DNA of 64,000 bases, taken from positions 44,603-108,602 of the forward strand of contig CAVVJT010000006.1 of the NCBI GenBank assembly GCA_963748625.1, read 5' to 3'. Under the pieces are notes generated by a model, which did not search any database, was not told where the DNA came from, and was given only the letters and a program-made list of their open reading frames with translations. Numbering within the stretch: position 1 is the first letter of the stretch; every line of letters begins with the position of its first letter. This document shows, piece by piece, positions 1 through 64,000 of the stretch. The DNA is from an uncultured Chloroflexia bacterium. GTDB lineage: Bacteria > Chloroflexota > Limnocylindria > Limnocylindrales > CSP1-4. A program made the translations under genes and the position numbers.

Positions 1-509
1 GCACCATCCGATTCGTCGGCTACCGCCGCGGGCAGGAGGGACAGCGCCGCCGCCGCGATCGGGATCGCGAACATCACCGCGAGCACCATCAGCGACGCAC
101 GACGCCGGCGGCGCAATGCGAGGATGGCGGCGACGGCAAGGCATCCCAACCCGATGAACGCGGCGACCTGGCCGGCTTGGGCGATGTCGGGGTAGTTGAC
201 GATCCCCGGCCCGAGCGCTGGTGACACGTCCCCGGGAGCCGGTGATGCGCCCACCACTGTGGCGTCGAGCACCGCGCGATTGCCCAGCGCGACGACGACG
301 ATCACGGCAGCCGCCGCGACCATCACCGTCCCGATAACGCTGGCGGCGATCCGCGCCCGGTCCGCGCCGCGTGGCGCCGTCTCCGGCACGCGGGCCACGC
401 CGTCGCGCAGGGCGTAGGGAGCGGTGCCAGGATCGCGGTCGGCGAGGAGGCCGCGGAACTCGCGCTCGAGTCGCGCGTCGGTGGCGTCGGTGATCGGCTG
501 GTCGCTCAT
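1..509 (-). CDS. Membrane protein translationally coupled to the ECF sigma factor (possible anti-sigma factor); 3' end lies outside the window
   Basis: Absent from the ORF track because the window edge truncates it. The reverse-strand ATG at 509 overlaps the sigma stop (ATGA at 506-509). The frame MSDQPITDATDARLEREFRGLL... stays open to position 1. It has hydrophobic segments (VIGTVMVAAAAVIVVVAL, AAFIGLGCLAVAAILAL, LMVLAVMFAIPIAAAALSLL). No zf-HC2 HxxxCxxC motif is visible. Confidence 0.55.
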   Translation of the reverse strand, partial: MSDQPITDATDARLEREFRGLLADRDPGTAPYALRDGVARVPETAPRGADRARIAASVIGTVMVAAAAVIVVVALGNRAVLDATVVGASPAPGDVSPALGPGIVNYPDIAQAGQVAAFIGLGCLAVAAILALRRRRRASLMVLAVMFAIPIAAAALSLLPAAVADESDG

Positions 510-1072
510 CGGTCCGCCTCCAGGAGCACGGTGCGGAGCTTTGTCATCGCGTGATGGAGGCGGGACTTGACGGTCCCCTCAGGCACGCCCGCGAGTGTCG
601 CAACCTGCGGCACCGTGAGATCCCCGTGGAACCGGAGCGTCACCACCAGGCGCTCGTCCGGCGAGAGGGCGTCGAGGGCCCGCGAGAGCGCGTCGCGGAC
701 AGCGGTCGTTTCGGACGCGTCGGCGACGCGCGGGTGCTCGATCTCGGTCAGGTCCCGGCCGACGTCCACCACCCGGTGGCGGGCTTTCGCGCGAAGGCGG
801 TCGCGGCAGCCGTTGACGACGATCCGCGCGAACCAGGCGTCGAACGCACCGGGATCGCGTAGCGAGGCGAAGGCCCGCCAGGCTGCGACCGCAGCGTCGT
901 GGACCGCGTCCTCGGCCTCGACCCGGTCGTTGAGGATCACGGCGGCAAGGCGGTAGGAGGCGTCCAACTGCCGGTCCACGAGGTGCCGGAAGGCGTCCGC
1001 CCGCGCGTCGATGACGCGCAGCGACGCTCCAGCACGCTCCCGGATCGGTTCCCCCACGAGACTCCCCAGCAT
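506..1072 (-). CDS. ECF-type sigma-70 family RNA polymerase sigma factor
   Basis: From ORF 506..1153. Region 2-like DAVHDAAVAAWRAF...FDAWFARIVVNGCRD and a region 4 HTH, LSPDERLVVTLRFHGDLTVPQVATLAGVPEGTVKSRLHHAMTKLR. Start moved to the internal ATG (MLGSLVGE). Confidence 0.85.
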   Translation of the reverse strand: MLGSLVGEPIRERAGASLRVIDARADAFRHLVDRQLDASYRLAAVILNDRVEAEDAVHDAAVAAWRAFASLRDPGAFDAWFARIVVNGCRDRLRAKARHRVVDVGRDLTEIEHPRVADASETTAVRDALSRALDALSPDERLVVTLRFHGDLTVPQVATLAGVPEGTVKSRLHHAMTKLRTVLLEADR

Positions 1073-1163
1073 CGTCGCCTGCCTCCGTTCATCGAACCTG
1101 ACGAACGGGCGGCACGAATCGTTCACGACTTGGCGAGCGTGCACCAGTGTCAACCGCCTGGCG

Positions 1164-1544
1164 CTACCCGGTCGTTCGAATCTTCCAGAACGAGTCCTTC
1201 GTCACGACCTTGCCATCGCGGAAGACCCACAGATCGCAGCCTCGGACCTCGATTCGCGCTCCCTCGATCGTCGTCCCGGACAGGGTCCACTCGGACGCCC
1301 CGCGGTCGCCGTCGACGAAGTGCTGATCCTGCCGATACCGGATGTCCGGGATACTGGAAAAGCGGGCGGCGAAGGCCTCGCGGATCGCTTCCCGGCCAAC
1401 GAACCGGGTGCCCCACGAGTCCGATCCCCGCGGCCCTTCGAAGACGGCGTTCTCGGCGAAGTGGGCCATGATCGCATCGAGGTCGTGCTCATCGAAGGCT
1501 GTCGCGATGGCCTTGAGCATCCGCATCGCGCCGTCGTGGTCCAT
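1164..1544 (-). CDS. SnoaL-like / NTF2-fold protein
   Basis: C-terminal part of ORF 1164..1874. MDHDGAMRMLKAIATAFDEHDLDAIMAHFAENAVFEGPRG...CDLWVFRDGKVVTKDSFWK is typical of the SnoaL/ketosteroid-isomerase-like fold. The upstream part of the track ORF is Arg/Pro-rich junk. Confidence 0.6.
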   Translation of the reverse strand: MDHDGAMRMLKAIATAFDEHDLDAIMAHFAENAVFEGPRGSDSWGTRFVGREAIREAFAARFSSIPDIRYRQDQHFVDGDRGASEWTLSGTTIEGARIEVRGCDLWVFRDGKVVTKDSFWKIRTTG

Positions 1545-1791
1545 GTGGCGCGGCTCGGTCACGACATCATGGTACTCACCGGCGCGTATGATCCGCGCCG
1601 GCCCTGTTCCCTGACGCGGCGAAGGGCGCAACAGATCGGTCTCTCGCGCGTCTCCAGAGCACTGTCGCGCTCGATGCGCACGGGCGTCCCGCCAGAGCCG
1701 GCCTCCGTCGGCAGACCCGTTCCTGCGGAGGGATCTGACCGGCCGATCACGAGCCCAGCGGGGCCCCGACCCGGGGGATGGGAGGACGACC

Positions 1792-3150
1792 GTGGACGAC
1801 ACCGCGACCGGCGCGATCCCCCTGACCGGCGACGCCACGCCGGAGGTCGACCCGGAGGCGGGGGCCCGTCCCACCGCGCTGTTGCCGATGACGCAGCTGA
1901 TGCGGATCTCGGCCTACTGGCTGGGCCTCACCGCCATCGATGCCGCGGTCGGGTTGTTCATCACCAATCGTGTCGAGTTCGACGGCCTGGTGCCCAGGGA
2001 CGACGTCGGCAAGTCGCTGTTCATGATCGGCATCGGCGCCGCGATCGTGGGAATCATCATCCAGCCCACCGTCGGCTACATCAGCGACTACACCGTTTCC
2101 AGGTGGGGTCGGCGCAAGCCGTACATCGTCTTCGGGTCCCTGCTGGACGTGGTGTTCCTGATCGGGATCGCCATGGGGAACTCGGTCCTCATGCTCGCGG
2201 CCTTCATGCTGCTGCTCGCCGTCAGCACCAACATCGCGCGCGGTCCATTCCAGGGCTACATCCCGGACCTCGTCGCGGAGCCGCAGGTCGGCATGGCGAG
2301 CGGGATGGTGGGCCTCATGCAGGTGGTCGGGAACGTCACCGGGTTCCTCCTCGTATCGCTGTCCGTCACGCTCGGCGTCATGGAGCTCTCGCTCGTGGCG
2401 GTTGCGATCGTCGAGCTCGTGACCATGGCCAGCGTGGTCCTCAAGGTCGGAAAGGGCATGCCGCCCAAGCCGCGCCACGGCAAGTCCTGGGCACGCATCG
2501 CACGCGAGGCCTGGGCGACCGACATCCTCCGGGAGCGGTCCTACATCTGGTTGCTGGTGTCCCGGCTCCTGTTCCTGGTCGCCGGCTCGCTCCTCGTCAA
2601 CTTCGTGGTCATCTACCTCGGGCGCGCCTTCTTCATGTCCAAGGAGGAGGCGAACTCGATGTACGTCGTCATCCTGATCGTCGTCATCGCCGCCAACGTG
2701 GTGGCGATCCTGCCCGCCTCCCGCCTGTCCGACCGGATCGGGCGCAAGCCGCTGATCTTCGCAGCGTGCGCTGGCGGTGCCGCGGGTGCGGGGATCATCG
2801 CCCTGACACCGTCCATCCCGATCGCGATGGTCGGCGCCGCGCTGTTCGGCGCCGCGAACGGCAGCTTCCTGGCCGTCGACTGGGCGCTGATGACCGACAT
2901 CATCCCGCGAGCGTCGGCCGGCCGCTACATGGGCATGAGCAACGTGGCCACCGGTTCGGCCGGGCCTCTCTCCGTCGCCATCGGCGGGGTCGTGCTGGAC
3001 CTCGTGACCTCGGCCGGCAACGAGCCCCTCAGCCCAAGGGTGGTGTTCATTCTCGCCGTCGCGTTCTTCGCGAGCGCAGCGGTCACCCTTCGCCCCGTCG
3101 TCGAGCCGCGCCGCGACCGCCACCCACGGGCGGAGGCCGCAGCCGCCTGA
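1792..3150 (+). CDS. MFS transporter (GPH/BT1-like)
   Basis: 452 aa with about 12 hydrophobic segments. Loop motif GYISDYTVSRWGRRKPYIVFGS. GGGAGGA lies 6 nt upstream of the GTG start. Confidence 0.8.
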   Translation: MDDTATGAIPLTGDATPEVDPEAGARPTALLPMTQLMRISAYWLGLTAIDAAVGLFITNRVEFDGLVPRDDVGKSLFMIGIGAAIVGIIIQPTVGYISDYTVSRWGRRKPYIVFGSLLDVVFLIGIAMGNSVLMLAAFMLLLAVSTNIARGPFQGYIPDLVAEPQVGMASGMVGLMQVVGNVTGFLLVSLSVTLGVMELSLVAVAIVELVTMASVVLKVGKGMPPKPRHGKSWARIAREAWATDILRERSYIWLLVSRLLFLVAGSLLVNFVVIYLGRAFFMSKEEANSMYVVILIVVIAANVVAILPASRLSDRIGRKPLIFAACAGGAAGAGIIALTPSIPIAMVGAALFGAANGSFLAVDWALMTDIIPRASAGRYMGMSNVATGSAGPLSVAIGGVVLDLVTSAGNEPLSPRVVFILAVAFFASAAVTLRPVVEPRRDRHPRAEAAAA

Positions 3151-3154
3151 CCGG

Positions 3155-4153
3155 TCAGTCGCCGATCTCAGCCACGGCCGCGGCGCCTCCTCTCGACGCC
3201 GGGTCGTGCCGGCCAGCGTCGAAGCCGAGGTATGCGCGCAGCCACGCTGCCGATCGAGCACGCCCGATGCGGACGGTCGCCCGGGGCTCCGTGCGGAACG
3301 CGTGACCCCACCGGACCGCCCGGTCGCGCTGGATCCGCAACGCGGCCACCCACGCGGACGCGCTCAGGAAGGCGAAGGGGTGGTGCAGCCGCCACCACCA
3401 TGGCACGGCCGACCAGATGAACACGAGGTAGTCCGCCCGGAAGGGTCGCTCCCCGAAGCCGAACAGGACCTGGAGCTGGACGATCGTCATCGGCAGCATC
3501 ACGAGGGAGAGCAGCCCGGACAGGGCCAGGAACACCAGCCCCCATGAGCGCGCCCGCGGCGGCAGCACGAACCACAGGGGCGCCGGGACCCACTTCATCC
3601 AGGTCGCCAGGCCCCAGATCAGGCCGCCGACCCTGGGGCCCGTGAACTGGGCGCCGAACAGCGCGAGCGCCAGCAGCAGATTGATGTTCCCCGTGTCGAG
3701 GTTGGCCGCCATCGGGAACCAGATCAGCCCGACGAGGATGGCGGTCGGCAGCGGCCGCCGCGTGTAGGCCCAGCGGATGGACCACAGCAGCAGCAGGATC
3801 TGGACCCCGCGCCACGTGAACCAGGCCACCTCCCACGGCAGTAGCGCCCACGGGACGAACAGCGGGAGCATCCAGGGCGAGTAGACGTAGGGCAGGAACG
3901 GTCCAAGTGGGTGGTACGGGTCGCCACCCTCCAGCCAGATCCGCACCGCGGCCCAGTAGGCGCGGGCATCGGCGCCCGCGGTCTCGCCGCGGGCCGTCAT
4001 GCCGGCCAGGGCGAGCGCGAAGACGACAATGAGGATGCCCATCGCGACGATGCGCCGGGGTTCGCGGATCCGGGTCGCCTCCTGGTGGAGGGCACGCCGG
4101 ATCACGCCCGCGCGTCGGGCCGGCCGTCGGTGGAGCGTCGCCTGGGGGTCCAT
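3155..4153 (-). CDS. Polytopic membrane protein, GT-C type glycosyltransferase-like (DUF2029/GT87-like)
   Basis: Only the C-terminal 332 aa of track ORF 3155..4948 look coding. Starts MDPQATLHRRP...MGILIVVFALALAG, Trp/Pro-rich TM segments, PYVYSPWMLPLFVPWALLPW. The remainder of the ORF is antisense to cphB. Family assignment is tentative. Confidence 0.5.
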   Translation of the reverse strand: MDPQATLHRRPARRAGVIRRALHQEATRIREPRRIVAMGILIVVFALALAGMTARGETAGADARAYWAAVRIWLEGGDPYHPLGPFLPYVYSPWMLPLFVPWALLPWEVAWFTWRGVQILLLLWSIRWAYTRRPLPTAILVGLIWFPMAANLDTGNINLLLALALFGAQFTGPRVGGLIWGLATWMKWVPAPLWFVLPPRARSWGLVFLALSGLLSLVMLPMTIVQLQVLFGFGERPFRADYLVFIWSAVPWWWRLHHPFAFLSASAWVAALRIQRDRAVRWGHAFRTEPRATVRIGRARSAAWLRAYLGFDAGRHDPASRGGAAAVAEIGD

Positions 4154-4172
4154 CGACCTGCATTCTCGCGCG

Positions 4173-4201
4173 TTCAGGCCCGGTTGGGGCGCTGCTAGAC
4201 T
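4173..4201 (+). promoter_or_regulatory. Candidate promoter of cphB (TTCAGG-17 nt-TAGACT), giving a leaderless or very short-leader mRNA
   Basis: The TAGACT hexamer ends 9 nt before the cphB ATG (4211). No SD lies in between. A -35-like TTCAGG sits 17 nt upstream. Confidence 0.35.
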
Positions 4202-4210
4202 CCCGGGACC

Positions 4211-5044
4211 ATGCCGCACGGGACAGTCATCGTCATCGGCGGGGCCGAGGACAAGGTCCGCGATCGGGTCATCCTCGGCCAATTCGTCGCGCTCGCGGGC
4301 GGGCCCGAGGCGAGGATCGCCGTGATCGCAACGGCCAGCTCCTTCGGCATGGAGGCGGGCGACCGGTACCGGTCCGTGTTCACCGAGCTGGGTGCTGCGA
4401 ACGTGGCGCCGCTCAACGCCGTGAGCCGCGCGCAGGCGAACGACGAGCACGCGGCGCGAATCATCGGCGACTCCACCGGCATCTTCATGACCGGCGGCAA
4501 CCAGCTCCGGCTCTCGTCGATGCTGGGCGGGACGCGCCTCGCCGACGCGATCATGGCCCGCTTCATGGCCGGTGCCGTGGTCGCAGGCACCTCCGCCGGG
4601 GCAAGCGCCATCTCGTCGCACATGATCGCGTTCGGGGCGTCGGGCGCCACGCCCAAGCACCGGATGGCCCAGATCGCCGCGGGTCTCGGGTTGCTCCCGG
4701 GCGTCATCGTGGACCAGCACTTCCAGCAGCGGAACCGGCTGGGGCGGCTGCTGTCGCTGATCGCCCAGAACCCGTCGCTGCTGGGCCTCGGCGTGGACGA
4801 GGACACGGCCGGCGTCGTGGGCCCGGACCAGGTGATGGAGGTCATCGGGCGCGGGTCCATCACCGTGGTGGACGGCGCGGCGTCCGAGACCGACGCCTGG
4901 GAGATCCGCGGCCACCGGCCCCTCATGATCAGCGGGGTGGTGCTGCACAGCCTGCCGGCGGGCTACCGCTTCGACATTCGTCGGCGGACGCGGGTCTCGG
5001 CGCCGGACCTGCAGGTCATCGAGGGCGAGATCGCCTCGAGCTGA
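4211..5044 (+). CDS. cphB: Cyanophycinase (peptidase S51)
   Basis: 277 aa. VIVIGGAEDK..., GIFMTGGNQLRL, nucleophile motif VVAGTSAGASA, VIVDQHFQQRNRLGRLL. Directly upstream of cphA. Confidence 0.9.
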   Translation: MPHGTVIVIGGAEDKVRDRVILGQFVALAGGPEARIAVIATASSFGMEAGDRYRSVFTELGAANVAPLNAVSRAQANDEHAARIIGDSTGIFMTGGNQLRLSSMLGGTRLADAIMARFMAGAVVAGTSAGASAISSHMIAFGASGATPKHRMAQIAAGLGLLPGVIVDQHFQQRNRLGRLLSLIAQNPSLLGLGVDEDTAGVVGPDQVMEVIGRGSITVVDGAASETDAWEIRGHRPLMISGVVLHSLPAGYRFDIRRRTRVSAPDLQVIEGEIASS

Positions 5045-5147
5045 CGCGCGTGCTCAGCCTGGCGGCGACGTTGGCTCGGGGGAGGCTCGACCGAGCGCGA
5101 CGCCCAGCGATTACACTCCGGTTCCCCACGCACGCGAGGAGGGTCCA

Positions 5148-8117
5148 GTGGCGCAGGCGGATCCCGCTTCCCCGAAGCGGCCGAGGAAGACCGCGGCTCC
5201 GGCCGCCGACACGACCGCGGACGGGGGCGCAGCCGCGGCTCCGGCCGCCGCCACCACGCCGGACGCCGGCGCCACGCCGGAGGCGGACCCGGCCACGCCG
5301 CGGCGGAGGGCCTCGGACGCGATCCCGGGCGGCCTGCGTCCCGAGCCCACCCTGCGCATCCTCGAGACCCGCGTCCTGCGCGGCGCCAACTACTGGGCCA
5401 GGGAGCCCGTGATCCGCCAGGTCGTGGATCTGGGCGTGCTCGAGGAGTTCCCGAGCAACACGATCCCTGGTTTCGTCGACGCCCTCGTCGGGTTGCTGCC
5501 AACCCTGGAGGAGCACGCCTGCTCCCTGGGCCGGCGAGGCGGGTTCATCACGCGCCTCCGTGATGGGACCTGGGCGGGCCACGTGGCCGAGCACATCGCC
5601 CTGGAGTTCCAGAACCTCGCCGGCACGGACGTCCGCCACGGCAAGACCCGCGGCACCGGCGAGCATGGTCGCTACAACGTGATCTTCGAGTACCGCGAGG
5701 AGCAGGTCGGCATCGAGGCCGGCCGCAAGGCCGTCGGGCTCGTCAACCACCTCGTGGCGCCCCACGACCCGGCCTTCGACTTCGATCTCATGGCGGAGCT
5801 CGAGAGCCTGATCCTCATGGCGGAGCGGCTCGCCTTCGGGCCCTCCACCCAGGCGCTCATCGACGAGGCCGCGGGCCGCGACATCCCGTACATGCGCCTC
5901 GACCGCTACTCGCTCGTCCAGTTTGGCCAGGGTGTCCACCAGCAGCGAATCCGCGCCACGATGACCAGCCGCACGAGCGGCATCGCGGTGGACATCGCGT
6001 CGGACAAGAAGCTGACCAACCGCCTCCTCGACTCGGCAGGGCTCCCGGTGCCGCGCTCGGAGATGGTGGAGACCGAGGACGAGGCCGTCGCCGCGGCCCG
6101 CCGCCTGGGTTATCCATGCGTCATCAAGCCGCTCGACGGCAACCACGGCAGGGGCGTCGCGCTGGACCTGCTGAACGAGGCCGCCGTCCGCGCCGCCTGG
6201 CCCGAGACGCTGCGCCAGAGCCGCGGCGGCGACGTGATCGTGGAGTCGTACATCACCGGCCGCGACTATCGCTGCCTCGTGATCGGCGGCAAACTCGCGG
6301 CGGTCGCCGAGCGTGTCCCGGCCAGCGTCACCGGCGACGGCGAGCGGACGATCCGCGAGCTGGTCGAGGTCACCAACGCCGACCCGCGCCGGGGCCTCGG
6401 GCACGAGAAGGTCCTCACCCGTATCAGGCTCGATGCCAACGCCGAGGCGGTCCTCGCGGGCCAGGGCTTCGCCCCCGACGACGTGCCGCCCGCCGGCGCC
6501 TTCGTCAAGCTCGCCCTCACGGGCAACATGTCCACCGGCGGCACGTCCATCGACCGCACCCTCGAGGCCCACCCCGACAACGTGGAGATCGCCGAGACGG
6601 CGGCCCGCGTCGTCGGCCTCGACATCGCCGGCATCGACTTCATCTGCCCGGACATCGAGGAGCCGGTCCGCGAGACCGGCGGCGGCATCGTCGAGGTCAA
6701 CGCGGCCCCCGGCTTCCGGATGCACACGCATCCAACCGAGGGTGAGCCCCAGTACGTCGCAAAGCCGGTCATCGATCTCCTGTTCCCGCCCGGCACTCCG
6801 GCCCGCATCCCCATCCTCGCCGTCACCGGGACCAACGGCAAGACGACGACCGTGCGGATGACCGCCCACGTCCTCAAGCTGATGGGCAAGCGCGTGGGCA
6901 TGACGTCCACCGACGGCATCGTCATCGACGGCCGGCTGATGAAGCGCGGCGACATGAGCGGGCCGAAATCGGCACAGATGGTCCTCCAGAACCCGACGGT
7001 GGACACGGCGGTGTTCGAGGTGGCCCGCGGCGGCATCCTTCGCGAGGGCCTGGGCTACGACCGCAACGACGTCGCTGTGGTCACCAACGTCACCGGCGAT
7101 CACCTGGGGATCGGCGGCATCGACACGCTCGGCCAGCTGGCCAACGTCAAGGGCGTGGTCGTCGAGGCCGTGCCGCGGGCGGGGACCGCGGTCCTCAACG
7201 CCGACGACCATCTCGTCTACCGGATGGGACGCCACTGCAGCGGACGCGTAGTGCTGTTCTCGATGTCGAAGGCGAAGGGGGAGGAGGGCTTCGATCGCGT
7301 CGACGGGCACGCCGCGCGTGGCAACGCCGCCTTCTGTCTCGAGGACACGCCCCAGGGCGAGCTCATCGTGCTGCGCCACGGCCCGCGCAAGATGCCGGTC
7401 CTCTACACCCACCTCATTCCCGCCACGTTCGGCGGGCGGGCGCGGATGAACGTCGCCAATGCGCTCGCCGCCGCTGCCGCCGCGTGGTCGATGGGCGCCC
7501 ACATCCACGACATCCGCCAGGGCCTGAGGACCTTCTCGACGTCCTTCTTCCAGGCGCCGGGCCGCCTCAACCTGGTGGAGGTCGCGGGGACGCGCGTGGT
7601 CATCGACTACTGCCACAACGTGGACGGCATGCGCCAGCTGGCGGACTTCGTCAACCGGATGATGGTGGAGCCGCAGACGCGGGCGGGCGTGCTGGGAGCC
7701 TCGGCCGCACCGCCGCGAACCGGGCGAGCCATCGGCGTCATCGGGATCCCGGGCGACCGCCGCGACCAGGACCAGCGCGAATACGGCGCCCTGGCCGCCA
7801 CCGCGTTCGACGAGCTCGTCATCCGCGAGGACCGCAACCTGCGCGGGCGGCAACCCGGCGAGTCGGCGTCCAACGTCGCCGCGGGGATCCGTGCCGCCCG
7901 CGGCGAGGGCGGTGGCCGGGCCGTGCGGATCGACAAGATCCTTGACGAGGCGTCCGCCGTGCGCGCGGCCCTGCGTCGCTCGGCCCCGGGTGACCTCGTG
8001 GTGGTCTGCGCCGACGATGCAGTGGACGTGTACCGGCAGGCGATGGCACTCGCCGGGCGCAACCAGGGCGGCACCGCCTTCGCCGACCCGGGCGAGCTGG
8101 AGGCTCCGCTGGGATGA
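5148..8117 (+). CDS. cphA: Cyanophycin synthetase (N domain + ATP-grasp G domain + Mur-ligase M domain)
   Basis: 989 aa. N-domain LRILETRVLRGANYWAREPVI. ATP-grasp segment YPCVIKPLDGNHGRGV...IVEVNAAPGFRMH. M-domain P-loop VTGTNGKTT, NVTGDHLG, PGRLNL. GAGGAGGG SD before the GTG at 5148. About 68 aa of Ala/Pro/Thr-rich N-terminal extension. Confidence 0.95.
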   Translation: MAQADPASPKRPRKTAAPAADTTADGGAAAAPAAATTPDAGATPEADPATPRRRASDAIPGGLRPEPTLRILETRVLRGANYWAREPVIRQVVDLGVLEEFPSNTIPGFVDALVGLLPTLEEHACSLGRRGGFITRLRDGTWAGHVAEHIALEFQNLAGTDVRHGKTRGTGEHGRYNVIFEYREEQVGIEAGRKAVGLVNHLVAPHDPAFDFDLMAELESLILMAERLAFGPSTQALIDEAAGRDIPYMRLDRYSLVQFGQGVHQQRIRATMTSRTSGIAVDIASDKKLTNRLLDSAGLPVPRSEMVETEDEAVAAARRLGYPCVIKPLDGNHGRGVALDLLNEAAVRAAWPETLRQSRGGDVIVESYITGRDYRCLVIGGKLAAVAERVPASVTGDGERTIRELVEVTNADPRRGLGHEKVLTRIRLDANAEAVLAGQGFAPDDVPPAGAFVKLALTGNMSTGGTSIDRTLEAHPDNVEIAETAARVVGLDIAGIDFICPDIEEPVRETGGGIVEVNAAPGFRMHTHPTEGEPQYVAKPVIDLLFPPGTPARIPILAVTGTNGKTTTVRMTAHVLKLMGKRVGMTSTDGIVIDGRLMKRGDMSGPKSAQMVLQNPTVDTAVFEVARGGILREGLGYDRNDVAVVTNVTGDHLGIGGIDTLGQLANVKGVVVEAVPRAGTAVLNADDHLVYRMGRHCSGRVVLFSMSKAKGEEGFDRVDGHAARGNAAFCLEDTPQGELIVLRHGPRKMPVLYTHLIPATFGGRARMNVANALAAAAAAWSMGAHIHDIRQGLRTFSTSFFQAPGRLNLVEVAGTRVVIDYCHNVDGMRQLADFVNRMMVEPQTRAGVLGASAAPPRTGRAIGVIGIPGDRRDQDQREYGALAATAFDELVIREDRNLRGRQPGESASNVAAGIRAARGEGGGRAVRIDKILDEASAVRAALRRSAPGDLVVVCADDAVDVYRQAMALAGRNQGGTAFADPGELEAPLG

Positions 8118-8404
8118 GCGACGCGGGCGTGCCGTGACGGGCTCCGGTGGGCCGCGGGGCGCGGAGCTCGAGGTCCGCGCACCTGGCGAACCCATACCCC
8201 CGGCCGCGCTGCTCAGGATGGCTCGCGTTGGGTGTATCGGATCCGGGCCACGACGGTGCGGAGGAGCAGTCGACGAGCGACCACATCGGCCGATCGTACT
8301 GGGCTGATCTGAGCACGAATCGGGGTTGCCGACCCCCACGGGCCGAACGCCGCCGCCTGCCGGGCGCATCATCGTCTCGACAATGCACGGCAGGGTGGGG
8401 AGCC

Positions 8405-8695
8405 ATGGAACGAGACAGCGCACCACGACGGTTCGCGACCCTGGTGCTCGCTGCAGCGGCAATCGGATCTCCACTCGCGGGTTGTGGCACGCCGACGACA
8501 CCGTCGGCTGTGCCGAGCCCTTCCAGCGACCAGCCGGCACCCGCGACCCGGCAGGGGGAAAGCCGGGCCGCGACCGGAGTGTGCGTCACTCAGCCGGACG
8601 CGAGCAGGGCAGTCGCTCCGGACATGGCATCAACCTCGACGAACCAGTGGCTCGTCACGTCGGCGGTCGTCCCGTCGGCCCTGCCGGACAGGTAG
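8405..8695 (+). CDS. Putative small lipoprotein (weak call)
   Basis: Internal ATG of ORF 8147..8695. MERDSAPRRFATLVLAAAAIGSPLAGC has a lipobox followed by a Pro/Ser/Thr linker. However, third-position GC is lower than in neighbouring genes, and the 3' 100 nt overlap a convergent ORF whose wobble positions coincide. Confidence 0.3.
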   Translation: MERDSAPRRFATLVLAAAAIGSPLAGCGTPTTPSAVPSPSSDQPAPATRQGESRAATGVCVTQPDASRAVAPDMASTSTNQWLVTSAVVPSALPDR

Positions 8696-8885
8696 ACCTG
8701 CCAGACGAGCCGCTGCTCGCCGGCCTGGGTGAAGGTGATCGGCAGCTCGGCCGTGTCCCCCTTGACGCCAGTGGCGTCGGTGATGACGGTGGCGCTGCGG
8801 ACTCGGCGGCAACGCGTGCGACCGCCGGCGTGGGCGGGTCGGCGTACGGCCGGGACACGTTGACGATGGCCGCCCGGCGGCCCAT
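8590..8885 (-). CDS. Hypothetical small protein with an apparent frame break near 8795-8805
   Basis: An ATG at 8885 with AGAGGG upstream gives MGRRAAIVNVSRPYADPPTPAVARVAAESA (frame of ORF 8655..8885). The well-composed C-terminus TVITDATGVKGDTAELPITFTQAGEQRLVWQVYLSGRADGTTADVTSHWFVEVDAMSG is in the frame of ORF 8590..9339. Third-position GC supports each frame only in its own segment. Confidence 0.35.
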
Positions 8886-9037
8886 CTGTCGCCCTCTGGC
8901 GGCGAACCGTCCTCTGGGCGGCCAATTGCCGTCGTAGCGGCTGCGAGGGACTGGTCTGGTCGCGCCCAGGGGACCGAGCGTCCGGGTGCGGCGACGAACG
9001 GTCCGCCCAGCGGACCGGGGAGCCCCCGGAGCCCGCC

Positions 9038-10801
9038 CTACTCCCGAACGCGCCCCTGGTCGGTGAGCCTCGGCGCCAGGGCCAGGAGTTCCGTGGCCAC
9101 GTCAACCCCACGCGCCCCCAGGCGCTCGAGCAGCGCGAAGACCTGGTCCCGATCCTGGTGGCAGAACAGCACGACGACCCGCGGCGCGTCGGGGCGCCCA
9201 TCGGCGGCGACGCTGCCCGCACCGACCAGCTCCGCATCGAGGGCCATTGCCTCACTCTCGTAGACCGGGACCGTCGCTGGGTCCAGGCCACCCTCCATGA
9301 GCCCCTCGCCGATGACCCGCACGATCTCCGCGCGATCACGTCCGCGCAGGTAGGCGAGGGTCTCCTTGAGCACGACCCGCTGCGCCCGCTGCGCGGCGAG
9401 GCGCCCGATCCCCCGCAGCGTGTCGTCCGGCCGGTCGCCGGCGGTCCCGATGATGGCGGTCACGGGCGCGACCCCTTCGGCCTCCCCGCCGGCGATCGCC
9501 GACGCGACGTCGAGGATCGCCTCCGTGCCGGCCTCGTTGTGCGCGAAGTCCACGATGATCGTCCGACGGCCGAGGCGGAACAGGTTGAGTCGCCCCGGCG
9601 AGAGGTCTGCAGACGGCCGGAAGTCCAGGAGCCCGGCCGAGACCTGCTCGCGCGTCGCACCCAGCGCCCGTGCCCCGCCGGCCGCCGCCAGCGCGTTCGC
9701 GACGTTGTGCCTCGCCAGGCCGCCCAGCGCGACGGGCAGGTCGGCGACGTCGAGCAGGGCTTGCGCGGCGGCGCCGTCCCATTCGACCAGCCGGCCCCGA
9801 TCGAGGACCCAGGCGAGCCCGCCCGCGCGCCGGTGGCGCGCGAGGAGCGGCGAGGAACCCGGGTCCATCGAGAAGTAGGCCACGCGCGCTCGTACCCGGC
9901 GCGCGATGCTCGCCACGAGCGGGTCGTCGGCGTTGAGCACGACGAGTCCGCCGGGCTTCGTCACGCGGCACACCGTCGCCTTGACCTCGGCGAGCTCCGG
10001 GAGCGTGTGGATGCCCTGCAGATCGAGGTGGTCCGCCGAGATGTTGGTGAACACACTCGCCTCGTTGGACTCATAGCCCATGCCCCGCAGGACGAGGCCG
10101 CCGCGCGCCGTCTCCAGGACCGCCACGTCCACGTCGTCCCGGCGCAGGACCGCCGCCGCGCCACCCGGCCCGGTCCAGTCCCCGGCGTCGACCATGCGCT
10201 CGTCCACGAGGATCCCGTCGCTGGTCGTCGTGCCGACGTGGTGCCCGGCCAGCAGCAGGATGTGGGTGATCAGCCGGGTGACGGTCGACTTGCCGTTGGT
10301 CCCGGTGATGGACACGACGGAGATCCGCCGATCGGCGTCGCGGATCCAGGCCGGCGGGGCAGCGCCGGCCTCCGCGATCCGGGCCTCCCAGCTGTCCACG
10401 AGGCGTTCCTGGGTCATCGTCAGGTGCACGCGACGGGCCGCCGAGACAGACCGGCCGGCGAGGTCCACCGCGGCCTCCGCGAGCAGGCGGGCCCGCTCGG
10501 CGCCCGACCAGGGCCAGGTGATCACCCATCGGCCGGCATCCGACGCCCGGTGGACGACCGCGGGACCCGCATGCTCGCCATGGTCGGCGCGGAGCCGCCG
10601 GGTCCAGGCCACGATATCCGCCACGGGATCCGGCCACTCGCGCATCGGCACCGGACGGGCGAGATGCACGGTGGACCCATCCGAAGGCGTCCGGGATCCC
10701 TTCCAGGTGCGCGTCCGGCCGACGGTGACTTCGACCTTGACCACCGGCAGCAGCCGGTAGACGTTGGGGCCCTCGAGCAGCCGGATCTCCACGAGTCGCA
10801 C
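9038..10801 (-). CDS. Cyanophycin-synthetase-like protein: CphA N-domain joined directly to the Mur-ligase (M) domain, with no ATP-grasp domain
   Basis: 587 aa. MRLVEIRLLEGPNVYRLLPVV parallels the start of the CphA N-domain. P-loop SITGTNGKST already at residues 165-173. M-domain blocks align by eye with cphA (TSDGILVD, ETARGGLVLRGMGYE, NISADHLD, NADDPLV, PGRLNL, DFAHNEAG). Confidence 0.85.
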   Translation of the reverse strand: MRLVEIRLLEGPNVYRLLPVVKVEVTVGRTRTWKGSRTPSDGSTVHLARPVPMREWPDPVADIVAWTRRLRADHGEHAGPAVVHRASDAGRWVITWPWSGAERARLLAEAAVDLAGRSVSAARRVHLTMTQERLVDSWEARIAEAGAAPPAWIRDADRRISVVSITGTNGKSTVTRLITHILLLAGHHVGTTTSDGILVDERMVDAGDWTGPGGAAAVLRRDDVDVAVLETARGGLVLRGMGYESNEASVFTNISADHLDLQGIHTLPELAEVKATVCRVTKPGGLVVLNADDPLVASIARRVRARVAYFSMDPGSSPLLARHRRAGGLAWVLDRGRLVEWDGAAAQALLDVADLPVALGGLARHNVANALAAAGGARALGATREQVSAGLLDFRPSADLSPGRLNLFRLGRRTIIVDFAHNEAGTEAILDVASAIAGGEAEGVAPVTAIIGTAGDRPDDTLRGIGRLAAQRAQRVVLKETLAYLRGRDRAEIVRVIGEGLMEGGLDPATVPVYESEAMALDAELVGAGSVAADGRPDAPRVVVLFCHQDRDQVFALLERLGARGVDVATELLALAPRLTDQGRVRE

Positions 10802-10810
10802 GGTTCGGAA

Positions 10811-10816
10811 ACTCTA
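10811..10816 (-). promoter_or_regulatory. -10-like TAGAGT box 9 nt upstream of the GTG start of the CphA-like gene
   Basis: The reverse strand reads TAGAGTttccgaaccGTG with no SD. Same TAGAnT type as upstream of cphB and the M20 gene. Confidence 0.3.
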
Positions 10817-10878
10817 CGCGAGCGGGCACCGCGGCGACTGCCCGCTCCGGCGCCACGTGGCGCGGGGTCGTGTGCCGA

Positions 10879-10884
10879 TAGACT
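10879..10884 (+). promoter_or_regulatory. -10-like TAGACT box 6 nt upstream of the ATG of the M20 peptidase gene
   Basis: gccgaTAGACTggccgcATG with no SD. The hexamer is identical to the one before cphB. Confidence 0.3.
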
Positions 10885-10890
10885 GGCCGC

Positions 10891-12141
10891 ATGGTTCGCT
10901 CCGACAACGCCCTCGTCGCACCGGAAGAGCTCGCCGCGCTGCGGGCGAGCATCGAGCGGGCCTACCCGGCCTATCTCGCCGACCTCGAACGGCTCGTGAA
11001 CACGGACTGCGGCAGCTACACGAAGGCCGGCGTGGACGCCATCGGCCACTGGACCGCGGAGCGGCTCCGGATCCTGGGCTTTGCGGTGACGGCGCACGAG
11101 AACGACGAGGACCTGGGCGAGACGGTCATCGGCGAGCTGCGAGGGACCGACCCTGACGGGCCGACGCTCCTCTGCATCGGCCACATGGACACGGTCTTCG
11201 ACCCCGGGACGGTCGAGGAGCGGCCGTTCGCCATCCAGGGGGGCATCGCCACGGGCCCCGGTGTCACGGACATGAAGAGCGGGCTGCTGGCAGGGCTGCA
11301 CGCGATCGCCGCCGTGCGCGAGGTCCTGGGCGGCGTCCCGTTCGCGCGCCTGGTGTTCGTCGCCAATCCGGACGAAGAGATCGGGTCGCCGGTGTCCACG
11401 CCGCACATCCGGCGGCTCGCCCGCGAGGCCGATGCATGCCTGGTCTTCGAGTGCGCGCGCGGGAACGGCGACATCGTGTCGTCGCGGAAGGGGACGCTGG
11501 ACCTGGTCGTCACGGTGACCGGGCGGGCGGCCCATGCCGGCGTTGAGCCCGAGAAGGGGCGCAGCGCGGTCCTCGAGGCCGCCCGGATCACGCTGGACCT
11601 CCACGCGCTCAACGGGCGCTGGGCGGGGGTCACGGTCAACGTCGGGGTCATCGAGGGCGGCACGCGGCCGAACGTTGTCGCGGAGCGATGCTCGCTCGAG
11701 GTGGATGTGCGGGCGGTGACGCGCGAGGGCCTGGAGGGGGTCGAGGCGGCGATCGCCCGCGTCCTCGCGCCGCAGCTCGTGCCGGACGTCACGGTGGAGT
11801 CCGTCCAGACCGGCCGTCACTGGCCGATGGAGAAGCTGGAGCGGTCCTGCAGGCTCGTCGAGCGTGCCGTGAGCCTCGCCGACGAGCTGGGCTTCGAGCT
11901 CCGTGACGCCATGACCGGCGGAGCGTCGGACGCGAACACGACTGCGGGCATGGGCGTGCCCACGCTCGACGGGCTGGGCCCCATCGGCGGGATGGACCAC
12001 TCGCCGCAGGAGTACCTGGAGGTCGCGTCGATCGTTCCCCGGACCACGCTGCTCGCCGCGTTGATCGTGGCCGTCGGGCGCGACCCCGAAGTCCGGCGCT
12101 GGCGGGCCGAACGCCTGGCGAGGACGGGTGTCGCGCGGTGA
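10891..12141 (+). CDS. M20 family metallopeptidase (carboxypeptidase G2 / glutamate carboxypeptidase-like)
   Basis: 416 aa. Metal and catalytic motifs LLCIGHMDTVF, GPGVTDMKSG, VANPDEEIGS, GRAAHAG, GGMDHSPQEY. Confidence 0.85.
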   Translation: MVRSDNALVAPEELAALRASIERAYPAYLADLERLVNTDCGSYTKAGVDAIGHWTAERLRILGFAVTAHENDEDLGETVIGELRGTDPDGPTLLCIGHMDTVFDPGTVEERPFAIQGGIATGPGVTDMKSGLLAGLHAIAAVREVLGGVPFARLVFVANPDEEIGSPVSTPHIRRLAREADACLVFECARGNGDIVSSRKGTLDLVVTVTGRAAHAGVEPEKGRSAVLEAARITLDLHALNGRWAGVTVNVGVIEGGTRPNVVAERCSLEVDVRAVTREGLEGVEAAIARVLAPQLVPDVTVESVQTGRHWPMEKLERSCRLVERAVSLADELGFELRDAMTGGASDANTTAGMGVPTLDGLGPIGGMDHSPQEYLEVASIVPRTTLLAALIVAVGRDPEVRRWRAERLARTGVAR

Positions 12142-12524
12142 GTCGCCGCCACGTCGGGAGCGGAGGGCCCTGGGAGGCACGCGCCGGCTACTCGCGGGCC
12201 CTGGCCGTGGGCGACGCCTGCTTTGTGGCGGGCACCACGGACGCTGGGCCTGACGGCGAGTCGCGGAACCCGGGCGACGCCGCGGGCCAGGCGCGCGCGG
12301 CATTCGCGATCGTCGAGGGCGCGCTGATCGAGGCGGGCTTTGCCCTTGACGACGTGGTCAGGACCCGGATGTACGTCGTGGACCCGGGCGATGCCGACGT
12401 CGTCGCGGCGGTTCACGGCGAGCTGTTCCGGCATGTTCGGCCGGCCGCAACCCTGGTCGTGGTCGCGGGTCTGATGCGCCCCAGCCTCCGCGTCGAGGTG
12501 GAGGCGGAGGCCCGGCGCGGCTGA
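12138..12524 (+). CDS. RidA/YjgF/TdcF family protein
   Basis: 128 aa. YSRALAVGDACFVAGTT...QARAAFAIVEGALIEAGFALDDVVRTRMYV...PAATLVVVAGL. The GTGA overlap with the M20 stop indicates translational coupling. Confidence 0.85.
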   Translation: MSRRHVGSGGPWEARAGYSRALAVGDACFVAGTTDAGPDGESRNPGDAAGQARAAFAIVEGALIEAGFALDDVVRTRMYVVDPGDADVVAAVHGELFRHVRPAATLVVVAGLMRPSLRVEVEAEARRG

Positions 12525-12542
12525 GCGGAGGCGGGCCTCCGC
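12525..12542 (+). terminator. Weak terminator-like hairpin after the RidA gene
   Basis: GCGGAGG-cggg-CCTCCGC, a 7-bp stem immediately after the stop codon. No T-tract. Confidence 0.3.
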
Positions 12543-12545
12543 CAT

Positions 12546-12894
12546 GCGGACCTGCGCCCGTCGCGCCCGTCGCGGGCTGTGAGCCTGGTTCCTGTCGGAT
12601 GCCCGTGGAGCGGACCGTGTCCGGCCATCTGCCACCGGTGGGTCGGGTCGGGTGGACACCGGGCACCGTGGTGCGTGCCTGGGCTCGCCATCACGCGCGC
12701 GACCCTCCCGCCGCTGGTCCATCACGCGGACCGTAGGCGAGACGCTCCTGCCTACCGTCCGCCACCCGGACGGATGGCGGAAGGACCGCCGTCCGGAGCC
12801 GATACCGTCCGTGGAGCGGACCGCTGGCGGGATGGGGCGAGATAGCGTCCGCTGGGCGGACAATCGGCGGGAAGCGGGGCGGAAGTGGGGCGGG
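12546..12894. repeat. Intergenic cluster of GCGGACC heptamers, GTCCG/CGGAC inverted repeats and a G-run tract
   Basis: GCGGACC at 12546, 12610, 12726 and 12816 (GCGGACA at 12856). Inverted repeats CGGAC-cgt-GTCCG (12611), CCGTCCG-ccacc-CGGACGG (12755), GGAC-cgcc-GTCC (12783) and GTCCG-ctggg-CGGAC (12847). The 14-nt CGTGGAGCGGACCG occurs twice. GGG/GGGG/GGGG/GGG runs at 12869-12894. Confidence 0.6.
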
Positions 12895-12913
12895 AACGGC
12901 CCACCACGTCCGG

Positions 12914-13246
12914 TCAGCCCAGGCTCAGCATCCGGGCCAGCGCCACGAATGCGACGCCCGCGATCAGCCCCAGGAGCAGGTTCCTGCGCCAGGCGACCAC
13001 GGCCACGCACACTAGCACCCCCAGGATCTCCGGGCCCAGGACGATCGACCGCGCCCCCGCGTCGTCCGTCCGGACGAGGGTCTGGGTTGCCGCGATGGAC
13101 GCCAGGATGGCAGGCCCGACGAGCCGGAGGTAGACAAGGGCACGGGGCGGCAGGCGCTCGATGCCCGGCGCCAGGAGCGGCACGGCCCGGGAGGGGTACG
13201 TGACAGCTGCCATCAGCAGCGCGAGGAGAACGAGCTCCGTGCTCAA
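12914..13246 (-). CDS. azlD: Branched-chain amino acid transport protein AzlD
   Basis: 110 aa, three hydrophobic segments. MSTELVLLALLMAAVTYPSRAVPLL is typical of AzlD. 4-nt overlap with azlC. Confidence 0.8.
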   Translation of the reverse strand: MSTELVLLALLMAAVTYPSRAVPLLAPGIERLPPRALVYLRLVGPAILASIAATQTLVRTDDAGARSIVLGPEILGVLVCVAVVAWRRNLLLGLIAGVAFVALARMLSLG

Positions 13247-14049
13247 GGCGTCCCCCCGGCCGGCAGCTCGTCGACCTCGGCCATCGCCTCGTCAAGGTCC
13301 ACGCGCAGGCCCGTGAGGTCCGACTCCGGCGCCACCTGCGAGCCGCCGTCGGGTATCGCCATGCCGATCAGCGGTCCGAGGAGGCCTCCGGCCACGATCC
13401 CGACGCTCGGCCCGAGGAGCAGCGAGAACAGCACGCCGATCGCCGCGCCCGCCCCCGCGGCGACGATCTCGCGGCGGCCGGTCGCGAGGCCCACCGCCAG
13501 GCCGGCCATCGCGGCCGGGAACACGACGTCGAGCCCGTACGCGGAAGGGTCGACGATCGCGCCGCCCAGCAGCACCCCGGCGAGCGTGGCGAGGTTCCAC
13601 GGGATGAACACGCCCAGGACCGCCCCAATCCAGTAGCCCGGGACGTCCACGCGCCCGATCCGGTGGAAGTGGGTGGCGGCAAGTGCGAACGCCTCGTCGG
13701 TGAGCACGTGGGCCATCGCGGCGCGCTGGAGGAACGGGAGCTGTCGCAGCCGCGGCGCCAGCGATGCGCTGTAGAGCAGGTGGCGGGCGTTCAGGAAGAA
13801 CGTGAGCACGAGGATGGGCAGCCAGGGCAGGCCGGCGCTCACGTAGCCCACGGCCGCGAACTGCGCCGCGCCGGAGAAGGCAAACACGCTCATCGCGGCC
13901 GCCTCGATGGTCGAGTAGCCGGCGTCGCGGGCGGCCAGCCCGAACACGAACCCGAACCCGACGGCAGATACGGCGATGCCCGCGGTGTCCAGGAGGAGGC
14001 GGTGGCGCGCGGCCCGCAGCTCGGCGTCGGCCCCGTTAGTGTCGCTCAA
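13243..14049 (-). CDS. azlC: AzlC family branched-chain amino acid permease component
   Basis: From ORF 13243..14145. GFVFGLAARDAGYS...MSVFAFSGAAQFAAVG...FFLNARHLLYSASL. Start placed at the in-frame TTG at 14049 to avoid overlapping the upstream small gene; the start is uncertain. Confidence 0.8.
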   Translation of the reverse strand: MSDTNGADAELRAARHRLLLDTAGIAVSAVGFGFVFGLAARDAGYSTIEAAAMSVFAFSGAAQFAAVGYVSAGLPWLPILVLTFFLNARHLLYSASLAPRLRQLPFLQRAAMAHVLTDEAFALAATHFHRIGRVDVPGYWIGAVLGVFIPWNLATLAGVLLGGAIVDPSAYGLDVVFPAAMAGLAVGLATGRREIVAAGAGAAIGVLFSLLLGPSVGIVAGGLLGPLIGMAIPDGGSQVAPESDLTGLRVDLDEAMAEVDELPAGGTP

Positions 14050-14065
14050 GCGGCCCGCCGGGGGA

Positions 14066-14338
14066 CTAGCGCAGGAAGGACTTCGCGCAGGTCCCGTCGC
14101 AGACCGTGAAGACCGCGCGCTTCTCGATGGCGTAGCCCGCGGCATGCAGGAGGCCGGCGCAGCCCGTGGTGGGGCACTTCCACACCCACCATCGGTCGTT
14201 GTGGTCCAGGGGGATGGCCTCGGCCTTGAGCTTGTCGGCGAGACCCTCGCGCCCCCCGATCAGCTCGGCGACACAGGCCGCGCGAACGGCCTCGGTCTCG
14301 CTGGTGTAGGGGTAGTTCTGGCCGACGTTCGAGGTCAC
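14066..14338 (-). CDS. Small Cys-rich hypothetical protein (about 90 aa)
   Basis: 3' end of shadow ORF 14066..15481. A GTG start has GGAGG 6 nt upstream. VTSNVGQNYPYTSETEAVRAACVAELIGGREGLADKLKAEAIPLDHNDRWWVWKCPTTGCAGLLHAAGYAIEKRAVFTVCDGTCAKSFLR, with CxxxxC...CxxxC at the C-terminus. Confidence 0.55.
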   Translation of the reverse strand: MTSNVGQNYPYTSETEAVRAACVAELIGGREGLADKLKAEAIPLDHNDRWWVWKCPTTGCAGLLHAAGYAIEKRAVFTVCDGTCAKSFLR

Positions 14339-14459
14339 GGGCGCCTCCGCTGTCCACACGGGGCCGGCGGCAGATCGGTGTGAACGCGGCTGCCACCGGC
14401 TGGCGGAGGATACCACCCGGCGGCGGCTGCTCCGGGCCGTCCGCCACCCGTCCGAGGGC

Positions 14460-16124
14460 TCATCGAACCGCCGGCAGCCCCGCGCTCCGGGGATCCGTGG
14501 CAGCGGCCAGGGATCCGGCCGCCGCGGGTCCGCCGTCCACCAGCTCGATGGCGTGCTCGTGCCCCAGGCCGCCCTCGTACGAGACGTGCCCGAGTCGGTG
14601 CCCCCGCTCGAGGAGCCCCGCCACCACCCCGTCCCCGAGCTCGCCGTCCGTGAGGACGCGCACGGGCGGCGCGAGCCATCCGTCCGGCTCGACCGTGATC
14701 CGGGGCGCCGCAACCGCGGTCGCGATGTCCGCCCCGCCGTCCACCAGTGCGGACACGAGCTGGACGTGGATCTGGGGCTGGATGTCGCCGCCCATGGACC
14801 CGGCAACGACCCACGGGCGCCGTTCTCCTTCGCGGAACAGCATCCCGGGCATGAGGGTATGGGCCGTTCGCTTGCGCGGCTCGAGGACGTTGGGGTGGGA
14901 CGGATCCAGCGAGAACGACGCGCCGCGGTTCTGGAAGTGCACGCCTGTCGCCGGGTCCAGGACGCCGGACCCGAAGCCCGCCGCATTCGACTGGATGAGG
15001 CTGACGGCGTTGCCCTCGGCGTCCACGACGCCCAGCCAGATCGTGCCGCCCACGAGGGTGCGAGCCGGGGGCGGTGCCGGGTCGGCGCGTGACGGATCGA
15101 CCCGGGCGGCCAGCGCCAAGGCGTGCTCTCGCGAGAGGAGCCGCTCCACCGGGACGTCGCGGAACCCAGGGTCCGTGAGCAGCCGGTCGCGGTCCCCGAA
15201 GGCGAGCTTGGCGGCCTCGAGCTGGAGGTGTGGCCAGGCGGCGTCGGACCAGCCGTGACCGGTGAAGCGGGCGCCCGGCGGGGGCTCGAACTGCTCCAGG
15301 ACGTTGAGGATCTCGAGGGCCAGAACGCCGCTGCTGTTGGGCGGGTGCGTCGTGACCCGGACGCCCCGGTACGTGGTGGAGATCGGTGAGCCCCAGGTGC
15401 TGCGGTGCTCCCGCAGGTCGGCCGCGGTGTGCGCGCCGCCGAACGCCCGCAGCCCGGCCGCGATCCGCTCACCCAGGTCACCGTCGTAGCAGGCGTCGAA
15501 GCCGTCGACGGCGAGGGTGCGCAGGGAGGCGGCCAGCGCGGGGAGCCGGATCAGCTCGCCGTGCCGCCACGGGCGCCCCTCGGGCCGCCACACGCTCCGG
15601 AACCCGGCCGTCCACGGCTCCCGGCCCAGGCTCGCCTCCGTCCCCTCCACGGCGTCCACCAGCCCGGCCCACGCCGGGAACCCGGCCGCCGCGTGCTCGA
15701 TCGCCGCCGCGAGCACCGCGTCGCGGGACAGGCGGCCCCAGCGGCGATGGGCATCGGCCCAGGAGCGAACCGCGCCCGGGACCGTGATGGCGAGCGGCCC
15801 GCGCAGCGGAATCCGGTCCAGGCCACGGTCGCGCAGCCCGGCGGCGTCCACCCCGGCCGGTGAGCGCCCGGAGCCGTTGAGGGCCACCTGCTCGCCGGCC
15901 GCCTCGTCCCACACCAGCCAGAACGCGTCGCCGCCGATCCCACAACCGTTGGGCATCACCACGCCCAGCACGGCGTTGGTGGCGATGGCGGCGTCCACGG
16001 CATGCCCGCCGGCCGCAAGCACGGCCAACCCGGCCGCCGTCGCGAGATGATGCGGCGCCACGACGGCACCGCGGGTTCCGCGGACCAGCCGGGCGGGAAC
16101 GAGCGCCACGTCAGGCTCTGGCAT
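14460..16124 (-). CDS. ggt: Gamma-glutamyltranspeptidase family Ntn-hydrolase
   Basis: 554 aa. VVAPHHLATAAGLAVLAAGGHAVDAAIA, GIGGDAFWLV, predicted autoprocessing site LVGG|TIWLGVVDAEGNAVSLIQSN, GSMGGDIQPQ. Confidence 0.9.
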   Translation of the reverse strand: MPEPDVALVPARLVRGTRGAVVAPHHLATAAGLAVLAAGGHAVDAAIATNAVLGVVMPNGCGIGGDAFWLVWDEAAGEQVALNGSGRSPAGVDAAGLRDRGLDRIPLRGPLAITVPGAVRSWADAHRRWGRLSRDAVLAAAIEHAAAGFPAWAGLVDAVEGTEASLGREPWTAGFRSVWRPEGRPWRHGELIRLPALAASLRTLAVDGFDACYDGDLGERIAAGLRAFGGAHTAADLREHRSTWGSPISTTYRGVRVTTHPPNSSGVLALEILNVLEQFEPPPGARFTGHGWSDAAWPHLQLEAAKLAFGDRDRLLTDPGFRDVPVERLLSREHALALAARVDPSRADPAPPPARTLVGGTIWLGVVDAEGNAVSLIQSNAAGFGSGVLDPATGVHFQNRGASFSLDPSHPNVLEPRKRTAHTLMPGMLFREGERRPWVVAGSMGGDIQPQIHVQLVSALVDGGADIATAVAAPRITVEPDGWLAPPVRVLTDGELGDGVVAGLLERGHRLGHVSYEGGLGHEHAIELVDGGPAAAGSLAAATDPRSAGLPAVR

Positions 16125-17391
16125 CGGCCGCCACGCCGCCCACCTGGTGCTCGTACCGGCGCAGCCTGCTCAGCGGCAGGAAGGCGATCGCCAGGAGGAT
16201 CAGCGACGCGACGAGGATTCCGTCGAGCCCCGCCGCCTGGGCCGCCACGCCGCCCACGATGCTGCCCACGATCTGACCGAGGCCCAGGAACACCGAGTAG
16301 AGGCCCATGATCGCGCCCCGGTCGTCGGGGTAGGCCTCGGTCATGTCCGCGAGCAGGCCGATGGCGGCGGGCGTGGCTCCGGCGAGGACGAACAGACCCG
16401 CAGCCGCGATCACGACCAGCGCGAGCAGCAGCGGCAGGGGGTCGGCGCCCACGTGGTTGATGGCCGCGGCGGCCGTCAGCATCACCGCGCCGCCGATGAT
16501 CCCGTAGACGATGATCGACGTCCTGCGCATGCTCTTGAACTTGCCGCCCCAGTAGAACAGGCCCGCGAAGAACAGGAGCCCGCCGATCGCCAGGCCCGCG
16601 CTGACCTGGAGCGGGTCGAAGCCGCCCATGAGCTGCTGCTCCGAGAACCGCGGGTCGGGCTCGCGGACCAGCTGGAACAGTGTCTGGCTGGTGTACAGGC
16701 CGAGCGTGGCGTTGATGGCGATCCACGTGGGCGCCAGCAGCCAGACGTGGGAACCGCGCAGGATCCGGAGGTAGCGATGCAGGCCCTCGTCGGGATCGTG
16801 GCCGTGGGCCGCCGGCGCCGGCTCGGCGTGCTCGGGGACACCCAGCTTGTAGATCGCGAAGGAGACGCCGTACAGGACCGCGTTGGCCAGGAACGCCGTG
16901 GGGCCCAAGGCAGCGAACAGCGGGCCCGCGACGACGAAGCCGAGCAGCAGCCCCGCCAGGGTCGCGGCCTCGAACCGGGCGACGGCTTTGCCCCGCAACA
17001 GCTCGTCGGAGGCGGTGGCGAAGGCGATGAACCCCAGGATCGAGGGTACCGACGCGGCCGTCGACGCTCCCTCGAGCAGGCGGGTGAAACCGATGACCGG
17101 GAGGCTGACCGCGAACGCCGTGATGATGACGGCGACTGCGCCGAATGCCGGGCCAACGAGCATGATCCGGCGGTGGCCGACGCGATCCGACAGGACACCG
17201 AAGATCGGCGAGAGCACGAGCTCGCTCGCGTAGAACAGCGCCCCCAGGACGCCGATCTCCCATGCCTCCACGGTCTCGCCGCCGTACCGGGGCAGGACGG
17301 CCAGGTAGTAGATCAGCATGGCGCCGGTCACGCCCGTCGCGAGTCGCAGCGTGAAGGTGCCGAAGATCACCGCGAGGATGGGACGCGCCAT
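16111..17391 (-). CDS. MFS transporter
   Basis: 426 aa with about 12 TM segments. FGVLSDRVGHRRIMLVG loop motif. Its stop overlaps the ggt start by 14 nt. Confidence 0.85.
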   Translation of the reverse strand: MARPILAVIFGTFTLRLATGVTGAMLIYYLAVLPRYGGETVEAWEIGVLGALFYASELVLSPIFGVLSDRVGHRRIMLVGPAFGAVAVIITAFAVSLPVIGFTRLLEGASTAASVPSILGFIAFATASDELLRGKAVARFEAATLAGLLLGFVVAGPLFAALGPTAFLANAVLYGVSFAIYKLGVPEHAEPAPAAHGHDPDEGLHRYLRILRGSHVWLLAPTWIAINATLGLYTSQTLFQLVREPDPRFSEQQLMGGFDPLQVSAGLAIGGLLFFAGLFYWGGKFKSMRRTSIIVYGIIGGAVMLTAAAAINHVGADPLPLLLALVVIAAAGLFVLAGATPAAIGLLADMTEAYPDDRGAIMGLYSVFLGLGQIVGSIVGGVAAQAAGLDGILVASLILLAIAFLPLSRLRRYEHQVGGVAADARA

Positions 17392-17573
17392 GCATGGAAG
17401 CGTATCGGGTCGGGACCGTGCGGTCGTGCCCGAATTTCCGCCGGGACTGATCGTGGCCGCGCGGGCGTGCGCGCCGGTTGCTGTCGCCGAGCCACGCCGC
17501 TCCGTATGATCCGTGTCCCGAGAGGGAGCCCCGCCCGCGGCGGCAACCGTCAGCGCCCGAGGAGGCCCAGCCC

Positions 17574-18419
17574 GTGTCCCGTGTCGCGATCGTCACCGAC
17601 TCTGCCAGCGACCTGCCGCCCGAGGTCGCGGCCGCGGCCGGCATCACCATCGTCCCGCTGGTCGTGAACTTCGGGTCCGAGACGTTCCGCCCGAACGTCA
17701 ACCTGACCACCGACGAGTTCTGGGCCCGGATGACCGCGCCCGACGCGCCGTTCCCGACGACCGCCGCCGCCTCGCCGGGCGACTTCGGGAAGGCCTACCA
17801 GGCGGCGTTCGGCGCCGGCGCCGGCGCCGTCGTCTGCATCACCGTGTCGGGCGACCTGTCCGGCACGCTCAAGTCCGCGACGCTCGGCGCGCAGGGGCTG
17901 CCGGACCGCGAGATCCACGTCATCGACTCCCGCTCCGCGTCCATGGGCCACGGGATGCTGGCCCAGGTAGGCGCGGAGATGGCAGCCGAGGGGGCGACCG
18001 GGGCGGTGATCGCGGCGGCCCTCGAGGAGGCCAGGACGCGCATCAACCTGTACGTGGCGCTGGACACGCTCGAGTACCTCAAGCGCGGCGGGCGGATCAG
18101 CGGCGCGCGCGCGGCGATGGGCACGATGCTCTCGATCAAGCCGATCATCACGGTGACCGACGGCCTGGTGGAGAACGCCGAGCGGGTGCGGACCCGGGCG
18201 AAGGCGCGCGAGCGCTGCCTGGAGCTCCTGACCGAGCGTCCGATGGAGCGGGTGACCGTCCTGCACACCACCAACGCCGATGTCGAGGAGTTCCGTGCCC
18301 GGCTCATCGAGCGGGCCGGACTGGATCCGGCCAGGGTCCAGACGATGACCGTCGGGCCGTCCGTTGGCCCGCACCTTGGCCCGGGCTGCGTCGGCGCCGT
18401 GGCGATCTACGAGGCCTGA
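17574..18419 (+). CDS. degV: DegV family fatty-acid-binding protein
   Basis: From ORF 17478..18419. GTG start with GGAGG 8 nt upstream. VAIVTDSASDLP, PTTAAASPGDF, ITVSGDLSGT, LEYLKRGGRI. Confidence 0.9.
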   Translation: MSRVAIVTDSASDLPPEVAAAAGITIVPLVVNFGSETFRPNVNLTTDEFWARMTAPDAPFPTTAAASPGDFGKAYQAAFGAGAGAVVCITVSGDLSGTLKSATLGAQGLPDREIHVIDSRSASMGHGMLAQVGAEMAAEGATGAVIAAALEEARTRINLYVALDTLEYLKRGGRISGARAAMGTMLSIKPIITVTDGLVENAERVRTRAKARERCLELLTERPMERVTVLHTTNADVEEFRARLIERAGLDPARVQTMTVGPSVGPHLGPGCVGAVAIYEA

Positions 18420-18706
18420 TCGAGTCGCCGGTTGCGATGCATCGGTGCGGGCGAGAACCTCGGCAGCGTCCCGGACCCCTGCCACTCGACAGGGACGGCG
18501 AGGTGACGGATTGGTTGCGGCAGGGTGACGAGCGGCCCGTGGGCGGGGCCGTCTCGTGGCTATACTCGGACTTCGAAGGCGGCGTGCGACGAGCGGCCGG
18601 CCATGCCGTGGCCGGCACTCGAAACCGCCCCCGTGGGGTCGTCCGGATGACGACCCATCGCTCAGGGACGGCGTCCACCGCCCCGCCACCGAGGATCTTC
18701 CGTTCC

Positions 18707-19972
18707 ATGACGACGGAGAAGGCAACGGCGCCGATCAACGCCTGGCAGGTCGCGCAGCACCAGTTTGATCTCGCGGCCGAGATGCTCAACCTTGACCCGG
18801 GCCTGCGCAATGTGCTGCGCGAGCCGCGCCGCGAGCTCACGGTCCACTTCCCGGTGCACATGGACGACGGTACCGTCCAGGTCTTCACCGGCTATCGCGT
18901 CCAGCACAATCTCGGCCGAGGCCCCGCCAAGGGCGGCATCCGGTACCATCAGGACGTCACGCTCGACGAGGTCAAGGCCCTCGCGATGTGGATGACCTGG
19001 AAGTGCGCGGTCGTGGGTATCCCGTACGGTGGCGGCAAGGGCGGCGTCAGCGTCGACCCCAAGAAGCTGTCCCAGCGGGAGCTCGAGGGCCTCAGCCGCA
19101 GGTACTTCACCGAGATCTCGATCCTCATCGGACCCGAGCGCGACATCCCGGCGCCGGACGTCAACACGACGCCCCAGATCATGGCCTGGTTCATGGACAC
19201 GTATTCCATGCACGTCGGCTACACGGTCCCCGGCGTGGTGACCGGGAAGCCGATCAGCCTGGGCGGCTCGGAGGGTCGCAACGAGGCCACCGCGCGCGGC
19301 TGCGTGTTCACGATCGTGGACGCGGCCAAGCACCTCGGCATGGACCTCGCCAGGACGACGACCGTCGTCCAGGGCTTCGGCAACGCCGGCTACATCGCGG
19401 CGCGGCTCATGGCCGACGAGCGTTCGACGATCATCGCGGTCTCCGACACGGGCGGCGGCATCAAGAACGAGGACGGCCTCGACGTCGACCGCGTGCTCAA
19501 CTGGAAGAAGGAGCACGGCACCGTCGTCGGGTTCCCGGGCAGCACGACGATCACGAACGCGGAACTCCTGGAGCTGCCCTGCGACATCCTGATCCCGGCC
19601 GCCTACGAGAACCAGATCACCGCCGCGAACGCGGACAACGTGAAGGCCAAGATCGTCGCCGAGGCCGCCAACGGTCCCACGACACCCGAGGCCGACAAGA
19701 TCCTGGCGAGCAAGGGCGTGTTCATGATCCCGGACATCCTCGCGAACGCCGGCGGCGTGACCGTCAGCTACTTCGAGTGGGTGCAGGACCTGAACCGCGA
19801 CCACTGGAGCGAGGCCGTCGTCAACGCCAAGCTCAAGGAGATCATGGACCGCTCCTTCGGGGAGGTCCTCGCGATGGCGCATCTCAAGGACGTCGACATG
19901 CGCACGGCGGCGTACCTCGTCGCCGTGAAGCGCGTCGCCGACGCGACCGCCCTCCGCGGCCTCTACCCGTAA
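18707..19972 (+). CDS. gdh: Glutamate dehydrogenase (Glu/Leu/Phe/Val dehydrogenase family)
   Basis: Last 421 aa of track ORF 17513..19972. GPAKGGIRYH, catalytic-Lys box GIPYGGGKGG, VQGFGNAGY Rossmann motif, ANAGGVTVSYFEWVQ. Confidence 0.95.
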   Translation: MTTEKATAPINAWQVAQHQFDLAAEMLNLDPGLRNVLREPRRELTVHFPVHMDDGTVQVFTGYRVQHNLGRGPAKGGIRYHQDVTLDEVKALAMWMTWKCAVVGIPYGGGKGGVSVDPKKLSQRELEGLSRRYFTEISILIGPERDIPAPDVNTTPQIMAWFMDTYSMHVGYTVPGVVTGKPISLGGSEGRNEATARGCVFTIVDAAKHLGMDLARTTTVVQGFGNAGYIAARLMADERSTIIAVSDTGGGIKNEDGLDVDRVLNWKKEHGTVVGFPGSTTITNAELLELPCDILIPAAYENQITAANADNVKAKIVAEAANGPTTPEADKILASKGVFMIPDILANAGGVTVSYFEWVQDLNRDHWSEAVVNAKLKEIMDRSFGEVLAMAHLKDVDMRTAAYLVAVKRVADATALRGLYP

Positions 19973-20018
19973 GCCCCCCGCGGCCATCGTGGCCGTAGCG
20001 ATTGGCTACGCGCGAAAT

Positions 20019-20047
20019 GGCCCGGGTTCGCCCGGGCCGTTTCAATT
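20019..20047 (+). terminator. Intrinsic terminator downstream of gdh
   Basis: GGCCCGGG-ttcg-CCCGGGCC, a perfect 8-bp GC stem, followed by gTTTcaaTT. Confidence 0.6.
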
Positions 20048-20174
20048 CCCCGGTCTTCCCGCGTCTCTTCCCCGGCAACTCAGCCCGGAGTCATCCGGCA
20101 GGTCGCAACGAGGAGCTGGGCCGCGATCAGGGTGATTCGGCGCCCGAGCCCTGCACGCCGCGTGCCGGCATGAC

Positions 20175-20253
20175 CCGGGGTCGAGTCGCGCCGGGTCGAG
20201 TCGCGCCGGGTCGAGTCGCGCCGGGTCGAGTCGCGCCGGGCCGGTCGTCGCGG
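20175..20253. repeat. Tandem 15-bp repeat CCGGGTCGAGTCGCG, four copies plus a degenerate fifth
   Basis: Read directly. Copies at 20175 (16 nt), 20191, 20206 and 20221, with a partial copy at 20236. Intergenic, about 90 nt upstream of the ORF at 20340. Confidence 0.85.
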
Positions 20254-20304
20254 CCGGGTGTGGGTTCGGACCACCGGGCGCCGCCTCCGGGGGCGGTGCG
20301 GGCG

Positions 20305-20333
20305 TCAGGGCCGACCCGGCCCCCTGCTACCAT
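20305..20333 (+). promoter_or_regulatory. Candidate leaderless-type promoter (TCAGGG-17 nt-TACCAT) for the gene at 20340
   Basis: TACCAT ends 6 nt before the ATG. The intervening ccctcc is not an SD. The TCAGG core resembles the -35-like element upstream of cphB. Confidence 0.3.
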
Positions 20334-20339
20334 CCCTCC

Positions 20340-20945
20340 ATGCTTGACCACGAGGAGAAGTTCCTCTTCAAGGAGGAGATCCTCCACCTCGCCGACGCCC
20401 TCAACGACCCCGGCAGCCTCGACAACGTCGAGGATCTCCTGACCGATGTGATCACCAGCCCGCGGTTCGACTCCGAGGTCTTCACCCTGGAGCGCAGCCT
20501 CCAGGTGATGCTGGGCGCCCGGGCCGGTACGACGCTCGTCGGGCTCGTGACCGTCGCCCCCGAGGTCTTCGAGGAGGTCGCGGAGGTACGGATCCCGCCC
20601 GAGGTCTACGAGCGCCTCGTCGCCTGGCGGGCGCGGTTCGGCCTCGCCATCGACAACGCGCTCAACTTCCTCAACAACCCCGACGGTATCCAGGGCCACA
20701 ACTTCAGCACCCAGGTCGCACACGTCGAGGAGCGCCGGGTGCTCCAGGGCCGCCTCACGATGGTCCGTTACAACAACGAGCCCCAGTTCTTCATCGCCGA
20801 CGCCGCGGTGTTCCTGGGCCTGGTCACGGACATCATGGAGCGCCTCGGGCCGTACCTCGAGCCCGACAGCGTGGACGAGGAGTCGCTCACGCGCCTGCGC
20901 GAGGTCGTGCAGCTCATCGAACGCAAGACCGCCTCGCGGGGCTGA
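20340..20945 (+). CDS. Hypothetical acidic cytoplasmic protein, no family recognised
   Basis: 201 aa with balanced composition (MLDHEEKFLFKEEILHLADALNDPGSLDNVEDLL...). High third-position GC. Followed after 11 nt by the DRTGG protein gene. Confidence 0.7.
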   Translation: MLDHEEKFLFKEEILHLADALNDPGSLDNVEDLLTDVITSPRFDSEVFTLERSLQVMLGARAGTTLVGLVTVAPEVFEEVAEVRIPPEVYERLVAWRARFGLAIDNALNFLNNPDGIQGHNFSTQVAHVEERRVLQGRLTMVRYNNEPQFFIADAAVFLGLVTDIMERLGPYLEPDSVDEESLTRLREVVQLIERKTASRG

Positions 20946-20956
20946 GCGGCAACCGC

Positions 20957-22126
20957 GTGCGCCAGCTGTTCCTCGCCGCCACCGGCCAGAACCGCGGCAA
21001 GACCACGGCCTGCGTCGGGCTGCTGGACGGCTTCCGTCGTCGCGGCTACCGGACCGGATTCTCCAAGCCCGTGGGCCAGCGCACCATGATGATCGACGGG
21101 GAGCCGGGCGACGAGGACGCCGTCCTGATGAAGACGATCTTCGGCCTGCCCGACCCGTACACCGCGATGAGCCCGATCCACATCCCGCGCGGCTTCACCA
21201 AGAGCTACCTGGCCGGCGACGTGGTCGAGGACATGGAGGGCCCGATCCTCGCGGCCCAACGGTACTTCGCCGACCACGACATCTGGCTCATCGAGGGCAC
21301 GGGCCACGCCGGTGTCGGCGCGGTCGTGGGGCTGTCGAACGCACGGGTCGCCTCGATGCTCCGGGCGCCGACGGTCATCATCTCCGAGGGTGGCGTGGGC
21401 CGGCCGATCGACGAGATCGTGCTCAACGCCTCGCACTTCGAGGCGCACGGGGTGCCGGTCGCGGGCGCCATCGTGAACAAGCTCCGGGTTGACGAGTCGC
21501 CCGGGATCGAGAAGACGCTGGAGCGCGGCCTCGCGCTGCACGGGATCCCGCTCCTGGGCGTTCTGCCCTACAAGCCCATCCTGTCCAGTCCCACGCTGGA
21601 CATGGTGCTGCGTGGCGTGAAGGGCCGGGTCATCTGCCCCGGGCCGGACCTGGACCGGGTGATCGATGGCGTCGCAATCGGCGCGATGGAACCGAACCAC
21701 ATGCTGGAGCACGTCGGTCCCGGCACCCTCGTGATCGTGCCCGGGGACCGCGAGGACGCGATCCTGACGCTGGCCGCAGCCCACCTGCCGGACTCGGCGC
21801 CCGCGCGCGCCATCGAGCACCTCGAGACGCTCGTGGACGAGACGCCCGGGGCCATCGACGCCGGCCCCGAGGGCAAGGCGCTGGGCATCGTGCTCACCGG
21901 TGGCTATGAGCCGCGGCCGGAGGTCCTGGCCGCGATCCGCCATGCCAACCTGTTCACGGCCATCGTCCCCGAGGACACCTACACCGTGGCGTCCGTGGTC
22001 CACGACCTCCTCGTGAAGACGCACCCGGCGGACGTCGGCAAGATCGAGCTCATCAAGGAGCTGGTCTGGGAGCACCTGCAGATGGACCGCTTCCTCGAGG
22101 TCGCCACCGAGGCGAGGTTCGACTGA
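20957..22126 (+). CDS. BioD-like P-loop + DRTGG domain protein (phosphotransacetylase N-terminal-domain family)
   Basis: 389 aa. P-loop LAATGQNRGKTT, IEGTGHAGVGAV, AGAIVNK, then a DRTGG-like segment LVIVPGDREDAILT. No PTA catalytic domain. Confidence 0.8.
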   Translation: MRQLFLAATGQNRGKTTACVGLLDGFRRRGYRTGFSKPVGQRTMMIDGEPGDEDAVLMKTIFGLPDPYTAMSPIHIPRGFTKSYLAGDVVEDMEGPILAAQRYFADHDIWLIEGTGHAGVGAVVGLSNARVASMLRAPTVIISEGGVGRPIDEIVLNASHFEAHGVPVAGAIVNKLRVDESPGIEKTLERGLALHGIPLLGVLPYKPILSSPTLDMVLRGVKGRVICPGPDLDRVIDGVAIGAMEPNHMLEHVGPGTLVIVPGDREDAILTLAAAHLPDSAPARAIEHLETLVDETPGAIDAGPEGKALGIVLTGGYEPRPEVLAAIRHANLFTAIVPEDTYTVASVVHDLLVKTHPADVGKIELIKELVWEHLQMDRFLEVATEARFD

Positions 22127-22248
22127 CGAACGCCCCGCCCGCCGTCGCCGACGCCCCCATCGACGCTCCCGCCGCCGCCTCAATCCCGCCTGCCGTCATC
22201 GCCGGCACCGCTGTCGTCGCGATCCCTGCCGCTCGCCCGCAGTCGATC

Positions 22249-23427
22249 GTGCCCTCGTGGGTCGTGTACGGCTTCCAGTTCGTGGCCATCGGGGCGTGGA
22301 CGGCGTACGCGGTCGTCTACTTCGAGGCGATGGGCATCGACATCGCCCTCATCGGCGTGCTGGCCGCGGTTCCAGCGGTCGTCGCCATCCTCGCCTCTCC
22401 GGCGTGGGGCCTCGTCGCTGACAGGCTGGGCGACATGCGTCTCCCGTACCTGGTGGCGGCGATCTGGGCGGCGCTGGCCGCCGTGGGTCTCGCGATGGCG
22501 CCCGGGATGCCCGGGCTGGCGGTGGCGGTCCTGATGCTGTCCGTGGGCGCCGCGGGCCTGACGCCGCTCATCGACGCCCGCACCATCCAGCGCCTGTGGC
22601 CGCAGCGGGAGCGCTTCGGCCAGGCCCGCGTGGCGGGATCGATCGCGTTCATGGCCGGGACGATCGGGACCGGCATCCTGGTCGCCGCGAGTGACCTGCG
22701 GACGATGTTCGTGGTCTACGCGGTGGCGATGACCGGCGCCGGGATCGCCGCCGTGGCGCTGCTCGGCCGGCCGCGCGGGGCTCGGAAGGTGGGCAGCGTG
22801 GGACCGAGGGCCGCGACGGGTCTCCTGCGCCTGCCCGGCCTCGCCCTCTTCTTCGCCGGGTCATGCGTCATGTGGACGTCCGCGGTGGGGTCCATGACGC
22901 TGTTCTCGCTGCGCATCATCGAGTTGGGCGGGGACACGCAACTCGTGGGCATCGGCTGGGCGACGTCGGCGCTATTCGAGGTGCCGATGATGATCCTGTT
23001 CGCGCGGTTCGCGACGCGGATCGGGGTGGAGCGGCTGATCGTGATCGGCGCGCTGCTGTTCGTCGTCCGGGCCGGGTTCTGGACGGTGGCGGACAGCCCG
23101 CTGACGTTCATCGCCTTCACGTCGCTGGGCGGCAGCGGGTATGCGCTGGCGATGGTGGGGACCACGAGCTATGTGGCGGCGCGCGTGCCCGGGCGACTGC
23201 AGGCAACGGCCCAGGCGCTGTTCGGGAGCGCCGCGTTCTCCATCGGGACGATCGCCGGCGCGATCATGGCCGGACAGGTTGCCGCGATCGGCGGTCTCTG
23301 GGCCGTGTACCCGGTCGGCGGCGTGATCGCCGCGGTTGGCGCGGTGATGGTCTGGGCGGCGATCGGGCGGCGGCCGACGGGCGGGCCGGTCCCGGTTCCA
23401 GGGCCCGGGGCTGCGTCTCCAGCCTGA
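22249..23427 (+). CDS. MFS transporter (MFS_1-like / HcaT-like)
   Basis: 392 aa with about 12 TM segments. SPAWGLVADRLGDMR loop motif. Confidence 0.8.
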   Translation: MPSWVVYGFQFVAIGAWTAYAVVYFEAMGIDIALIGVLAAVPAVVAILASPAWGLVADRLGDMRLPYLVAAIWAALAAVGLAMAPGMPGLAVAVLMLSVGAAGLTPLIDARTIQRLWPQRERFGQARVAGSIAFMAGTIGTGILVAASDLRTMFVVYAVAMTGAGIAAVALLGRPRGARKVGSVGPRAATGLLRLPGLALFFAGSCVMWTSAVGSMTLFSLRIIELGGDTQLVGIGWATSALFEVPMMILFARFATRIGVERLIVIGALLFVVRAGFWTVADSPLTFIAFTSLGGSGYALAMVGTTSYVAARVPGRLQATAQALFGSAAFSIGTIAGAIMAGQVAAIGGLWAVYPVGGVIAAVGAVMVWAAIGRRPTGGPVPVPGPGAASPA

Positions 23428-23726
23428 GAGGCGCCTCCCGCCAACTGGTGCGCCGGCCCGGTCCCGTCCGCGCGCGCCGGATGCCCCGGGCCGCCCGGCG
23501 GCCCATTCGTCGTCCGCGGCCGATCGTTCGTCCGCTGCAGGGGACGATTGGCCAAACTCCAACTCCCTGGCAGCCGGTATGTCCGGCGGAAGCCACCGAA
23601 CGTAGAACCCGACCGACGAATGGGCCGCTCGCCGGCCACCCAGCGGCGGCGGGCCGCGCGACGTCGCGTGCGCCAATCCCACCGTGTGATCAGCCGGCCG
23701 CGTCACCTGCCCGCTTGCCGCCCTCG

Positions 23727-24560
23727 CTAGGGCGCCCGCTCGTTGTCGATCAGGCGAACATCATCGATCCGAACGGCCAGCGAGAGCAGGGCCCGCCCCG
23801 CGACCACCTCAAGCTCGGCCAGGGTGTCCGGGTCGGCCACGGACACGTAGTCTGGCGTGGCAGCCGGCTCCGTCGCGAGGATCGCCAGCATCGCGTCGCG
23901 CACGGCGGTGCCGGTCTCCTCGCCGTCCCGAACCCGTGCCGCGCCCGCGAGGAGCGCGCGCCGGAGCACGGGAGCTGCCTTGCGGCCCTCGGGCGTGAGC
24001 CGTGCGTTGCGTGACGACATCGCCAGGCCGTCGGGCTCCCGCACCGTCTCGCAGGGCACGACCTCCGTCGGCAGCGCGAGATCGAGCGCCATGCGCCGGA
24101 TCACCGCGACCTGCTGGTAGTCCTTGAGCCCGAAGTAGGCACGCTCGGCGCCCACGAGCGCGAACAGGATCGCGACCACCGTGGCAACCCCGTCGAAATG
24201 TCCGGGCCGCGCCGCGCCCTCGAGCGGTCCCGCGATGGCGCCCACGGCGACCCGCGTGTCGAAGCCAGGTGGGTAGACCTCGTTCACGGACGGTGCGAAC
24301 ACGACATCCACGCCCGCGGCCTCGCACATCGCCAGGTCGCGCGCCTCGTTGCGGGGATAGCGCGCGAAGTCCGCGGACTGTCCGAACTGGCGCGGGTTGA
24401 CGAAGATCGAGACAACGACGGTGGCGCTCTCGGCGCGAGCCCGGTCAACGAGCGAGACATGCCCCGCGTGCAGCCAGCCCATGGTGGGCACGAGCCCGAT
24501 CGGCCTCGTCGCCGCGACCAGCACGGCACGGAGATCCGCGCGGGTGCGGACGACCTCCAT
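23727..24560 (-). CDS. panC: Pantoate--beta-alanine ligase
   Basis: From ORF 23727..24686; start at the internal ATG (MEVVRTRADL). VPTMGWLHAGHVSL, VSIFVNPRQF, FGLKDYQQ, SSRN. Confidence 0.95.
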   Translation of the reverse strand: MEVVRTRADLRAVLVAATRPIGLVPTMGWLHAGHVSLVDRARAESATVVVSIFVNPRQFGQSADFARYPRNEARDLAMCEAAGVDVVFAPSVNEVYPPGFDTRVAVGAIAGPLEGAARPGHFDGVATVVAILFALVGAERAYFGLKDYQQVAVIRRMALDLALPTEVVPCETVREPDGLAMSSRNARLTPEGRKAAPVLRRALLAGAARVRDGEETGTAVRDAMLAILATEPAATPDYVSVADPDTLAELEVVAGRALLSLAVRIDDVRLIDNERAP

Positions 24561-24600
24561 GCGCGTCGGGCCGGTTCGCGGGCGGGTGGGGGAGCCGCGC

Positions 24601-25521
24601 CTAGAGGTCGCGGTCGAGCGGGATGCCGGCGAGGTTCTCAATCCCCGCCGCTCCGGCTCGGTCCTGGTCGGTGCGGCCCAGGACATCGTCCAGCACGGCC
24701 GGGTCCATCAGCACGGTCTCCGCCGAGCCGGGGAAGTCGCCGGCCTCCACATCCTTCCGGTACCCGCGGATCGCTTCGAGGATCGTGCCCCGCAGGTCCG
24801 CGTACTTGCGGGCGTGCTTCGGGGTCCAGTCGCCCCAGCCGAGCGTGTCGGTGATGACCTGGATCTGGCCACTGCATCCCGCGCCCGCCCCGATCCCGAT
24901 CGTCGGGATGTGGAGGCGCTCGGTGATGGCCTCGGCGAGCTGGCCCGGGACGAGCTCGAGGACGATGGAGAAGGCGCCGGCCTCCTGGACCGCGAGGGCG
25001 TCCGCGAGGAGCGCGCGCGCCTGCTCCTTGTTCTTGCCCTGGACGCGGACCCGGCCGATCGCGTTGATCGCCTGCGGCGTGAGCCCGATGTGGCCCATGA
25101 CCGGGATCCCGGCGCGAACCAGGGCCTCGATGGTCCGGGCGCTCCGGACGCCGCCCTCGACCTTCACCGCCTGGGCGCCACCCTCGCGGAGGAAGCGGCC
25201 GGCATTCGCCACCGCGTCCTCGGCCGTGGCGTAGGAGAGGAACGGCATGTCGCCGACGATCAGCGCCCGCTTGCTGCCCCGCACGACGGCCTTGGTGTGG
25301 TGGAGCATCTCGTCCATGGAGACCCGCACGGTCGTGTCGTAGCCCAGCATCACCTGGGCGAGCGAGTCGCCCACGAGGATGAGCGGGATGCCGGCCTCGT
25401 CCACCAGCGCGGCGGTCGGGTAGTCGTACGCGGTGATCGTCGCGATGCGGACACCGTCCGCGTAGAGCTTCGCGATGTCGACCACCGACAGGCGGCGGAC
25501 GATCTCGGACTGGGCGCTCAT
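24601..25521 (-). CDS. panB: 3-methyl-2-oxobutanoate hydroxymethyltransferase
   Basis: From ORF 24601..25563; start at MSAQSEIV. ITAYDYPTA, LVGDSLAQVMLGYDTT, VKVEGG, GHIGLTPQ, IGIGAG. Confidence 0.95.
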   Translation of the reverse strand: MSAQSEIVRRLSVVDIAKLYADGVRIATITAYDYPTAALVDEAGIPLILVGDSLAQVMLGYDTTVRVSMDEMLHHTKAVVRGSKRALIVGDMPFLSYATAEDAVANAGRFLREGGAQAVKVEGGVRSARTIEALVRAGIPVMGHIGLTPQAINAIGRVRVQGKNKEQARALLADALAVQEAGAFSIVLELVPGQLAEAITERLHIPTIGIGAGAGCSGQIQVITDTLGWGDWTPKHARKYADLRGTILEAIRGYRKDVEAGDFPGSAETVLMDPAVLDDVLGRTDQDRAGAAGIENLAGIPLDRDL

Positions 25522-25537
25522 CGGGTGGTCTCCATGG

Positions 25538-26839
25538 TCAGGCAGTGTGCGCCCGGGCATCACGTTCGTCCAACGCCGCGACCACTCGGTCGAGCAGCCG
25601 GTCGGCGACCTGGCGCTTGGTGAGCAGCGGCAGGTCGTCCCGGGACCCGTCCGCCGCCAGGATCACGACCCGGTTGGTGTCGGTGCCGAACCCGGAGCCG
25701 GGCTCCGCGACGTCGTTGGCCACGAGGAGGTCCGCGCCCTTGCGGCGGAGCTTGTCCGGTGCCCGGTCCAGGGACCCGGTCTCGGCGGCGAACCCGACGA
25801 TGACGGGACGCGGGTCCAGCTCCCGGGCACGGGCCCCCACCTCGGCGAGGATGTCCTCCGTGGGCTCCAGCTCCAGGGTCAGGCCCCCGCCACGGGTGAG
25901 CTTCGTGTCCGCAGCGCGCCGCGGGCGGAAGTCGGCGACGGCGGCGGCCATCACCAGCACGTCGGCGGGGTGGTCGATCACGGCGTCGAGGACGGCGGTC
26001 CGCATCTCGGCCGTGGACTCGGCGCGGACGATGGCGGCACCGGCGGGCAGCGGGACCTCCAAGCGCCCGACCACGATCGTCACGCGTGCTCCGCGGGCGA
26101 GGGCGGCATCGGCGATCGCAACGCCCATCCTGCCGGTGCTGCGGTTGCCGATGAACCGGACGGGGTCGATGGCCTCGGCGGTCCCGCCGGCGCTGACGAC
26201 GACGTGGCGGCCCTCGAGGTCCGGCTCGACCCAGGGCGCGGTGGCCGGCGGGCGCTCCGAGGCGTCGGGCTGGCGCACGGGCCTGCCCTCGACGGCCGCG
26301 ACCAGCGCGTCCACGATCAGCGACAGGTCCGCGAGCCGCCCGATGCCGGACTGGCCCGACGCGAGCGACCCGATCTCGGGCGGCACGATCCGGTAGCCGA
26401 AGTCCCGCTCCAGGCGCGCGACGTTGTCCTGCGTCGCCCGGTGCGTCCACATGTCGCCGTCCATGGCCGGCGCGACCACGACCGGGGCGGTCGTCGCCAG
26501 GCAGGCCGCCGTCACCGTGTCGTTCGCGATCCCGTTTGCCATCGAGCCCAGCCAGCGGGCCGTGGCGGGCGCGATCACCAGCGCATCGGCGGCGTCGGCG
26601 ACCACGATGTGCCCGATCCGCTGGTCCGGAAGGAGCCCCAGGACGTCCGTCTCCACGGCGTGCCGCGAGAGCGCCGCGAACGTGAGCGGTCCGACGAACT
26701 GGGTCGCGGCCGGCGTGAGCATCACGACGACGTCGGCACCTTCCGTGCGCAGCAGCCGCACCAGCTCCACGGACTTGTAGGCCGCGATCGACCCGCAGAC
26801 GCCAAGGCCGATCAGCCGGCCCTCGAGCCGACCGCTCAC
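25538..26839 (-). CDS. coaBC: Bifunctional phosphopantothenoylcysteine decarboxylase / phosphopantothenate-cysteine ligase
   Basis: From ORF 25538..26950. GTG start in a GTGA overlap with the coaX stop. GVCGSIAAYKSVELVR, APAMDGDMW, VSAGGTAEAIDPVRFIGNRSTGRMG, MAAAVADFRP. Confidence 0.9.
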   Translation of the reverse strand: MSGRLEGRLIGLGVCGSIAAYKSVELVRLLRTEGADVVVMLTPAATQFVGPLTFAALSRHAVETDVLGLLPDQRIGHIVVADAADALVIAPATARWLGSMANGIANDTVTAACLATTAPVVVAPAMDGDMWTHRATQDNVARLERDFGYRIVPPEIGSLASGQSGIGRLADLSLIVDALVAAVEGRPVRQPDASERPPATAPWVEPDLEGRHVVVSAGGTAEAIDPVRFIGNRSTGRMGVAIADAALARGARVTIVVGRLEVPLPAGAAIVRAESTAEMRTAVLDAVIDHPADVLVMAAAVADFRPRRAADTKLTRGGGLTLELEPTEDILAEVGARARELDPRPVIVGFAAETGSLDRAPDKLRRKGADLLVANDVAEPGSGFGTDTNRVVILAADGSRDDLPLLTKRQVADRLLDRVVAALDERDARAHTA

Positions 26840-27645
26840 AGGGTGCCGACCAGCGGCTCGCCACCGGCGACCTCGGCGTAGAGGATCGCGAGGCCCTTGA
26901 GGGTGAGGTCGGGGTCGATGATCTCCACCCCCTCCACGTCGCCGGCCCACGGTTCGATCGAGAGGCCGCCCGTCAGGATTCCGCGAACCCCCTCGAGGCT
27001 CGTGCCGGTCTGCTCGGCGAGCTCGCGGCGGATCCGCGCCAGGAGCCCGGTCACGGCCGCCTGGTAGCCGAAGACCGTGCCGCTCTGCATCGCGCTCACG
27101 GTGTCGCGACCGATCGCGCGGTCGGGCGTGCGCAGCTCGATCCGCGGCAGCCGGGCGGTATTGGCGGCCAGGGCCTCGAGGCCCAGCTTCATGCCCGGGG
27201 CGATCGCCCCGCCCAGGAACGCGCCATCCACGCCGACGCAGTCGTAGGTCGTGGCCGTGCCCATGTCCACGACGACCGCGGGTGCGCCGTAGAGCCGCTG
27301 GGCGGCCAGCGCGTTGACGATCCGGTCCGGGCCCACCTCGCCGGGGCGGTCCACGCGGATGGCGATGGGGATCGTGCCGGGGGCGGCCACGAGGATCGGG
27401 ATGCCGCGCCGGTTGGCGACGGCCTCCACCAGCGCGGTCTGCGACGGCACCACGGAGACGAGCACCGCCCCGCTCGCGCCGTCGAGGCTCCGGCCGTCGA
27501 GCGCGAGGAGGCCGTCCAGCAGCAGCTCGAGCTCATCCGCCGTGGTGGCGCGGTGCGTCCCGGCCCGGCGGGTTCCGACGATCGAGCCACCCTCCACGAG
27601 ACCAAGCGTGATGTTCGTGTTGCCGATGTCGATGGCGAGCAGCAT
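26836..27645 (-). CDS. coaX: Type III pantothenate kinase
   Basis: From ORF 26836..27978; start at MLLAIDIGNTNITLG. VDMGTATTYD, GGAIAPG, LTGGLS. Confidence 0.9.
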   Translation of the reverse strand: MLLAIDIGNTNITLGLVEGGSIVGTRRAGTHRATTADELELLLDGLLALDGRSLDGASGAVLVSVVPSQTALVEAVANRRGIPILVAAPGTIPIAIRVDRPGEVGPDRIVNALAAQRLYGAPAVVVDMGTATTYDCVGVDGAFLGGAIAPGMKLGLEALAANTARLPRIELRTPDRAIGRDTVSAMQSGTVFGYQAAVTGLLARIRRELAEQTGTSLEGVRGILTGGLSIEPWAGDVEGVEIIDPDLTLKGLAILYAEVAGGEPLVGTL

Positions 27646-27874
27646 GCGACGATCATACGTGCGAGCTGCGCGCGGCGACCACGCTGTGCCGTACCGAGGT
27701 TCGCCTTGCCGGAGCGAAGACCGGTTGGACATGGCCCGGAGTCGCGGGACGCTGCGAACCACACCGTCCCGCAACCGGTCCGGTCCGTTAGCATTTGGGC
27801 CTGGTCGCAACGTCCCGGGATGGCGGAGCGGCGAGCCGCTGCCAGCCCCCCACAGCACGCACTGGGAGCCCATC

Positions 27875-28306
27875 GTGGCGAGCGAACCGCCCGCGAAGTT
27901 CTTCGTCAACCAGGGTGTCGTGACCAGCCGGACCGACGTCCAGCACGTCCTGCGCCCGATCCTCAAGCAGACCGTCACCTACCGGTTCTACCGGGGACGG
28001 GATCTCGTCGCGCACGGGACCGGGTGGGTGGAGCGCATCGTTGCCGACGAGCCCGAGATGTCGACGTACTTCACGCCGATCTCGATCTCGGTCAACGTGG
28101 ACTCCTTCGAGCACCTGGAGTTCGAGACCCGCCCCGACCAGCTCCTCGTGTACACCCTGGTCCAGGGCGACGAGCGGGTCGTCATCGAGTTCACGCCCGG
28201 TGCGGGTGGCGACGGAGAGGGACCCTCGGCGCCACGCCAGCTCGAGTTCGACATGGATGGCTTCGTGCAGATGGAGCTCACCGGCCTCGAGGGACCCGAG
28301 GAGTAG
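27875..28306 (+). CDS. Hypothetical protein (143 aa), no family recognised
   Basis: 3' part of ORF 27314..28306. GTG start with GGGAG 8 nt upstream. VASEPPAKFFVNQGVVTSRTDVQHVLRPILKQTVTYRFYRGRDLV... has a plausible composition. Confidence 0.55.
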   Translation: MASEPPAKFFVNQGVVTSRTDVQHVLRPILKQTVTYRFYRGRDLVAHGTGWVERIVADEPEMSTYFTPISISVNVDSFEHLEFETRPDQLLVYTLVQGDERVVIEFTPGAGGDGEGPSAPRQLEFDMDGFVQMELTGLEGPEE

Positions 28307-28360
28307 CGGGGGGACCGGAGAACCAGCGAGGGAGCCGTCCGCTCCGCCCACGACGCCGGG

Positions 28361-29329
28361 CTACCGACCTCGCTCGCCCCGAACGTACGGGATGCCGAGG
28401 GCGGCCGGCGCCCCGATCCGCTTGCGCATCGCCTCGCGCGACCCGACGACGAGCGCAATGAGCACGAGCGCGTAGGGGAGCATGTCGAGGAAGAACGTGT
28501 TCGGGTGGTACTGGTAGAACGGGTTCGCCAGGCCGAGGATCGTGGGCGGCAGCTGCATCGACAGCGTGAGCTGGACGACCGCGCCGAACAGGTAGGCGCC
28601 CGCCGCGGCCCGGAACGGCGACCACTGGGCGAAGATGACGAGCCCGACGGCGATCCAGCCGCGCCCGTTCACGGTGAGCGAGCCGAACCAGCCCGGTTGG
28701 ACGGCGAGCGTGATCGTCGCTCCGGCCAGGCCGGCCAGCATCCCGCCCGCGAACACGTACCGGTACCTGGTCGCGAACACGTTCACGCCCAGCGCGTCGG
28801 CGGCCGCCGGTTCCTCGCCCACCGACCGCAGGTGGAGGCCCGGTCGCGTCCGGTTGATCCAGTACCAGGTTGCGGGCACCAGCAGGTAGCCGACGTAGAC
28901 AAGGATGCTCTGCTCGGTGAACGCGATCCGACCGAGCACCGGGATCTCCGAGAGCAGCGGGATCGAGAAGCGGGGCAGGAGGGAGATCGCCCCCGCCTTG
29001 CTGAGCCCCTCCCCGAGCACGCGCGCCAGGCCGGTTCCGAGGAACGTGAGGGCCAGCCCGGAGACGACCTGGTCGGCGCGGAACGTGATCGTGATGATCG
29101 CGTGGAGGAGGCTGAGGAGCCCGCCCGCGAGCATCGCGGCCACGACGCCCAGCCACGGGTTGCCGGACGACACGGCGGTGGCATAGCCCACGACGGCGCC
29201 AAGGAGCATCATCCCTTCGACGCCCAGGTTGATGACCCCGGATCGCTCGGCGAGGATCTCGCCCACGGCCGCGAACAGGAGGATCGTCCCAACCGCGATC
29301 CCGGCCGCCGCGATCAGCTCGAGGTCCAC
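28361..29329 (-). CDS. ABC transporter permease (BMP/nucleoside-type, YufQ/NupQ-like)
   Basis: 322 aa. FAAVGEILAERSGVINLGVEGMMLLGA is typical of this permease family. Confidence 0.9.
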   Translation of the reverse strand: MDLELIAAAGIAVGTILLFAAVGEILAERSGVINLGVEGMMLLGAVVGYATAVSSGNPWLGVVAAMLAGGLLSLLHAIITITFRADQVVSGLALTFLGTGLARVLGEGLSKAGAISLLPRFSIPLLSEIPVLGRIAFTEQSILVYVGYLLVPATWYWINRTRPGLHLRSVGEEPAAADALGVNVFATRYRYVFAGGMLAGLAGATITLAVQPGWFGSLTVNGRGWIAVGLVIFAQWSPFRAAAGAYLFGAVVQLTLSMQLPPTILGLANPFYQYHPNTFFLDMLPYALVLIALVVGSREAMRKRIGAPAALGIPYVRGERGR

Positions 29330-29330
29330 G

Positions 29331-30329
29331 CTATCGCTCCACGCCGGCGACTGCGCCCGCAGACGACAGGCGGCGGACGATGCTGACCCGGTAGCGCAGG
29401 AAGACCTCGCTCGCGATCAGGCAGAACAGGATGATCCCCTGGATCATCGCCGGCACACCCGAGGGCTGGATCTCGCGGCCGGCGAGGATGAGCGCCCCGA
29501 ACAGGATTGCGACCGGCACGACCCGCAGTGGGTGGAACTTCGCCAGGTAGGCGACGATGATCGCCGTGAAGCCGTAGCCGGGCGAGAAGTTGTCCTGGAG
29601 GCGGTGCACGACGCCCGAGACCTCCGTCATCCCCGCGATCCCCGCCAGGCCTCCGGACACGGCGAACACGAGCAGGATGTTCCGTGAGATCCGGATCCCG
29701 GCGTACTTCGCGGCTCGAGGGCTGTCGCCGATGAGCCGGATCTCGTAGCCCCACGCGCTGCGCTCGACGATGAGCCAGACCACCACCGCCGCCACGAGCG
29801 CGACGACGAACCCGCCATGGACCGTCAGACCGCTGAACGCGGGGTATGCGTCCGCGAGGTCGTCGAGGCGGGGGAGCCATGCCTCGACGGGGAACTGCGC
29901 CGTCATCTGGAACCCCCCCTCGGTCCATGGCCCGAACACCCAGTACTGGATCCAGGCGAGGGCGATGAAGTTGAGCATCAGGGTGGCGATGATCTCGTTG
30001 ACACCAAAGCGCGCCTTGAGGATCCCCGGGATCAGGCCCCACGCGGCCCCGCCGAGGAAGCCCGCGACCAGCATGACCGGCAGGACCACGAACCCCGGCG
30101 TCCCGGCCGGCAGGAGTGGAGCCAGGACCACGGCGCTGGCCGCCCAGGCACCGAGGTGCAGCTGGCCTTCCGCACCGATGTTCCAGAGCCGCATCCGGAA
30201 GGCGAGGGCACAGGCGAGGCCGGTCAGGATGAGCGGGGTGGACTTGACGAGCGTGTCCGAGATGGCGCCGACGCTGCCCAGGGACGAGCCGACGATGTGG
30301 ACGTAGACCCGGATCGGGTCGGCGCCCAC
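29331..30329 (-). CDS. ABC transporter permease (YufP/NupP-like); the true N-terminus probably lies upstream (to about 30446-30468)
   Basis: ORF-track ORF with LILTGLACALAFRMRLWNIGAEGQLHLGAW. The same frame stays open upstream and encodes an obvious first TM (LSLEPRLETSRWLSPALTAGALIVALVISGLILAIVG), but no ATG/GTG/TTG start is present. See findings. Confidence 0.85.
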   Translation of the reverse strand: MGADPIRVYVHIVGSSLGSVGAISDTLVKSTPLILTGLACALAFRMRLWNIGAEGQLHLGAWAASAVVLAPLLPAGTPGFVVLPVMLVAGFLGGAAWGLIPGILKARFGVNEIIATLMLNFIALAWIQYWVFGPWTEGGFQMTAQFPVEAWLPRLDDLADAYPAFSGLTVHGGFVVALVAAVVVWLIVERSAWGYEIRLIGDSPRAAKYAGIRISRNILLVFAVSGGLAGIAGMTEVSGVVHRLQDNFSPGYGFTAIIVAYLAKFHPLRVVPVAILFGALILAGREIQPSGVPAMIQGIILFCLIASEVFLRYRVSIVRRLSSAGAVAGVER

Positions 30330-30464
30330 GATGGCCAGGATGAGCCCCGAGATGACGAGCGCGACGATCAGGGCGCCCGCCGTCAGGGCCGGCGACAGCC
30401 AGCGCGACGTCTCGAGTCGCGGCTCGAGGCTCAGCGTGTACGGCAGGCCGCCACGACAGAATCG

Positions 30465-32081
30465 TCATCCCGCGCCTCCGTCGGTCGCAGGCTCCGGCGC
30501 GTGGTCGCCGCTCGTGCCGCCCGTCATCAGCAGGCCGATCCGGGCGATATCGGTATCCGCGGCGTCGGTGATCCCGGCGATCCGTCCTTCGTACAGCACG
30601 GCAACCCGGTCCGAGAGCGCGAGGATCTCGTCGAGATCCTCCGAGATGAGGAGGATCGCAGCGCCCGCGGCCCGCCGCTCGAGGAGCAGCCGGTGGGCCA
30701 GCTCGACCGCGCCCACGTCCAGCCCGCGGGTGGGCTGGACGGCGATCATCAGGCGCGGCTCGGACTCGATCTCGCGCGCCAGGATCAGGCGCTGGATGTT
30801 GCCCCCGGAGAGCAGGCGGGCCTGGGTCTCGATCGATGGAGCCACGATGTCGTAGCCGTCCTTCAGCTGGCTGGCGGCGGCCCGGGCCGCGCCCATGTCG
30901 ATCGTCCAGCCGTGCCCGATTGGCGAGGCGCGGTAACGCTTCATGATCAGGTTGTCGACCAGCGACAGGTTCGGCGCGGTACCGACGCCGGTTCGGTCTT
31001 CGGGCACGTGCGCCACGCCGCGCTGGATCGCCTTGCGGACCGGCCGGTTGGCGATGTCCTCGCCACCGACCAGGACGCGACCACGGCACGGGCGCAGGCC
31101 GGTGATGACCTCGGCCAGCTCGCTCTGGCCGTTGCCCGCGACGGCTGCGATGCCGACGATCTCGCCGGCGCGGACCTCGAGCGAGACGCCGCGCAGGGCG
31201 GGCACTCCCTTGTCGCCGTCCGCCTCGACCTGCTCGAGGGCGAGCACGGTGTCGCCGGGGGGCATCGGCGTGCGCTCCAGGCTCTCGAGGATCTCGCGGC
31301 CGACCATCAGCGTGGCGAGCTGGGCCTGCGTGGCGCCCGCCGCAGGCAGCGACGCGGCCGTGACCTTCCCCCTGCGCATGACGGTGATCCGGTCCGCGAT
31401 CGAGAGGACCTCGCCGAGCTTGTGGCTGATGAACACCACGCTGCGCCCTGCCGCCGTCATCGACCGCAGCGTCCGGAACAGGTCGTCGATCTCCTGCGGC
31501 GCCAGGACCGCCGTCGGCTCGTCCATGATCAGGACCCGGGCGCCGCGATACAGCACCTTGAGGATCTCGACCCGCTGTCGCTCGCCGACGGACAGCTGCC
31601 AGACCCTCGCCCGCGGGTCGACGCTCAGGCCGTGCTCCTCCGCGAGGCGGCCGATCTCGGCGTCGTAGCGGCCGAGGTCGAGCCGGAAGCGTGGCTGGTC
31701 GAGGCCGATGATGACGTTCTCGGTGACGGTCATCGACGCGACCAGCGTGAAGTGCTGATGGACCATCCCGAGGCCGGCGGCGATCGCGTCCCGCGGGGAG
31801 CGGAACGCCATCGGCCGCCCGTCGATGAGGATCTCCCCGGCATCGGGCTGGTACAGCCCGTCGAGGATGTTCATCAGCGTGCTCTTCCCGGCGCCGTTCT
31901 CGCCGAGGAGGGCATGGACCTCGCCGGTCGCGAGGGCGAAGTCGACGCCGTCGTTGGCGACGACGCCCGGGAACCGCTTGACGATGCCGCGGAGCTCGAC
32001 GGCCGGCACCGGTCCGGCGACGGCCGTCGGTCGCTGCCCGCTCACCGGGGTGCGGTCAATGCCGGAGGGCGCCTGGTGCAC
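30465..32081 (-). CDS. ABC transporter ATP-binding protein with duplicated ATPase domains
   Basis: From ORF 30465..32183. GTG start with GGAGGG upstream. Walker A GENGAGKST and a second site AGNGQSEL. Signature LSVGERQR, Walker B VLIMDEPT. Confidence 0.9.
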   Translation of the reverse strand: MHQAPSGIDRTPVSGQRPTAVAGPVPAVELRGIVKRFPGVVANDGVDFALATGEVHALLGENGAGKSTLMNILDGLYQPDAGEILIDGRPMAFRSPRDAIAAGLGMVHQHFTLVASMTVTENVIIGLDQPRFRLDLGRYDAEIGRLAEEHGLSVDPRARVWQLSVGERQRVEILKVLYRGARVLIMDEPTAVLAPQEIDDLFRTLRSMTAAGRSVVFISHKLGEVLSIADRITVMRRGKVTAASLPAAGATQAQLATLMVGREILESLERTPMPPGDTVLALEQVEADGDKGVPALRGVSLEVRAGEIVGIAAVAGNGQSELAEVITGLRPCRGRVLVGGEDIANRPVRKAIQRGVAHVPEDRTGVGTAPNLSLVDNLIMKRYRASPIGHGWTIDMGAARAAASQLKDGYDIVAPSIETQARLLSGGNIQRLILAREIESEPRLMIAVQPTRGLDVGAVELAHRLLLERRAAGAAILLISEDLDEILALSDRVAVLYEGRIAGITDAADTDIARIGLLMTGGTSGDHAPEPATDGGAG

Positions 32082-32116
32082 GCGGTCGCACCCTCCGGCA
32101 TCGAGGTTCCTTGCGC

Positions 32117-33379
32117 CTAGTTGCCGAGCTTCGGCAACTCGGCCGTGATGCCCTCGTTCCACCAGTACATGCAGGTTGTGCACTCGGAGCCGGGGGCGCC
32201 GGGCGGGAACTGGTCGAGGTCGGACTGCTGGAGCTTCTTGCCTTCGGCGAGGAGGGTCTTGCCGGTGTTGTCCACGATCGGGCCGGGGAACACGATGTCG
32301 AACCGCCCGGTGCTGCTCTTGAGCATCGTCGCGAGCGTGTCCTTCACCAGCTTCAGGTCGGCTTCCGGCAGGGTGGCCACGCCCTTGCGCAGCGTCTCGC
32401 CCTCCATGAAGCCCAGCAGGCCCATGGCGCCGGCGTCGGCGTCGAAGTACTCGTAGCCGGCCTTATAGGTCTTGGCCTTGACCTGCTCCGCGATCCGGCT
32501 GTACTCCGGACCCCAGATCCAGTACGGGGCGGTCAGACAGGCGTCCACCTTGCAGGAGGCCGGGTGGTCATACGTGATGCCCCACTTGCCCTTCTCCTGC
32601 GCGACGTCGGCGACGGCACCCGTGTCCGCGCCGGTGAAGACAACCTGGGCTCCGGCGTCGAACAGGGCGGTGGCGCCGGCCTTCTCCTTGATCGGGTCGT
32701 GCCAGGTGTTGATGAACACGACGTCCATCGTGCACTCGGGGCAGGTCTCCTTGACGCCGCGCATGATCGCGTTGCCCAAGCGGAGCTCCTCGGGGATCGG
32801 GAACGTGGCCATGTACCCGACCTTCGGGTTGCCGTCGGCCTTCGCGCGCGAGCCGGCGAGCATGCCGGCGAGGTACTTCATGGTCTCCATCGCGCCGAAG
32901 AAGTTGCCGAAGTTCTTGCCGTTGCTCTTGTACCCGGTCAGGTGGAGGAACGTCTGGTCGGGGAACTCGGTGGCGACGGTCTCCATCGGGTCCATGTACC
33001 CGAAGGACGTGCCGATGATGAAGTTGAAGCCCTTGCGCCCGAGCGACCGGAAGGTCTGCTCGGAGTCGGCACCCTCGGGCACGTTCTCGATGTACGCGAT
33101 GTGGGTGTTGTCGACGTTCTCGCACAGGTACTGGAGGCCCTCGTAGTGGGCCTGGCTCCAGCCGCCGTCGTCATGCGGTCCGATGAGGACCATGGCGACG
33201 TTGAACTTGCCCTCCACGGCCTCGGGGATCTGGGTGCCCGCCGCGGCACCCGCGACACAGCCCGTGGCCGACGAAGCCGCCTCCGACGCCGCCGGGCTCG
33301 AGGCTGCCTGTGAGCATCCACCGAGCACCAGCGATCCCGCCATCAGCAATGCCAGGACCCGCCCAGTTCGACCGACCAT
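32117..33379 (-). CDS. BMP family (PnrA/Med-like) ABC substrate-binding lipoprotein
   Basis: 420 aa. Signal peptide plus lipobox LVLGGC. NVAMVLIGPHDDGGWSQAHYEG, FIIGTSFGY, FINTWHDP. GAGGAG SD. Confidence 0.9.
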   Translation of the reverse strand: MVGRTGRVLALLMAGSLVLGGCSQAASSPAASEAASSATGCVAGAAAGTQIPEAVEGKFNVAMVLIGPHDDGGWSQAHYEGLQYLCENVDNTHIAYIENVPEGADSEQTFRSLGRKGFNFIIGTSFGYMDPMETVATEFPDQTFLHLTGYKSNGKNFGNFFGAMETMKYLAGMLAGSRAKADGNPKVGYMATFPIPEELRLGNAIMRGVKETCPECTMDVVFINTWHDPIKEKAGATALFDAGAQVVFTGADTGAVADVAQEKGKWGITYDHPASCKVDACLTAPYWIWGPEYSRIAEQVKAKTYKAGYEYFDADAGAMGLLGFMEGETLRKGVATLPEADLKLVKDTLATMLKSSTGRFDIVFPGPIVDNTGKTLLAEGKKLQQSDLDQFPPGAPGSECTTCMYWWNEGITAELPKLGN

Positions 33380-33466
33380 CGATAGCTCTCCTCACTCGCG
33401 GGACGCGGCTTGGCACACGCAGGACCGCGCGACACGCCCCGCCGTCGGTCGTCGTGCTAGGCCGCC

Positions 33467-33476
33467 ATCATAGGCT
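33467..33476. promoter_or_regulatory. Possible overlapping divergent -10 boxes (TATGAT on the minus strand, TAGGCT on the plus strand)
   Basis: Located in the 208-bp divergent region between the BMP operon and the M16 peptidase gene. Hexamer resemblance only. Confidence 0.2.
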
Positions 33477-33587
33477 GCATCGGCGGCCGCGAAGTCACGC
33501 GCGCGTCGCCATCGGGATGCCGTGTGGTTGCGGCCCGACCGCGTCGTCTCCGCCCGGCCGACGGCGCTCGGGCTACCATCGCTCACG

Positions 33588-34856
33588 ATGTTCCAACGCA
33601 CCGAGCTGCCCGCGGGGCCGCGCGTCATCTCCGCCCGTCTCCCGGGCTCCCGATCCGTCGCCGTCGCCGCGTACGTGCTGGCCGGGTCGCGCCTGGAGTC
33701 GACCTCGGAGGCCGGCGTCGCGCACTTCATGGAGCACCTCACGTTCAAGGGCACGGCCCGCTACCCGTCGAGCCGGGCGATCAGCGAGGCGGTCGAGGGC
33801 GTGGGCGGGTCCGCGAACGCCGCGACGGACCGCGAGTCCACCGTCTACTGGGCCCGCGTCCCGCGCCGCGAGGCCGCCAGGGCGATCGACGTCCTGGGCG
33901 AGCTCGTCGTGCGTCCCCGCCTGACCGACGCCGACATCGACCAGGAGCGGACGGTCATCGTCGAGGAGATCCGCTCGTACCTCGACGACCCGGCCGAGTA
34001 CTGCCAGATGCTGATCCAGACCGCCGTCTTCGGGGACGGGCCGCTGGGTCGCGAGATCTGCGGCGACGAGGCAGGGATCCGTTCCCTGCCGGCGGCCGCG
34101 ATCCACGACTTCTGGGGCGCGCTGTACCGGCCGTCGAACACGGTCGTCGCCGTGGCGGGGGACCTCGAGCACGACGAGGTGGTGGACCTGGTTGCGGCGG
34201 CGTTCGGGTCCGGGGACGGGGTCGTGCCGACGGCACCGGCCGCGCCCGCGCTCCCGGCGGGACCGCGGGTGCTGACCGGCAAGCGCGACACCTCGCAGGC
34301 GCAGCTGTCGATCGCCCTGCCGGGCCTCGGCCGGGACCACGCGGACGCCTGGAACCTCGCGGTCCTCAACGCCGTGCTGGGCGACGGCATGTCGAGCCGC
34401 CTGTTCCTGGGCGTGCGCGAGGAGCTGGGGCTGGCCTACGACGTCTCGTCGGGCGTCGTGGAGTACGCCGACGCCGGTGCCATCGAGATCTCGGCCGGCG
34501 TGGACCCGGCGCAGCTGCCGGCGGCGATCGAGGCGATCCTGGCCGAGCTCGTGCGGCTGGTGGACGAGCCGGTTGCCGCCGAGGAGCTGGCGAAGGCGAA
34601 GGCGTACCTCTCGGGCGGCCTGGAGCTGCGGATGGACGACACGCGCCATCTCGCGTCGTGGATCGGCGGGCAGGAGGCGCTCCACGACCGCGTGTACACG
34701 CTGGACGATGCGCTCGCCGCCGTCGAGGCCGTGCGCTCCGAGGACATCCAGCGGCTCGCGGGCGTCCTGTTCCGGGACGATGCGCTGCGGATGGCGGTGG
34801 TGGCGCCGGGGCGCTACCTCCGCGGGCTGGATCGTCACCTGCGGCTCGCGCGATGA
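33588..34856 (+). CDS. M16 family zinc peptidase (insulinase/PqqL-like)
   Basis: From ORF 33522..34856; start at MFQRTELP. Inverted zinc motif HFMEHLTFKG and a downstream EE in RTVIVEEI. Confidence 0.9.
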   Translation: MFQRTELPAGPRVISARLPGSRSVAVAAYVLAGSRLESTSEAGVAHFMEHLTFKGTARYPSSRAISEAVEGVGGSANAATDRESTVYWARVPRREAARAIDVLGELVVRPRLTDADIDQERTVIVEEIRSYLDDPAEYCQMLIQTAVFGDGPLGREICGDEAGIRSLPAAAIHDFWGALYRPSNTVVAVAGDLEHDEVVDLVAAAFGSGDGVVPTAPAAPALPAGPRVLTGKRDTSQAQLSIALPGLGRDHADAWNLAVLNAVLGDGMSSRLFLGVREELGLAYDVSSGVVEYADAGAIEISAGVDPAQLPAAIEAILAELVRLVDEPVAAEELAKAKAYLSGGLELRMDDTRHLASWIGGQEALHDRVYTLDDALAAVEAVRSEDIQRLAGVLFRDDALRMAVVAPGRYLRGLDRHLRLAR

Positions 34857-35070
34857 GGGCGCGCAGCCGACGGCCGGACCCGGACGACGAGCTGGCGGCC
34901 GCTGACGAGGATCCGGTGGCAGTCGAAGGCTCGATCGAGGTCGTCGATCCGGTATCGGGCTGGACGAGCGGCCGAACGAGCCGCGACACCGAGCCCGTGG
35001 CCGACACCGAGCCCGTGGCCGACACCGAGCCCGCTGGCCGACACCGAGGCCCGCGGCCGACACCGAGCCC
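34853..35070 (+). CDS. 5' fragment of the downstream TPR-like gene (acidic N-terminus + DTEPVA repeats), in a different frame from the TPR part
   Basis: The ATG at 34853 overlaps the M16 stop (ATGA). MRARSRRPDPDDELAAADEDPVAVEGSIEVVDPVSGW...[12 protein letters not shown]. The frame is lost inside the repeat array. Confidence 0.35.
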
Positions 35071-35111
35071 GTGGCCGACACCGAGCCGCGCGGCCGACAC
35101 CGAGCCCGGCC
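34985..35111 (+). repeat. Imperfect tandem repeat, seven units of GACACCGAGCCCGTGGCC (unit lengths 18/18/19/19/18/19/16)
   Basis: Read directly. Units 1-2 encode DTEPVA in the 34853 frame. The length-variant units shift the frame. Confidence 0.85.
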
Positions 35112-35886
35112 GACCGACGCAGCCGACGCGACGAGCGAGGAGCCCGGCCGACGAGCGATCTCGCTCCGCCTCGCGCGGCTGCACCTGCGCATGGGGCTGC
35201 TCGCGCTGGCACGCGCGGAGCTCGAGGCGAACGCCGGGCGTGGATCGCTCGATGAGCTCGCGCTGTTGGACCTCGCCGAGGCGCGCTGGCGCACCGGCGA
35301 CCTCGCAGGCGCGGGCGAGGCGGCCAACGCGACCCTCGGCCGTGGCGCCGAGGATCCGCTGGCCTATGTGATCGCGGCCGAGGCCATCGCCGGGGTCGGG
35401 CGACCCGCCGAGGCGCGACGCCTGGCCGCCCGTGCGCTCGAAGGCGAGGGCCTGTCGCTCGATGAGGTCTTCGCCGGCATGCCGCGCAGCCTCATCTGGC
35501 CGGGCGACGCGCCGATCGATGACGACGCCCCGCCCCTGGCCGGGCACCGGACACGGGCGGTCGACGACGACCAGTCGCCCGCCTCGGCCGCCGCGGCGGA
35601 GGCCTTCGCCGGTGGGCGCGCCGCGCTCGCCGCGGGGAACGTCGCGCTCGCGTCCCTGCGCCTCGGCGTGGCCATCCGCCTGGAGCCCAAGTTCGCCCAG
35701 GGCGTGCTGACCGCGATCGGCGGACGGGCGTCGGAGCCGTACCTGGCGCTCGTCGCTGGCGATGCGCTGCGCCTGCTGGGCCGCGAGCATGAGGCCCTCG
35801 CGGCTTTCGACCGCGCCCGGGGCAAGGAGCCCACACCCGAACCGGTCGACGTCACGACGCTCTGGCCGGACGACGACGAGGTCTGA
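35071..35886 (+). CDS. TPR-like repeat protein (ORF-track boundaries; probably the 3' part of a gene starting at 34853)
   Basis: 271 aa. Helical repeats such as [72 protein letters not shown]. Confidence 0.6.
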
Positions 35887-36029
35887 CCGCGGCGGCGCCG
35901 GAGACGTCGGCAATGCGGCGCTCTCGCGTGCCAGCGGCGCGCCCGCGGTCGCGCTACCCTGTTCCTCCACCCGACCACCCCGCGATCCGGCGCGCCCGGC
36001 ATCGCCCCAGATCCGAGGCTCAAGCTCCC

Positions 36030-36497
36030 ATGGCGGAACTCCAGCGCACCCTCCTCCTCGTCAAGCCCGACGGCGTCCAGCGCCAGCTCGTGGGCCGGGT
36101 CATCACCCGGTTCGAGGAGCGAGGCCTCAAGATCGTCGGCCTCAAGCTGGTCCAGGTCGACCGCGCGCTGGCCGAGCAGCACTACGCCGTCCACAGCGAG
36201 AAGCCGTTCTTCCGGGGGCTCGTGGACTTCATCACCTCGGGTCCGCTCGTGGCCGCCGCCCTCGAGGGCCCGAACGCCATCGCCATCGTCCGGGCCATGA
36301 ACGGAGCAACGCGGCCGCACGAGGCCGCCCCGGGCTCGATCCGCGGCGACCTCGCCGTCGAGACCGCCCAGAACCTGGTCCATGCGTCGGACAGCCCCGA
36401 GAACGCCGCCGCGGAGCTCGCCCTGTGGTTCCGCCCCGAGGAGCTGATCAGCTACGAGCGGGAGATCGACCGCTGGGTGCTCGCCCCTGCGGAGTAG
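36030..36497 (+). CDS. ndk: Nucleoside diphosphate kinase
   Basis: From ORF 35913..36497; start at [26 protein letters not shown], active-site NLVHASDS. Confidence 0.95.
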
Positions 36498-36506
36498 ACG
36501 CAGCGG

Positions 36507-38243
36507 TCAGTCGCTGCCCGGCCCGAGGATGATCGGCGCCGGCTCTGCGGCTGCGTCCGCGATGCCCAGCGCTCCCCAGCTCGCCAGGGCGCCGAGGATC
36601 GCCAGGGCGAGGACGGCCGCCGGACAACAGCTCCGTTCGGTTCCGCCGCAACGCGGCGGCGAGCCGCTGCCCGGCGAGCGCGGCCCGCTCTGCACCCGCG
36701 GCCGCCGTCGCAGTCACCGAAACGGTCGTGGTCGGTGCCGCTGCGGCCGCGACGCCCGCCACGCCCGCCACGCCCGGCCCGGCCGCGACTTGCTGCCCGG
36801 CTCCGGCGCCCCGCTCGGCGGAGCACCCCTGCGTGGCCTCCGCCCCGATCTCCGCAGCCCTCCAGCTCCACCGGCAGCGACTCGGCCTGACGCCGGCGGC
36901 GGCCCATCCGCTCCGGCGCGGTACGGTCCACCCGGCTGGTCACGCGGCCGGCGCCCACGGCGAGGAGGCGAAGGTAGGTCGGCAGGGTCAGGAACCCGGC
37001 CAGCAGCAGCAGGCCGCTCCACGGCTCTTCGGCGACCAGTGTCGCCAGCGAGCTCCGCGAGTCGAACGCCACCCAGCCGGGCAACCCGAACGTCGCGAGC
37101 GCCGTGATCGCCAGCGCGAGAGCCAGCAGGGGTGAGCGCCGCGCCCACCCGCGCAGGTCGGGGACGCTGCGGGTCTCGAACCGGTCCTCGGTCACGGCGG
37201 CCCACGCCGCGAGCGCGCTCTTGGACGCGGCCAGCACGATCACCCATGCCCGTCCGGGACCCCAGGCGGCGGGGTCCATCGCGGCGATCGCGAGCAGGAG
37301 CAGCCCGGAGTCGGCGACCACGAGGTAGCCGGTCACGCGTCGGATGTCGTCGTGGAGCCAGGCGGCCAGCGAGGCGCCCACAAGCGTCAGCACTGCCAGG
37401 ACCACCAGCACGGTCCGCTCGCCGGCGAGCGGCAGCGCGAGCGGCGCGATCAGCCGGTCGACGGCAGCGAAGGCGACCACGGTCAGCGGGACTGCGATCC
37501 AGGCGAGGAGGAGCGGGAGCGTCTCGGGCGGCACCAGGTCGGTGAGCCTCGAGACCCGTACGTGGAACGGCAGCATGCCCCAGCGGCCCGCGACCGCGAG
37601 GCCGACCGCCACGGTGAGCAGCCCCAGCGCCGGCCCGGCCACGGAGCCCGCGCTGCTCGGCGGCGACATCGGACCCGACGCCACTCGCGATCAGCGCCAG
37701 GCGCGCGGCGATCGGGACGACGGCGATCACGGCCAGCAGGACCGCGCCCGCGACCAGGGTCACCCGAAGCTCGCGTGCCGCGGCCGCAACCGCCGCCGGG
37801 CCCTCGACCGCCAGGATCACGATCAGGGCGGCGAGGCCGGTCGCCGCCGCGGCGCCCGCGCCCACGCCGAGGTCCGCCGACGCCATGGCCACCGTGCCAC
37901 CCGTGATGGCGGCGAGGGTTGCCGGGAGGAGGCCCCGGAGCCGCGCCAGGCCTCCCAGCAGCCATGCCATGAAGACGAGGACGAGGCTCTCGAGGCCCCA
38001 CAGGCCGACCACGAGCCGCAGGAAGTCCGTGGTGACCAGGTGCGCGTCGAACAGGCCGGTGATCGGCTGCCCGGTGTCGGTGAGGCGGGCCGGCCGCAGG
38101 ACGAACGCGTCGGCCGTGATGACCAGCAGCGCGAGCACCCCCGCTGCCACGCCCGCGCGCGCGGCGCGCCCGCCCCGGGGGAGTCCCCACATGGCGATGC
38201 TAGTCCCCAGGGCGCCGACGACGAGGAGCAGCAGGAGGCGCAT
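36507..38243 (-). CDS. Divergent NuoN/MnhD-type (proton-conducting antiporter-like) membrane protein; reading frame broken at least once (about 37640) and unresolved at the 3' end
   Basis: N-terminal part from ORF 36714..38243 (MRLLLLLVVGALGTSIAMWGL...). Central part from ORF 36452..37684 (GLLTVAVGLAVAGRWGMLPFHVRVSRL, DIRRVTGYLVVADSGLLLLAI, DLRGWARRSPLLALALAITALATFGLPGWVAFDSR) mirrors PF00361-type blocks with key residues replaced. The last TM (AAVLALAILGALASWGALGIA) is in ORF 36507..36695. Confidence 0.45.
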
Positions 38244-38246
38244 CGA

Positions 38247-38972
38247 TCAGGAGTCCGCGAGCCGGTGCGCGTCGTCCGCTGCCCGGTGGCGGATTGCCGC
38301 GTCCGGCCGGAGCGCGTCGCGGATCACGAGGTCACCACCCCGACGGATCGAAGCGGCGATCACCGCGGCCACGCCCGCGCCGGCGAAGGCCGCGATCAGC
38401 GCCCCGCCGAGCTCCGTCACGCTATCGAGGCGAACCTCCAGCGCGTTGGCCACGAGGCCGGCCGCCGAGAGCAGCAGCAGCAGCCCGACGCCGAGGCGGA
38501 GCGTGTCCCGGGCCAGCACGACCTGGGGCACGGCGAGCGCCGTCAGGGCCAGGGCTGCGCCGAGCGCCGCCTGGGGGACGATGGAGCCTGCAAGCAGCGC
38601 CTGGGCCAGGCCGCCGCTCCCCGGTCCCTCCGGGGTGCCGCCGTCCAACGCCGCTCCCAAGGTGCCGACCGCCAGCCACCCGGCCGCGAATGCGGCCGTC
38701 GCGATCGCCGCGGACCCGACCCAGCCGGTGGTCGCTGCCGGCATGGCGGCGGGCGCCCCGCGCAGCGAGATCCAGACGAGGTAGATGCCCAGCGTTGTCC
38801 CGGCCAGCCGTGCGCCCAGGCCCAACGGGCCGGGAAGCGGGTCGGCGATGTACGCAGCGCCCACCGCCGCGAGCAGCAGCCCGAGGACCGCCAGGCGCGG
38901 CGTGGCCGCCGCCACGGCCGCGACCGCACCGGCCACGACGAGGACCGCAAGAGTGACGAGGACGGGTGTCAC
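38247..38972 (-). CDS. Hypothetical polytopic membrane protein (Ala/Gly/Leu-rich)
   Basis: 241 aa with about 7 hydrophobic segments. Its stop lies 3 nt before the ATG of the NuoN-like gene. Confidence 0.6.
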   Translation of the reverse strand: MTPVLVTLAVLVVAGAVAAVAAATPRLAVLGLLLAAVGAAYIADPLPGPLGLGARLAGTTLGIYLVWISLRGAPAAMPAATTGWVGSAAIATAAFAAGWLAVGTLGAALDGGTPEGPGSGGLAQALLAGSIVPQAALGAALALTALAVPQVVLARDTLRLGVGLLLLLSAAGLVANALEVRLDSVTELGGALIAAFAGAGVAAVIAASIRRGGDLVIRDALRPDAAIRHRAADDAHRLADS

Positions 38973-38990
38973 GGCTCGGCCGGCCGCCCG

Positions 38991-39584
38991 TCAGGGCGCC
39001 GCTGGGACGTCGGGGTAGGTGGGCGTCTGGAGGATCTGGAAGGTGTTGATCGGCCAGTAGCGCAGGAATGCCCGGCCGACCACGTCGGAGACGCCGATGG
39101 GGCCGAAGAGGCGCGAGTCCGCGGACTTCTGGCGATGATCGCCCATCACGAACAGCTGGCCCTCGGGGACGACCCAGCTGGTCTGGTCCGGGGACACCTC
39201 CGTGGGCTCGTTGACACCCGCGTCGTTGGCGTAGGTGTACGGCTCGTCGAGGGCGACGCCGTTGATGTAGACGAGGCCGTCGTCCCTGACCTCTACGGTG
39301 TCGCCCGGCTCGCCGATGACCCGCTTGATGAACGGCGTGGGGTCGCTGGTCCAGGTCTCGGGCGGGTTGAACACGACGATGTCACCGCGGTTGTAGGCGT
39401 CCCAGCGCGGGGTGAGCTTGTCGACCAGCACGTACTGCCCCGGTTCCAGGGTCCGCTCCATCGAGTTCTGCTGCACCTGGTAGGGCTGCGCGATGAATGT
39501 CTGGATGACGAAGAAGATGACGAGGGTGAGGACCAGGGTCTCGACGACCTCGAACAGACACCCCAGGCTGGATCGACGGTTCAC
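38991..39584 (-). CDS. lepB: Signal peptidase I
   Basis: From ORF 38991..39782; in-frame GTG (VNRRSSLG) chosen as start. TM VETLVLTLVIFFVI, catalytic Ser box QQNSMERTL, Lys box FIKRVIGEPGD, GDHRQKSADSR. Confidence 0.85.
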   Translation of the reverse strand: MNRRSSLGCLFEVVETLVLTLVIFFVIQTFIAQPYQVQQNSMERTLEPGQYVLVDKLTPRWDAYNRGDIVVFNPPETWTSDPTPFIKRVIGEPGDTVEVRDDGLVYINGVALDEPYTYANDAGVNEPTEVSPDQTSWVVPEGQLFVMGDHRQKSADSRLFGPIGVSDVVGRAFLRYWPINTFQILQTPTYPDVPAAP

Positions 39585-39942
39585 GAGCGGGGAGTATAGG
39601 GGTCGGGGGCTCTGCGCCCGGGGATCGCGTGCGGGGGACTGGGTCTGCGGCCGTCGGCGGGTAGGGCCGTCTGGCCCGGGAGGACCGGTCCGGGAGTCGA
39701 ATGCATAGGCTCCATGGGTCTCTGCATCCCATCCACCAGGGCCCGGAAGTCGTTTGACCCGTGCGAACGCGCACGCATACACTCTGCCGGCCGACGCGGC
39801 GGTTCCCCTGCGTTCCGAACCCCCGTTGGCGACGTGCCCACGTCAGGCGCGGGTGCCCGCGCTCCCGCCCGGCGTTCGCTCGACGAGACAACGACGGATC
39901 ACCGGTGTTCCGAACCCTGGGTAGGAGGCTCTGCAGACGCTG

Positions 39943-42174
<2,232 letters not shown>

Positions 42175-42307
42175 GCCGCGCCACCTGACGGGCTATGCCG
42201 TTGTTGCCGCCTGCGGGCGCTCGCTCACGCACGGCGGGGTGCGCTCGCTGCGCGTCCTCGGCGGCGCCCAGGCCTGGCCGCGTCATCCGGCGCGGCCAGG
42301 AGATGTG

Positions 42308-43133
42308 ATGGAGCAGATCCTCCAGGCGCTGGTCATGGGGATCGCCCAGGGGCTCACCGAGTTCCTGCCGATCTCCTCGTCCGGCCACGCCATCCTGCTC
42401 CCGTACCTGCTGGGCTGGGACGACGCATTCATCGAGTCGCTGGCGTTCTCCGTCGTGCTCCACGCCGGCACGCTGGCTGCGCTGCTCGTCTACTTCCGCG
42501 AGGACTGGGCGAGGCTCGTGCCCGCCTTCTTCGCGGGGTTGCGGGACCGCTCGTTCCGGGACGACCGGGACCGTCGGCTCTCGTGGCTGCTGTTCCTGTC
42601 GACTGTCCCGGCAGCGGCCATCGCCTTCCTGCTCAACGACCTCGCCGAGGGGTCGTTCCGCCAGGCCGGCCTCGTGGCGGTGACGCTCGTGATCGGGGCC
42701 GGGATCATGTGGACGGCCGACCGTTGGGGTCCGCGCACGCACACCATCGACCGACTCACGTCACGCGGGGCGCTGGGCATCGGGCTCGCCCAGGCGCATC
42801 GCCCTGGTCCCGGGCATCAGCCGGTCCGGCATCTCCATGTCAGCGGGGCTCTTCGCCGGCCTCGATCGGGCCGACGCCGCCCGCTACAGCTTCCTGATGG
42901 CGACGCCGATCACGGCGATGGCCGTCGCCTGGGAGACCCTCAAGATCCTGCGCGGCGAGGTCGGCGGCGCCGAGCCGATCACCCTGGTCGTGGGTGTCTT
43001 CGCGTCCTTCGGGGCGGGAATCCTCGCGATCTCCGTGCTGCTGCGCTACCTGCGCACGAACTCGTTCACCATCTTCGTCGTCTACCGCCTGGTGCTGGCC
43101 GCCATCGTCGTGGTGGCCTTCCTGGCCCGGTAG
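42308..43133 (+). CDS. uppP: Undecaprenyl-diphosphate phosphatase, interrupted by an apparent single-base insertion at about 42797
   Basis: The N-terminal half is in ORF 42239..43672 (MEQILQALVMGIAQGLTEFLPISSSGHAILL). The C-terminal half is in ORF 42837..43133. The conserved IALVPGISRSGISMSAGLFAGLDRADAARYSFLMATP reads through only after skipping one C following GCG at 42794-42796. Confidence 0.8.
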
Positions 43134-43151
43134 CGTCCCGGAGGCATCCTC

Positions 43152-43625
43152 GTGGAGGTCATGAAGCAGCTTCGCCAGCGGGCGATCCGCGACCTGGTGG
43201 AGCAACGGCCGATCCGGACCCAGCAGGAGCTGGCCGCCGCGCTGCGGGAGCGTGGCTTCCGTACGACCCAGGCCACGATCTCGCGGGACGTCGCGGAGCT
43301 GGGTCTCGTGAAGTCCAGCCGCAACGGGACCCAGGCCTACGCGCTCCCGCCGCGACTCCGCGAGGCGGACGCAAGCGGCGAGGAGCGCATCCGCCGCCTG
43401 CTGCGCGAGATGCCCGTCGACATCCGCGAGGCGGGCACGATGCTGGTGCTGCGCACGCTGCCCGGATCCGCGCACCCCCTCGCCGCGGCGATGGACCGTG
43501 CACGCTGGCCCGAGGTCGCTGGTTCCATCGCCGGCGACGACACGGTGTTCGTGGCCTTCTCGGACCGTGGTTCGATGGGGCGCGTCCGGCGGCGCCTGGA
43601 GCAGCTGGCCGAGATCCCGGAGTAG
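43152..43625 (+). CDS. argR: Arginine repressor
   Basis: 157 aa. Winged-helix QQELAAALRERGFRTTQATISRDVAELGLVK. C-terminal oligomerisation/Arg-binding GSIAGDDTVFV. GGAGG lies 7 nt before the GTG. Confidence 0.9.
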   Translation: MEVMKQLRQRAIRDLVEQRPIRTQQELAAALRERGFRTTQATISRDVAELGLVKSSRNGTQAYALPPRLREADASGEERIRRLLREMPVDIREAGTMLVLRTLPGSAHPLAAAMDRARWPEVAGSIAGDDTVFVAFSDRGSMGRVRRRLEQLAEIPE

Positions 43626-44103
43626 AGGATCGCGCCGCGTCGGAGAGCTGGGGTCTGGAGATGCCTGATTGACCGACGGTGCCTCGAGGTGCGCCGCTCC
43701 TCCGGTTCTGAGCCCGCGACGTGCATGCGGCGCAACGTTCCCCGGCCGTCGTGCTGTCAGCCTGCGTCGCCAGCAAGGTCGCTGCGTCCGTGAGCAACGA
43801 GTTCCTCCCGATCGTGCTCTCGGCCTGCATGCCGCACACGCCGGCGGCACGAGGACCAAGGATCCTTGCGTGGCATGCAAGCACCTGCGCGCCCGGCGGA
43901 CGCGGAGTTGGCCGCCGGGATGGCCGCGCTACGTCAACTGCTGCACCCGCCCCGCTTTGACGATCCGGGCCTTCGCCGATACCATTCGGCCCGATCCGTG
44001 ACCCTCGGCGGCGCATGAACGGCGCCCCGGGGTCCTTTTGTTCAAACCGACCCAGCGGCGGCACCAGCAGGTGCCGGTTCCGCGCCTCGGGGGTCTCGCC
44101 CGC

Positions 44104-44568
44104 GTGAACACCAAGACCACGTACATCAGCAGGGATGGCCTGGACAAGCTGCGCGCCGAGCTCGCGGAGATGACGAACGTCCGGCGGCCCGAGATTGCCC
44201 AGCGGATCCACGACGCCAAGGAGCACGGCGACCTGTCCGAGAACGCCGAGTACGAGGACGCCAAGAACGAGCAGGCCTTCGTCGAGGGACGCATCCAGAC
44301 CCTCGAGACGATGATCAAGAACGCCAGCCTGATCGACGAGCACACCTCGACCGACCACGTCCAGATCGGCTCGACCGTCAAGGTCAAGGGTGACGACGGC
44401 ACCGAGACGTTCTCGATCGTCGGTTCCGCGGAGGCCAAGCCGGCCGATGGCCGGATCTCCAACGAATCACCCGTGGGCCGCGCCCTGCTCGGCCGCAGGA
44501 AGGGCGACAAGGTCGTCGTCAAGGTCCCCGCCGGCGACTTCGCCTACACGATCCTCGAGATCAAATAG
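44104..44568 (+). CDS. greA: Transcription elongation factor GreA
   Basis: From ORF 44038..44568; GTG start. AKEHGDLSENAEYEDAKNEQAFVEGRI, ISNESPVGRALLGRRKGD. Confidence 0.9.
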   Translation: MNTKTTYISRDGLDKLRAELAEMTNVRRPEIAQRIHDAKEHGDLSENAEYEDAKNEQAFVEGRIQTLETMIKNASLIDEHTSTDHVQIGSTVKVKGDDGTETFSIVGSAEAKPADGRISNESPVGRALLGRRKGDKVVVKVPAGDFAYTILEIK

Positions 44569-44630
44569 CGGAGGGGGCAACGCCGCCATCGGGCGGCAGG
44601 GGCGACAGCCCGGAGAGGGAGGCACCTGAC

Positions 44631-46241
44631 GTGGATTGGGCGGACGAGCTGGCAGCTAGCGTCGAGGGCCCGCAGGTCGTCAACGACTCCAAGACCCCGT
44701 CTGGCACCGTCCACGTCGGCAGCCTCCGCGGACCCGTCATCCTCGACGTGATCACGCGCGCCCTACGGGCCAGGGGTCTCGAGACCACGCTCCTCTACGG
44801 CGTGGACGACATGGACTCGATGGACGCGCAGGCGCTGCTCACGCCCGATGCCGTGGACCGCTACATGGGCGCGCCGCTGGCCCACATCCCGGATCAGGCC
44901 GGCGACTGTCACGCCTCGTATGCCCGCCACCACGCCCAGACGTTCATCGACGTCTTCGCCGGTCTCGGCATCCACCCGGACCGCTACTACTGGATGAGCG
45001 ACATCTACCCCACCGGGCAGATGGACCCGTTCATCCGGACCGCCCTCGACCGCGCGGCCGTGGTGCGCGACATCTACCGTCGCGTGGCCAACGTCCAACA
45101 TCCGGAGCACTGGCTCCCCCTCGGCGTGGTCTGCCCCGACTGCGGCAAGGTCGGCACGACGATCGCGTCCGACTGGGACGGCGAGACGGTGTCGGTCGCC
45201 TGTCGGCCGGACCTCGTGACCTGGGCCGCGGGCTGCGGCTGGACCGGCCGCATCGCGCCGTTCGGGGGGACCGCGAAGCTGCCCTGGAACCTCGAGTGGG
45301 CGGCCCAGTGGAGCCTGTTCGGCGTCACGATCGAGCCCAACGGCAAGGACCTCGCGACGGCCGGCGGGTCACGTGACCGGTCCGACGCCGTCGCCCGCGA
45401 GGTGTTCGATCGCCAGCCCCCGCTCAACTTCCCGTACGAGTTCCTCAACCTCGGCGGGCGGAAGATGTCCACCTCGAAGGGCGTGGGTGCCGCCGCGCAC
45501 ACGATCGGCCAGGTCATCCCGCCCGAACAGCTGCGCTTCCTGTTCGTCCGCAATCGCCCCGAGTCGGCCATCGAGTTCGACCCGCAGGGCACGGACGCCA
45601 TCCCGCGCCTGTTCGACGAGTTCGACCGGCTCGCCGCCGCCACCGCCGGCCGCGAGGTGAAGGGCGAGCTCCCGTCGGGCCACGAGTCCATCTTCCGCTA
45701 CTCGCTCCTCGATCCGGCCGCGGACCTCGCCCGTGCCGCGGACGCCTTCCGGCCGGCCTTCGCTCACCTGGCGCTCCTGGTCCAGGTCCCGGGCGTGGAT
45801 GTCCACGCTCGCGTGGTCGCCGAGAAGGGATCCGCGCTGACGGAGGCCGAGGCGGCCGATCTCGAGGAGCGCCTGGCCGCCGTCAGCCGCTGGCTCGAGG
45901 CCTACGCACCGGACCGCGCCCGGATCGAGATCCGGCGCGACGCCCTGCCGCCCGAGGCCGGGCAACTGCGACCCGAGCAGCACGAGTTCCTCCATGAGCT
46001 CGCCCTCACCGTCCACCGTGACGCCCCGGCCTCCGGCGAGCAGTGGCAGACCGCGATCTTCGCCGTGGCCGCCGAGAACGGGCTCGACGCGAAGGCCGCC
46101 TTCAACGCGCTCTACCTGGCGTTTCTCGGCCGTTCCAACGGCCCCCGGGCGGGCTGGCTGCTGGCGAGCCTTGAGCGCGACTTCGTGATCGGCCGGCTGA
46201 CCGAGGCCGGCGCCGCAGCCACCGGGGAGGCGACCGCATGA
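44631..46241 (+). CDS. lysK: Lysyl-tRNA synthetase, class I
   Basis: 536 aa. Class I signatures PSGTVHVGSLRG (HIGH-like) and KMSTSKG (KMSKS). Zinc-knuckle-like CPDCGK. GAGGGAGG SD before the GTG. Confidence 0.9.
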   Translation: MDWADELAASVEGPQVVNDSKTPSGTVHVGSLRGPVILDVITRALRARGLETTLLYGVDDMDSMDAQALLTPDAVDRYMGAPLAHIPDQAGDCHASYARHHAQTFIDVFAGLGIHPDRYYWMSDIYPTGQMDPFIRTALDRAAVVRDIYRRVANVQHPEHWLPLGVVCPDCGKVGTTIASDWDGETVSVACRPDLVTWAAGCGWTGRIAPFGGTAKLPWNLEWAAQWSLFGVTIEPNGKDLATAGGSRDRSDAVAREVFDRQPPLNFPYEFLNLGGRKMSTSKGVGAAAHTIGQVIPPEQLRFLFVRNRPESAIEFDPQGTDAIPRLFDEFDRLAAATAGREVKGELPSGHESIFRYSLLDPAADLARAADAFRPAFAHLALLVQVPGVDVHARVVAEKGSALTEAEAADLEERLAAVSRWLEAYAPDRARIEIRRDALPPEAGQLRPEQHEFLHELALTVHRDAPASGEQWQTAIFAVAAENGLDAKAAFNALYLAFLGRSNGPRAGWLLASLERDFVIGRLTEAGAAATGEATA

Positions 46242-47563
46242 GTGTCGGCGTGCAGCGGCTCCGCGAGGAGCCGGACCGGATCCGCCAGGGCGCCATCGAC
46301 AAGCGCGAGGATCCGGCGCTGGTGGACCAGGCCATCGAGGTCGACGCGCGCCGACGCCGGCTCCAGTCCGAGTCGGACGGCCGCAAGGCGGAGCGCAATG
46401 CGGTCTCCAAGCAGATCGGCGAGGCCATTCGCGGCGGCGCGCGCCCGGATGGACCTGAGGTGGCCCAGCTGCGTGCCGCCTCGACGGCGGCCGGCGTCCG
46501 GATCGACGAGATCGACGCCGAGCTGTCCGCGGCCGAGGCCGAGCTCGAGGAGCTGCTCCTGCGCATCCCCAACCCCGCGGACCCCGAGGTCCCGGTGGGC
46601 GGCGAGGATGCCAACGTCACGGTCCGGACATGGGGCGAGAACGGCAGCCGCGAAGTGTCGGCCGCGGATGGCACCACCTGGGAGCGCAGGCCCCATTGGG
46701 AGATCGGCGAGGCCCTCGACATCATCGACAACCCGCGCGGCGCGAAGATCGCCGGCTCCGGGTTCCCCGTCTACAAGGGCGCGGGCTCGCGGCTCCAGCG
46801 CAGCCTCATCTCCTGGTTTCTCGACGTCCACACCGCCGAGCACGGCTTCACCGAGGTCTGGCCGCCGGCGGTCGTGAACGCTGCGTCCGCGCGTGGCACC
46901 GGGCAGATCCCGGACAAGGAAGACCAGATGTATGTCGCCACGCGTGACGATCTGTACCTGGTCCCCACCGCCGAGGTCCCGGTCACCAACCTCCACCGCG
47001 ACGAGATCCTCGAGGCCGCCCAGCTGCCCATCCGGTACGCGGCCTACTCGCCGTGCTTCCGGCGCGAGGCGGGCGCCGCCGGCAAGGACACGCGCGGCAT
47101 CCTCCGCGTCCACCAGTTCGACAAGGTGGAGATGGTCCTGTTCGAGAAGCCGGAGGACAGCCCCGAGGCGCTGGAGTGGATGACCTCCCGTGCCGAGGTG
47201 CTGCTGCAGCGCCTCGGCCTGCCGTACCGGGTGCTCCTCATGAGCACCGGCGAGATGGGCTTCGTCCAGCGCAAGAAGTACGACCTCGAGGTCTGGGCAC
47301 CGGGTGTGGAGCGCTGGCTGGAGGTCAGCTCCTGCTCCAACTTCGGCGACTACCAGGCGCGCCGGATGGCGATCCGCTATCGCCCGGCTCCGGGCGCCAG
47401 GCCGGAGCTCGTCCACACGCTCAACGGTTCCGGGCTCGCGCTGCCGCGCATCGTGGCCGCGATTCTCGAGGCCTACCAGGAAGCGGACGGGTCGGTGGTG
47501 GTGCCCGAGGTGCTGCGCCCCTATGTCGGCGCCGATAGGATTGGCGGACCGGTGACAGCCTGA
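46238..47563 (+). CDS. serS: Seryl-tRNA synthetase
   Basis: 441 aa. Coiled-coil N-arm; class II motifs FRREAGAAGKDTRGILRVHQF and LNGSGLALPR. ATGA overlap with the lysK stop. Confidence 0.95.
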   Translation: MSVGVQRLREEPDRIRQGAIDKREDPALVDQAIEVDARRRRLQSESDGRKAERNAVSKQIGEAIRGGARPDGPEVAQLRAASTAAGVRIDEIDAELSAAEAELEELLLRIPNPADPEVPVGGEDANVTVRTWGENGSREVSAADGTTWERRPHWEIGEALDIIDNPRGAKIAGSGFPVYKGAGSRLQRSLISWFLDVHTAEHGFTEVWPPAVVNAASARGTGQIPDKEDQMYVATRDDLYLVPTAEVPVTNLHRDEILEAAQLPIRYAAYSPCFRREAGAAGKDTRGILRVHQFDKVEMVLFEKPEDSPEALEWMTSRAEVLLQRLGLPYRVLLMSTGEMGFVQRKKYDLEVWAPGVERWLEVSSCSNFGDYQARRMAIRYRPAPGARPELVHTLNGSGLALPRIVAAILEAYQEADGSVVVPEVLRPYVGADRIGGPVTA

Positions 47564-47593
47564 GGGGGCTCCGCGGCCGGCGCCCGCCACCAG

Positions 47594-48094
47594 ATGGAGG
47601 ATCTCCGCATGACCCAGCCCTACCAGCCGCTCCCGCCCGCCGCCCCGGATGGCCCCGCGCCCGGGGTCCAGTTCGCCAGCCCCGTCGCGCGCCTGGTCGG
47701 CTACCTCATCGACGGGTTCATCGCAGGCGCGGCCGCGCTCGCGCTGGGCCTGGTGCTCGGGACGGTCATCGGTCTCGCCGGTGAATCGGGGCGGAACTTC
47801 ATCGCGGGTCTCGGCTTCATCCTGTACTTCGTGGCGATCCTCGCGATCTGGCTGCTGTACTTCCCGTACTTCTGGCAGAAGAGCGGCCAGACGCCGGGCA
47901 TGAAGGTCACGAAGGTCAAGGTGGTCCGCGACGAGGATGGCGGACCGATCGGCTGGGGGACGGGGTTCGTCCGCCTGTTCGGCTTCTTCGTGAGCCAGCT
48001 CGTCCTCTACATCGGGTTCCTGTGGGTCCTGGTCGACAAGCGCAAGCGCGGCTGGTTCGACCTGATGGCCGGCACCTGCGTCGTCAAGGCGTAG
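47594..48094 (+). CDS. RDD family membrane protein
   Basis: 166 aa. RLVGYLIDGFI, QTPGMKVTKVKVV, WFDLMAGTCVV. Confidence 0.8.
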   Translation: MEDLRMTQPYQPLPPAAPDGPAPGVQFASPVARLVGYLIDGFIAGAAALALGLVLGTVIGLAGESGRNFIAGLGFILYFVAILAIWLLYFPYFWQKSGQTPGMKVTKVKVVRDEDGGPIGWGTGFVRLFGFFVSQLVLYIGFLWVLVDKRKRGWFDLMAGTCVVKA

Positions 48095-48119
48095 AACTAC
48101 CCGAACCCGGGTGGTCCTA

Positions 48120-48196
48120 CCCCGGGCGGTCGGACCCCCGGGCGGTCGCGCCGCCCGCGACCCGCGACCCGCGACCCGCGACCCGCGACCCGACCC
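48120..48196. repeat. Two short tandem repeats: CCCCGGGCGGTCG x2 (period 16) and the heptamer GCGACCC x5.7
   Basis: Read directly. Heptamer copies start at 48157, 48164, 48171, 48178 and 48185, plus a partial copy. The array ends 2 nt before the stop codon (48199-48201) of the convergent ABC ATPase gene. Confidence 0.85.
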
Positions 48197-48198
48197 GG

Positions 48199-48936
48199 TC
48201 AGGCGGCCGGCGTCTCCTCCAGGGTCCCGTCGAGGATCCGGCCGTCGACCATGTGCACGGTCCGCCGCGTGCGCGCCGCGAGCTCGTGGTCGTGGGTGAC
48301 CATGACGATCGTCCGCCCTTCGGCCACGAGTGTCTCGAACAGCTCGAACACCTCCTCGGCCGTGACCTCGTCCAGGTTCCCGGTGGGCTCGTCCGCCACG
48401 ATGATCGGCGGATCGTTGGCGAGCGACCGCGCGATCGCCGCGCGCTGCTGCTGGCCGCCTGACGTGGACGCCGGGAGCTTGCGCGCCTGGTCGTCCAGCC
48501 CGACGAGCTCGAGCAGGTGCATCGCCCGCTCGTAGCGCTCCTTCGTGGACCACAGGCCCGCGAAGTCCATCGGCAGCATCACGTTCTCGACCACCGTGAG
48601 CGTGGGCAGCAGCTGGAAGAACTGGAAGATGACCCCGCACGTCCGGCCGCGCCACTGCGCCATGCGACTCTCGGACAGGTTGGCGAGGTTCGTCCCGCCG
48701 ACGACCAGCGAGCCGGCGGTCGGCCGGTCGATGCCCGTGATCATGTTCATCAGCGTGGACTTGCCCGAGCCGGAGCGGCCGACCACGGCGATGAACTCGC
48801 CGGCGTCCACCTGGAGCGAGACCTCCTTGAGCGCGCGGAACGGTCCGGCGTCGGTCACGTAGTCCTTGACGACGTCCCGCAGGTCGATCAGGTGGCCGTG
48901 CGCGAGGTCGCGGTCGGCGAAGGGTGCGCGGATCAC
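48199..48936 (-). CDS. ABC transporter ATP-binding protein (MacB/LolD/FtsE-like), with no adjacent permease gene
   Basis: From ORF 48199..49380; in-frame GTG ([10 protein letters not shown]). [17 protein letters not shown]-like [25 protein letters not shown]. The upstream part of the track ORF is antisense to the tRNA. Confidence 0.85.
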
Positions 48937-48999
48937 GCGCGAACGATACCGGGGAACGCGCCGGCCGTCCGCACGGCGCCCGCTGGTATGCTCGCCCGC

Positions 49000-49085
49000 G
49001 GCGAGGTGGCCGAGTGGTCTATGGCAGCGCTCTTGAAAAGCGCCGGGCGCAAGTCCCGTGGGTTCGAATCCCACCCTCGCCGCCA
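49000..49085 (+). tRNA. tRNA-Ser (anticodon TGA)
   Basis: Acceptor GGCGAGG/CCTCGCC. D-arm GCC-GAGTGGTCTAT-GGC. Anticodon stem GCGCT/AGCGC with loop CT-TGA-AA. Long variable arm. T-arm GTGGG-TTCGAAT-CCCAC. Discriminator G and an encoded CCA. Confidence 0.9.
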
Positions 49086-49149
49086 GGATTGGCAGCGCCA
49101 AGGGCGTGACACCGGTCGCGGCGGCACGACCGAGGAGGAAGCCTGAGCC

Positions 49150-49885
49150 ATGGACCCGATGATCGCCCTGGCCGCCGTTGCCGTGGGCTATCCTGCTGGG
49201 CTCCATCTCGTTCGCGCGCCTCGTCGCCCGGCGGGTCGATCGCAGCGTGGACGTGACGTACATCGTCACCGAGGTTGGCGACGGGGTGACCTTCACCAGC
49301 GACGCGGTGAGCGCCACGTCGGTGCGCATGAAGCTGGGCAAGCGATACGGGCTTCTCGTGGCGCTCCTGGATATGGCCAAGGTCGCGATCCCGGTGCTCG
49401 TGCTGCGCCTGCTGTACCCGGGCGAGCCCTACCTGTACCTCGCCGCCGCGGCGGGCGTCGCCGGGCACAACTGGCCCGTCTATCACCGCTTCAAGGGCGG
49501 CCGGGGCGAGTCCGCCATCATGGGCGCCCTGCTCGTCATCGACCCGATCGGGCTGGTCCTCATGCTCACCCTTGGGATGGTCATCGGGTTTCTTTCCGGC
49601 AACATCCTCGTGCTGGAGTGGACCGGGTTCATCCTGATGGTGCCCTGGCTGTGGCTGACGACGGGCGATCCGTGGGCCGTGGCCTTCATGGTGTCCGTCC
49701 TGGCGATGTGGACGGTCGCCATGCTGCCCGAGCTGCGCCAGTACGCGGCGATGATCAAGCTGTCCGACGCGCCGACAAACGAGCAGGTGGTGGCGGAGTA
49801 CGGTATGAGCGCCAGGCTGGGCCGGGCCATGGACAACTACTCGATCCCGGCGCTGGTGAAGCGGTATCGCTCGACGCCGGGCTAG
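49150..49885 (+). CDS. plsY: Glycerol-3-phosphate acyltransferase PlsY, with an apparent single-base frame break at about 49192
   Basis: ORF 49178..49885 carries [14 protein letters not shown] and [17 protein letters not shown]. The ATG at 49150, preceded by GGAGGA, encodes [14 protein letters not shown] in another frame, which supplies the missing half of the first TM segment. Confidence 0.8.
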
Positions 49886-50148
49886 GGCTGGGGGCCACCC
49901 ATGGCAATCGGCGTGCGCTGGCGGAAGGTCCGGGGCGTCCTGGGCCAGTACCGCGCACGCACCGCGCTCGTCGTCGGGCACGAGCATCTCCCGGACGGTG
50001 GCGCGCATCGGCGCGTATGGTGAGAGTCGCCAGGGCGGGATCGTGTACGGGGTGGTGGTGGTCCCGGCCGGCAACGTGCCCGATGGAGTGCGCTGGAACA
50101 TGACGACCACGGTCGCGATCAAGGTCGGCGGATGAGGCTGCGCAGGTC

Positions 50149-50877
50149 ATGGCCGGCCCGGCGGCGCTCGCACTTGCCGGGGTGATTGCCGCGGCCTGCA
50201 TCGGCCCACCGCCGTCGCCCTCTCCGTCGCCAACTCCCTCGCCCTCGCCCTCGCCGTCGCCTTCGCCTACCGCCCCGCTCGCGACCGCGGCGCCCACGTC
50301 GGCCACGACGCCGGCGGCGCCGCCGTCCGGCACCGTGCTCGTGGATGTTCCCGCGGCCGGCGCCCGCCTGCCGGTGCCGGGGGGCTGGGAGCAGGCGGAC
50401 GCGGATGCCCTTGAGGATCCGGATCGGCGTGCCGACATCGTGGCGCGCTATCCAGGCGCTGATGCCCTGCTGGCGGCCGCCGCCGAGATGGGCGACCGGG
50501 CCGTCCCAGCCTTCGTGGCGTTTGATCCTTCGACTGCCGGCACCGGCGCCGGGCTGGCCACCAACATCGCCGTGCTCGTCGCCCAGCCTTCGGTCAGTGG
50601 GCCGCTGCTCGACTTCGTGGCGGGGTTCATCGGCGACGGGTTCAAGGACGCGTTCGGGGCAGAGGAGACAGCCCGCGAACGGGTGGACACGCCGCTCGGC
50701 GAGGCCGTGCGCCTCGAGTACGCGCTGCCGCCGCGAGACGGGGTGGCGCTGACGGCGGTCCAGTACATCGTCGGTGCGCCGGCGGGCACGGTGCTGGTGT
50801 CCATCCTGGGGCCGGCCGACGTGGTTGCGTCACTGGACCCGGACGCGCTCGTGGCAGCGATGGCGCCGATGCCGTAG
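50149..50877 (+). CDS. Hypothetical lipoprotein with a (Pro-Ser)n linker
   Basis: 242 aa. MAGPAALALAGVIAAAC lipobox, then PPPSPSPSPTPSPSPSPSPSP, then a globular domain of unknown family. Confidence 0.65.
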   Translation: MAGPAALALAGVIAAACIGPPPSPSPSPTPSPSPSPSPSPTAPLATAAPTSATTPAAPPSGTVLVDVPAAGARLPVPGGWEQADADALEDPDRRADIVARYPGADALLAAAAEMGDRAVPAFVAFDPSTAGTGAGLATNIAVLVAQPSVSGPLLDFVAGFIGDGFKDAFGAEETARERVDTPLGEAVRLEYALPPRDGVALTAVQYIVGAPAGTVLVSILGPADVVASLDPDALVAAMAPMP

Positions 50878-50956
50878 CCGCAGTTCACCCAATCCGACGG
50901 CACCGGTGTGCCGAATAGTGGAAGTAATCCCAACTTCCGAGGAGATCCCGAGCCCA

Positions 50957-51808
50957 ATGACAGCCCAGACCGGCGCGACAGTCGCGCAACCCATCCACAC
51001 GGAGACTGCCGCCGCGATCCCAGAGGGGAACAGCCGTTCGCTGCGCCGCTGGAACCGGTTCCTGGTGTTCGCGCACGGCGGCCAGTTCCTGCTCATGGTC
51101 CTGATCTCGAAGACGACGACCCTGTTCGAGCCGGTCGTGCCCACGGTCAAGCCGATCATCACAGACGGCAAGTTCACCGGTGTCGAGCCGACCGAGGTCG
51201 TGCTGTTCTCCTTCCCGCTCGCCTACCTGATCGCCAGCTTCTTCCTGATGAGCGCCATCGCGCACTTCGTCGCCGGCTGGCCGCTGCGCGCGCGCTATGA
51301 GGCGTGGCTCGCGCGAGGCATGAACCCGCTCCGCTGGATCGAGTACGCATTCTCGTCCTCGGTCATGATCGTGGCCATCGCCTACATCAGCTACATCACC
51401 GAGTTCACGGCGCTCGTGGCGATCGCCGGAGTGAACGCGGCGATGAACCTGTTCGGCTGGAGCATGGAAGCGGCCAACGAGGGACGCGAGAAGCCGGACT
51501 GGAAGCACTTCATCTTCGGCTGCATCGCGGGGATCGTCCCCTGGATCGCGATCTTCTCCGTCATCTGGGCCTACAACATCCAGGAGGGCCTGCCGGCGGA
51601 GTACTCGATCCCCTCGTTCGTGTACATCATCATCGGCAGCCTGTTCCTCGCTTTCAACGTCTTCGCCATCACGATGGTCCTCCAGTACAAGAAGGTCGGC
51701 CGCTGGAAGAACTACCTCGCCGGTGAGAAGACCTACATGGTCCTGAGCCTGGTCGCCAAGTCGCTCCTCGCCTGGCAGGTCTGGTCCGGGACCCTTCGCC
51801 CCAACTGA
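50957..51808 (+). CDS. Heliorhodopsin
   Basis: Last 283 aa of ORF 50774..51808 (MTAQTGATV...). Near-collinear with my recollection of heliorhodopsin 48C12: RWIEYAFSSSVMIV (counterion Glu), GVNAAMNLFGW, FGCIAGIVPWI, FVYIIIGSLFLAFN, YMVLSLVAKSLLAWQVWSGTL (Schiff-base Lys). Seven hydrophobic segments. Confidence 0.9.
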   Translation: MTAQTGATVAQPIHTETAAAIPEGNSRSLRRWNRFLVFAHGGQFLLMVLISKTTTLFEPVVPTVKPIITDGKFTGVEPTEVVLFSFPLAYLIASFFLMSAIAHFVAGWPLRARYEAWLARGMNPLRWIEYAFSSSVMIVAIAYISYITEFTALVAIAGVNAAMNLFGWSMEAANEGREKPDWKHFIFGCIAGIVPWIAIFSVIWAYNIQEGLPAEYSIPSFVYIIIGSLFLAFNVFAITMVLQYKKVGRWKNYLAGEKTYMVLSLVAKSLLAWQVWSGTLRPN

Positions 51809-51823
51809 TCCCGCTGTCGAGAC

Positions 51824-51864
51824 GGGGCGGCACCGCTGCGGCGGTGCCGCCCCTCTCGCGTTTC
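51824..51864 (+). terminator. Strong intrinsic terminator after the heliorhodopsin gene
   Basis: GGGGCGGCACCGC-tgcg-GCGGTGCCGCCCC, a perfect 13-bp stem starting 16 nt after the stop, followed by tctcgcgTTTc. Confidence 0.7.
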
Positions 51865-51984
51865 AACCTCACGCGCACATCGGGACTGGGCCACCCACCA
51901 TGTGGACCTTGACGGACGTGCGCCCCCTGCGATCATCACGACAAGCCCCGAATGGGGCCGGGCCGGAGCCGTGGGGAGTGCCCG

Positions 51985-53310
51985 ATGAACGTCGTTGCCG
52001 TCGTCCTTGCCGGTGGTGCGGGCGAGCGCCTTTCCGTCCTCTCCGATCACCGCGCCAAGCCGGCCGTCCCGTTCGGCGGCAAGTACCGGATCATCGACTT
52101 CGCCCTGTCCAACTGCGTGAACTCCGGGATCGACCGGGTGCTCGTCCTGACCCAGTACAGCCCCCGCTCGCTGATCGACCACATCGGCCGTGGGCGCCCC
52201 TGGGATCTCGACCGCTCCTTCGGCGGCGGCATCCGTGTCCTGCAGCCGTATCTCTCCCGGACCGACAAGGTGGGCTGGTACTCCGGCACGGCCGATGCCG
52301 TCCGACGGAACGCGACGCCGATCGCCGAGGAGAACCCGGACCTCGTGCTCGTCCTGGCGGGGGACCACATCTACAAGATGGACTACCGGCCGTTCATCCA
52401 GACGCACCTGGAGAAGGGGGCAGACCTCACGGTGGCGGTCCTCACGGTGCCGCCGGACGAGGCGTCCCGGATGGGGATCTGCCTGACGGACGGCGATGAC
52501 CGGATCATCGACTGGGAGGAGAAGCCGGCCGAGCCCCGGGGCGATCTGGCCTCGATGGGGGTCTACGTCTTCTCGCCCGATGCCCTCCGGCGCTGGCTGA
52601 CGCCAACCCGGCACGACTTCGGCAAGGACGTCGTCCCGGCGATGATCAAGGCGGGCCGGCGGGTCTTCGCCCACCGCTTCGAGGGCTACTGGCGCGATGT
52701 CGGGACGGTCGAGGCATTCTGGAAGGCGAACCTGGACCTGGTCGGTCTCGTCCCACCCCTCGACCTCTTCGATCGCAGCTGGCTGATCCACACGCGATCC
52801 GAGGAACGCTCGCCCGCGAAGTCCGGCCCCGACGCCGTGTTCCGTCACTCGCTGGCCAGCCACGGCTGCATCATCAACGGGTCGGTCGTGAACAGCCTCC
52901 TCTCGCCCGGCGTCAAGGTCTACGACGGCGCAGTCGTCCGCGACTCGGTGATCATGCTCGACGCCGAGATCGGGGCTGGGGCGGTCGTTGACGGGTCGAT
53001 CATCGACAAGCACGTCACGATTGGCGCGGGTGCGATCGTGGGCTACGGCGAGGACCGCTGGATCGTCAACGCCGAGGAGCCCGACAGGCTCACGACCGGG
53101 ATCACGGTGATCGGCAAGCGCGCGTTCATCCCTCCCGGGACACGACTCGGCCGAAACGTCCGGGTCGACACGGACGTCGCCTCGGGGGACTTCACGTCCC
53201 TCGATGTTCCTTCGGGCGGAACGGTGCATCACGGGGACGGCGGCCCGGCAGACGACGGCGCGCCGCGCCCGGGCGCCCGAGCCATGTCCAGGGCGCGCAG
53301 GTCACGCTGA
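51985..53310 (+). CDS. glgC: Glucose-1-phosphate adenylyltransferase
   Basis: From ORF 51952..53310; start at MNVVAVVLAGGAGERL (GGGGAG SD). KPAVPFGGKYRIIDFALSNC, YSGTADAV, LAGDHIYKMDY, FEGYWRDVGT, left-handed beta-helix C-terminus. Confidence 0.9.
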   Translation: MNVVAVVLAGGAGERLSVLSDHRAKPAVPFGGKYRIIDFALSNCVNSGIDRVLVLTQYSPRSLIDHIGRGRPWDLDRSFGGGIRVLQPYLSRTDKVGWYSGTADAVRRNATPIAEENPDLVLVLAGDHIYKMDYRPFIQTHLEKGADLTVAVLTVPPDEASRMGICLTDGDDRIIDWEEKPAEPRGDLASMGVYVFSPDALRRWLTPTRHDFGKDVVPAMIKAGRRVFAHRFEGYWRDVGTVEAFWKANLDLVGLVPPLDLFDRSWLIHTRSEERSPAKSGPDAVFRHSLASHGCIINGSVVNSLLSPGVKVYDGAVVRDSVIMLDAEIGAGAVVDGSIIDKHVTIGAGAIVGYGEDRWIVNAEEPDRLTTGITVIGKRAFIPPGTRLGRNVRVDTDVASGDFTSLDVPSGGTVHHGDGGPADDGAPRPGARAMSRARRSR

Positions 53311-53432
53311 CCCCGGGTCGCGGCGTCTCCGTCGCGGGCCTCGGCAGCCCGACGGGCTCGCGACGCGCCGCCCGCTTAGCTGCGGGTTCAACGGCGCCGA
53401 CTTGCGACTGTCCGTCGCAGATAGGGCGTTCC

Positions 53433-53669
53433 GGGACGGTGAATTGGGACTGACAGTCCCCGCGAGGACCATCGCGAGCCAGGAATCCCGTCCGAGTGTG
53501 GACTGCCAGTCCCCTCGTGGCCCATCGCGACGCCGCAGCCATGACTGCCAGTCCCGAACGGGCACCTGGATAGCGGCAACCGGTCCCGGGACCGGGGCAC
53601 AACCCGGCCACCGAGCACAACCGGGAGCTCACGATGGCCCAGGCACGGCTGTCGAGCCCAGGCACGGCT
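53433..53669. repeat. Cluster of GGGAC/GTCCC-based palindromes and short direct repeats in the long glgC-trpE intergenic region
   Basis: GGGACTG-a-CAGTCCC (53446-53460), GGACTG-c-CAGTCC (53500-53512), TGACTG-c-CAGTCC (53542-53554) and the perfect 16-bp palindrome CCGGTCCCGGGACCGG (53580-53595). CCATCGCGA follows the first two palindromes. CCCAGGCACGGCT occurs twice (53638, 53657). Confidence 0.7.
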
Positions 53670-54072
53670 TGACGGCCGGAGCGGGCCGCCCCTATCCTCC
53701 GCCCACATCACGAATACGGGCCTTGATCGGGACGAGTACCCGTCGGGCGCCATCACAGAGACCCGGCGGCTGGTGCGAGCCGGGATGGCGGCGGCGGCGA
53801 ATGGACCCGGGAGCCCCCGGACCGAACGCGGGGCGGCGACCATGGACGCGTCAGCGGACGAGGACGCAGCGGACGACCAGTAGGCTCCGGCGCAGAGCGC
53901 CAGCGATACAGGGCAGCGCCGATCGATCCCACCGGGCGGGACCCGCCGCTCAGGATCCGTCGGTCACGAGTGCGGCACAGCGCCGAACGTGGGTGGCACC
54001 GCGGAAGGACCAACGACCTTTCGTCCCGGAAGAGACGATTACGGTCGTTTTCGATTCTCAAGGACCACCACC

Positions 54073-55683
54073 ATGACCGACCCGCTCAGCCTCACCGAGA
54101 CGAAGCACCTGGCCTCCACCGCGGACACCATCCTCCTGCGCGCGACGCGCACGGCGGACCTCGAGACGCCGATCGGCGCGTTCCTCCGGCTGGATGACGG
54201 CACCACGCCCGCCTACCTGCTGGAGTCCGTCGAGGGCGGCGAGCGCCTCGGCCGTTACAGCTTCCTGGGCATCGGCCCCCGGCGCCTGCTCGAGGTGGGC
54301 GACGGCGTTGCCCGAACGACCTCCCGCCCCGTGGGCGTGACCGACTACGCGCCCGACCTCCCGGTGGCCACCGCGGAGACCCCGGACCCCCTCGCGGCGC
54401 TGCGCGCGTTCGTCCCGCGCCGCCGCGTCGTCCCGGTCGAGGGGATGCCACGCTTCACGGGCGGCGCCGTCGGCGCCCTCTCGTACGACGCCATCGCCGC
54501 GTTCGAGCCGTCCGTCCCGCTGCCAGACCGCGACCCGGTCGGTGTCCCGCTCGCCAGCTTCATCGAGACCGATCTCGTCATCGTCTTCGACCACCTGACG
54601 CACCAGCTCTCCGCCATCGCGTCGCTCCACACCGAGGCCCCGGACCTCGAGGGCCGCTACCGGATCGCCGAGCGGGCCATCTTCGAGGCACTCGAGCGCA
54701 CGGCCCGCCCGTCAGCCGCGGAGATGAGCGCGGGCTTCACGCGCCCGGCCGATGGTGGCGGCGCAGCGGACCTCGGCCAGGTCGAGACCAGCCTCGGACG
54801 AGACCAGTACATCCGGGCCGTCGAGAAGGCCAAGGACGCGATCGCCGCCGGCGAGGCGATCCAGGTCGTGCTCGCGCGGCGACAATCGTTCGACCTCCCG
54901 GCCGCCGTGGACGGCGCTCCCATCGACGGCATCGGCCTTTACCGCGCCCTGCGGCGGGTGAATCCGTCGCCCTACCTGTTCTTCACGCGAACCCCGGGCT
55001 TCGAGGTCGTGGGGGCCAGCCCCGAGCTGCTCGTCCAGGTCGTGGGCGACCGGATGTCCACGCACCCGATCGCCGGCACGCGGCCCCGCGGCACGACCCC
55101 CGCCGACGACGACCGCCTCGCCGACGAGCTCCGCCGCGACCCCAAGGAGCGTGCCGAGCACGTGATGCTCGTGGACCTCGGCCGCAACGACCTGGGGCGC
55201 GTCGCCCGGCCTGGGACGGTGAGCACCAGCCAGTACATGGAGGTGGAGCGTTACAGCCACGTCCTCCACCTGGTGAGCCACGTGGAGGCACGCCTCCGCC
55301 CGGAGCTTGACGCCCTCGATGCGCTGCGCTCGGTGTTCCCGGCCGGCACCCTCACTGGCGCCCCGAAGATCCGCGCCATGCAGCTGATCGCCGCGGCCGA
55401 GGGCGAGCGCCGCGGCCTGTATGGTGGCGCCGTGGGCTATCTCGGCTACGACGGCAACCTCGACACCGCGATCACGATCCGGAGCGCGGTGCTCAAGGAT
55501 GGCCAGGCCCACGTCCACACCGGGGCGGGCATCGTGGCGAAGAGCATCCCGGAGAGCGAGTTCGAGGAGACCGAGCACAAGGCCGCGGCGCTTCGCCGGG
55601 CGATCGAGCTCGCCGCCGCGCCCGCCGTCCCGCGTTCGTCCGCCGCCGGCGCCCCCGAACCGCCGGAGGCCGGCCCCCGATGA
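54073..55683 (+). CDS. trpE: Anthranilate synthase component I
   Basis: From ORF 53989..55683; start at MTDPLSL (AAGGA SD). LLESVEGGERLGRYSF, GTRPRG, LVDLGRNDLGRV, GTLTGAPKIRAM, YGGAVGY. Confidence 0.95.
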   Translation: MTDPLSLTETKHLASTADTILLRATRTADLETPIGAFLRLDDGTTPAYLLESVEGGERLGRYSFLGIGPRRLLEVGDGVARTTSRPVGVTDYAPDLPVATAETPDPLAALRAFVPRRRVVPVEGMPRFTGGAVGALSYDAIAAFEPSVPLPDRDPVGVPLASFIETDLVIVFDHLTHQLSAIASLHTEAPDLEGRYRIAERAIFEALERTARPSAAEMSAGFTRPADGGGAADLGQVETSLGRDQYIRAVEKAKDAIAAGEAIQVVLARRQSFDLPAAVDGAPIDGIGLYRALRRVNPSPYLFFTRTPGFEVVGASPELLVQVVGDRMSTHPIAGTRPRGTTPADDDRLADELRRDPKERAEHVMLVDLGRNDLGRVARPGTVSTSQYMEVERYSHVLHLVSHVEARLRPELDALDALRSVFPAGTLTGAPKIRAMQLIAAAEGERRGLYGGAVGYLGYDGNLDTAITIRSAVLKDGQAHVHTGAGIVAKSIPESEFEETEHKAAALRRAIELAAAPAVPRSSAAGAPEPPEAGPR

Positions 55684-56426
55684 TCCTCGTCATCGACAAC
55701 TACGACAGCTTCACCTTCAACCTCGTGCAGGCGCTCCAGGCCGCTGGCGCGGACGTCCGGGTGATCCGCAATGACCAGATCACGCGTGACGAGGTGGAGG
55801 CCATGGCCGGTGATCCCGGCGAGGATCTGCGCGGCATCGTCATCTCGCCCGGGCCCGGCAACCCAGGCACGGCGGGTGTGAGCGTCGCGACGATCCAGGT
55901 TGCCGCCGAGCGCAGGATCCCGCTCCTCGGCGTCTGTCTCGGCATGCAGTCGATGGGGGCCGCCTGGGGCGCCGCGATCGTGCGGGCGCCGACCCTCGTC
56001 CACGGCGAAGCCAGCGACGTCCACCACGACGGCACGGGTCTCCTCGCGGGCATGCCGCAGGACTTCCCGGCCGCCCGCTACCACTCCCTGTGCGTGGATC
56101 CGGCAACGCTGCCCGAGGAGCTCTACGTGACCGCCACCAGCCCGGAGGACGGCGTGGTGATGGGCCTGCGCCACCGGACGCTGCCCATCGAGGGCGTTCA
56201 GTTCCACCCCGAGTCCGTGCTCACGCCCGACGGTCCGCACCTGCTCGCGAACTTCCTGCGCCTGGCCGGGGAGGGGGAGGCGTCGCTGCTCGATGCTGCG
56301 ACCGGCTCGTTCGCCACGCGTGGCATGACGGAGGTGCCCGACCGGGTCGGGGCCGAAGGGACACCGCTGGGCGCGCCCGTGGACGATCCATCGGCGCCGG
56401 CGGGGACGATCGGGGCCGTCCGATGA
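55680..56426 (+). CDS. trpG: Anthranilate synthase component II (glutamine amidotransferase)
   Basis: MILVIDNYDSFTFNLVQ, GVCLGMQ (catalytic Cys), VQFHPES. ATGA overlap with trpE. About 50 aa C-terminal tail. Confidence 0.95.
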   Translation: MILVIDNYDSFTFNLVQALQAAGADVRVIRNDQITRDEVEAMAGDPGEDLRGIVISPGPGNPGTAGVSVATIQVAAERRIPLLGVCLGMQSMGAAWGAAIVRAPTLVHGEASDVHHDGTGLLAGMPQDFPAARYHSLCVDPATLPEELYVTATSPEDGVVMGLRHRTLPIEGVQFHPESVLTPDGPHLLANFLRLAGEGEASLLDAATGSFATRGMTEVPDRVGAEGTPLGAPVDDPSAPAGTIGAVR

Positions 56427-57496
56427 GCGAGCTGGTCAGGGCCGCCGTGGCGGCGATCGTGGAGGGCAGGTCGCTGTCCATGGACGACGCACGCCTCGCA
56501 ATGGGCGCGGTGATGGACGGCGAGGCGACACCCTCGCAGCTGGCGGCGCTGCTCATGGGCCTGCGGATGCGCGGCGAGACCGTGGACGAGCTGGCCGGCT
56601 TCGCGTCCGCGATGCGCGAGCGAGTCGTGCGAGTGGAGGCGCCGGCGGGAACCATCGACATCGTGGGCACCGGCGGTGACGGCTCCGGGACGTTCAACAT
56701 TTCCACGACCGCGGCGTTGATCGTGGCCTCGCTGGGCGTGCCGGTGGCCAAGCACGGGAACCGGGCGATCACCTCGCGATCGGGCTCGGCGGACGTGCTC
56801 GACGCCCTGGGCGTCCGCATCGACCACGACGCGGCCTCTGCCGGACGGGCGATGACGGAGCTCGGCTTCGCGTTCCTGTTCGCACCGTCGTTCCACCCGG
56901 CCATGCGCCACGCGGGCCCGACGCGCCGGGAGATCGGCGTGCGGACCGCGTTCAACCTGCTGGGCCCGCTCACCAACCCGGCCGGGGCGACCCGCGGGCT
57001 GATCGGGGTGGGGGACGCTGCCATCGCGCCCAAGGTGGCCGAGGTCCTGCAGCGCCTCGGCACGGAGCGGTCCTTCGTGGTCTGTGGAGCCGGCGTGGAC
57101 GAGCTCCCCCTCGATGGTACGGGCGTCATCTACGACGTGACCCCGGCGGGCATCGAGCGACGCGAGGTGGATCCCGAGGCCGTGGGCCTGGCCAAGGCGA
57201 AGACGTCGTCCCTGGGCGGCGCCGATCCCACAGCGAACGCGGCCCTCGTCGAGGGCGTGCTGCGCGGCGAGCCGGGAGCGCGACGGGACGTCGTCCTGCT
57301 CAACGCCGGGGCCGCGCTCGTGGCCGCGGGCGAGGTGGCGACCATCGAGGGTGGGGTGGATCGGGCGGCCCTCGCCGTGGACGCAGGCCTGGCGGTGGAG
57401 CTGCTCGGGAAGCTGCGGGCGGAGCGGCGCGCGGCCGAGGCGGCGACAGCCGCGGCAGCGAAAGCGGCATCGGCGGCTGACGGGGGCCGGGCATGA
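56423..57496 (+). CDS. trpD: Anthranilate phosphoribosyltransferase
   Basis: From ORF 56090..57496; start at MSELVRAAV (ATGA overlap with trpG). [45 protein letters not shown]. Confidence 0.95.
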
Positions 57497-60315
57497 CCGC
57501 GGGCGTGGTCGCCGAGATCGCGGCCCGGCGCCTGGCCGACGTCGTCCCGGAGCTGGATGCGCTGGGCCGCGACGGATTGAGGCGAGCGGTCGCCGCCGCC
57601 CCGCCGCCGCGCCCGGTTGCCGAGGCGCTCGCCGCCCCCGGTCTCCATCTCATCGCGGAGGTCAAGCGCAGCTCTCCCTCTGCCGGGTCCATCGCCGCCG
57701 CGGACGACGCGGTCGCGCGCGCCCGGGCCTATGCCGCCGGTGGCGCGAAGGCGATCTCGGTCCTGTGCGAGCCCCACTGGTTCGGAGGCTCCCTCGCGGA
57801 CCTGCGCGCCGTGCGCGCGGCCGTCTCCGTGCCCGTCCTGGCCAAGGAGTTCGTCGTCGATCCGCGGCAGCTGGACCTCCTCCGGGCGGCAGGTGCAGAC
57901 CTCGTGCTCCTGCTGGCGGTGCTGCACCCGGCGCGGCGCCTGGCCCGGCTCGTGGCGGCCGCGCGTGACCTGGGCATCGAGCCGCTCGTGGAGGCGCACG
58001 ACGCCCGCGAGCTCGATCGTGCTCTCGCGACCGGCGCCCGCCTCATCGGGATCAACAACCGGGACCTGCGGACGCTCGACGTGGACCCCGAGCGGGCCGT
58101 CCGGCTGCGGGACGAGATCCCCGGCGATCGCCTGGCCATCGCCGAGTCCGGGGTCCGCGACACCGCGACCATCGTCCGCTGGCGGGCCACCGGGTTTGAC
58201 GCGGCGCTGGTGGGCGAGGCGCTGATGCGCGCCGCCGATCCCGCCGCCGCCGCTCGTGCCTTCGTCGGTGCGGGCCGGTACCCCGTGGATCCCGCTGGCG
58301 ACGCCCGTGCGCCACGGGTCAAGATCTGCGGCGTGACCGACGCGGCGGGGATCCTCGCCGCGGTCCGGGCTGGTGCGGACGCCATCGGGCTCAACTTCGC
58401 CCCCGGGACGCCCCGTGCCCTGACGATCGAGGAGGGCGTGGAGCTTGCCCACCTGGCCCGGGCGTCGGCCTCCGGGGACCGCCCCGGGCCGCGGATCGTC
58501 GTGATCACCGCCAACCTGCCGGCGGCGGAGCTGGCCCGGGTGATCGCCGCCGTGGATCCCGACGAGGTCCAGCTCAACGGCGACGAGCCGCCGTCGGCCG
58601 TCGCTGCCGTCGGCCGCCCCGTCGCCAAGGCCCTGCGCGTGGCCCAGGGCGCCTCCGCGGACGAGGTGGTCGGGACCGCGCGGGCGTTCCTCGAGGCTGG
58701 CGCGACCGGGATCCTCCTCGACGCCGCCGGGGGTCCCCACCCTGGTGGGACCGGGATCCGGATCGACGCGGCCCTCGCCGCCGCCGTCGCCCGCGAGGTC
58801 CCGATCACCCTGGCCGGCGGCCTCGACCCGGCGAACGTCGGCGAGGCCGTGCTCGCGGTGCCCGCCGTTGGCGTGGACGTCGCATCCGGGACCGAGGCGC
58901 CTCGCACACCGGGCGTGCGTCCGCACAAGGATCCGGTGAGGGTCGCCCTGTTCGCCAAGCGGGCCCGAGACGCGCGTCGCCATCGGCCCAACGCCGCCTT
59001 CGGCCCCACCCCGGTTCATCCGGGGCTTCTCGAGGTCGACGCGGCGGGCCGCTGGGGGAAGGAACGCGACTTCGGCGGCCGGTACGTGCCCGAGACGCTG
59101 ATGGGCGCCCTGCAGGGGCTCGAGTCGGCCTACGACGCCATCCGCCACGACCCCCGGTTCTGGGCGGAGCTGGACGACCTGCTGGCGCACTTCGCCGGGC
59201 GCCCCACCGCCCTGTACCGGGCAGATCGGCTGGCCCAGGCCGTGGCCATCGAGGCCCATCGGCAGGCGATCGCGGCCGGACGCCGCGACCCAGTCATCCC
59301 GCGCTTCCGGCTCTACCTCAAGCGGGAGGACCTGGCGCACACCGGGGCCCACAAGATCAACAACGCGATGGGTCAAGCCCTGCTCACGCGGCGCCTGGGC
59401 AAGACGCGCGTGATCGCCGAGACCGGGGCCGGCCAGCACGGCGTCGCCACCGCCACGGCCTGCGCTCTCCTGGGGCTGCCGTGCGTCGTGTTCATGGGCG
59501 AGGAGGACATCCGCCGCCAGGCCCCCAACGTCCTCCGGATGCGCGCCCTGGGCGCCGAGGTCCGATCCGTCACGTCTGGCACCGCGACGCTCAAGGACGC
59601 CGTCAACGAGGCGATGCGCGACTGGGTCACCAACGTCGAGACCACGCATTACGTGCTGGGCTCAGCGATGGGCCCGCACCCGTACCCGACCATCGTCCGC
59701 GACTTCCAGCGGCGCATCGGGGACGAGGCGGTCGCCCAGCTGCGGGCCGTCGAGGGCCGTCTCCCGGACATGGCGCTCGCCTGCGTGGGCGGTGGGTCGA
59801 ACGCCATCGGGCTCCTCGCCCGGTTGATCGGTGAGCCGTCGGTCCGCCTGGCGGTGGCCGAGGCCGCGGGCGATGGCGTGGCCACCGGCCGCCACGCGGC
59901 CGCGATCGCCGGCGGCACCGCGGGGATCCTCCACGGGTCGCGCTCACTCATGCTCCAGGACCGTGACGGCCAGGTGATCGAGGCGCACAGCGCGTCGGCC
60001 GGGCTGGACTACCCGGGCGTGGGCCCGCAGCTGGCGGCGCTCGCGGAGGCCGGGCGGATGGAGGTGGGCACCGCCACGGACCGCGAGGCGATCGCTGCCA
60101 TGAAGACCGTGACCCGGACCGAGGGCATCCTGCCTGCCCTCGAGACCTCACATGCCGTGGCGGCCCTGCCCAAGCTGCTCGCTGGCCTCGAGGGGTCCGG
60201 GACCCCGTACCCGGACGATGCCGTGATCCTGGTCGGGTTCTCGGGGCGCGGCGACAAGGACATGGCAGCCCTCGAGCTGTTCGACGACGTGGAGCCGTGG
60301 GAGGGCATCCGATGA
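57493..60315 (+). CDS. trpCFB: Single 940-aa ORF fusing indole-3-glycerol-phosphate synthase, phosphoribosylanthranilate isomerase and tryptophan synthase beta chain
   Basis: TrpC block (aa 1-260): [32 protein letters not shown]. TrpF block (about 275-495): [33 protein letters not shown]. TrpB block (about 515-940): [19 protein letters not shown] (PLP Lys), [23 protein letters not shown]. No stop codons between blocks. Confidence 0.9.
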
Positions 60316-61166
60316 GCGCCGGGCTCCGCGCCGCCGCGGCCGCGCCGCACACCAACGACACGTCGGGCGCGCGGCGCATCGCCGAGGCCTTCGCCCGGGC
60401 GCGGGCGGAGGGACGCGCGGCGCTGATCCCGTACGTCGTCGCCGGATACCCGGACGCGGACACCTCGTTCGCGGCGGCCTGTGCGGCGATCGACGCCGGG
60501 GCCGACCTGCTCGAGGTCGGGCTCCCGTACTCCGACCCGCTGGCCGATGGCGCCACCCTCCAGCGGGCCTCCCAGGGGGCGATCGCGGCCGGCGCCACGT
60601 TTGATCGGTCCCTGGCGCTGGTGGGACGGATCGCCGCGGCGCGGCCGGGCGTCCCGGTCGTGGCGATGGGCTACGCGAACCAGCTGATCGGCGGGGGCGA
60701 TGGTCGGGACCGGGCGCGGGCGCTGGCGAAGGCCGGCGTGGCCGGCGTCATCGTCGCGGACCTCACGCCGGACGAGGGCGCGCCGTTCGAGGCCGTGGCC
60801 GTCGAGGCGGGGATCGCGGTCGTGTACCTCGTCGCGCCGACCTCCGCGCCGGCCCGACGTGCGTCCGTTGCGGCGCGCAGCGGCGGGTTCCTCTACTGCG
60901 TCTCGCTGGTGGGCGTCACCGGCGCCCGAACCTCGCTGCCGCCGACGGTCGCGAGGCTCGTGCGCGAGGTCAGGGCCGTGTCCCCGGTCCCGGTGGCGGT
61001 TGGCTTCGGCGTGTCCCGGCCGGCCCACGTGCGCGCGATCGCCAGGGCGGGCGCGGACGGGGTCATCGTGGCGTCGGCCCTCGTGGATGCGCTGGGCCCC
61101 GATGGGCGCGACGTAGCCGCTCTGGGCGCCCTGGTCGGGAGGCTCCGGGCCGCGACCGGACGCTGA
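60312..61166 (+). CDS. trpA: Tryptophan synthase alpha chain
   Basis: From ORF 60297..61166; start at MSAGL (ATGA overlap with the trpB stop). [43 protein letters not shown]. Confidence 0.95.
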
Positions 61167-61177
61167 CCGGCGCTCGC

Positions 61178-62104
61178 TCAGCCGGCCCAGGGGTCGGACG
61201 GCGGTGCTGGCGGAGGCGGGGGCGGTTCGAGCGGGCCGTCGGCGTCGCTCGGGTACGTGACCGGCGGCGTAGCGACGGCGGCCCCGGCGAGCGTCCGCAG
61301 CCGCTGGCTCTCGTACAGGATCGCGAGCACGATCGCCGAGAACGCCGCGAAGCTCGTGTCGATCGCCGAGGTGATCACGCCGGGCACGACCGGCACCGCG
61401 ACCAGGATCAGGGAGACCAGGAGGTCGGCGGCGACCAGCAGCAACGAGATCCCGAGGACCGCCAGCCCCCAGCCCAGCATCCGCAGGACCGCCCTGCGCG
61501 AGAGCGTCCATGACGTCGAGAGGCCGCCCGCGATGCCCTCGCCGTCGAAGATCGCGAGCGTCCACAACTGCAGCCGGATCGCGACGTAGGCCAGCACCGG
61601 GAGGAAGCCCAGCAGCACGATCAGACCCACCGCGCCGAACGCCAGCGCGGTGGTGATGAGCGCGAGCACGATCATCGCGACCAGCATGTCCGCGAGGAGC
61701 GCGCGGAACCCGGAGCGCAGCACCCACGGCAGGGCGACGTCGCGCCCGCGCAGGCCGGCGATCGCGTTGGCGACGAAGAACCACTTCGCAACGATCGACA
61801 CGAGCCCCACCGCCAGGGGTCCAGCGAGCAGCCTCGGCAGCTCGGACGGGTCGATCTCCGGACCGGCCGTGCCCGGCACGAGGACCCGGGCCATCGTCTG
61901 CTGGTCGATCACCGTGCTGCCGAACAGCCAGCCGACCAGGCCGTTGGCGACGGCGACGGCGACCACCGCGAGCACCCAGCGCTCGATGGACGCCCGCCAG
62001 TACGCAGCCGCCAGCGTCAGCCCCTCCGCGACGGTCGCAAAGGCAGGCGAGCGCGTGAACCTGATCCTGGTCATCGTGGCCTGTGGTTCCTTCTCTCGGC
62101 TCAT
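61178..62104 (-). CDS. Hypothetical polytopic membrane protein with a Pro-rich C-terminus
   Basis: From ORF 61178..62278. Start at MSREKEPQATMTRIRF (alternative ATG at 62074). Six or more hydrophobic segments. Ends EPPPPPPAPPSDPWAG. Confidence 0.6.
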   Translation of the reverse strand: MSREKEPQATMTRIRFTRSPAFATVAEGLTLAAAYWRASIERWVLAVVAVAVANGLVGWLFGSTVIDQQTMARVLVPGTAGPEIDPSELPRLLAGPLAVGLVSIVAKWFFVANAIAGLRGRDVALPWVLRSGFRALLADMLVAMIVLALITTALAFGAVGLIVLLGFLPVLAYVAIRLQLWTLAIFDGEGIAGGLSTSWTLSRRAVLRMLGWGLAVLGISLLLVAADLLVSLILVAVPVVPGVITSAIDTSFAAFSAIVLAILYESQRLRTLAGAAVATPPVTYPSDADGPLEPPPPPPAPPSDPWAG

Positions 62105-62165
62105 CGGTCGCGCAAGGGTAGCCCGACATCGCCGGCCCCGGCGCGAGCCGCGCATACTGGCCCTG

Positions 62166-62819
62166 ATGAACGACAACGGGATCCGGCTCCTGGTGGAGAC
62201 CACACCCAAGCGGGTCTTCGTCTCCGCCCTCGACTGGCCGGGACTTGCGCGGGCCGGCCGGGACGAGCCAGGGGCCATCGAGGCGCTGCTCGACGCGGCT
62301 CCCCGCTATGCCGAGGTGGCCCGCGCGGCAGGCGAGACGTTCGAGACGGACGAACTCGCGGTCGAGGTCGCGGAGCGTCGCGACGGAGATGCGACCACGG
62401 CCTTCGGGGCCCCCTCGATCGTCGCCGACGCGGACCGGCGTCCCGTGGCCGCGTGGGAGGCCGCGCGGCTGGCCGCCATCGTCGAGGCGTCCTGGGCGGC
62501 CTTCGACCGGATCGCCGCCGCGGCCCCGGAGAACCTGCGCAAGGGCCCGCGCGGAGGCGGCCGCAACCGCACGAAGGTCGTCGAGCACGTGCACGGCGGG
62601 GACGAGGCCTATGCGTCCGTGCTGGGGATCCCGCCGTCGGAGCGTCGGCCGGCCGCGGCCGGGCGCGCCGCGGTACTCGCAATCCTGCGCCAGGCCTCCG
62701 ACGGGTCGCCCATCGCGGGCAAGAAGTGGCCCCTGCGCTACGCCGCCCGGCGAATCGCGTGGCACGCGCTGGACCACGCCTGGGAGATCGAGGACCGCTC
62801 GGACCCGGGTGCGGGGTAG
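62166..62819 (+). CDS. Hypothetical protein, possibly DinB-like four-helix-bundle family
   Basis: Last 217 aa of ORF 61650..62819 (MNDNGIRLLVETTPK...). C-terminal HVHGGDEAY...RRIAWHALDHAWEIEDR suggests His-rich DinB-type motifs. Family call is tentative. Confidence 0.6.
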   Translation: MNDNGIRLLVETTPKRVFVSALDWPGLARAGRDEPGAIEALLDAAPRYAEVARAAGETFETDELAVEVAERRDGDATTAFGAPSIVADADRRPVAAWEAARLAAIVEASWAAFDRIAAAAPENLRKGPRGGGRNRTKVVEHVHGGDEAYASVLGIPPSERRPAAAGRAAVLAILRQASDGSPIAGKKWPLRYAARRIAWHALDHAWEIEDRSDPGAG

Positions 62820-62833
62820 GTACGCTGGCGCAC

Positions 62834-64000
62834 ATGACCGACGACCCGCTCTGCTTCCGGTCGGCGACGCGGCTCGCGGCGGCGATCCGCGAGGGGGAGC
62901 TGTCGTCCGTCGAGGTCGTATGTGCCTGCCTCGACCGCATCGCCGAGGTCAACCCACGCCTCAACGCGGTCGTCCGGCTCGCCTCCGACGCGCTCGAGCT
63001 GGCCCGCCGCGCCGACGAGGCCCTCGCGGCCGGCATCGCGCCCGGCCCGCTGCACGGCGTCCCGTTCACGATCAAGGACTCGCTCGACACCGCCGGGCTC
63101 GTCACGACGGCCGGGACGCTCGGCTGGCGTGACCGCGTCCCCGTCCGCGATGCGACGGTCGTTGCGCGCCTCCGGGCCGCCGGTGGGATCCTGCTGGGCA
63201 AGACGAACACGCCCGAGTTCACCTGGTCCGACGAGACCGACAACGACGTCTACGGGCGCACGTCGAACCCGTACGACCTGGCCCGCACGCCCGGCGGGAG
63301 CAGCGGCGGCGCGGGTGCGATCGTGGCCGCTGGTGGCTCGCCGTTCGACATCGGCAGCGACACGGGCGACAGCATCCGCCAGCCGGCCCACGTGTGCGGC
63401 ATCGTCGGGATCAAGCCGACCAGCGGCCGGGTGCCGCGGACGGGCCACACACCGTCGTTCACGGGGATCCTCGAGTCCCTCACCCAGCTGGGGCCGATGG
63501 CCCGGCGCGTCGAGGACCTGGTGCTGCTCCTGCCGCTCATCGCGGGGCCGGACGGCGAGGATCCGCACGTCGCACCGGTCGCGCTGGGGGACCCGGGCGA
63601 GGTGGCGCTGGAGCACCTGCGGGTCGTCATGTTCACCGACAACGGCATCCGCACGCCGACGCCGGAGACCGTCGCCGTGGTCAGGGCCGCGGCCCGTGCG
63701 CTCGAGCACGCGGGCGCGAGGGTCGAGGAGCGGCTGCCCCCGGCCATGGCGGAGGCGGTCGACGCCTGGGAGCGCCTCATCCGGGCCGACGGCTATGCCT
63801 GGCTGCAGCGGCTGATCACCGCCGCGGGCACCACGGGCATGGGCTCCTACGACACGCGCGGCTGGGTGACGGTCGTACCGCCGCTCCATGCCGACGCGCT
63901 CTCGGCGCTTGTCGAGCGGGTCGACGAGATCCGGTCCCGCCTGTTGCGCTGGATCCTGGACGTGGACCTCGTCGTCTGCCCCGTCATGCCCCAGCCTGCG
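62834..64000 (+). CDS. Amidase-signature family enzyme (GatA-like), 3' end outside the window
   Basis: Not in the track (truncated). My own translation from the ATG at 62834: MTDDPLCFRSATRLAAAIREGELSSVEV...GVPFTIKDS...GKTNTPEF...TPGGSSGGAGAIVAAGGSPFDIGSDTGDSIRQPA. The frame stays open to 64000. Confidence 0.85.
   Translation, partial: MTDDPLCFRSATRLAAAIREGELSSVEVVCACLDRIAEVNPRLNAVVRLASDALELARRADEALAAGIAPGPLHGVPFTIKDSLDTAGLVTTAGTLGWRDRVPVRDATVVARLRAAGGILLGKTNTPEFTWSDETDNDVYGRTSNPYDLARTPGGSSGGAGAIVAAGGSPFDIGSDTGDSIRQPAHVCGIVGIKPTSGRVPRTGHTPSFTGILESLTQLGPMARRVEDLVLLLPLIAGPDGEDPHVAPVALGDPGEVALEHLRVVMFTDNGIRTPTPETVAVVRAAARALEHAGARVEERLPPAMAEAVDAWERLIRADGYAWLQRLITAAGTTGMGSYDTRGWVTVVPPLHADALSALVERVDEIRSRLLRWILDVDLVVCPVMPQPA

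Follow-up and report, generated by a model that had tools for sequence, protein, structure and literature searches.

Genes of the locus

The window, i.e. the whole 64-kb stretch of DNA that was analysed, comes from a soil Chloroflexota genome and carries a cyanophycin gene cluster. A cyanophycinase gene and a complete cphA gene are followed by a convergent gene whose product apparently combines a cyanophycin synthetase-like N domain with a Mur-ligase (M) domain (Table 1); we refer to it as the N+M protein. An ORF of 587 aa had been reported here in a preliminary description. It does exist; its strand, left unstated there, is minus, and the start codon is GTG. All strings quoted in that description were found in the sequence: MRLVEIRLLEGPNVYRLLPVV at the start, ITGTNGKST at residues 165–173, and TSDGILVD, ETARGGLVLRGMGYE, NISADHL and PGRLNL. 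The gene is divergently adjoined by one for an M20 metallopeptidase, which is followed by a gene of the RidA family.

Table 1. Features of the locus (positions are those of the window)
Feature	Position	Strand	Evidence
Cyanophycinase (S51 peptidase)	4211..5044	+	TIGR02069, 256 bits (cutoff 126.6); Pfam Peptidase_S51
Complete CphA1 (N+G+M)	5148..8117	+	TIGR02068, 1125 bits; Pfam Cyanophycin_syn, ATP-grasp and Mur_ligase_M/C; C125-x19-HVAEH
Whole gene, 587-aa N+M cyanophycin-synthetase-like ligase	9038..10801	-	GTG start 10799-10801, stop 9038-9040; ORF list and translation
Mlid (Mur-ligase C-terminal domain) and conserved C-terminal tail, residues 397-587	9041..9613	-	Pfam Mur_ligase_C 403-522; motif comparison with 10 CphA1 M domains
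Mcore, Mur-ligase ATPase core, residues 159-396	9614..10327	-	Pfam Mur_ligase_M 165-375; alignment to SuCphA1 and TeCphA1; Mg/ATP residues kept
P-loop G167-T-N-G-K171-S-T173	10283..10303	-	sequence; invariant in 30 homologues
Divergent CphA N-domain-like fold (putative), residues 1-158	10328..10801	-	beta-beta-alpha-beta-beta-alpha-alpha; GPNVY loop kept
Divergent intergenic region, 89 bp	10802..10890	.	two conserved -10-like hexamers
-10-like hexamer TAGAGT	10811-10816	-	9 nt before N+M GTG
-10-like hexamer TAGACT	10879-10884	+	6 nt before M20 ATG
M20 metallopeptidase (DapE/ArgE/CPG2-like)	10891..12141	+	Pfam Peptidase_M20 and M20_dimer; NF004788, 289 bits, under the cutoff of 349
RidA-family protein	12138..12524	+	TIGR00004, 48.5 bits, under cutoff; 4-nt overlap with M20 gene end

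CphA1, which is built of N, G and M domains, performs both reactions of the synthesis, with the G domain extending the Asp backbone. The 989 aa previously ascribed to the neighbouring CphA represent the maximal ORF. Its orthologues are called at 879–969 aa, and the true start probably lies downstream of position 5148. Since this CphA1 is complete, the N+M protein is an addition to it and not a replacement.

When the window was aligned with 19 other loci, both -10-like hexamers fell in conserved columns. They may function as promoter elements, and the N+M gene appears to have a promoter of its own. A scan of positions 8000–11000 for consensus sigma-70 promoters revealed no -35/-10 pair, and a terminator scan of the same span was also empty.

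The N+M protein has no ATP-grasp domain

None of the Pfam ATP-grasp models matches the N+M protein, whereas eight match the neighbouring CphA. The absence of the ATP-grasp (G) domain, as described earlier, is thus real, but the missing part amounts to about 320–330 residues rather than about 390. We looked for such a domain in residues 1–165, in adjacent frames and in the whole window, and only cphA itself carries one. Similarly, tblastn with the CphA G domain detected only cphA, both in the window and in related loci; the result for the window rules out a split gene with its G domain encoded nearby. A recent duplication of the neighbouring cphA can also be dismissed, as the identity to it is only 35%, lower than that to cyanobacterial CphA1.

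The GC3 of the N+M gene (0.91) is a typical coding value here. Full-length homologues sharing at least 70% identity fall into more than 120 clusters. The dN/dS of 0.13–0.24, with the N and M parts alike, shows that the gene is under purifying selection and excludes a pseudogene.

The M domain is of the CphA type

In the M region of the protein Pfam recognised Mur_ligase_M (78.2 bits, cutoff 24) and Mur_ligase_C (31.7 bits, cutoff 28.4). The earlier by-eye alignment with the neighbouring CphA was borne out by BLASTP (36% identity between residues 159–555 and 553–962, E = 2e-56). The best NCBIfam match was the cyanophycin synthetase model TIGR02068, with 370 bits over model positions 474–835 only; its cutoff is 850. 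Models of specific Mur-type enzymes scored under their cutoffs: 102.8 vs 257.3 for murE, 35.8 vs 800 for MurT, 45.7 vs 162.65 for folC and 25.7 vs 222.7 for PgsB.

Searches of PDB sequences with the M domain gave 197–256 bits for CphA1 entries (255 bits for residues 485–840 of SuCphA1) and at most 52 bits for the best other Mur-type chains. With the full-length AlphaFold model as a Foldseek query, the best 10 matches were all CphA1. Judging by sequence, the M domain clearly belongs to the CphA type and is far nearer to CphA than to other Mur ligases (370 bits for TIGR02068 vs about 104 for MurE).

We also checked whether any Mur-ligase catalytic residue had been lost. K171, S172, S194, E230, N169, R404, H421, N253..D257-H258 and K274 are all invariant across 30 homologues spanning 70–89% identity, and the ATP/Mg and catalytic residues defined in TeCphA1 map onto invariant residues of the N+M protein. 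In TeCphA1 the equivalent P-loop comprises residues 495–501, and the K499A substitution impairs activity (PMC9427784). The conserved set suggests that the N+M enzyme is apparently active.

The resemblance to CphA1 is far from complete. CphA1 M domains share 93 invariant positions; the N+M family departs from them at 34, and some of the fixed changes are radical: DHLGxG became DHLDLQ, E279 became R, PGDRRDxD became AGDRPDDT and KEDDD-xRGR became KETLxYLRGR. The last two are family-specific motifs of the Mlid, which also carries R404 and H421. Because of these changes, the acceptor or the donor may differ from that of CphA1.

The N-terminal part resembles the CphA N domain

The preliminary description had matched the start of the protein to the start of CphA. 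Pairwise BLASTP gave this likeness little weight (39 residues at 28% identity, E = 0.022), but it was upheld by hhalign and Foldseek. The alignment of the family's N-termini with five CphA1 N domains scored 28.5 in hhalign; 200 column shuffles gave a mean of 12.0 (sd 2.1, maximum 20.1). An AlphaFold model of the N-terminal part alone reached a pLDDT of 81.8, and its best 13 Foldseek matches in the PDB were all CphA1 or CphA2 (TMq 0.40–0.58).

Searches of sequences against profiles all missed this domain, so it is visible only to profile-profile and fold comparisons. The Pfam model PF18921 matched neither the protein nor, even with E values as high as 10 allowed, any of 22 N-termini, and NCBIfam likewise gave no N-domain match. 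A profile of the N-termini run against PDB sequences returned only chance RuBisCO matches (E ~0.6). Finally, phmmer with the N-terminus against 1.84 billion representative proteins produced 130 matches (E <= 0.001), with no canonical CphA1 among them. Taken together, the profile comparison and the predicted fold indicate that residues 1–158 are a divergent CphA N domain, a remote homologue outside the curated Pfam model. The N+M-only architecture proposed earlier is thus upheld, with the M domain seen by Pfam and BLASTP, the N domain by profile-profile and fold comparison, and no ATP-grasp.

Primer-independent CphA1s carry the metallopeptidase motif Cx19HxxEH in their N domain. Within residues 1–160 of the N+M protein there is neither an HxxEH nor any Cys. 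In SuCphA1 the counterpart of the GPNVY loop is a hydrophobic loop (Y14, I17) that touches the M domain and, through Y14, cyanophycin as well (PMC9262961). The full-length AlphaFold model of the N+M protein (pLDDT 66.9, with 33–71 in the N part) is too poor for judging the N-M interface.

Distribution and gene neighbourhood

In GTDB, 376 species genomes encode the N-terminal domain, and the 80 of them that we inspected are essentially all Limnocylindria. The hosts are uncultured MAGs, and the lineage is abundant in soil. The M domain stands on a separate branch, with 34–41% identity to any CphA1 vs 41–49% among CphA1s.

Matches that looked like distant family members, such as P0181 and P0217, were set aside; the contig of P0181 (L083) turned out to cover the same locus, with many sequence errors. 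Most other odd matches align to the N+M ORF only piecewise, as frame-shifted copies would, and were dropped as evidence of a wider distribution.

Across 82 related loci we observed a conserved block of genes for cyanophycinase, CphA, the N+M protein, M20, RidA, AzlCD and GGT. The M20 gene is the most constant neighbour of the N+M gene and the only invariant one: it adjoins it in all 82, with IS110 transposase-family genes inserted between the two in L002 and L022. RidA adjoins M20 in most of them. A complete cphA and a cyanophycinase gene lie nearby in nearly all related loci, with the distance from the N+M gene to cphA varying from ~20 bp to ~8 kb. In one subclade an arginase-family gene and an amidohydrolase gene have been inserted into the block. 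As the whole block is conserved within one class, the synteny may partly mirror shared ancestry and not function.

Comparison with known enzymes

Like CphA1 (TIGR02068; PDB 7LG5, 7WAC, 7LGN and 7LGM), the N+M protein has a CphA-type Mcore and Mlid, complete in their ATP/Mg catalytic residues, and what appears to be the N-domain fold including the GPNVY loop, and it is encoded in a cyanophycin gene cluster. It differs from CphA1 in the lack of the G domain (~325 residues) and of the Cx19HxxEH motif, in the changed M-domain positions and in the TIGR02068 score. With no G domain, backbone extension is impossible for the N+M protein.

CphA2 polymerises dipeptides. Like CphA2 (PDB 8FXH and 8FXI), the N+M protein would be a pared-down CphA relative whose N domain is retained but non-catalytic and which is dedicated to a single one of the reactions that CphA1 performs. 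Yet the two are mirror images: in CphA2 the N domain is combined with a G domain that is active and an M domain that is truncated and inactive (PMC10273328), the opposite architecture, as the preliminary description had rightly stated, whereas the N+M protein has a full-length, apparently active M domain and no G domain.

The features of the Mur ligase superfamily (MurC-F, especially MurE; MurT, FolC, PgsB and the pseudomurein pMur ligases) are all present: both Pfam domains, the P-loop, the Mg-binding Glu, the DH motif, and the lid Arg and His. The three-part layout of acceptor-binding domain, core and lid is also shared. However, the N-terminal domain appears to have the CphA N fold and not that of the UDP-binding domain 1, and all NCBIfam models of Mur, FolC and MurT score far below both their cutoffs and the CphA model.

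Our literature search, which included 'CphA3', 'cyanophycin synthetase-like' and cyanophycin together with Limnocylindria, found no description of an N+M-only enzyme. We also looked for a characterised family that would claim this architecture and found none; the best NCBIfam match is CphA, below cutoff. Source annotations give only 'Mur ligase family protein' or, automatically, 'cyanophycin synthetase'.

Possible function

We lean towards the view that the N+M protein is a stand-alone, catalytically competent ligase which would act in trans on cyanophycin-type chains. With its N domain, which has no peptidase site, fused straight to the M domain, it would retain exactly the unit that binds such a chain. 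This N-M unit would use ATP to activate an Asp side-chain carboxylate that is still free and then link it to the incoming amino acid by an isopeptide bond. The chains would come from the co-encoded complete CphA1, and the enzyme would either finish undecorated Asp residues or attach side chains that differ from Arg. What we infer from these features is that it would act in trans, with cyanophycin or poly-Asp as acceptor and an amino acid as donor. The protein could be a side-chain ligase, a tailoring or repair enzyme or a partner of CphA, as the preliminary description had suggested.

A ligase working with M20 and RidA on small molecules, and not with CphA, is a serious competitor, though we consider it unlikely. 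It would produce dipeptides or isopeptides from free amino acids, e.g. beta-Asp-Arg or another N-acyl/isopeptide compound, and the N-like domain would bind the acceptor as domain 1 does in Mur ligases. The unfailing adjacency of M20, together with the variable distance to cphA, speaks for such a role, as do the convergent orientation to cphA with an apparently separate promoter, the intergenic region with conserved -10-like elements shared with M20, the lid motifs unlike those of all CphA1s and the N-like domain devoid of the cyanophycin-cleaving site. On the other hand, binding of the cyanophycin chain is the sole known role of the CphA N-domain fold (PMC9262961, PMC9427784), and the M domain is clearly CphA-like in sequence. 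Furthermore, M20 could just as well supply the beta-Asp-Xaa dipeptidase that is missing from the cluster, which would place the adjacency within the same pathway. The protein might also ligate nothing and serve as a regulatory or non-catalytic partner, entering CphA1 oligomers or attaching to cyanophycin granules: domains of the CphA family can be retained in an inactive state, as CphA2 demonstrates (PMC10273328), and the Mcore shares in the oligomer contacts of CphA1 (PMC9427784). We regard this as highly improbable, since the residues binding ATP, Mg and phosphate are all invariant, whereas their loss would be expected in an inactive domain, just as the M domain of CphA2 was truncated.

The family could, alternatively, be no deletion product at all but a relic of a three-domain Mur-type ligase (N, core and lid) into which the ATP-grasp domain was inserted later, giving CphA1. 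The outlying position of the M domain relative to all sampled CphA1 M domains and the Mur-like order of N, core and lid agree with this. The M-domain tree is unrooted and cannot decide between loss of the G domain and a pre-fusion ancestry, but the spread is narrow, essentially one Chloroflexota class with the 130 representatives mentioned above. Duplication, loss of the G domain and fast divergence therefore fit better, and the relic is improbable. An assembly artefact or a decaying pseudogene created by deletion of the G domain has practically no probability left: some database relatives are indeed frame-shifted long-read contigs, but an intact length of ~585 aa recurs in many independent MAGs and studies, and the dN/dS and the invariant catalytic residues refute decay.

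Within the favoured reading of a ligase acting on cyanophycin-type chains, a more speculative and rather doubtful version is that of a tailoring ligase with a donor specificity unlike that of CphA1. Together with CphA1 it would make cyanophycin with mixed side chains in soil Limnocylindria, and M20 would be the matching isopeptidase. A different donor is hinted at by the two altered lid motifs, AGDRPDDT and KETLxYLRGR, as the changes remove acidic residues.

Significance

The N+M enzyme, natural and under selection, would be the missing mirror image of CphA2 and would demonstrate that a separate protein is able to perform side-chain ligation. If the tailoring reading is true, the two reactions of CphA1 are naturally separable, and the enzyme would be a ready-made tool for designer cyanophycins. 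The enzyme could also serve to attach side chains of choice to poly-Asp or cyanophycin. The finding raises the questions of whether natural cyanophycins are finished, repaired or diversified after backbone synthesis and of how the three-domain synthetase evolved. The enzyme may finish or alter cyanophycin, a nitrogen-storage polymer, and the family is common in abundant uncultured soil Limnocylindria, so it would bear on nitrogen storage in soil.

The N+M gene and its Mur-ligase domain

The 587-codon reading frame reported in the preliminary description is present on the minus strand, with a GTG start counted here as residue 1. All strings quoted from it, including the P-loop ITGTNGKST (residues 165-173), were found in its translation. 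Its third-position G+C (0.91) is like that of other genes in the window, which has a G+C content of about 72%.

Features of the N+M locus and its surroundings in the window
Feature	Position	Strand	Details
Cyanophycinase	4211..5044	+	TIGR02069, 256 bits
Complete cphA	5148..8117	+	Pfam Cyanophycin_syn, eight ATP-grasp models, both Mur-ligase domains; TIGR02068 1125 bits, whole model
Ala/Pro/Thr-rich stretch ahead of CphA N domain	5148-5350	+	about 68 residues of the maximal ORF (989 aa)
Spacer	8118-9037		920 bp
Small ORF in spacer	8406-8695	+	starts MERDSAPRRFATLVLAAAAIGSPLAGC, lipoprotein-signal-like
N+M	9038..10801	-	587 codons, GTG start
-10-like hexamer TAGAGT	10811-10816	-	9 nt before N+M GTG
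-10-like hexamer TAGACT	10879-10884	+	6 nt before M20 ATG
M20 metallopeptidase, DapE/ArgE/CPG2-like	10891..12141	+	NF004788, 289 bits, below cutoff
RidA-family gene	12138..12524	+	next to M20
AzlD/AzlC, gamma-glutamyltransferase, MFS transporter	12914-17391	-	near cluster

Pfam analysis of the whole N+M protein recovered just two domains, Mur_ligase_M at residues 165-375 (78 bits) and Mur_ligase_C at 403-522 (31.7 bits). In NCBIfam the cyanophycin synthetase model TIGR02068 came first, scoring 370 bits against a cutoff of 850 and aligning at model positions 474-835 only, ahead of MurE models at about 100 bits. The claimed likeness to the M domain of the neighbouring CphA was confirmed by BLASTP (36% identity, residues 159-555 versus 553-962). 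The top matches among PDB sequences were four CphA1 proteins (197-256 bits), with other Mur-type chains at 52 bits or less. The full-length AlphaFold model was of modest quality (mean pLDDT 66.9); its ten best Foldseek matches were CphA1 structures, followed by Mur ligases. Judged from these comparisons, the M domain is of the CphA type.

No loss of Mur-ligase catalytic residues was seen. The ATP- and Mg-binding residues of the CphA1 enzyme TeCphA1 (PMC9427784) all align with positions invariant across the N+M family: P-loop 495-501 with K499 and T500 (N+M 167-173, K171 and S172), the Mg ligands T522 and E558 (S194 and E230), the adenine contact N497 (N169) and the phosphate-contacting lid residues R731 and H748 (R404 and H421). 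Invariance extends to the N253..D257-H258 motif and to K274, and the domain looks catalytically active.

The reported absence of an ATP-grasp (G) domain held in all searches. The N-like domain runs to about residue 158, with the P-loop starting at 167; Pfam found no ATP-grasp in N+M and eight such models in the neighbour. tblastn with the CphA G domain matched cphA alone, both in the 64-kb window and in 82 related loci. Backbone extension cannot be within the means of the N+M protein.

Relationship to CphA1, CphA2 and Mur ligases

The M domain of the N+M family is 34–41% identical to any CphA1 M domain (35% to the neighbour's), and diverse CphA1 M domains are 41–49% identical among themselves. 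With identities this low, the neighbour's included, the gene does not stem from a recent duplication of the adjacent cphA. In an unrooted tree the N+M M domain forms its own long branch. The protein belongs to the Mur-ligase superfamily, on the CphA-M branch, but lacks the G domain and scores below the TIGR02068 cutoff, which places it outside CphA1. Published CphA2 architecture (an active G domain and a truncated, inactive M domain) bears out the statement that N+M is its opposite.

Ten CphA1 M domains share 93 invariant positions; the N+M family keeps 59 of these and has changed 34. Its fixed radical changes concentrate in and around the lid: DHLGxG to DHLDLQ, E279R, IRxGLxTF to VAxGLRDF, PGDRRDxD to AGDRPDDT, and (K/R)(E/D)D..-xRGR to KETLxYLRGR, the last with one extra residue. 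In Mur ligases, the corresponding motifs of the C-terminal domain touch the incoming amino acid. Taken together, this makes it plausible that donor or acceptor specificity differs from that of CphA1.

The N-terminal domain

The preliminary description had matched the start of N+M to the CphA N domain. By pairwise sequence this match is weak (a single BLASTP alignment to the neighbour, 28% over 39 residues, E = 0.022). PF18921 was matched neither by N+M nor by 22 family N-termini, a search of PDB sequences with the family N-terminal profile found no CphA, and phmmer against 1.84 billion representatives returned 130 proteins, none a canonical CphA1. Sequence-to-profile methods, in short, do not detect the kinship. 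CphA1 N domains are themselves highly divergent: between that of the window CphA and the Tatumella enzyme the match reaches no more than E = 0.001.

Two independent tests, profile–profile and fold comparison, were both positive. The 22 N-termini aligned collinearly with five CphA1 N domains in hhalign (positions 1-125 versus 1-141) with scores of 28.5–29.5 and pairwise P of 5e-4 to 8e-4, against 12.0 ± 2.1 (maximum 20.1) for 200 column shuffles and 13.5 for a reversed profile. A template-free AlphaFold model of residues 1-160 alone (pLDDT 81.8, pTM 0.78) has the topology beta-beta-alpha-beta-beta-alpha-alpha. Among 350,542 PDB chains, its 13 best Foldseek matches were all CphA1 or CphA2 (TMq 0.40–0.58), followed by kinases with probabilities of at most 0.25. 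From the hhalign score and the predicted fold, we infer that residues 1-158 are a divergent CphA N domain.

The CphA1 N domain carries a Cx19HxxEH metallopeptidase motif (PMC9262961). A gap in the alignment coincides with this site, and residues 1-160 of N+M contain neither HxxEH nor a cysteine. A GPNVY loop is kept; the matching hydrophobic loop of SuCphA1 (Y14, I17) touches the M domain, and Y14 also touches cyanophycin (PMC9262961). In A. baylyi CphA1 this loop reads VGPNVYASIPLIRLVIDL.

Distribution and selection

More than 120 clusters (90% identity) share at least 70% identity with N+M over 95–100% of its length, all of about 556–624 aa. An identical protein is present in public collections, named "cyanophycin synthetase" automatically by JGI and "Mur ligase family protein" by NCBI. 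Of 185,579 GTDB species genomes, 376 encode the N-terminal domain; the best 80 among them are Chloroflexota MAGs that carry the labels Candidatus Limnocylindrales, uncultured Chloroflexia or Anaerolineaceae, or Chloroflexota, with two labelled otherwise. Against four orthologues, dN/dS is 0.13–0.24 in the N and M parts alike. N+M is a real gene family under selection.

Many seeming distant relatives in a 50%-identity representative library (P0181, P0216, P0217 and others) align with the ORF piecewise, like frame-shifted copies. The one contig examined, that of P0181, carries the same locus in a version full of errors, in which cphA is split into fragments. Entries of this kind make the family look more diverse than it is.

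Neighbouring genes

The order in the window is MFS transporter, cyanophycinase, cphA, spacer, N+M, M20, RidA, AzlD/AzlC, gamma-glutamyltransferase (TIGR00066, 339 bits, slightly under cutoff) and MFS transporter, a block that recurs in related loci. M20 adjoins N+M divergently in 82 of 82 related loci, mostly with RidA beside it. The sole interruption seen is by IS110 transposase-family genes in L002/L022, loci of the same contig (in L002 at 6614-7663, with DEDD_Tnp_IS110 and Transposase_20 domains). A complete, convergent cphA lies downstream of N+M wherever the flank is long enough. Across 80 genome-scan loci CphA is better conserved (about 74–99% identity) than N+M (60–90%).

Between N+M and cphA, the loci of one subclade carry inserted genes for an ABC transporter, an Amidohydro_3 protein and an arginase-family protein, which puts cphA 7–8 kb off or outside the fetched flank; they look like added arginine or cyanophycin catabolism genes. 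This insertion was observed in L048, L049, L070, L073 and L077 at about 12,000-20,000 (locus coordinates), its ABC part comprising SBP_bac_8 and two permeases.

The AzlD/AzlC pair (branched-chain amino-acid exporter type), gamma-glutamyltransferase and MFS transporter are kept beside the cluster in almost every related locus, and may be pathway members or mere synteny. No IadA, IaaA or CphZ homologue was noticed in the Pfam scan of the cluster genes, so that M20 may represent a hydrolase of beta-Asp-Xaa (cyanophycin dipeptides) that has yet to be described; compare the desuccinylase-like CphZ (PMC9974463).

Two hexamers in the 89 bp between N+M and M20 are conserved in the window and 19 other loci. 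A sigma-70 consensus scan of window positions 8000-11000 found no -35/-10 pair. The position of the hexamers near both starts suggests separate divergent transcripts, possibly leaderless or near-leaderless.

The spacer that parts cphA from N+M measures only about 20–350 bp in close relatives. Besides the small ORF, it has a protein-like reading on the opposite strand (...ITFTQAGEQRLVWQVYLSGRADGTTADVTSHWFVEVD...); no spacer reading matched Pfam. Since cphA orthologues are called at 879–969 aa, the true cphA start is probably downstream of 5148. The N domain of the window CphA carries C125-x19-HVAEH, which predicts a primer-independent CphA1.

Proposed function

The best-supported reading, which we favour with slightly better than even confidence, is that N+M is an ATP-dependent side-chain (isopeptide) ligase. 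It keeps exactly the unit that binds a cyanophycin-type chain and would act in trans on chains made by the adjacent complete, apparently primer-independent CphA1. The constant pairing with M20 leaves some room, at perhaps half that weight or less, for a ligase of small molecules or dipeptides that would work together with M20 and RidA, although the retained N domain is of the CphA kind.

The remaining alternatives carry less weight. An ancestral pre-fusion form is an evolutionary proposal compatible with the functional readings; the tree with its long branch is unrooted, and we regard this origin as unlikely. Slightly less probable still is a non-catalytic partner, given a protein with invariant ATP- and Mg-binding residues. 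An artefact is scarcely credible for a family of this size and dN/dS.

No N+M-only enzyme was found in the cyanophycin literature searched, where an earlier mention, for example in subscription papers, is possible. To the specialists of this small field, such an enzyme would come as a genuine surprise.

Follow-up and report, generated by a model that had tools for sequence, protein, structure and literature searches.

We consider it likely that this 64,000-nucleotide stretch of DNA (hereafter the window) carries a genuine heliorhodopsin (HeR) gene as a self-contained unit 3' of a decayed exporter cluster, and that the lipoprotein gene lying between them once closed that cluster. Left behind by a transporter operon that has lost its core genes to deletion, the lipoprotein probably does not serve the HeR as a dedicated light-signal partner. 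What heliorhodopsins do physiologically is known in only a few cases, and hypotheses come mainly from gene neighbourhoods; here the neighbourhood misleads when read from one genome, where the adjoining lipoprotein is part of a decayed exporter operon, and it is comparison across loci which shows the HeR moving as a cassette that brings along a conserved upstream element of its own. The features of the locus are listed in Table 1.

Table 1. Features of the HeR locus, with window coordinates and the evidence used to assign them.
Feature	Position	Strand	Evidence or remark
MacB/LolD/FtsE-type ABC ATPase, divergent, intact	48202..48927	-	LolD 220, FtsE 214, MacB 207 bits (NCBIfam)
tRNA-Ser (TGA)	49000..49085	+	ARAGORN; Rfam tRNA 58.6 bits
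plsY (glycerol-3-phosphate acyltransferase), first gene of the ancestral cluster	49178..49885	+	PF02660, E = 2.2e-21
5' stub of FtsX permease gene (deleted), frame lost after 25 codons	49901..49975	+	Match to locus L010
3' remnant of membrane-fusion/adaptor (MFP) gene, last 52 codons and stop	49977..50135	+	tblastn
Ancestral lipoprotein start (ATGA overlap with MFP stop)	50132..50148	+	Broken here by a 1-nt deletion
Lipoprotein: signal peptide, lipobox Cys17, linker, PsbP/Mog1/DcrB-like domain	50149..50877	+	Conservation, AlphaFold2, Foldseek
Conserved element CCCAATCCG-N-CGAA upstream of HeR	50888..50915	+	Motif in 19/46 HeR loci
Shine-Dalgarno GAGGAG of HeR	50939..50944	+	Conserved in alignments A3 and A5
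HeR, 283 aa	50957..51808	+	Pfam and NCBIfam profiles, alignment to solved HeRs
Terminator-like hairpin, 13+4 bp stem, 4-nt loop	51819..51857	+	Folding energy, conservation
glgC promoter-like site TTGACG-16-GATCAT with TG	51909..51936	+	Conserved block

Identity and inheritance of the heliorhodopsin

The HeR ORF is covered end to end by PF18761 (profile positions 1–242 of 242, 267.3 bits against a cut-off of 26.7, E = 1.4e-79; Pfam), scores 272.6 bits with the NCBIfam 'heliorhodopsin HeR' equivalog NF038020 (cut-off 100), and aligns over its full length with the solved heliorhodopsins 6is6 and 6su3 (phmmer, E ~1e-53). In the alignment with characterised heliorhodopsins, E129 of TM3 (RWIEYAFSSS) is paired with RWFEYSISAS at the counterion Glu position, which is an Asp in entry 7clj (the counterion mutant), and K268 of TM7 (SLVAKSLLAWQ) is paired with the Lys of LSLVAKSALAWQ in 6is6 and 9ljj. 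H40 (FAHGGQF) and H103 (SAIAHFV) match the conserved His residues of TaHeR TM1 and TM2. An earlier sequence-only reading had placed the protein in the heliorhodopsin family and named the counterion Glu and Schiff-base Lys, and both assignments are borne out. The dN/dS among relatives is 0.11–0.38. This is a genuine but ordinary member, from a soil/freshwater Chloroflexota lineage, of a known family which standard annotation would name correctly.

The counterion Glu, the Schiff-base Lys, both His residues and a long TM1–TM2 loop are common to the window HeR, TaHeR (6is6) and HeR-48C12 (6su3), from which it differs in having ~22 additional residues at the N-terminus, a loop before TM6/7 that is slightly longer, and a host which is a high-GC Limnocylindrales-type Chloroflexota bacterium. 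A HeR cluster from Ellin6529 Chloroflexota, C18, has already been described (Bulzu et al. 2021, bioRxiv 10.1101/2021.02.01.429150); it shares the host lineage with the window HeR and is likened to it by host lineage only, and words for a lipoprotein are absent from the text of that paper. Among the papers searched, none links heliorhodopsin with Limnocylindr* and, judged by titles, none is about a heliorhodopsin–lipoprotein pairing.

By homology with characterised family members, the protein would have an inverted topology (N-terminus inside) and a long photocycle, would bind all-trans retinal through K268, with E129 serving as the counterion, and would pump no ions; it may instead act as a slow-photocycle sensor which modulates another protein by direct contact. 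That partner cannot be read from the locus, with the lipoprotein at best a minority candidate. Retinal would have to be synthesised from genes outside the window or imported; as had been noted before, there are no carotenoid or retinal-synthesis genes in the window (none of the corresponding Pfam families was found among the ~50 ORFs scanned).

The GC content over the HeR gene is 0.62–0.66 (0.636 for the gene as a whole) compared with 0.68–0.76 in the surroundings and ~0.72 for the window. The sequence-only reading had seen more A/T-containing codons here than in the neighbouring genes. At 0.937, however, GC3 matches or exceeds that of the neighbours, and the deficit lies in codon positions 1 and 2 (0.53 and 0.44), which indicates the amino acid composition of a membrane protein rather than codon choice. 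A recent horizontal acquisition, which the low GC content and the clean behaviour of the 974-bp indel described below might suggest, is exceedingly improbable given that GC3, an HeR tree which mirrors the lipoprotein tree, and the restriction of close relatives to one Chloroflexota lineage, and we rejected a foreign origin based on GC content because of the GC3 value. Since the neighbour-joining (NJ) trees of the HeR and lipoprotein contain the same two clades and GC3 is high, the comparison shows what appears to be vertical inheritance of the HeR in a Limnocylindrales-type (Ellin6529) Chloroflexota bacterium.

HeR as a probable self-contained cassette

The element upstream of HeR has a background frequency of 0.011 per 260 nt and is also present in five HeR loci which have no lipoprotein gene (L013, L014, L025, L027 and L036). 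It was considered as a sigma-70 promoter and rejected as the hexamers do not fit; a simple promoter scan of the lipoprotein–HeR spacer found none, and an Rfam E-value scan of 48900–54100 returned nothing but the tRNA and a T-box preceding trpE, with no known RNA motif in this spacer or in the plsY–lipoprotein gap. The element offers a practical starting point in the search for the factor that regulates HeR expression. Indels upstream of HeR are not multiples of three, which identifies the ATG at 50957 as the start codon.

The hairpin following HeR has a perfect 13-bp stem plus four outer pairs (dG −43 kcal/mol, z = −4.6) and none of 200 shuffled sequences was as stable. The stem has a different sequence in L010/L012, where the changes are compensatory, and the same sequence in L005/L011; a simple terminator scan missed it because the U tract is weak (GUUUC). 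The claim that HeR has its own terminator is upheld by this conserved stem. Together with the promoter-like site before glgC, which is conserved in L005, L011 and L013 (all of which likewise carry glgC), it also agrees with the earlier proposal that HeR and glgC are probably not co-transcribed.

L012 has a stretch of 974 bp (5316–6289) containing the upstream element, HeR and hairpin; between homologous flanking sequences, L002 has only 32 nt in its place. This indel, the occurrence of the upstream element in lipoprotein-less loci and the conserved hairpin explain why we regard HeR as behaving like a cassette, and at the sequence level they show it as a self-contained unit of ~0.97 kb made up of the upstream element, Shine-Dalgarno, ORF and putative hairpin terminator.

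The ancestral exporter cluster and its decay

In about 20 related loci the lipoprotein gene is the last of a plsY–(ABC)–FtsX–MFP–lipoprotein cluster, and in these relatives its start overlaps the stop of the adaptor gene by 4 nt (ATGA); this is based on cluster order and 4-nt overlaps in L001, L002, L004, L009–L012, L043, L047, L049–L051, L053, L055–L058 and L060, with plsY followed by FtsX–MFP–lipoprotein in L001, L002, L004, L009–L012, L050 and L055. The L010 proteins match FtsX/MacB/LolCE models (permease) and HlyD/MacA/DevB-type models (adaptor), showing a cluster which is predicted to have encoded a MacB-type (type VII ABC) exporter with the lipoprotein as its conserved last gene.

At the window locus, the permease and adaptor genes are represented only by the 25-codon stub, in which MAIGVRWRKVRG...TALVV corresponds to the start of the L010 FtsX, and the 52-codon remnant, which has 83% identity to the MFP C-terminus (tblastn); no FtsX gene was found elsewhere among the window ORFs scanned. 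Homology to L010 ends at window position 49976 (L010 2866; blastn) and restarts at L010 6031, so that 3,164 bp are missing from the window, with the junction at 49975/49976. The alignment thus shows a 3.16-kb deletion which took out the permease gene together with most of the adaptor gene in this genome, and it is recent because the nearest relative, L043 (lipoprotein 96% identical), still has the adaptor gene. Independent losses of exporter genes number at least three (seen in the window, the L005 type, the L044/P0077 type, and L034).

The lipoprotein

The lipoprotein consists of a short signal peptide, Cys17, a Pro/Ser/Thr-rich linker and a 185-aa domain. The lipobox Cys is invariant in 36/36 sequences and directly preceded by [LVI]xA[AG], and no match was found for the protein in Pfam or NCBIfam, nor for ten distant relatives at the Pfam cut-off of any family (PsbP, DUF1795, LpqN and others were sought). 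This agrees with the earlier description of a lipoprotein of no known family encoded 79 nt before the HeR ATG. The absence of a terminator between the two genes, also claimed previously, is supported by the spacer, which contains no significant hairpin (z = −0.35 and −0.68). The family is tiny: a threshold of E<=1e-30 yields 16 representatives out of 1.84 billion.

An AlphaFold2 model of the lipoprotein (mean pLDDT 86.7, with the domain above 90) was matched by Foldseek to CyanoP (2xb3; E = 3.9e-5, TM 0.69), mycobacterial Apa, PsbP, DcrB and Mog1, with a probability of 1.0 and target-normalised TM values of 0.55–0.70, but with only 9–18% sequence identity. From this model we are confident of a predicted PsbP/Mog1/DcrB-like fold. 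Several proteins with PsbP-like folds are lipoproteins or extracytoplasmic accessory proteins.

Homologous lipoproteins begin with MRLR, MSLR or MTLR (e.g. MRLRAV... and MSLRAV...), whereas the window ORF begins with MAGPAAL and has no basic residue in the n-region. At the ancestral start the window has CTGCGCA-GGTC where ten relatives have CTGCGCGCGGTC or similar, and it is this apparent 1-nt deletion that would have removed the original start, so that the ORF now begins at an internal ATG. The loss of the ancestral start and MRLR n-region, combined with a deletion recent enough for L043 to keep its adaptor gene, could mean that the lipoprotein is becoming a pseudogene in this genome and has been kept only because too little time has passed. 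We think this rather unlikely, as the reading frame is otherwise undamaged and opens with an in-frame ATG which is also Met in P0003 and P0081, other deletion variants have full-length lipoprotein genes with low dN/dS (0.11–0.29 between variants), and an assembly error might account for the single-base difference.

Adjacency of the lipoprotein and HeR genes

The lipoprotein–HeR adjacency is not unique to this genome but recurs in 15 loci with at least four architectures, the two genes lying on the same strand, 64–105 nt apart and with no convincing terminator between them. It persists down to 54% lipoprotein and 74% HeR identity, and in L007/L008 the pair sits in a completely different neighbourhood. 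(A 38-aa ORF overlapping the L007 lipoprotein start has a faint resemblance to the adaptor C-terminus, which is suggestive only.) HeR lies 3' of an intact plsY–FtsX–MFP–lipoprotein cluster on the same strand in L004, L010, L011, L012, L049 and L051, and the pair was retained after each of the FtsX–MFP losses listed above.

There are also about ten lipoprotein loci with no HeR downstream (L001, L002, L009, L050 and L054–L060). Among these a strong hairpin directly follows the lipoprotein in L001 (z = −2.8), and none was seen at this position in L002, L009, L050, L054, L055 or L057. Conversely, no lipoprotein was found within 7 kb at ~22 of 27 related species-representative HeR loci, including L013 and L014, where HeR has the same chromosomal position (serS–RDD...trpE synteny). 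The lipoprotein-less HeR loci have no common alternative neighbour, with the ORF clusters being small and clade-specific, and HeR is found in many unrelated contexts.

Is the lipoprotein or the exporter a partner of HeR?

The sequence-only reading had suggested that the lipoprotein may be a light-signal partner, and as stated this is unsupported: the conserved partner of the lipoprotein is the exporter in ~20 loci, and the many loci at which one gene occurs without the other weaken it further. It does survive the refuting condition set in that reading, adjacency confined to this one genome, since the pair recurs in 15 loci. In its more specific form, in which the PsbP-like lipoprotein is an extracytoplasmic partner contacting the outer loops or C-terminus of HeR and relaying or modulating the light signal, the idea is quite improbable, even though it would fit the recurrence of the pair at low identity, its preservation in the unrelated L007/L008 neighbourhood and through independent exporter losses, the low dN/dS of the lipoprotein between deletion variants, and the terminator-free spacer. 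Set against these are the unpaired loci on both sides, translational coupling of the lipoprotein to the adaptor gene and not to HeR, the signal peptide lacking a basic n-region in the window, and the fact that the HeR partners known so far (glutamine synthetase, photolyase and OmrDE) have been analysed via the intracellular loops (Cho et al. 2024, PMC11109279).

A precedent for a different arrangement is provided by OcHeR–OmrDE, where ABC-transporter genes lie upstream of helR and transport is enhanced by light (Cho et al. 2024, Nat Commun, PMC11109279). By analogy, HeR might have been recruited for the light modulation of the MacB-type exporter, with the lipoprotein just another subunit and the window a relic, and the position of HeR directly 3' of the six intact clusters resembles that operon. 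We regard this as unlikely: OmrDE is a heterodimeric type IV multidrug exporter and the relatives here encode an FtsX/MacB permease with a membrane-fusion adaptor and lipoprotein. Furthermore, HeR has been retained and remains constrained where the exporter is deleted, occurs in many other contexts, and has its own upstream element. The 64–105 nt spacer before HeR and the loss of the permease and adaptor in the window are further differences from the OcHeR–OmrDE operon.

Our preferred explanation, a self-contained HeR unit beside the remains of an exporter cluster, leaves one puzzle, namely that at least three independent losses of the exporter spared the lipoprotein and HeR, both of which are intact and under purifying selection. 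A separate function for the pair would predict this pattern, which counts against our explanation. HeR and the PsbP-like lipoprotein could then form a two-gene, light-responsive outer-face module in this Limnocylindrales clade, first attached to the exporter and later independent, which would explain the survival of the pair through at least three exporter deletions and one relocation. We find such a module distinctly doubtful; if true, the lipoprotein would give heliorhodopsins their first partner on the extracytoplasmic side, and the repeated loss of the exporter with both genes kept offers a cheap and testable lead to a possible outer-face partner.

Flanking genes

Upstream of plsY, the divergent ABC ATPase has 97–99% identity in relatives with a dN/dS of 0.03–0.07, and the tRNA-Ser gene has 96% identity in L013.

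Heliorhodopsin gene

The 283-residue protein is an ordinary heliorhodopsin (HeR), as had been correctly recognised from the sequence alone, matching the Pfam Heliorhodopsin family over the whole model (E = 1.4e-79) and the NCBIfam equivalog with 272.6 bits (cut-off 100), and aligning end-to-end with the solved heliorhodopsins 6is6, 6su3, 9ljj and 6uh3 (E about 1e-52 to 1e-54). In these alignments E129 coincides with the counterion Glu and K268 with the Schiff-base Lys, and the two conserved His correspond to H40 and H103. A conserved GAGGAG, and upstream indels in relatives that are not multiples of three, support the start at 50957. The sequence-only reading had remarked that the gene uses more A/T-containing codons than those around it, and its GC content (0.636) is indeed below that of its neighbours in this high-GC window (0.72), but codon choice is not the source: GC at codon positions 1, 2 and 3 is 0.53, 0.44 and 0.94, and the last value matches the GC3 of plsY, glgC, the RDD gene and trpE (0.90–0.95). 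We therefore attribute the deficit to membrane-protein amino acid composition and reject a foreign origin. As also claimed earlier, carotenoid and retinal-synthesis families (phytoene synthase/desaturase, lycopene cyclase, Blh and polyprenyl synthase) were absent among the approximately 50 window ORFs scanned. HeRs of the Ellin6529 Chloroflexota lineage have been described before as cluster C18 (Bulzu et al., bioRxiv 10.1101/2021.02.01.429150); our literature search found no paper tying HeR to Limnocylindr*.

Features of the HeR region, with exporter deletions mapped, where measured, against the intact cluster of relative L010 (window positions unless L010 is named)
Feature	Position	Remark
lysS, serS, RDD-family membrane protein		leftmost genes of the region
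ABC ATPase	48202-48927	minus strand
tRNA-Ser	49000-49085	
plsY	49178-49885	
FtsX stub	49901-49975	25 codons, running out of frame
Adaptor remnant	49977-50135	last 52 codons
Lipoprotein ORF	50149-50877	plus strand, 242 aa
Upstream element	50888-50915	
HeR ORF	50957-51808	plus strand, 283 aa
Hairpin	51819-51857	
glgC	51952-53310	
T-box-like leader	53720-53814, 53968-54028	with the trp operon, 3' of glgC
Deletion, window	L010 2867-6030	
Deletions, L005/L006/L045/L046	L010 2837-5008, 5230-6066	
Deletion, L034	L010 2343-6081	
Deletion, L044 and P0077 contig		FtsX and adaptor N-terminal part gone, 180–190-aa adaptor remnant left

The lipoprotein and a decayed exporter cluster

The lipoprotein ORF has no match in Pfam or NCBIfam, in keeping with the earlier statement that it belongs to no known family. 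We found 73 homologues, all unnamed and from Chloroflexota / Ca. Limnocylindrales assemblies, and in an alignment of 36 of these the lipobox Cys is invariant, and a Pro/Ser/Thr linker connects it to a conserved domain spanning about 185 aa. This domain was modelled by AlphaFold2 with pLDDT > 90, and Foldseek assigned the model to the PsbP/CyanoP, Apa, DcrB and Mog1 fold. Among 1.84 billion, the family counts 16 representatives with E <= 1e-30, a number that rises to 114 when the limit is relaxed to E <= 1e-3, and in ten distant members no family reached the Pfam cut-off.

Related loci were collected from homologue contexts, species-representative genomes with HeR and a metagenome scan using the lipoprotein alignment, and were mapped by tblastn. 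In about 20 of them the lipoprotein is the final gene of a plsY–(ABC ATPase)–FtsX permease–membrane-fusion adaptor–lipoprotein cluster, its ATG overlapping the adaptor stop (ATGA). The L010 proteins match FtsX/MacB/LolCE and HlyD/MacA/DevB adaptor models and the window ATPase matches LolD/FtsE/MacB. Gene order, overlap and model matches together show that the lipoprotein is the conserved last member of a cluster encoding a MacB-type exporter. The ATPase is held far more tightly than the lipoprotein or HeR (97–99% identity among relatives, dN/dS 0.03–0.07), and this constraint, with its retention despite the loss of the adjacent permease, suggests that it probably also serves another permease elsewhere.

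In the window, the seemingly 'intergenic' 263 nt that separate plsY from the lipoprotein ORF are the scar (49901–50135) of a 3.16-kb deletion, as blastn homology to L010 runs to window 49976 (L010 2866) and resumes from 49975 (L010 6031), leaving 3,164 bp missing. The window, L005 and L044 types cannot be derived from each other, indicating at least three independent exporter deletions with different end points, and an adaptor gene persists in the closest relatives of deleted variants (the window's is L043, that of L005 is L047). Comparison with ten relatives places the ancestral lipoprotein start at the ATG at 50132, with a 1-nt deletion five codons on, so that the window ORF restarts at 50149 without the basic MRLR n-region of the signal peptide; this deletion is either genuine or an error of the assembly. 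Lipoprotein dN/dS between deleted variants (0.11–0.29) is equal in range to that of intact ones, and HeR dN/dS among relatives is 0.11–0.38.

Adjacency of the lipoprotein and HeR

HeR lies immediately 3' of the lipoprotein in 15 loci (the window, L004/L033, L005/L006, L007/L008, L010–L012, L034, L044, L046, L048, L049, L051, L052 and L061), with further examples in L063 and the P0077 contig, so that the adjacency is not confined to the source genome. About ten loci have the lipoprotein without HeR (L001, L002, L009, L050, L054–L060), and about 22 of 27 related species-representative HeR loci (L013–L031, L035–L039) have no lipoprotein within 7 kb. Among the latter, L013 (serS–RDD–tRNA–HeR–glgC–trpE) and L014 retain this chromosomal position but have neither plsY nor the lipoprotein. 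The NJ tree of HeR and that of the lipoprotein resolve into the same two clades, as fits a single old juxtaposition that was inherited vertically and from which both sides later suffered several losses, and from these comparisons we consider the adjacency real and fairly old, though not obligatory.

The sequence-only reading proposed the lipoprotein as a light-signal partner of HeR. The recurrent adjacency is what such a partnership would predict, but the lipoprotein is a gene of an exporter cluster and most related HeR loci lack it, and we regard a dedicated partnership as an improbable minority reading; historical proximity to a now-decayed exporter operon is more likely. A HeR located 3' of ABC-exporter genes is known from OcHeR–OmrDE, where transport is enhanced by light (Cho et al. 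2024, PMC11109279), although OmrDE is an exporter of another type than the MacB-type considered here. Among papers on heliorhodopsin and 'lipoprotein', judged by title, none concerned a pairing of HeR with a lipoprotein.

We note that a 138-aa cNMP-binding protein adjoins HeR in two otherwise unlike contexts (L004 8324–8740, minus strand; L007 7781–8197, plus strand), and that one MAG (MFD00032.bin.2.129) has two HeR loci of the clade (L032 and L039), and paralogy is thus present in the lineage. In several MFD assemblies (L004/L033, L011, L034) the match to HeR, the lipoprotein or glgC is split, which looks like a frameshift error of the assembly rather than a pseudogene.

Elements flanking HeR

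About 65 nt 5' of the HeR ATG is a motif, CC(C)A(A)TC(C/T)G-N17/18-CGAA, also written CCCAATCCG-N-CGAA, whose half-sites form an imperfect inverted repeat. It was found in 19 of 46 HeR loci, including five with another upstream gene (background 0.011 per 260 nt), and L012 has 974 bp comprising this element, HeR and the hairpin where L002 has 32 nt between homologous flanks. HeR behaves as a cassette, and the element accompanies it in otherwise unlike surroundings. The element does not resemble a sigma-70 promoter and was rejected as one. No significant hairpin was found in the lipoprotein–HeR spacer, which bears out the earlier report of no terminator there, and read-through into HeR from upstream is also possible.

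The hairpin 3' of HeR has a perfect 13-bp stem with four outer pairs (-43 kcal/mol, z = -4.6, no shuffle equally stable) and a weak U tract, because of which a simple terminator scan missed it. It is kept at the equal position in relatives, with identical sequence in L005 and L011 and differing sequence but retained pairing in L010 and L012, and is followed by a promoter-like TTGACG-16-GATCAT conserved in glgC-carrying loci; the earlier view that HeR and glgC are not co-transcribed therefore stands.

Further downstream, split T-box leader matches 5' of trpE (55 bits, E = 2e-10, under the gathering score) are probably a Trp-responsive leader explaining the long glgC–trpE spacer, and the listed trpE start (53989) is probably too far upstream. 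Elsewhere in the window (4211–8114), an S51 peptidase (possible cyanophycinase) is paired with cyanophycin synthetase, which together with glgC suggests that this organism metabolises storage polymers.
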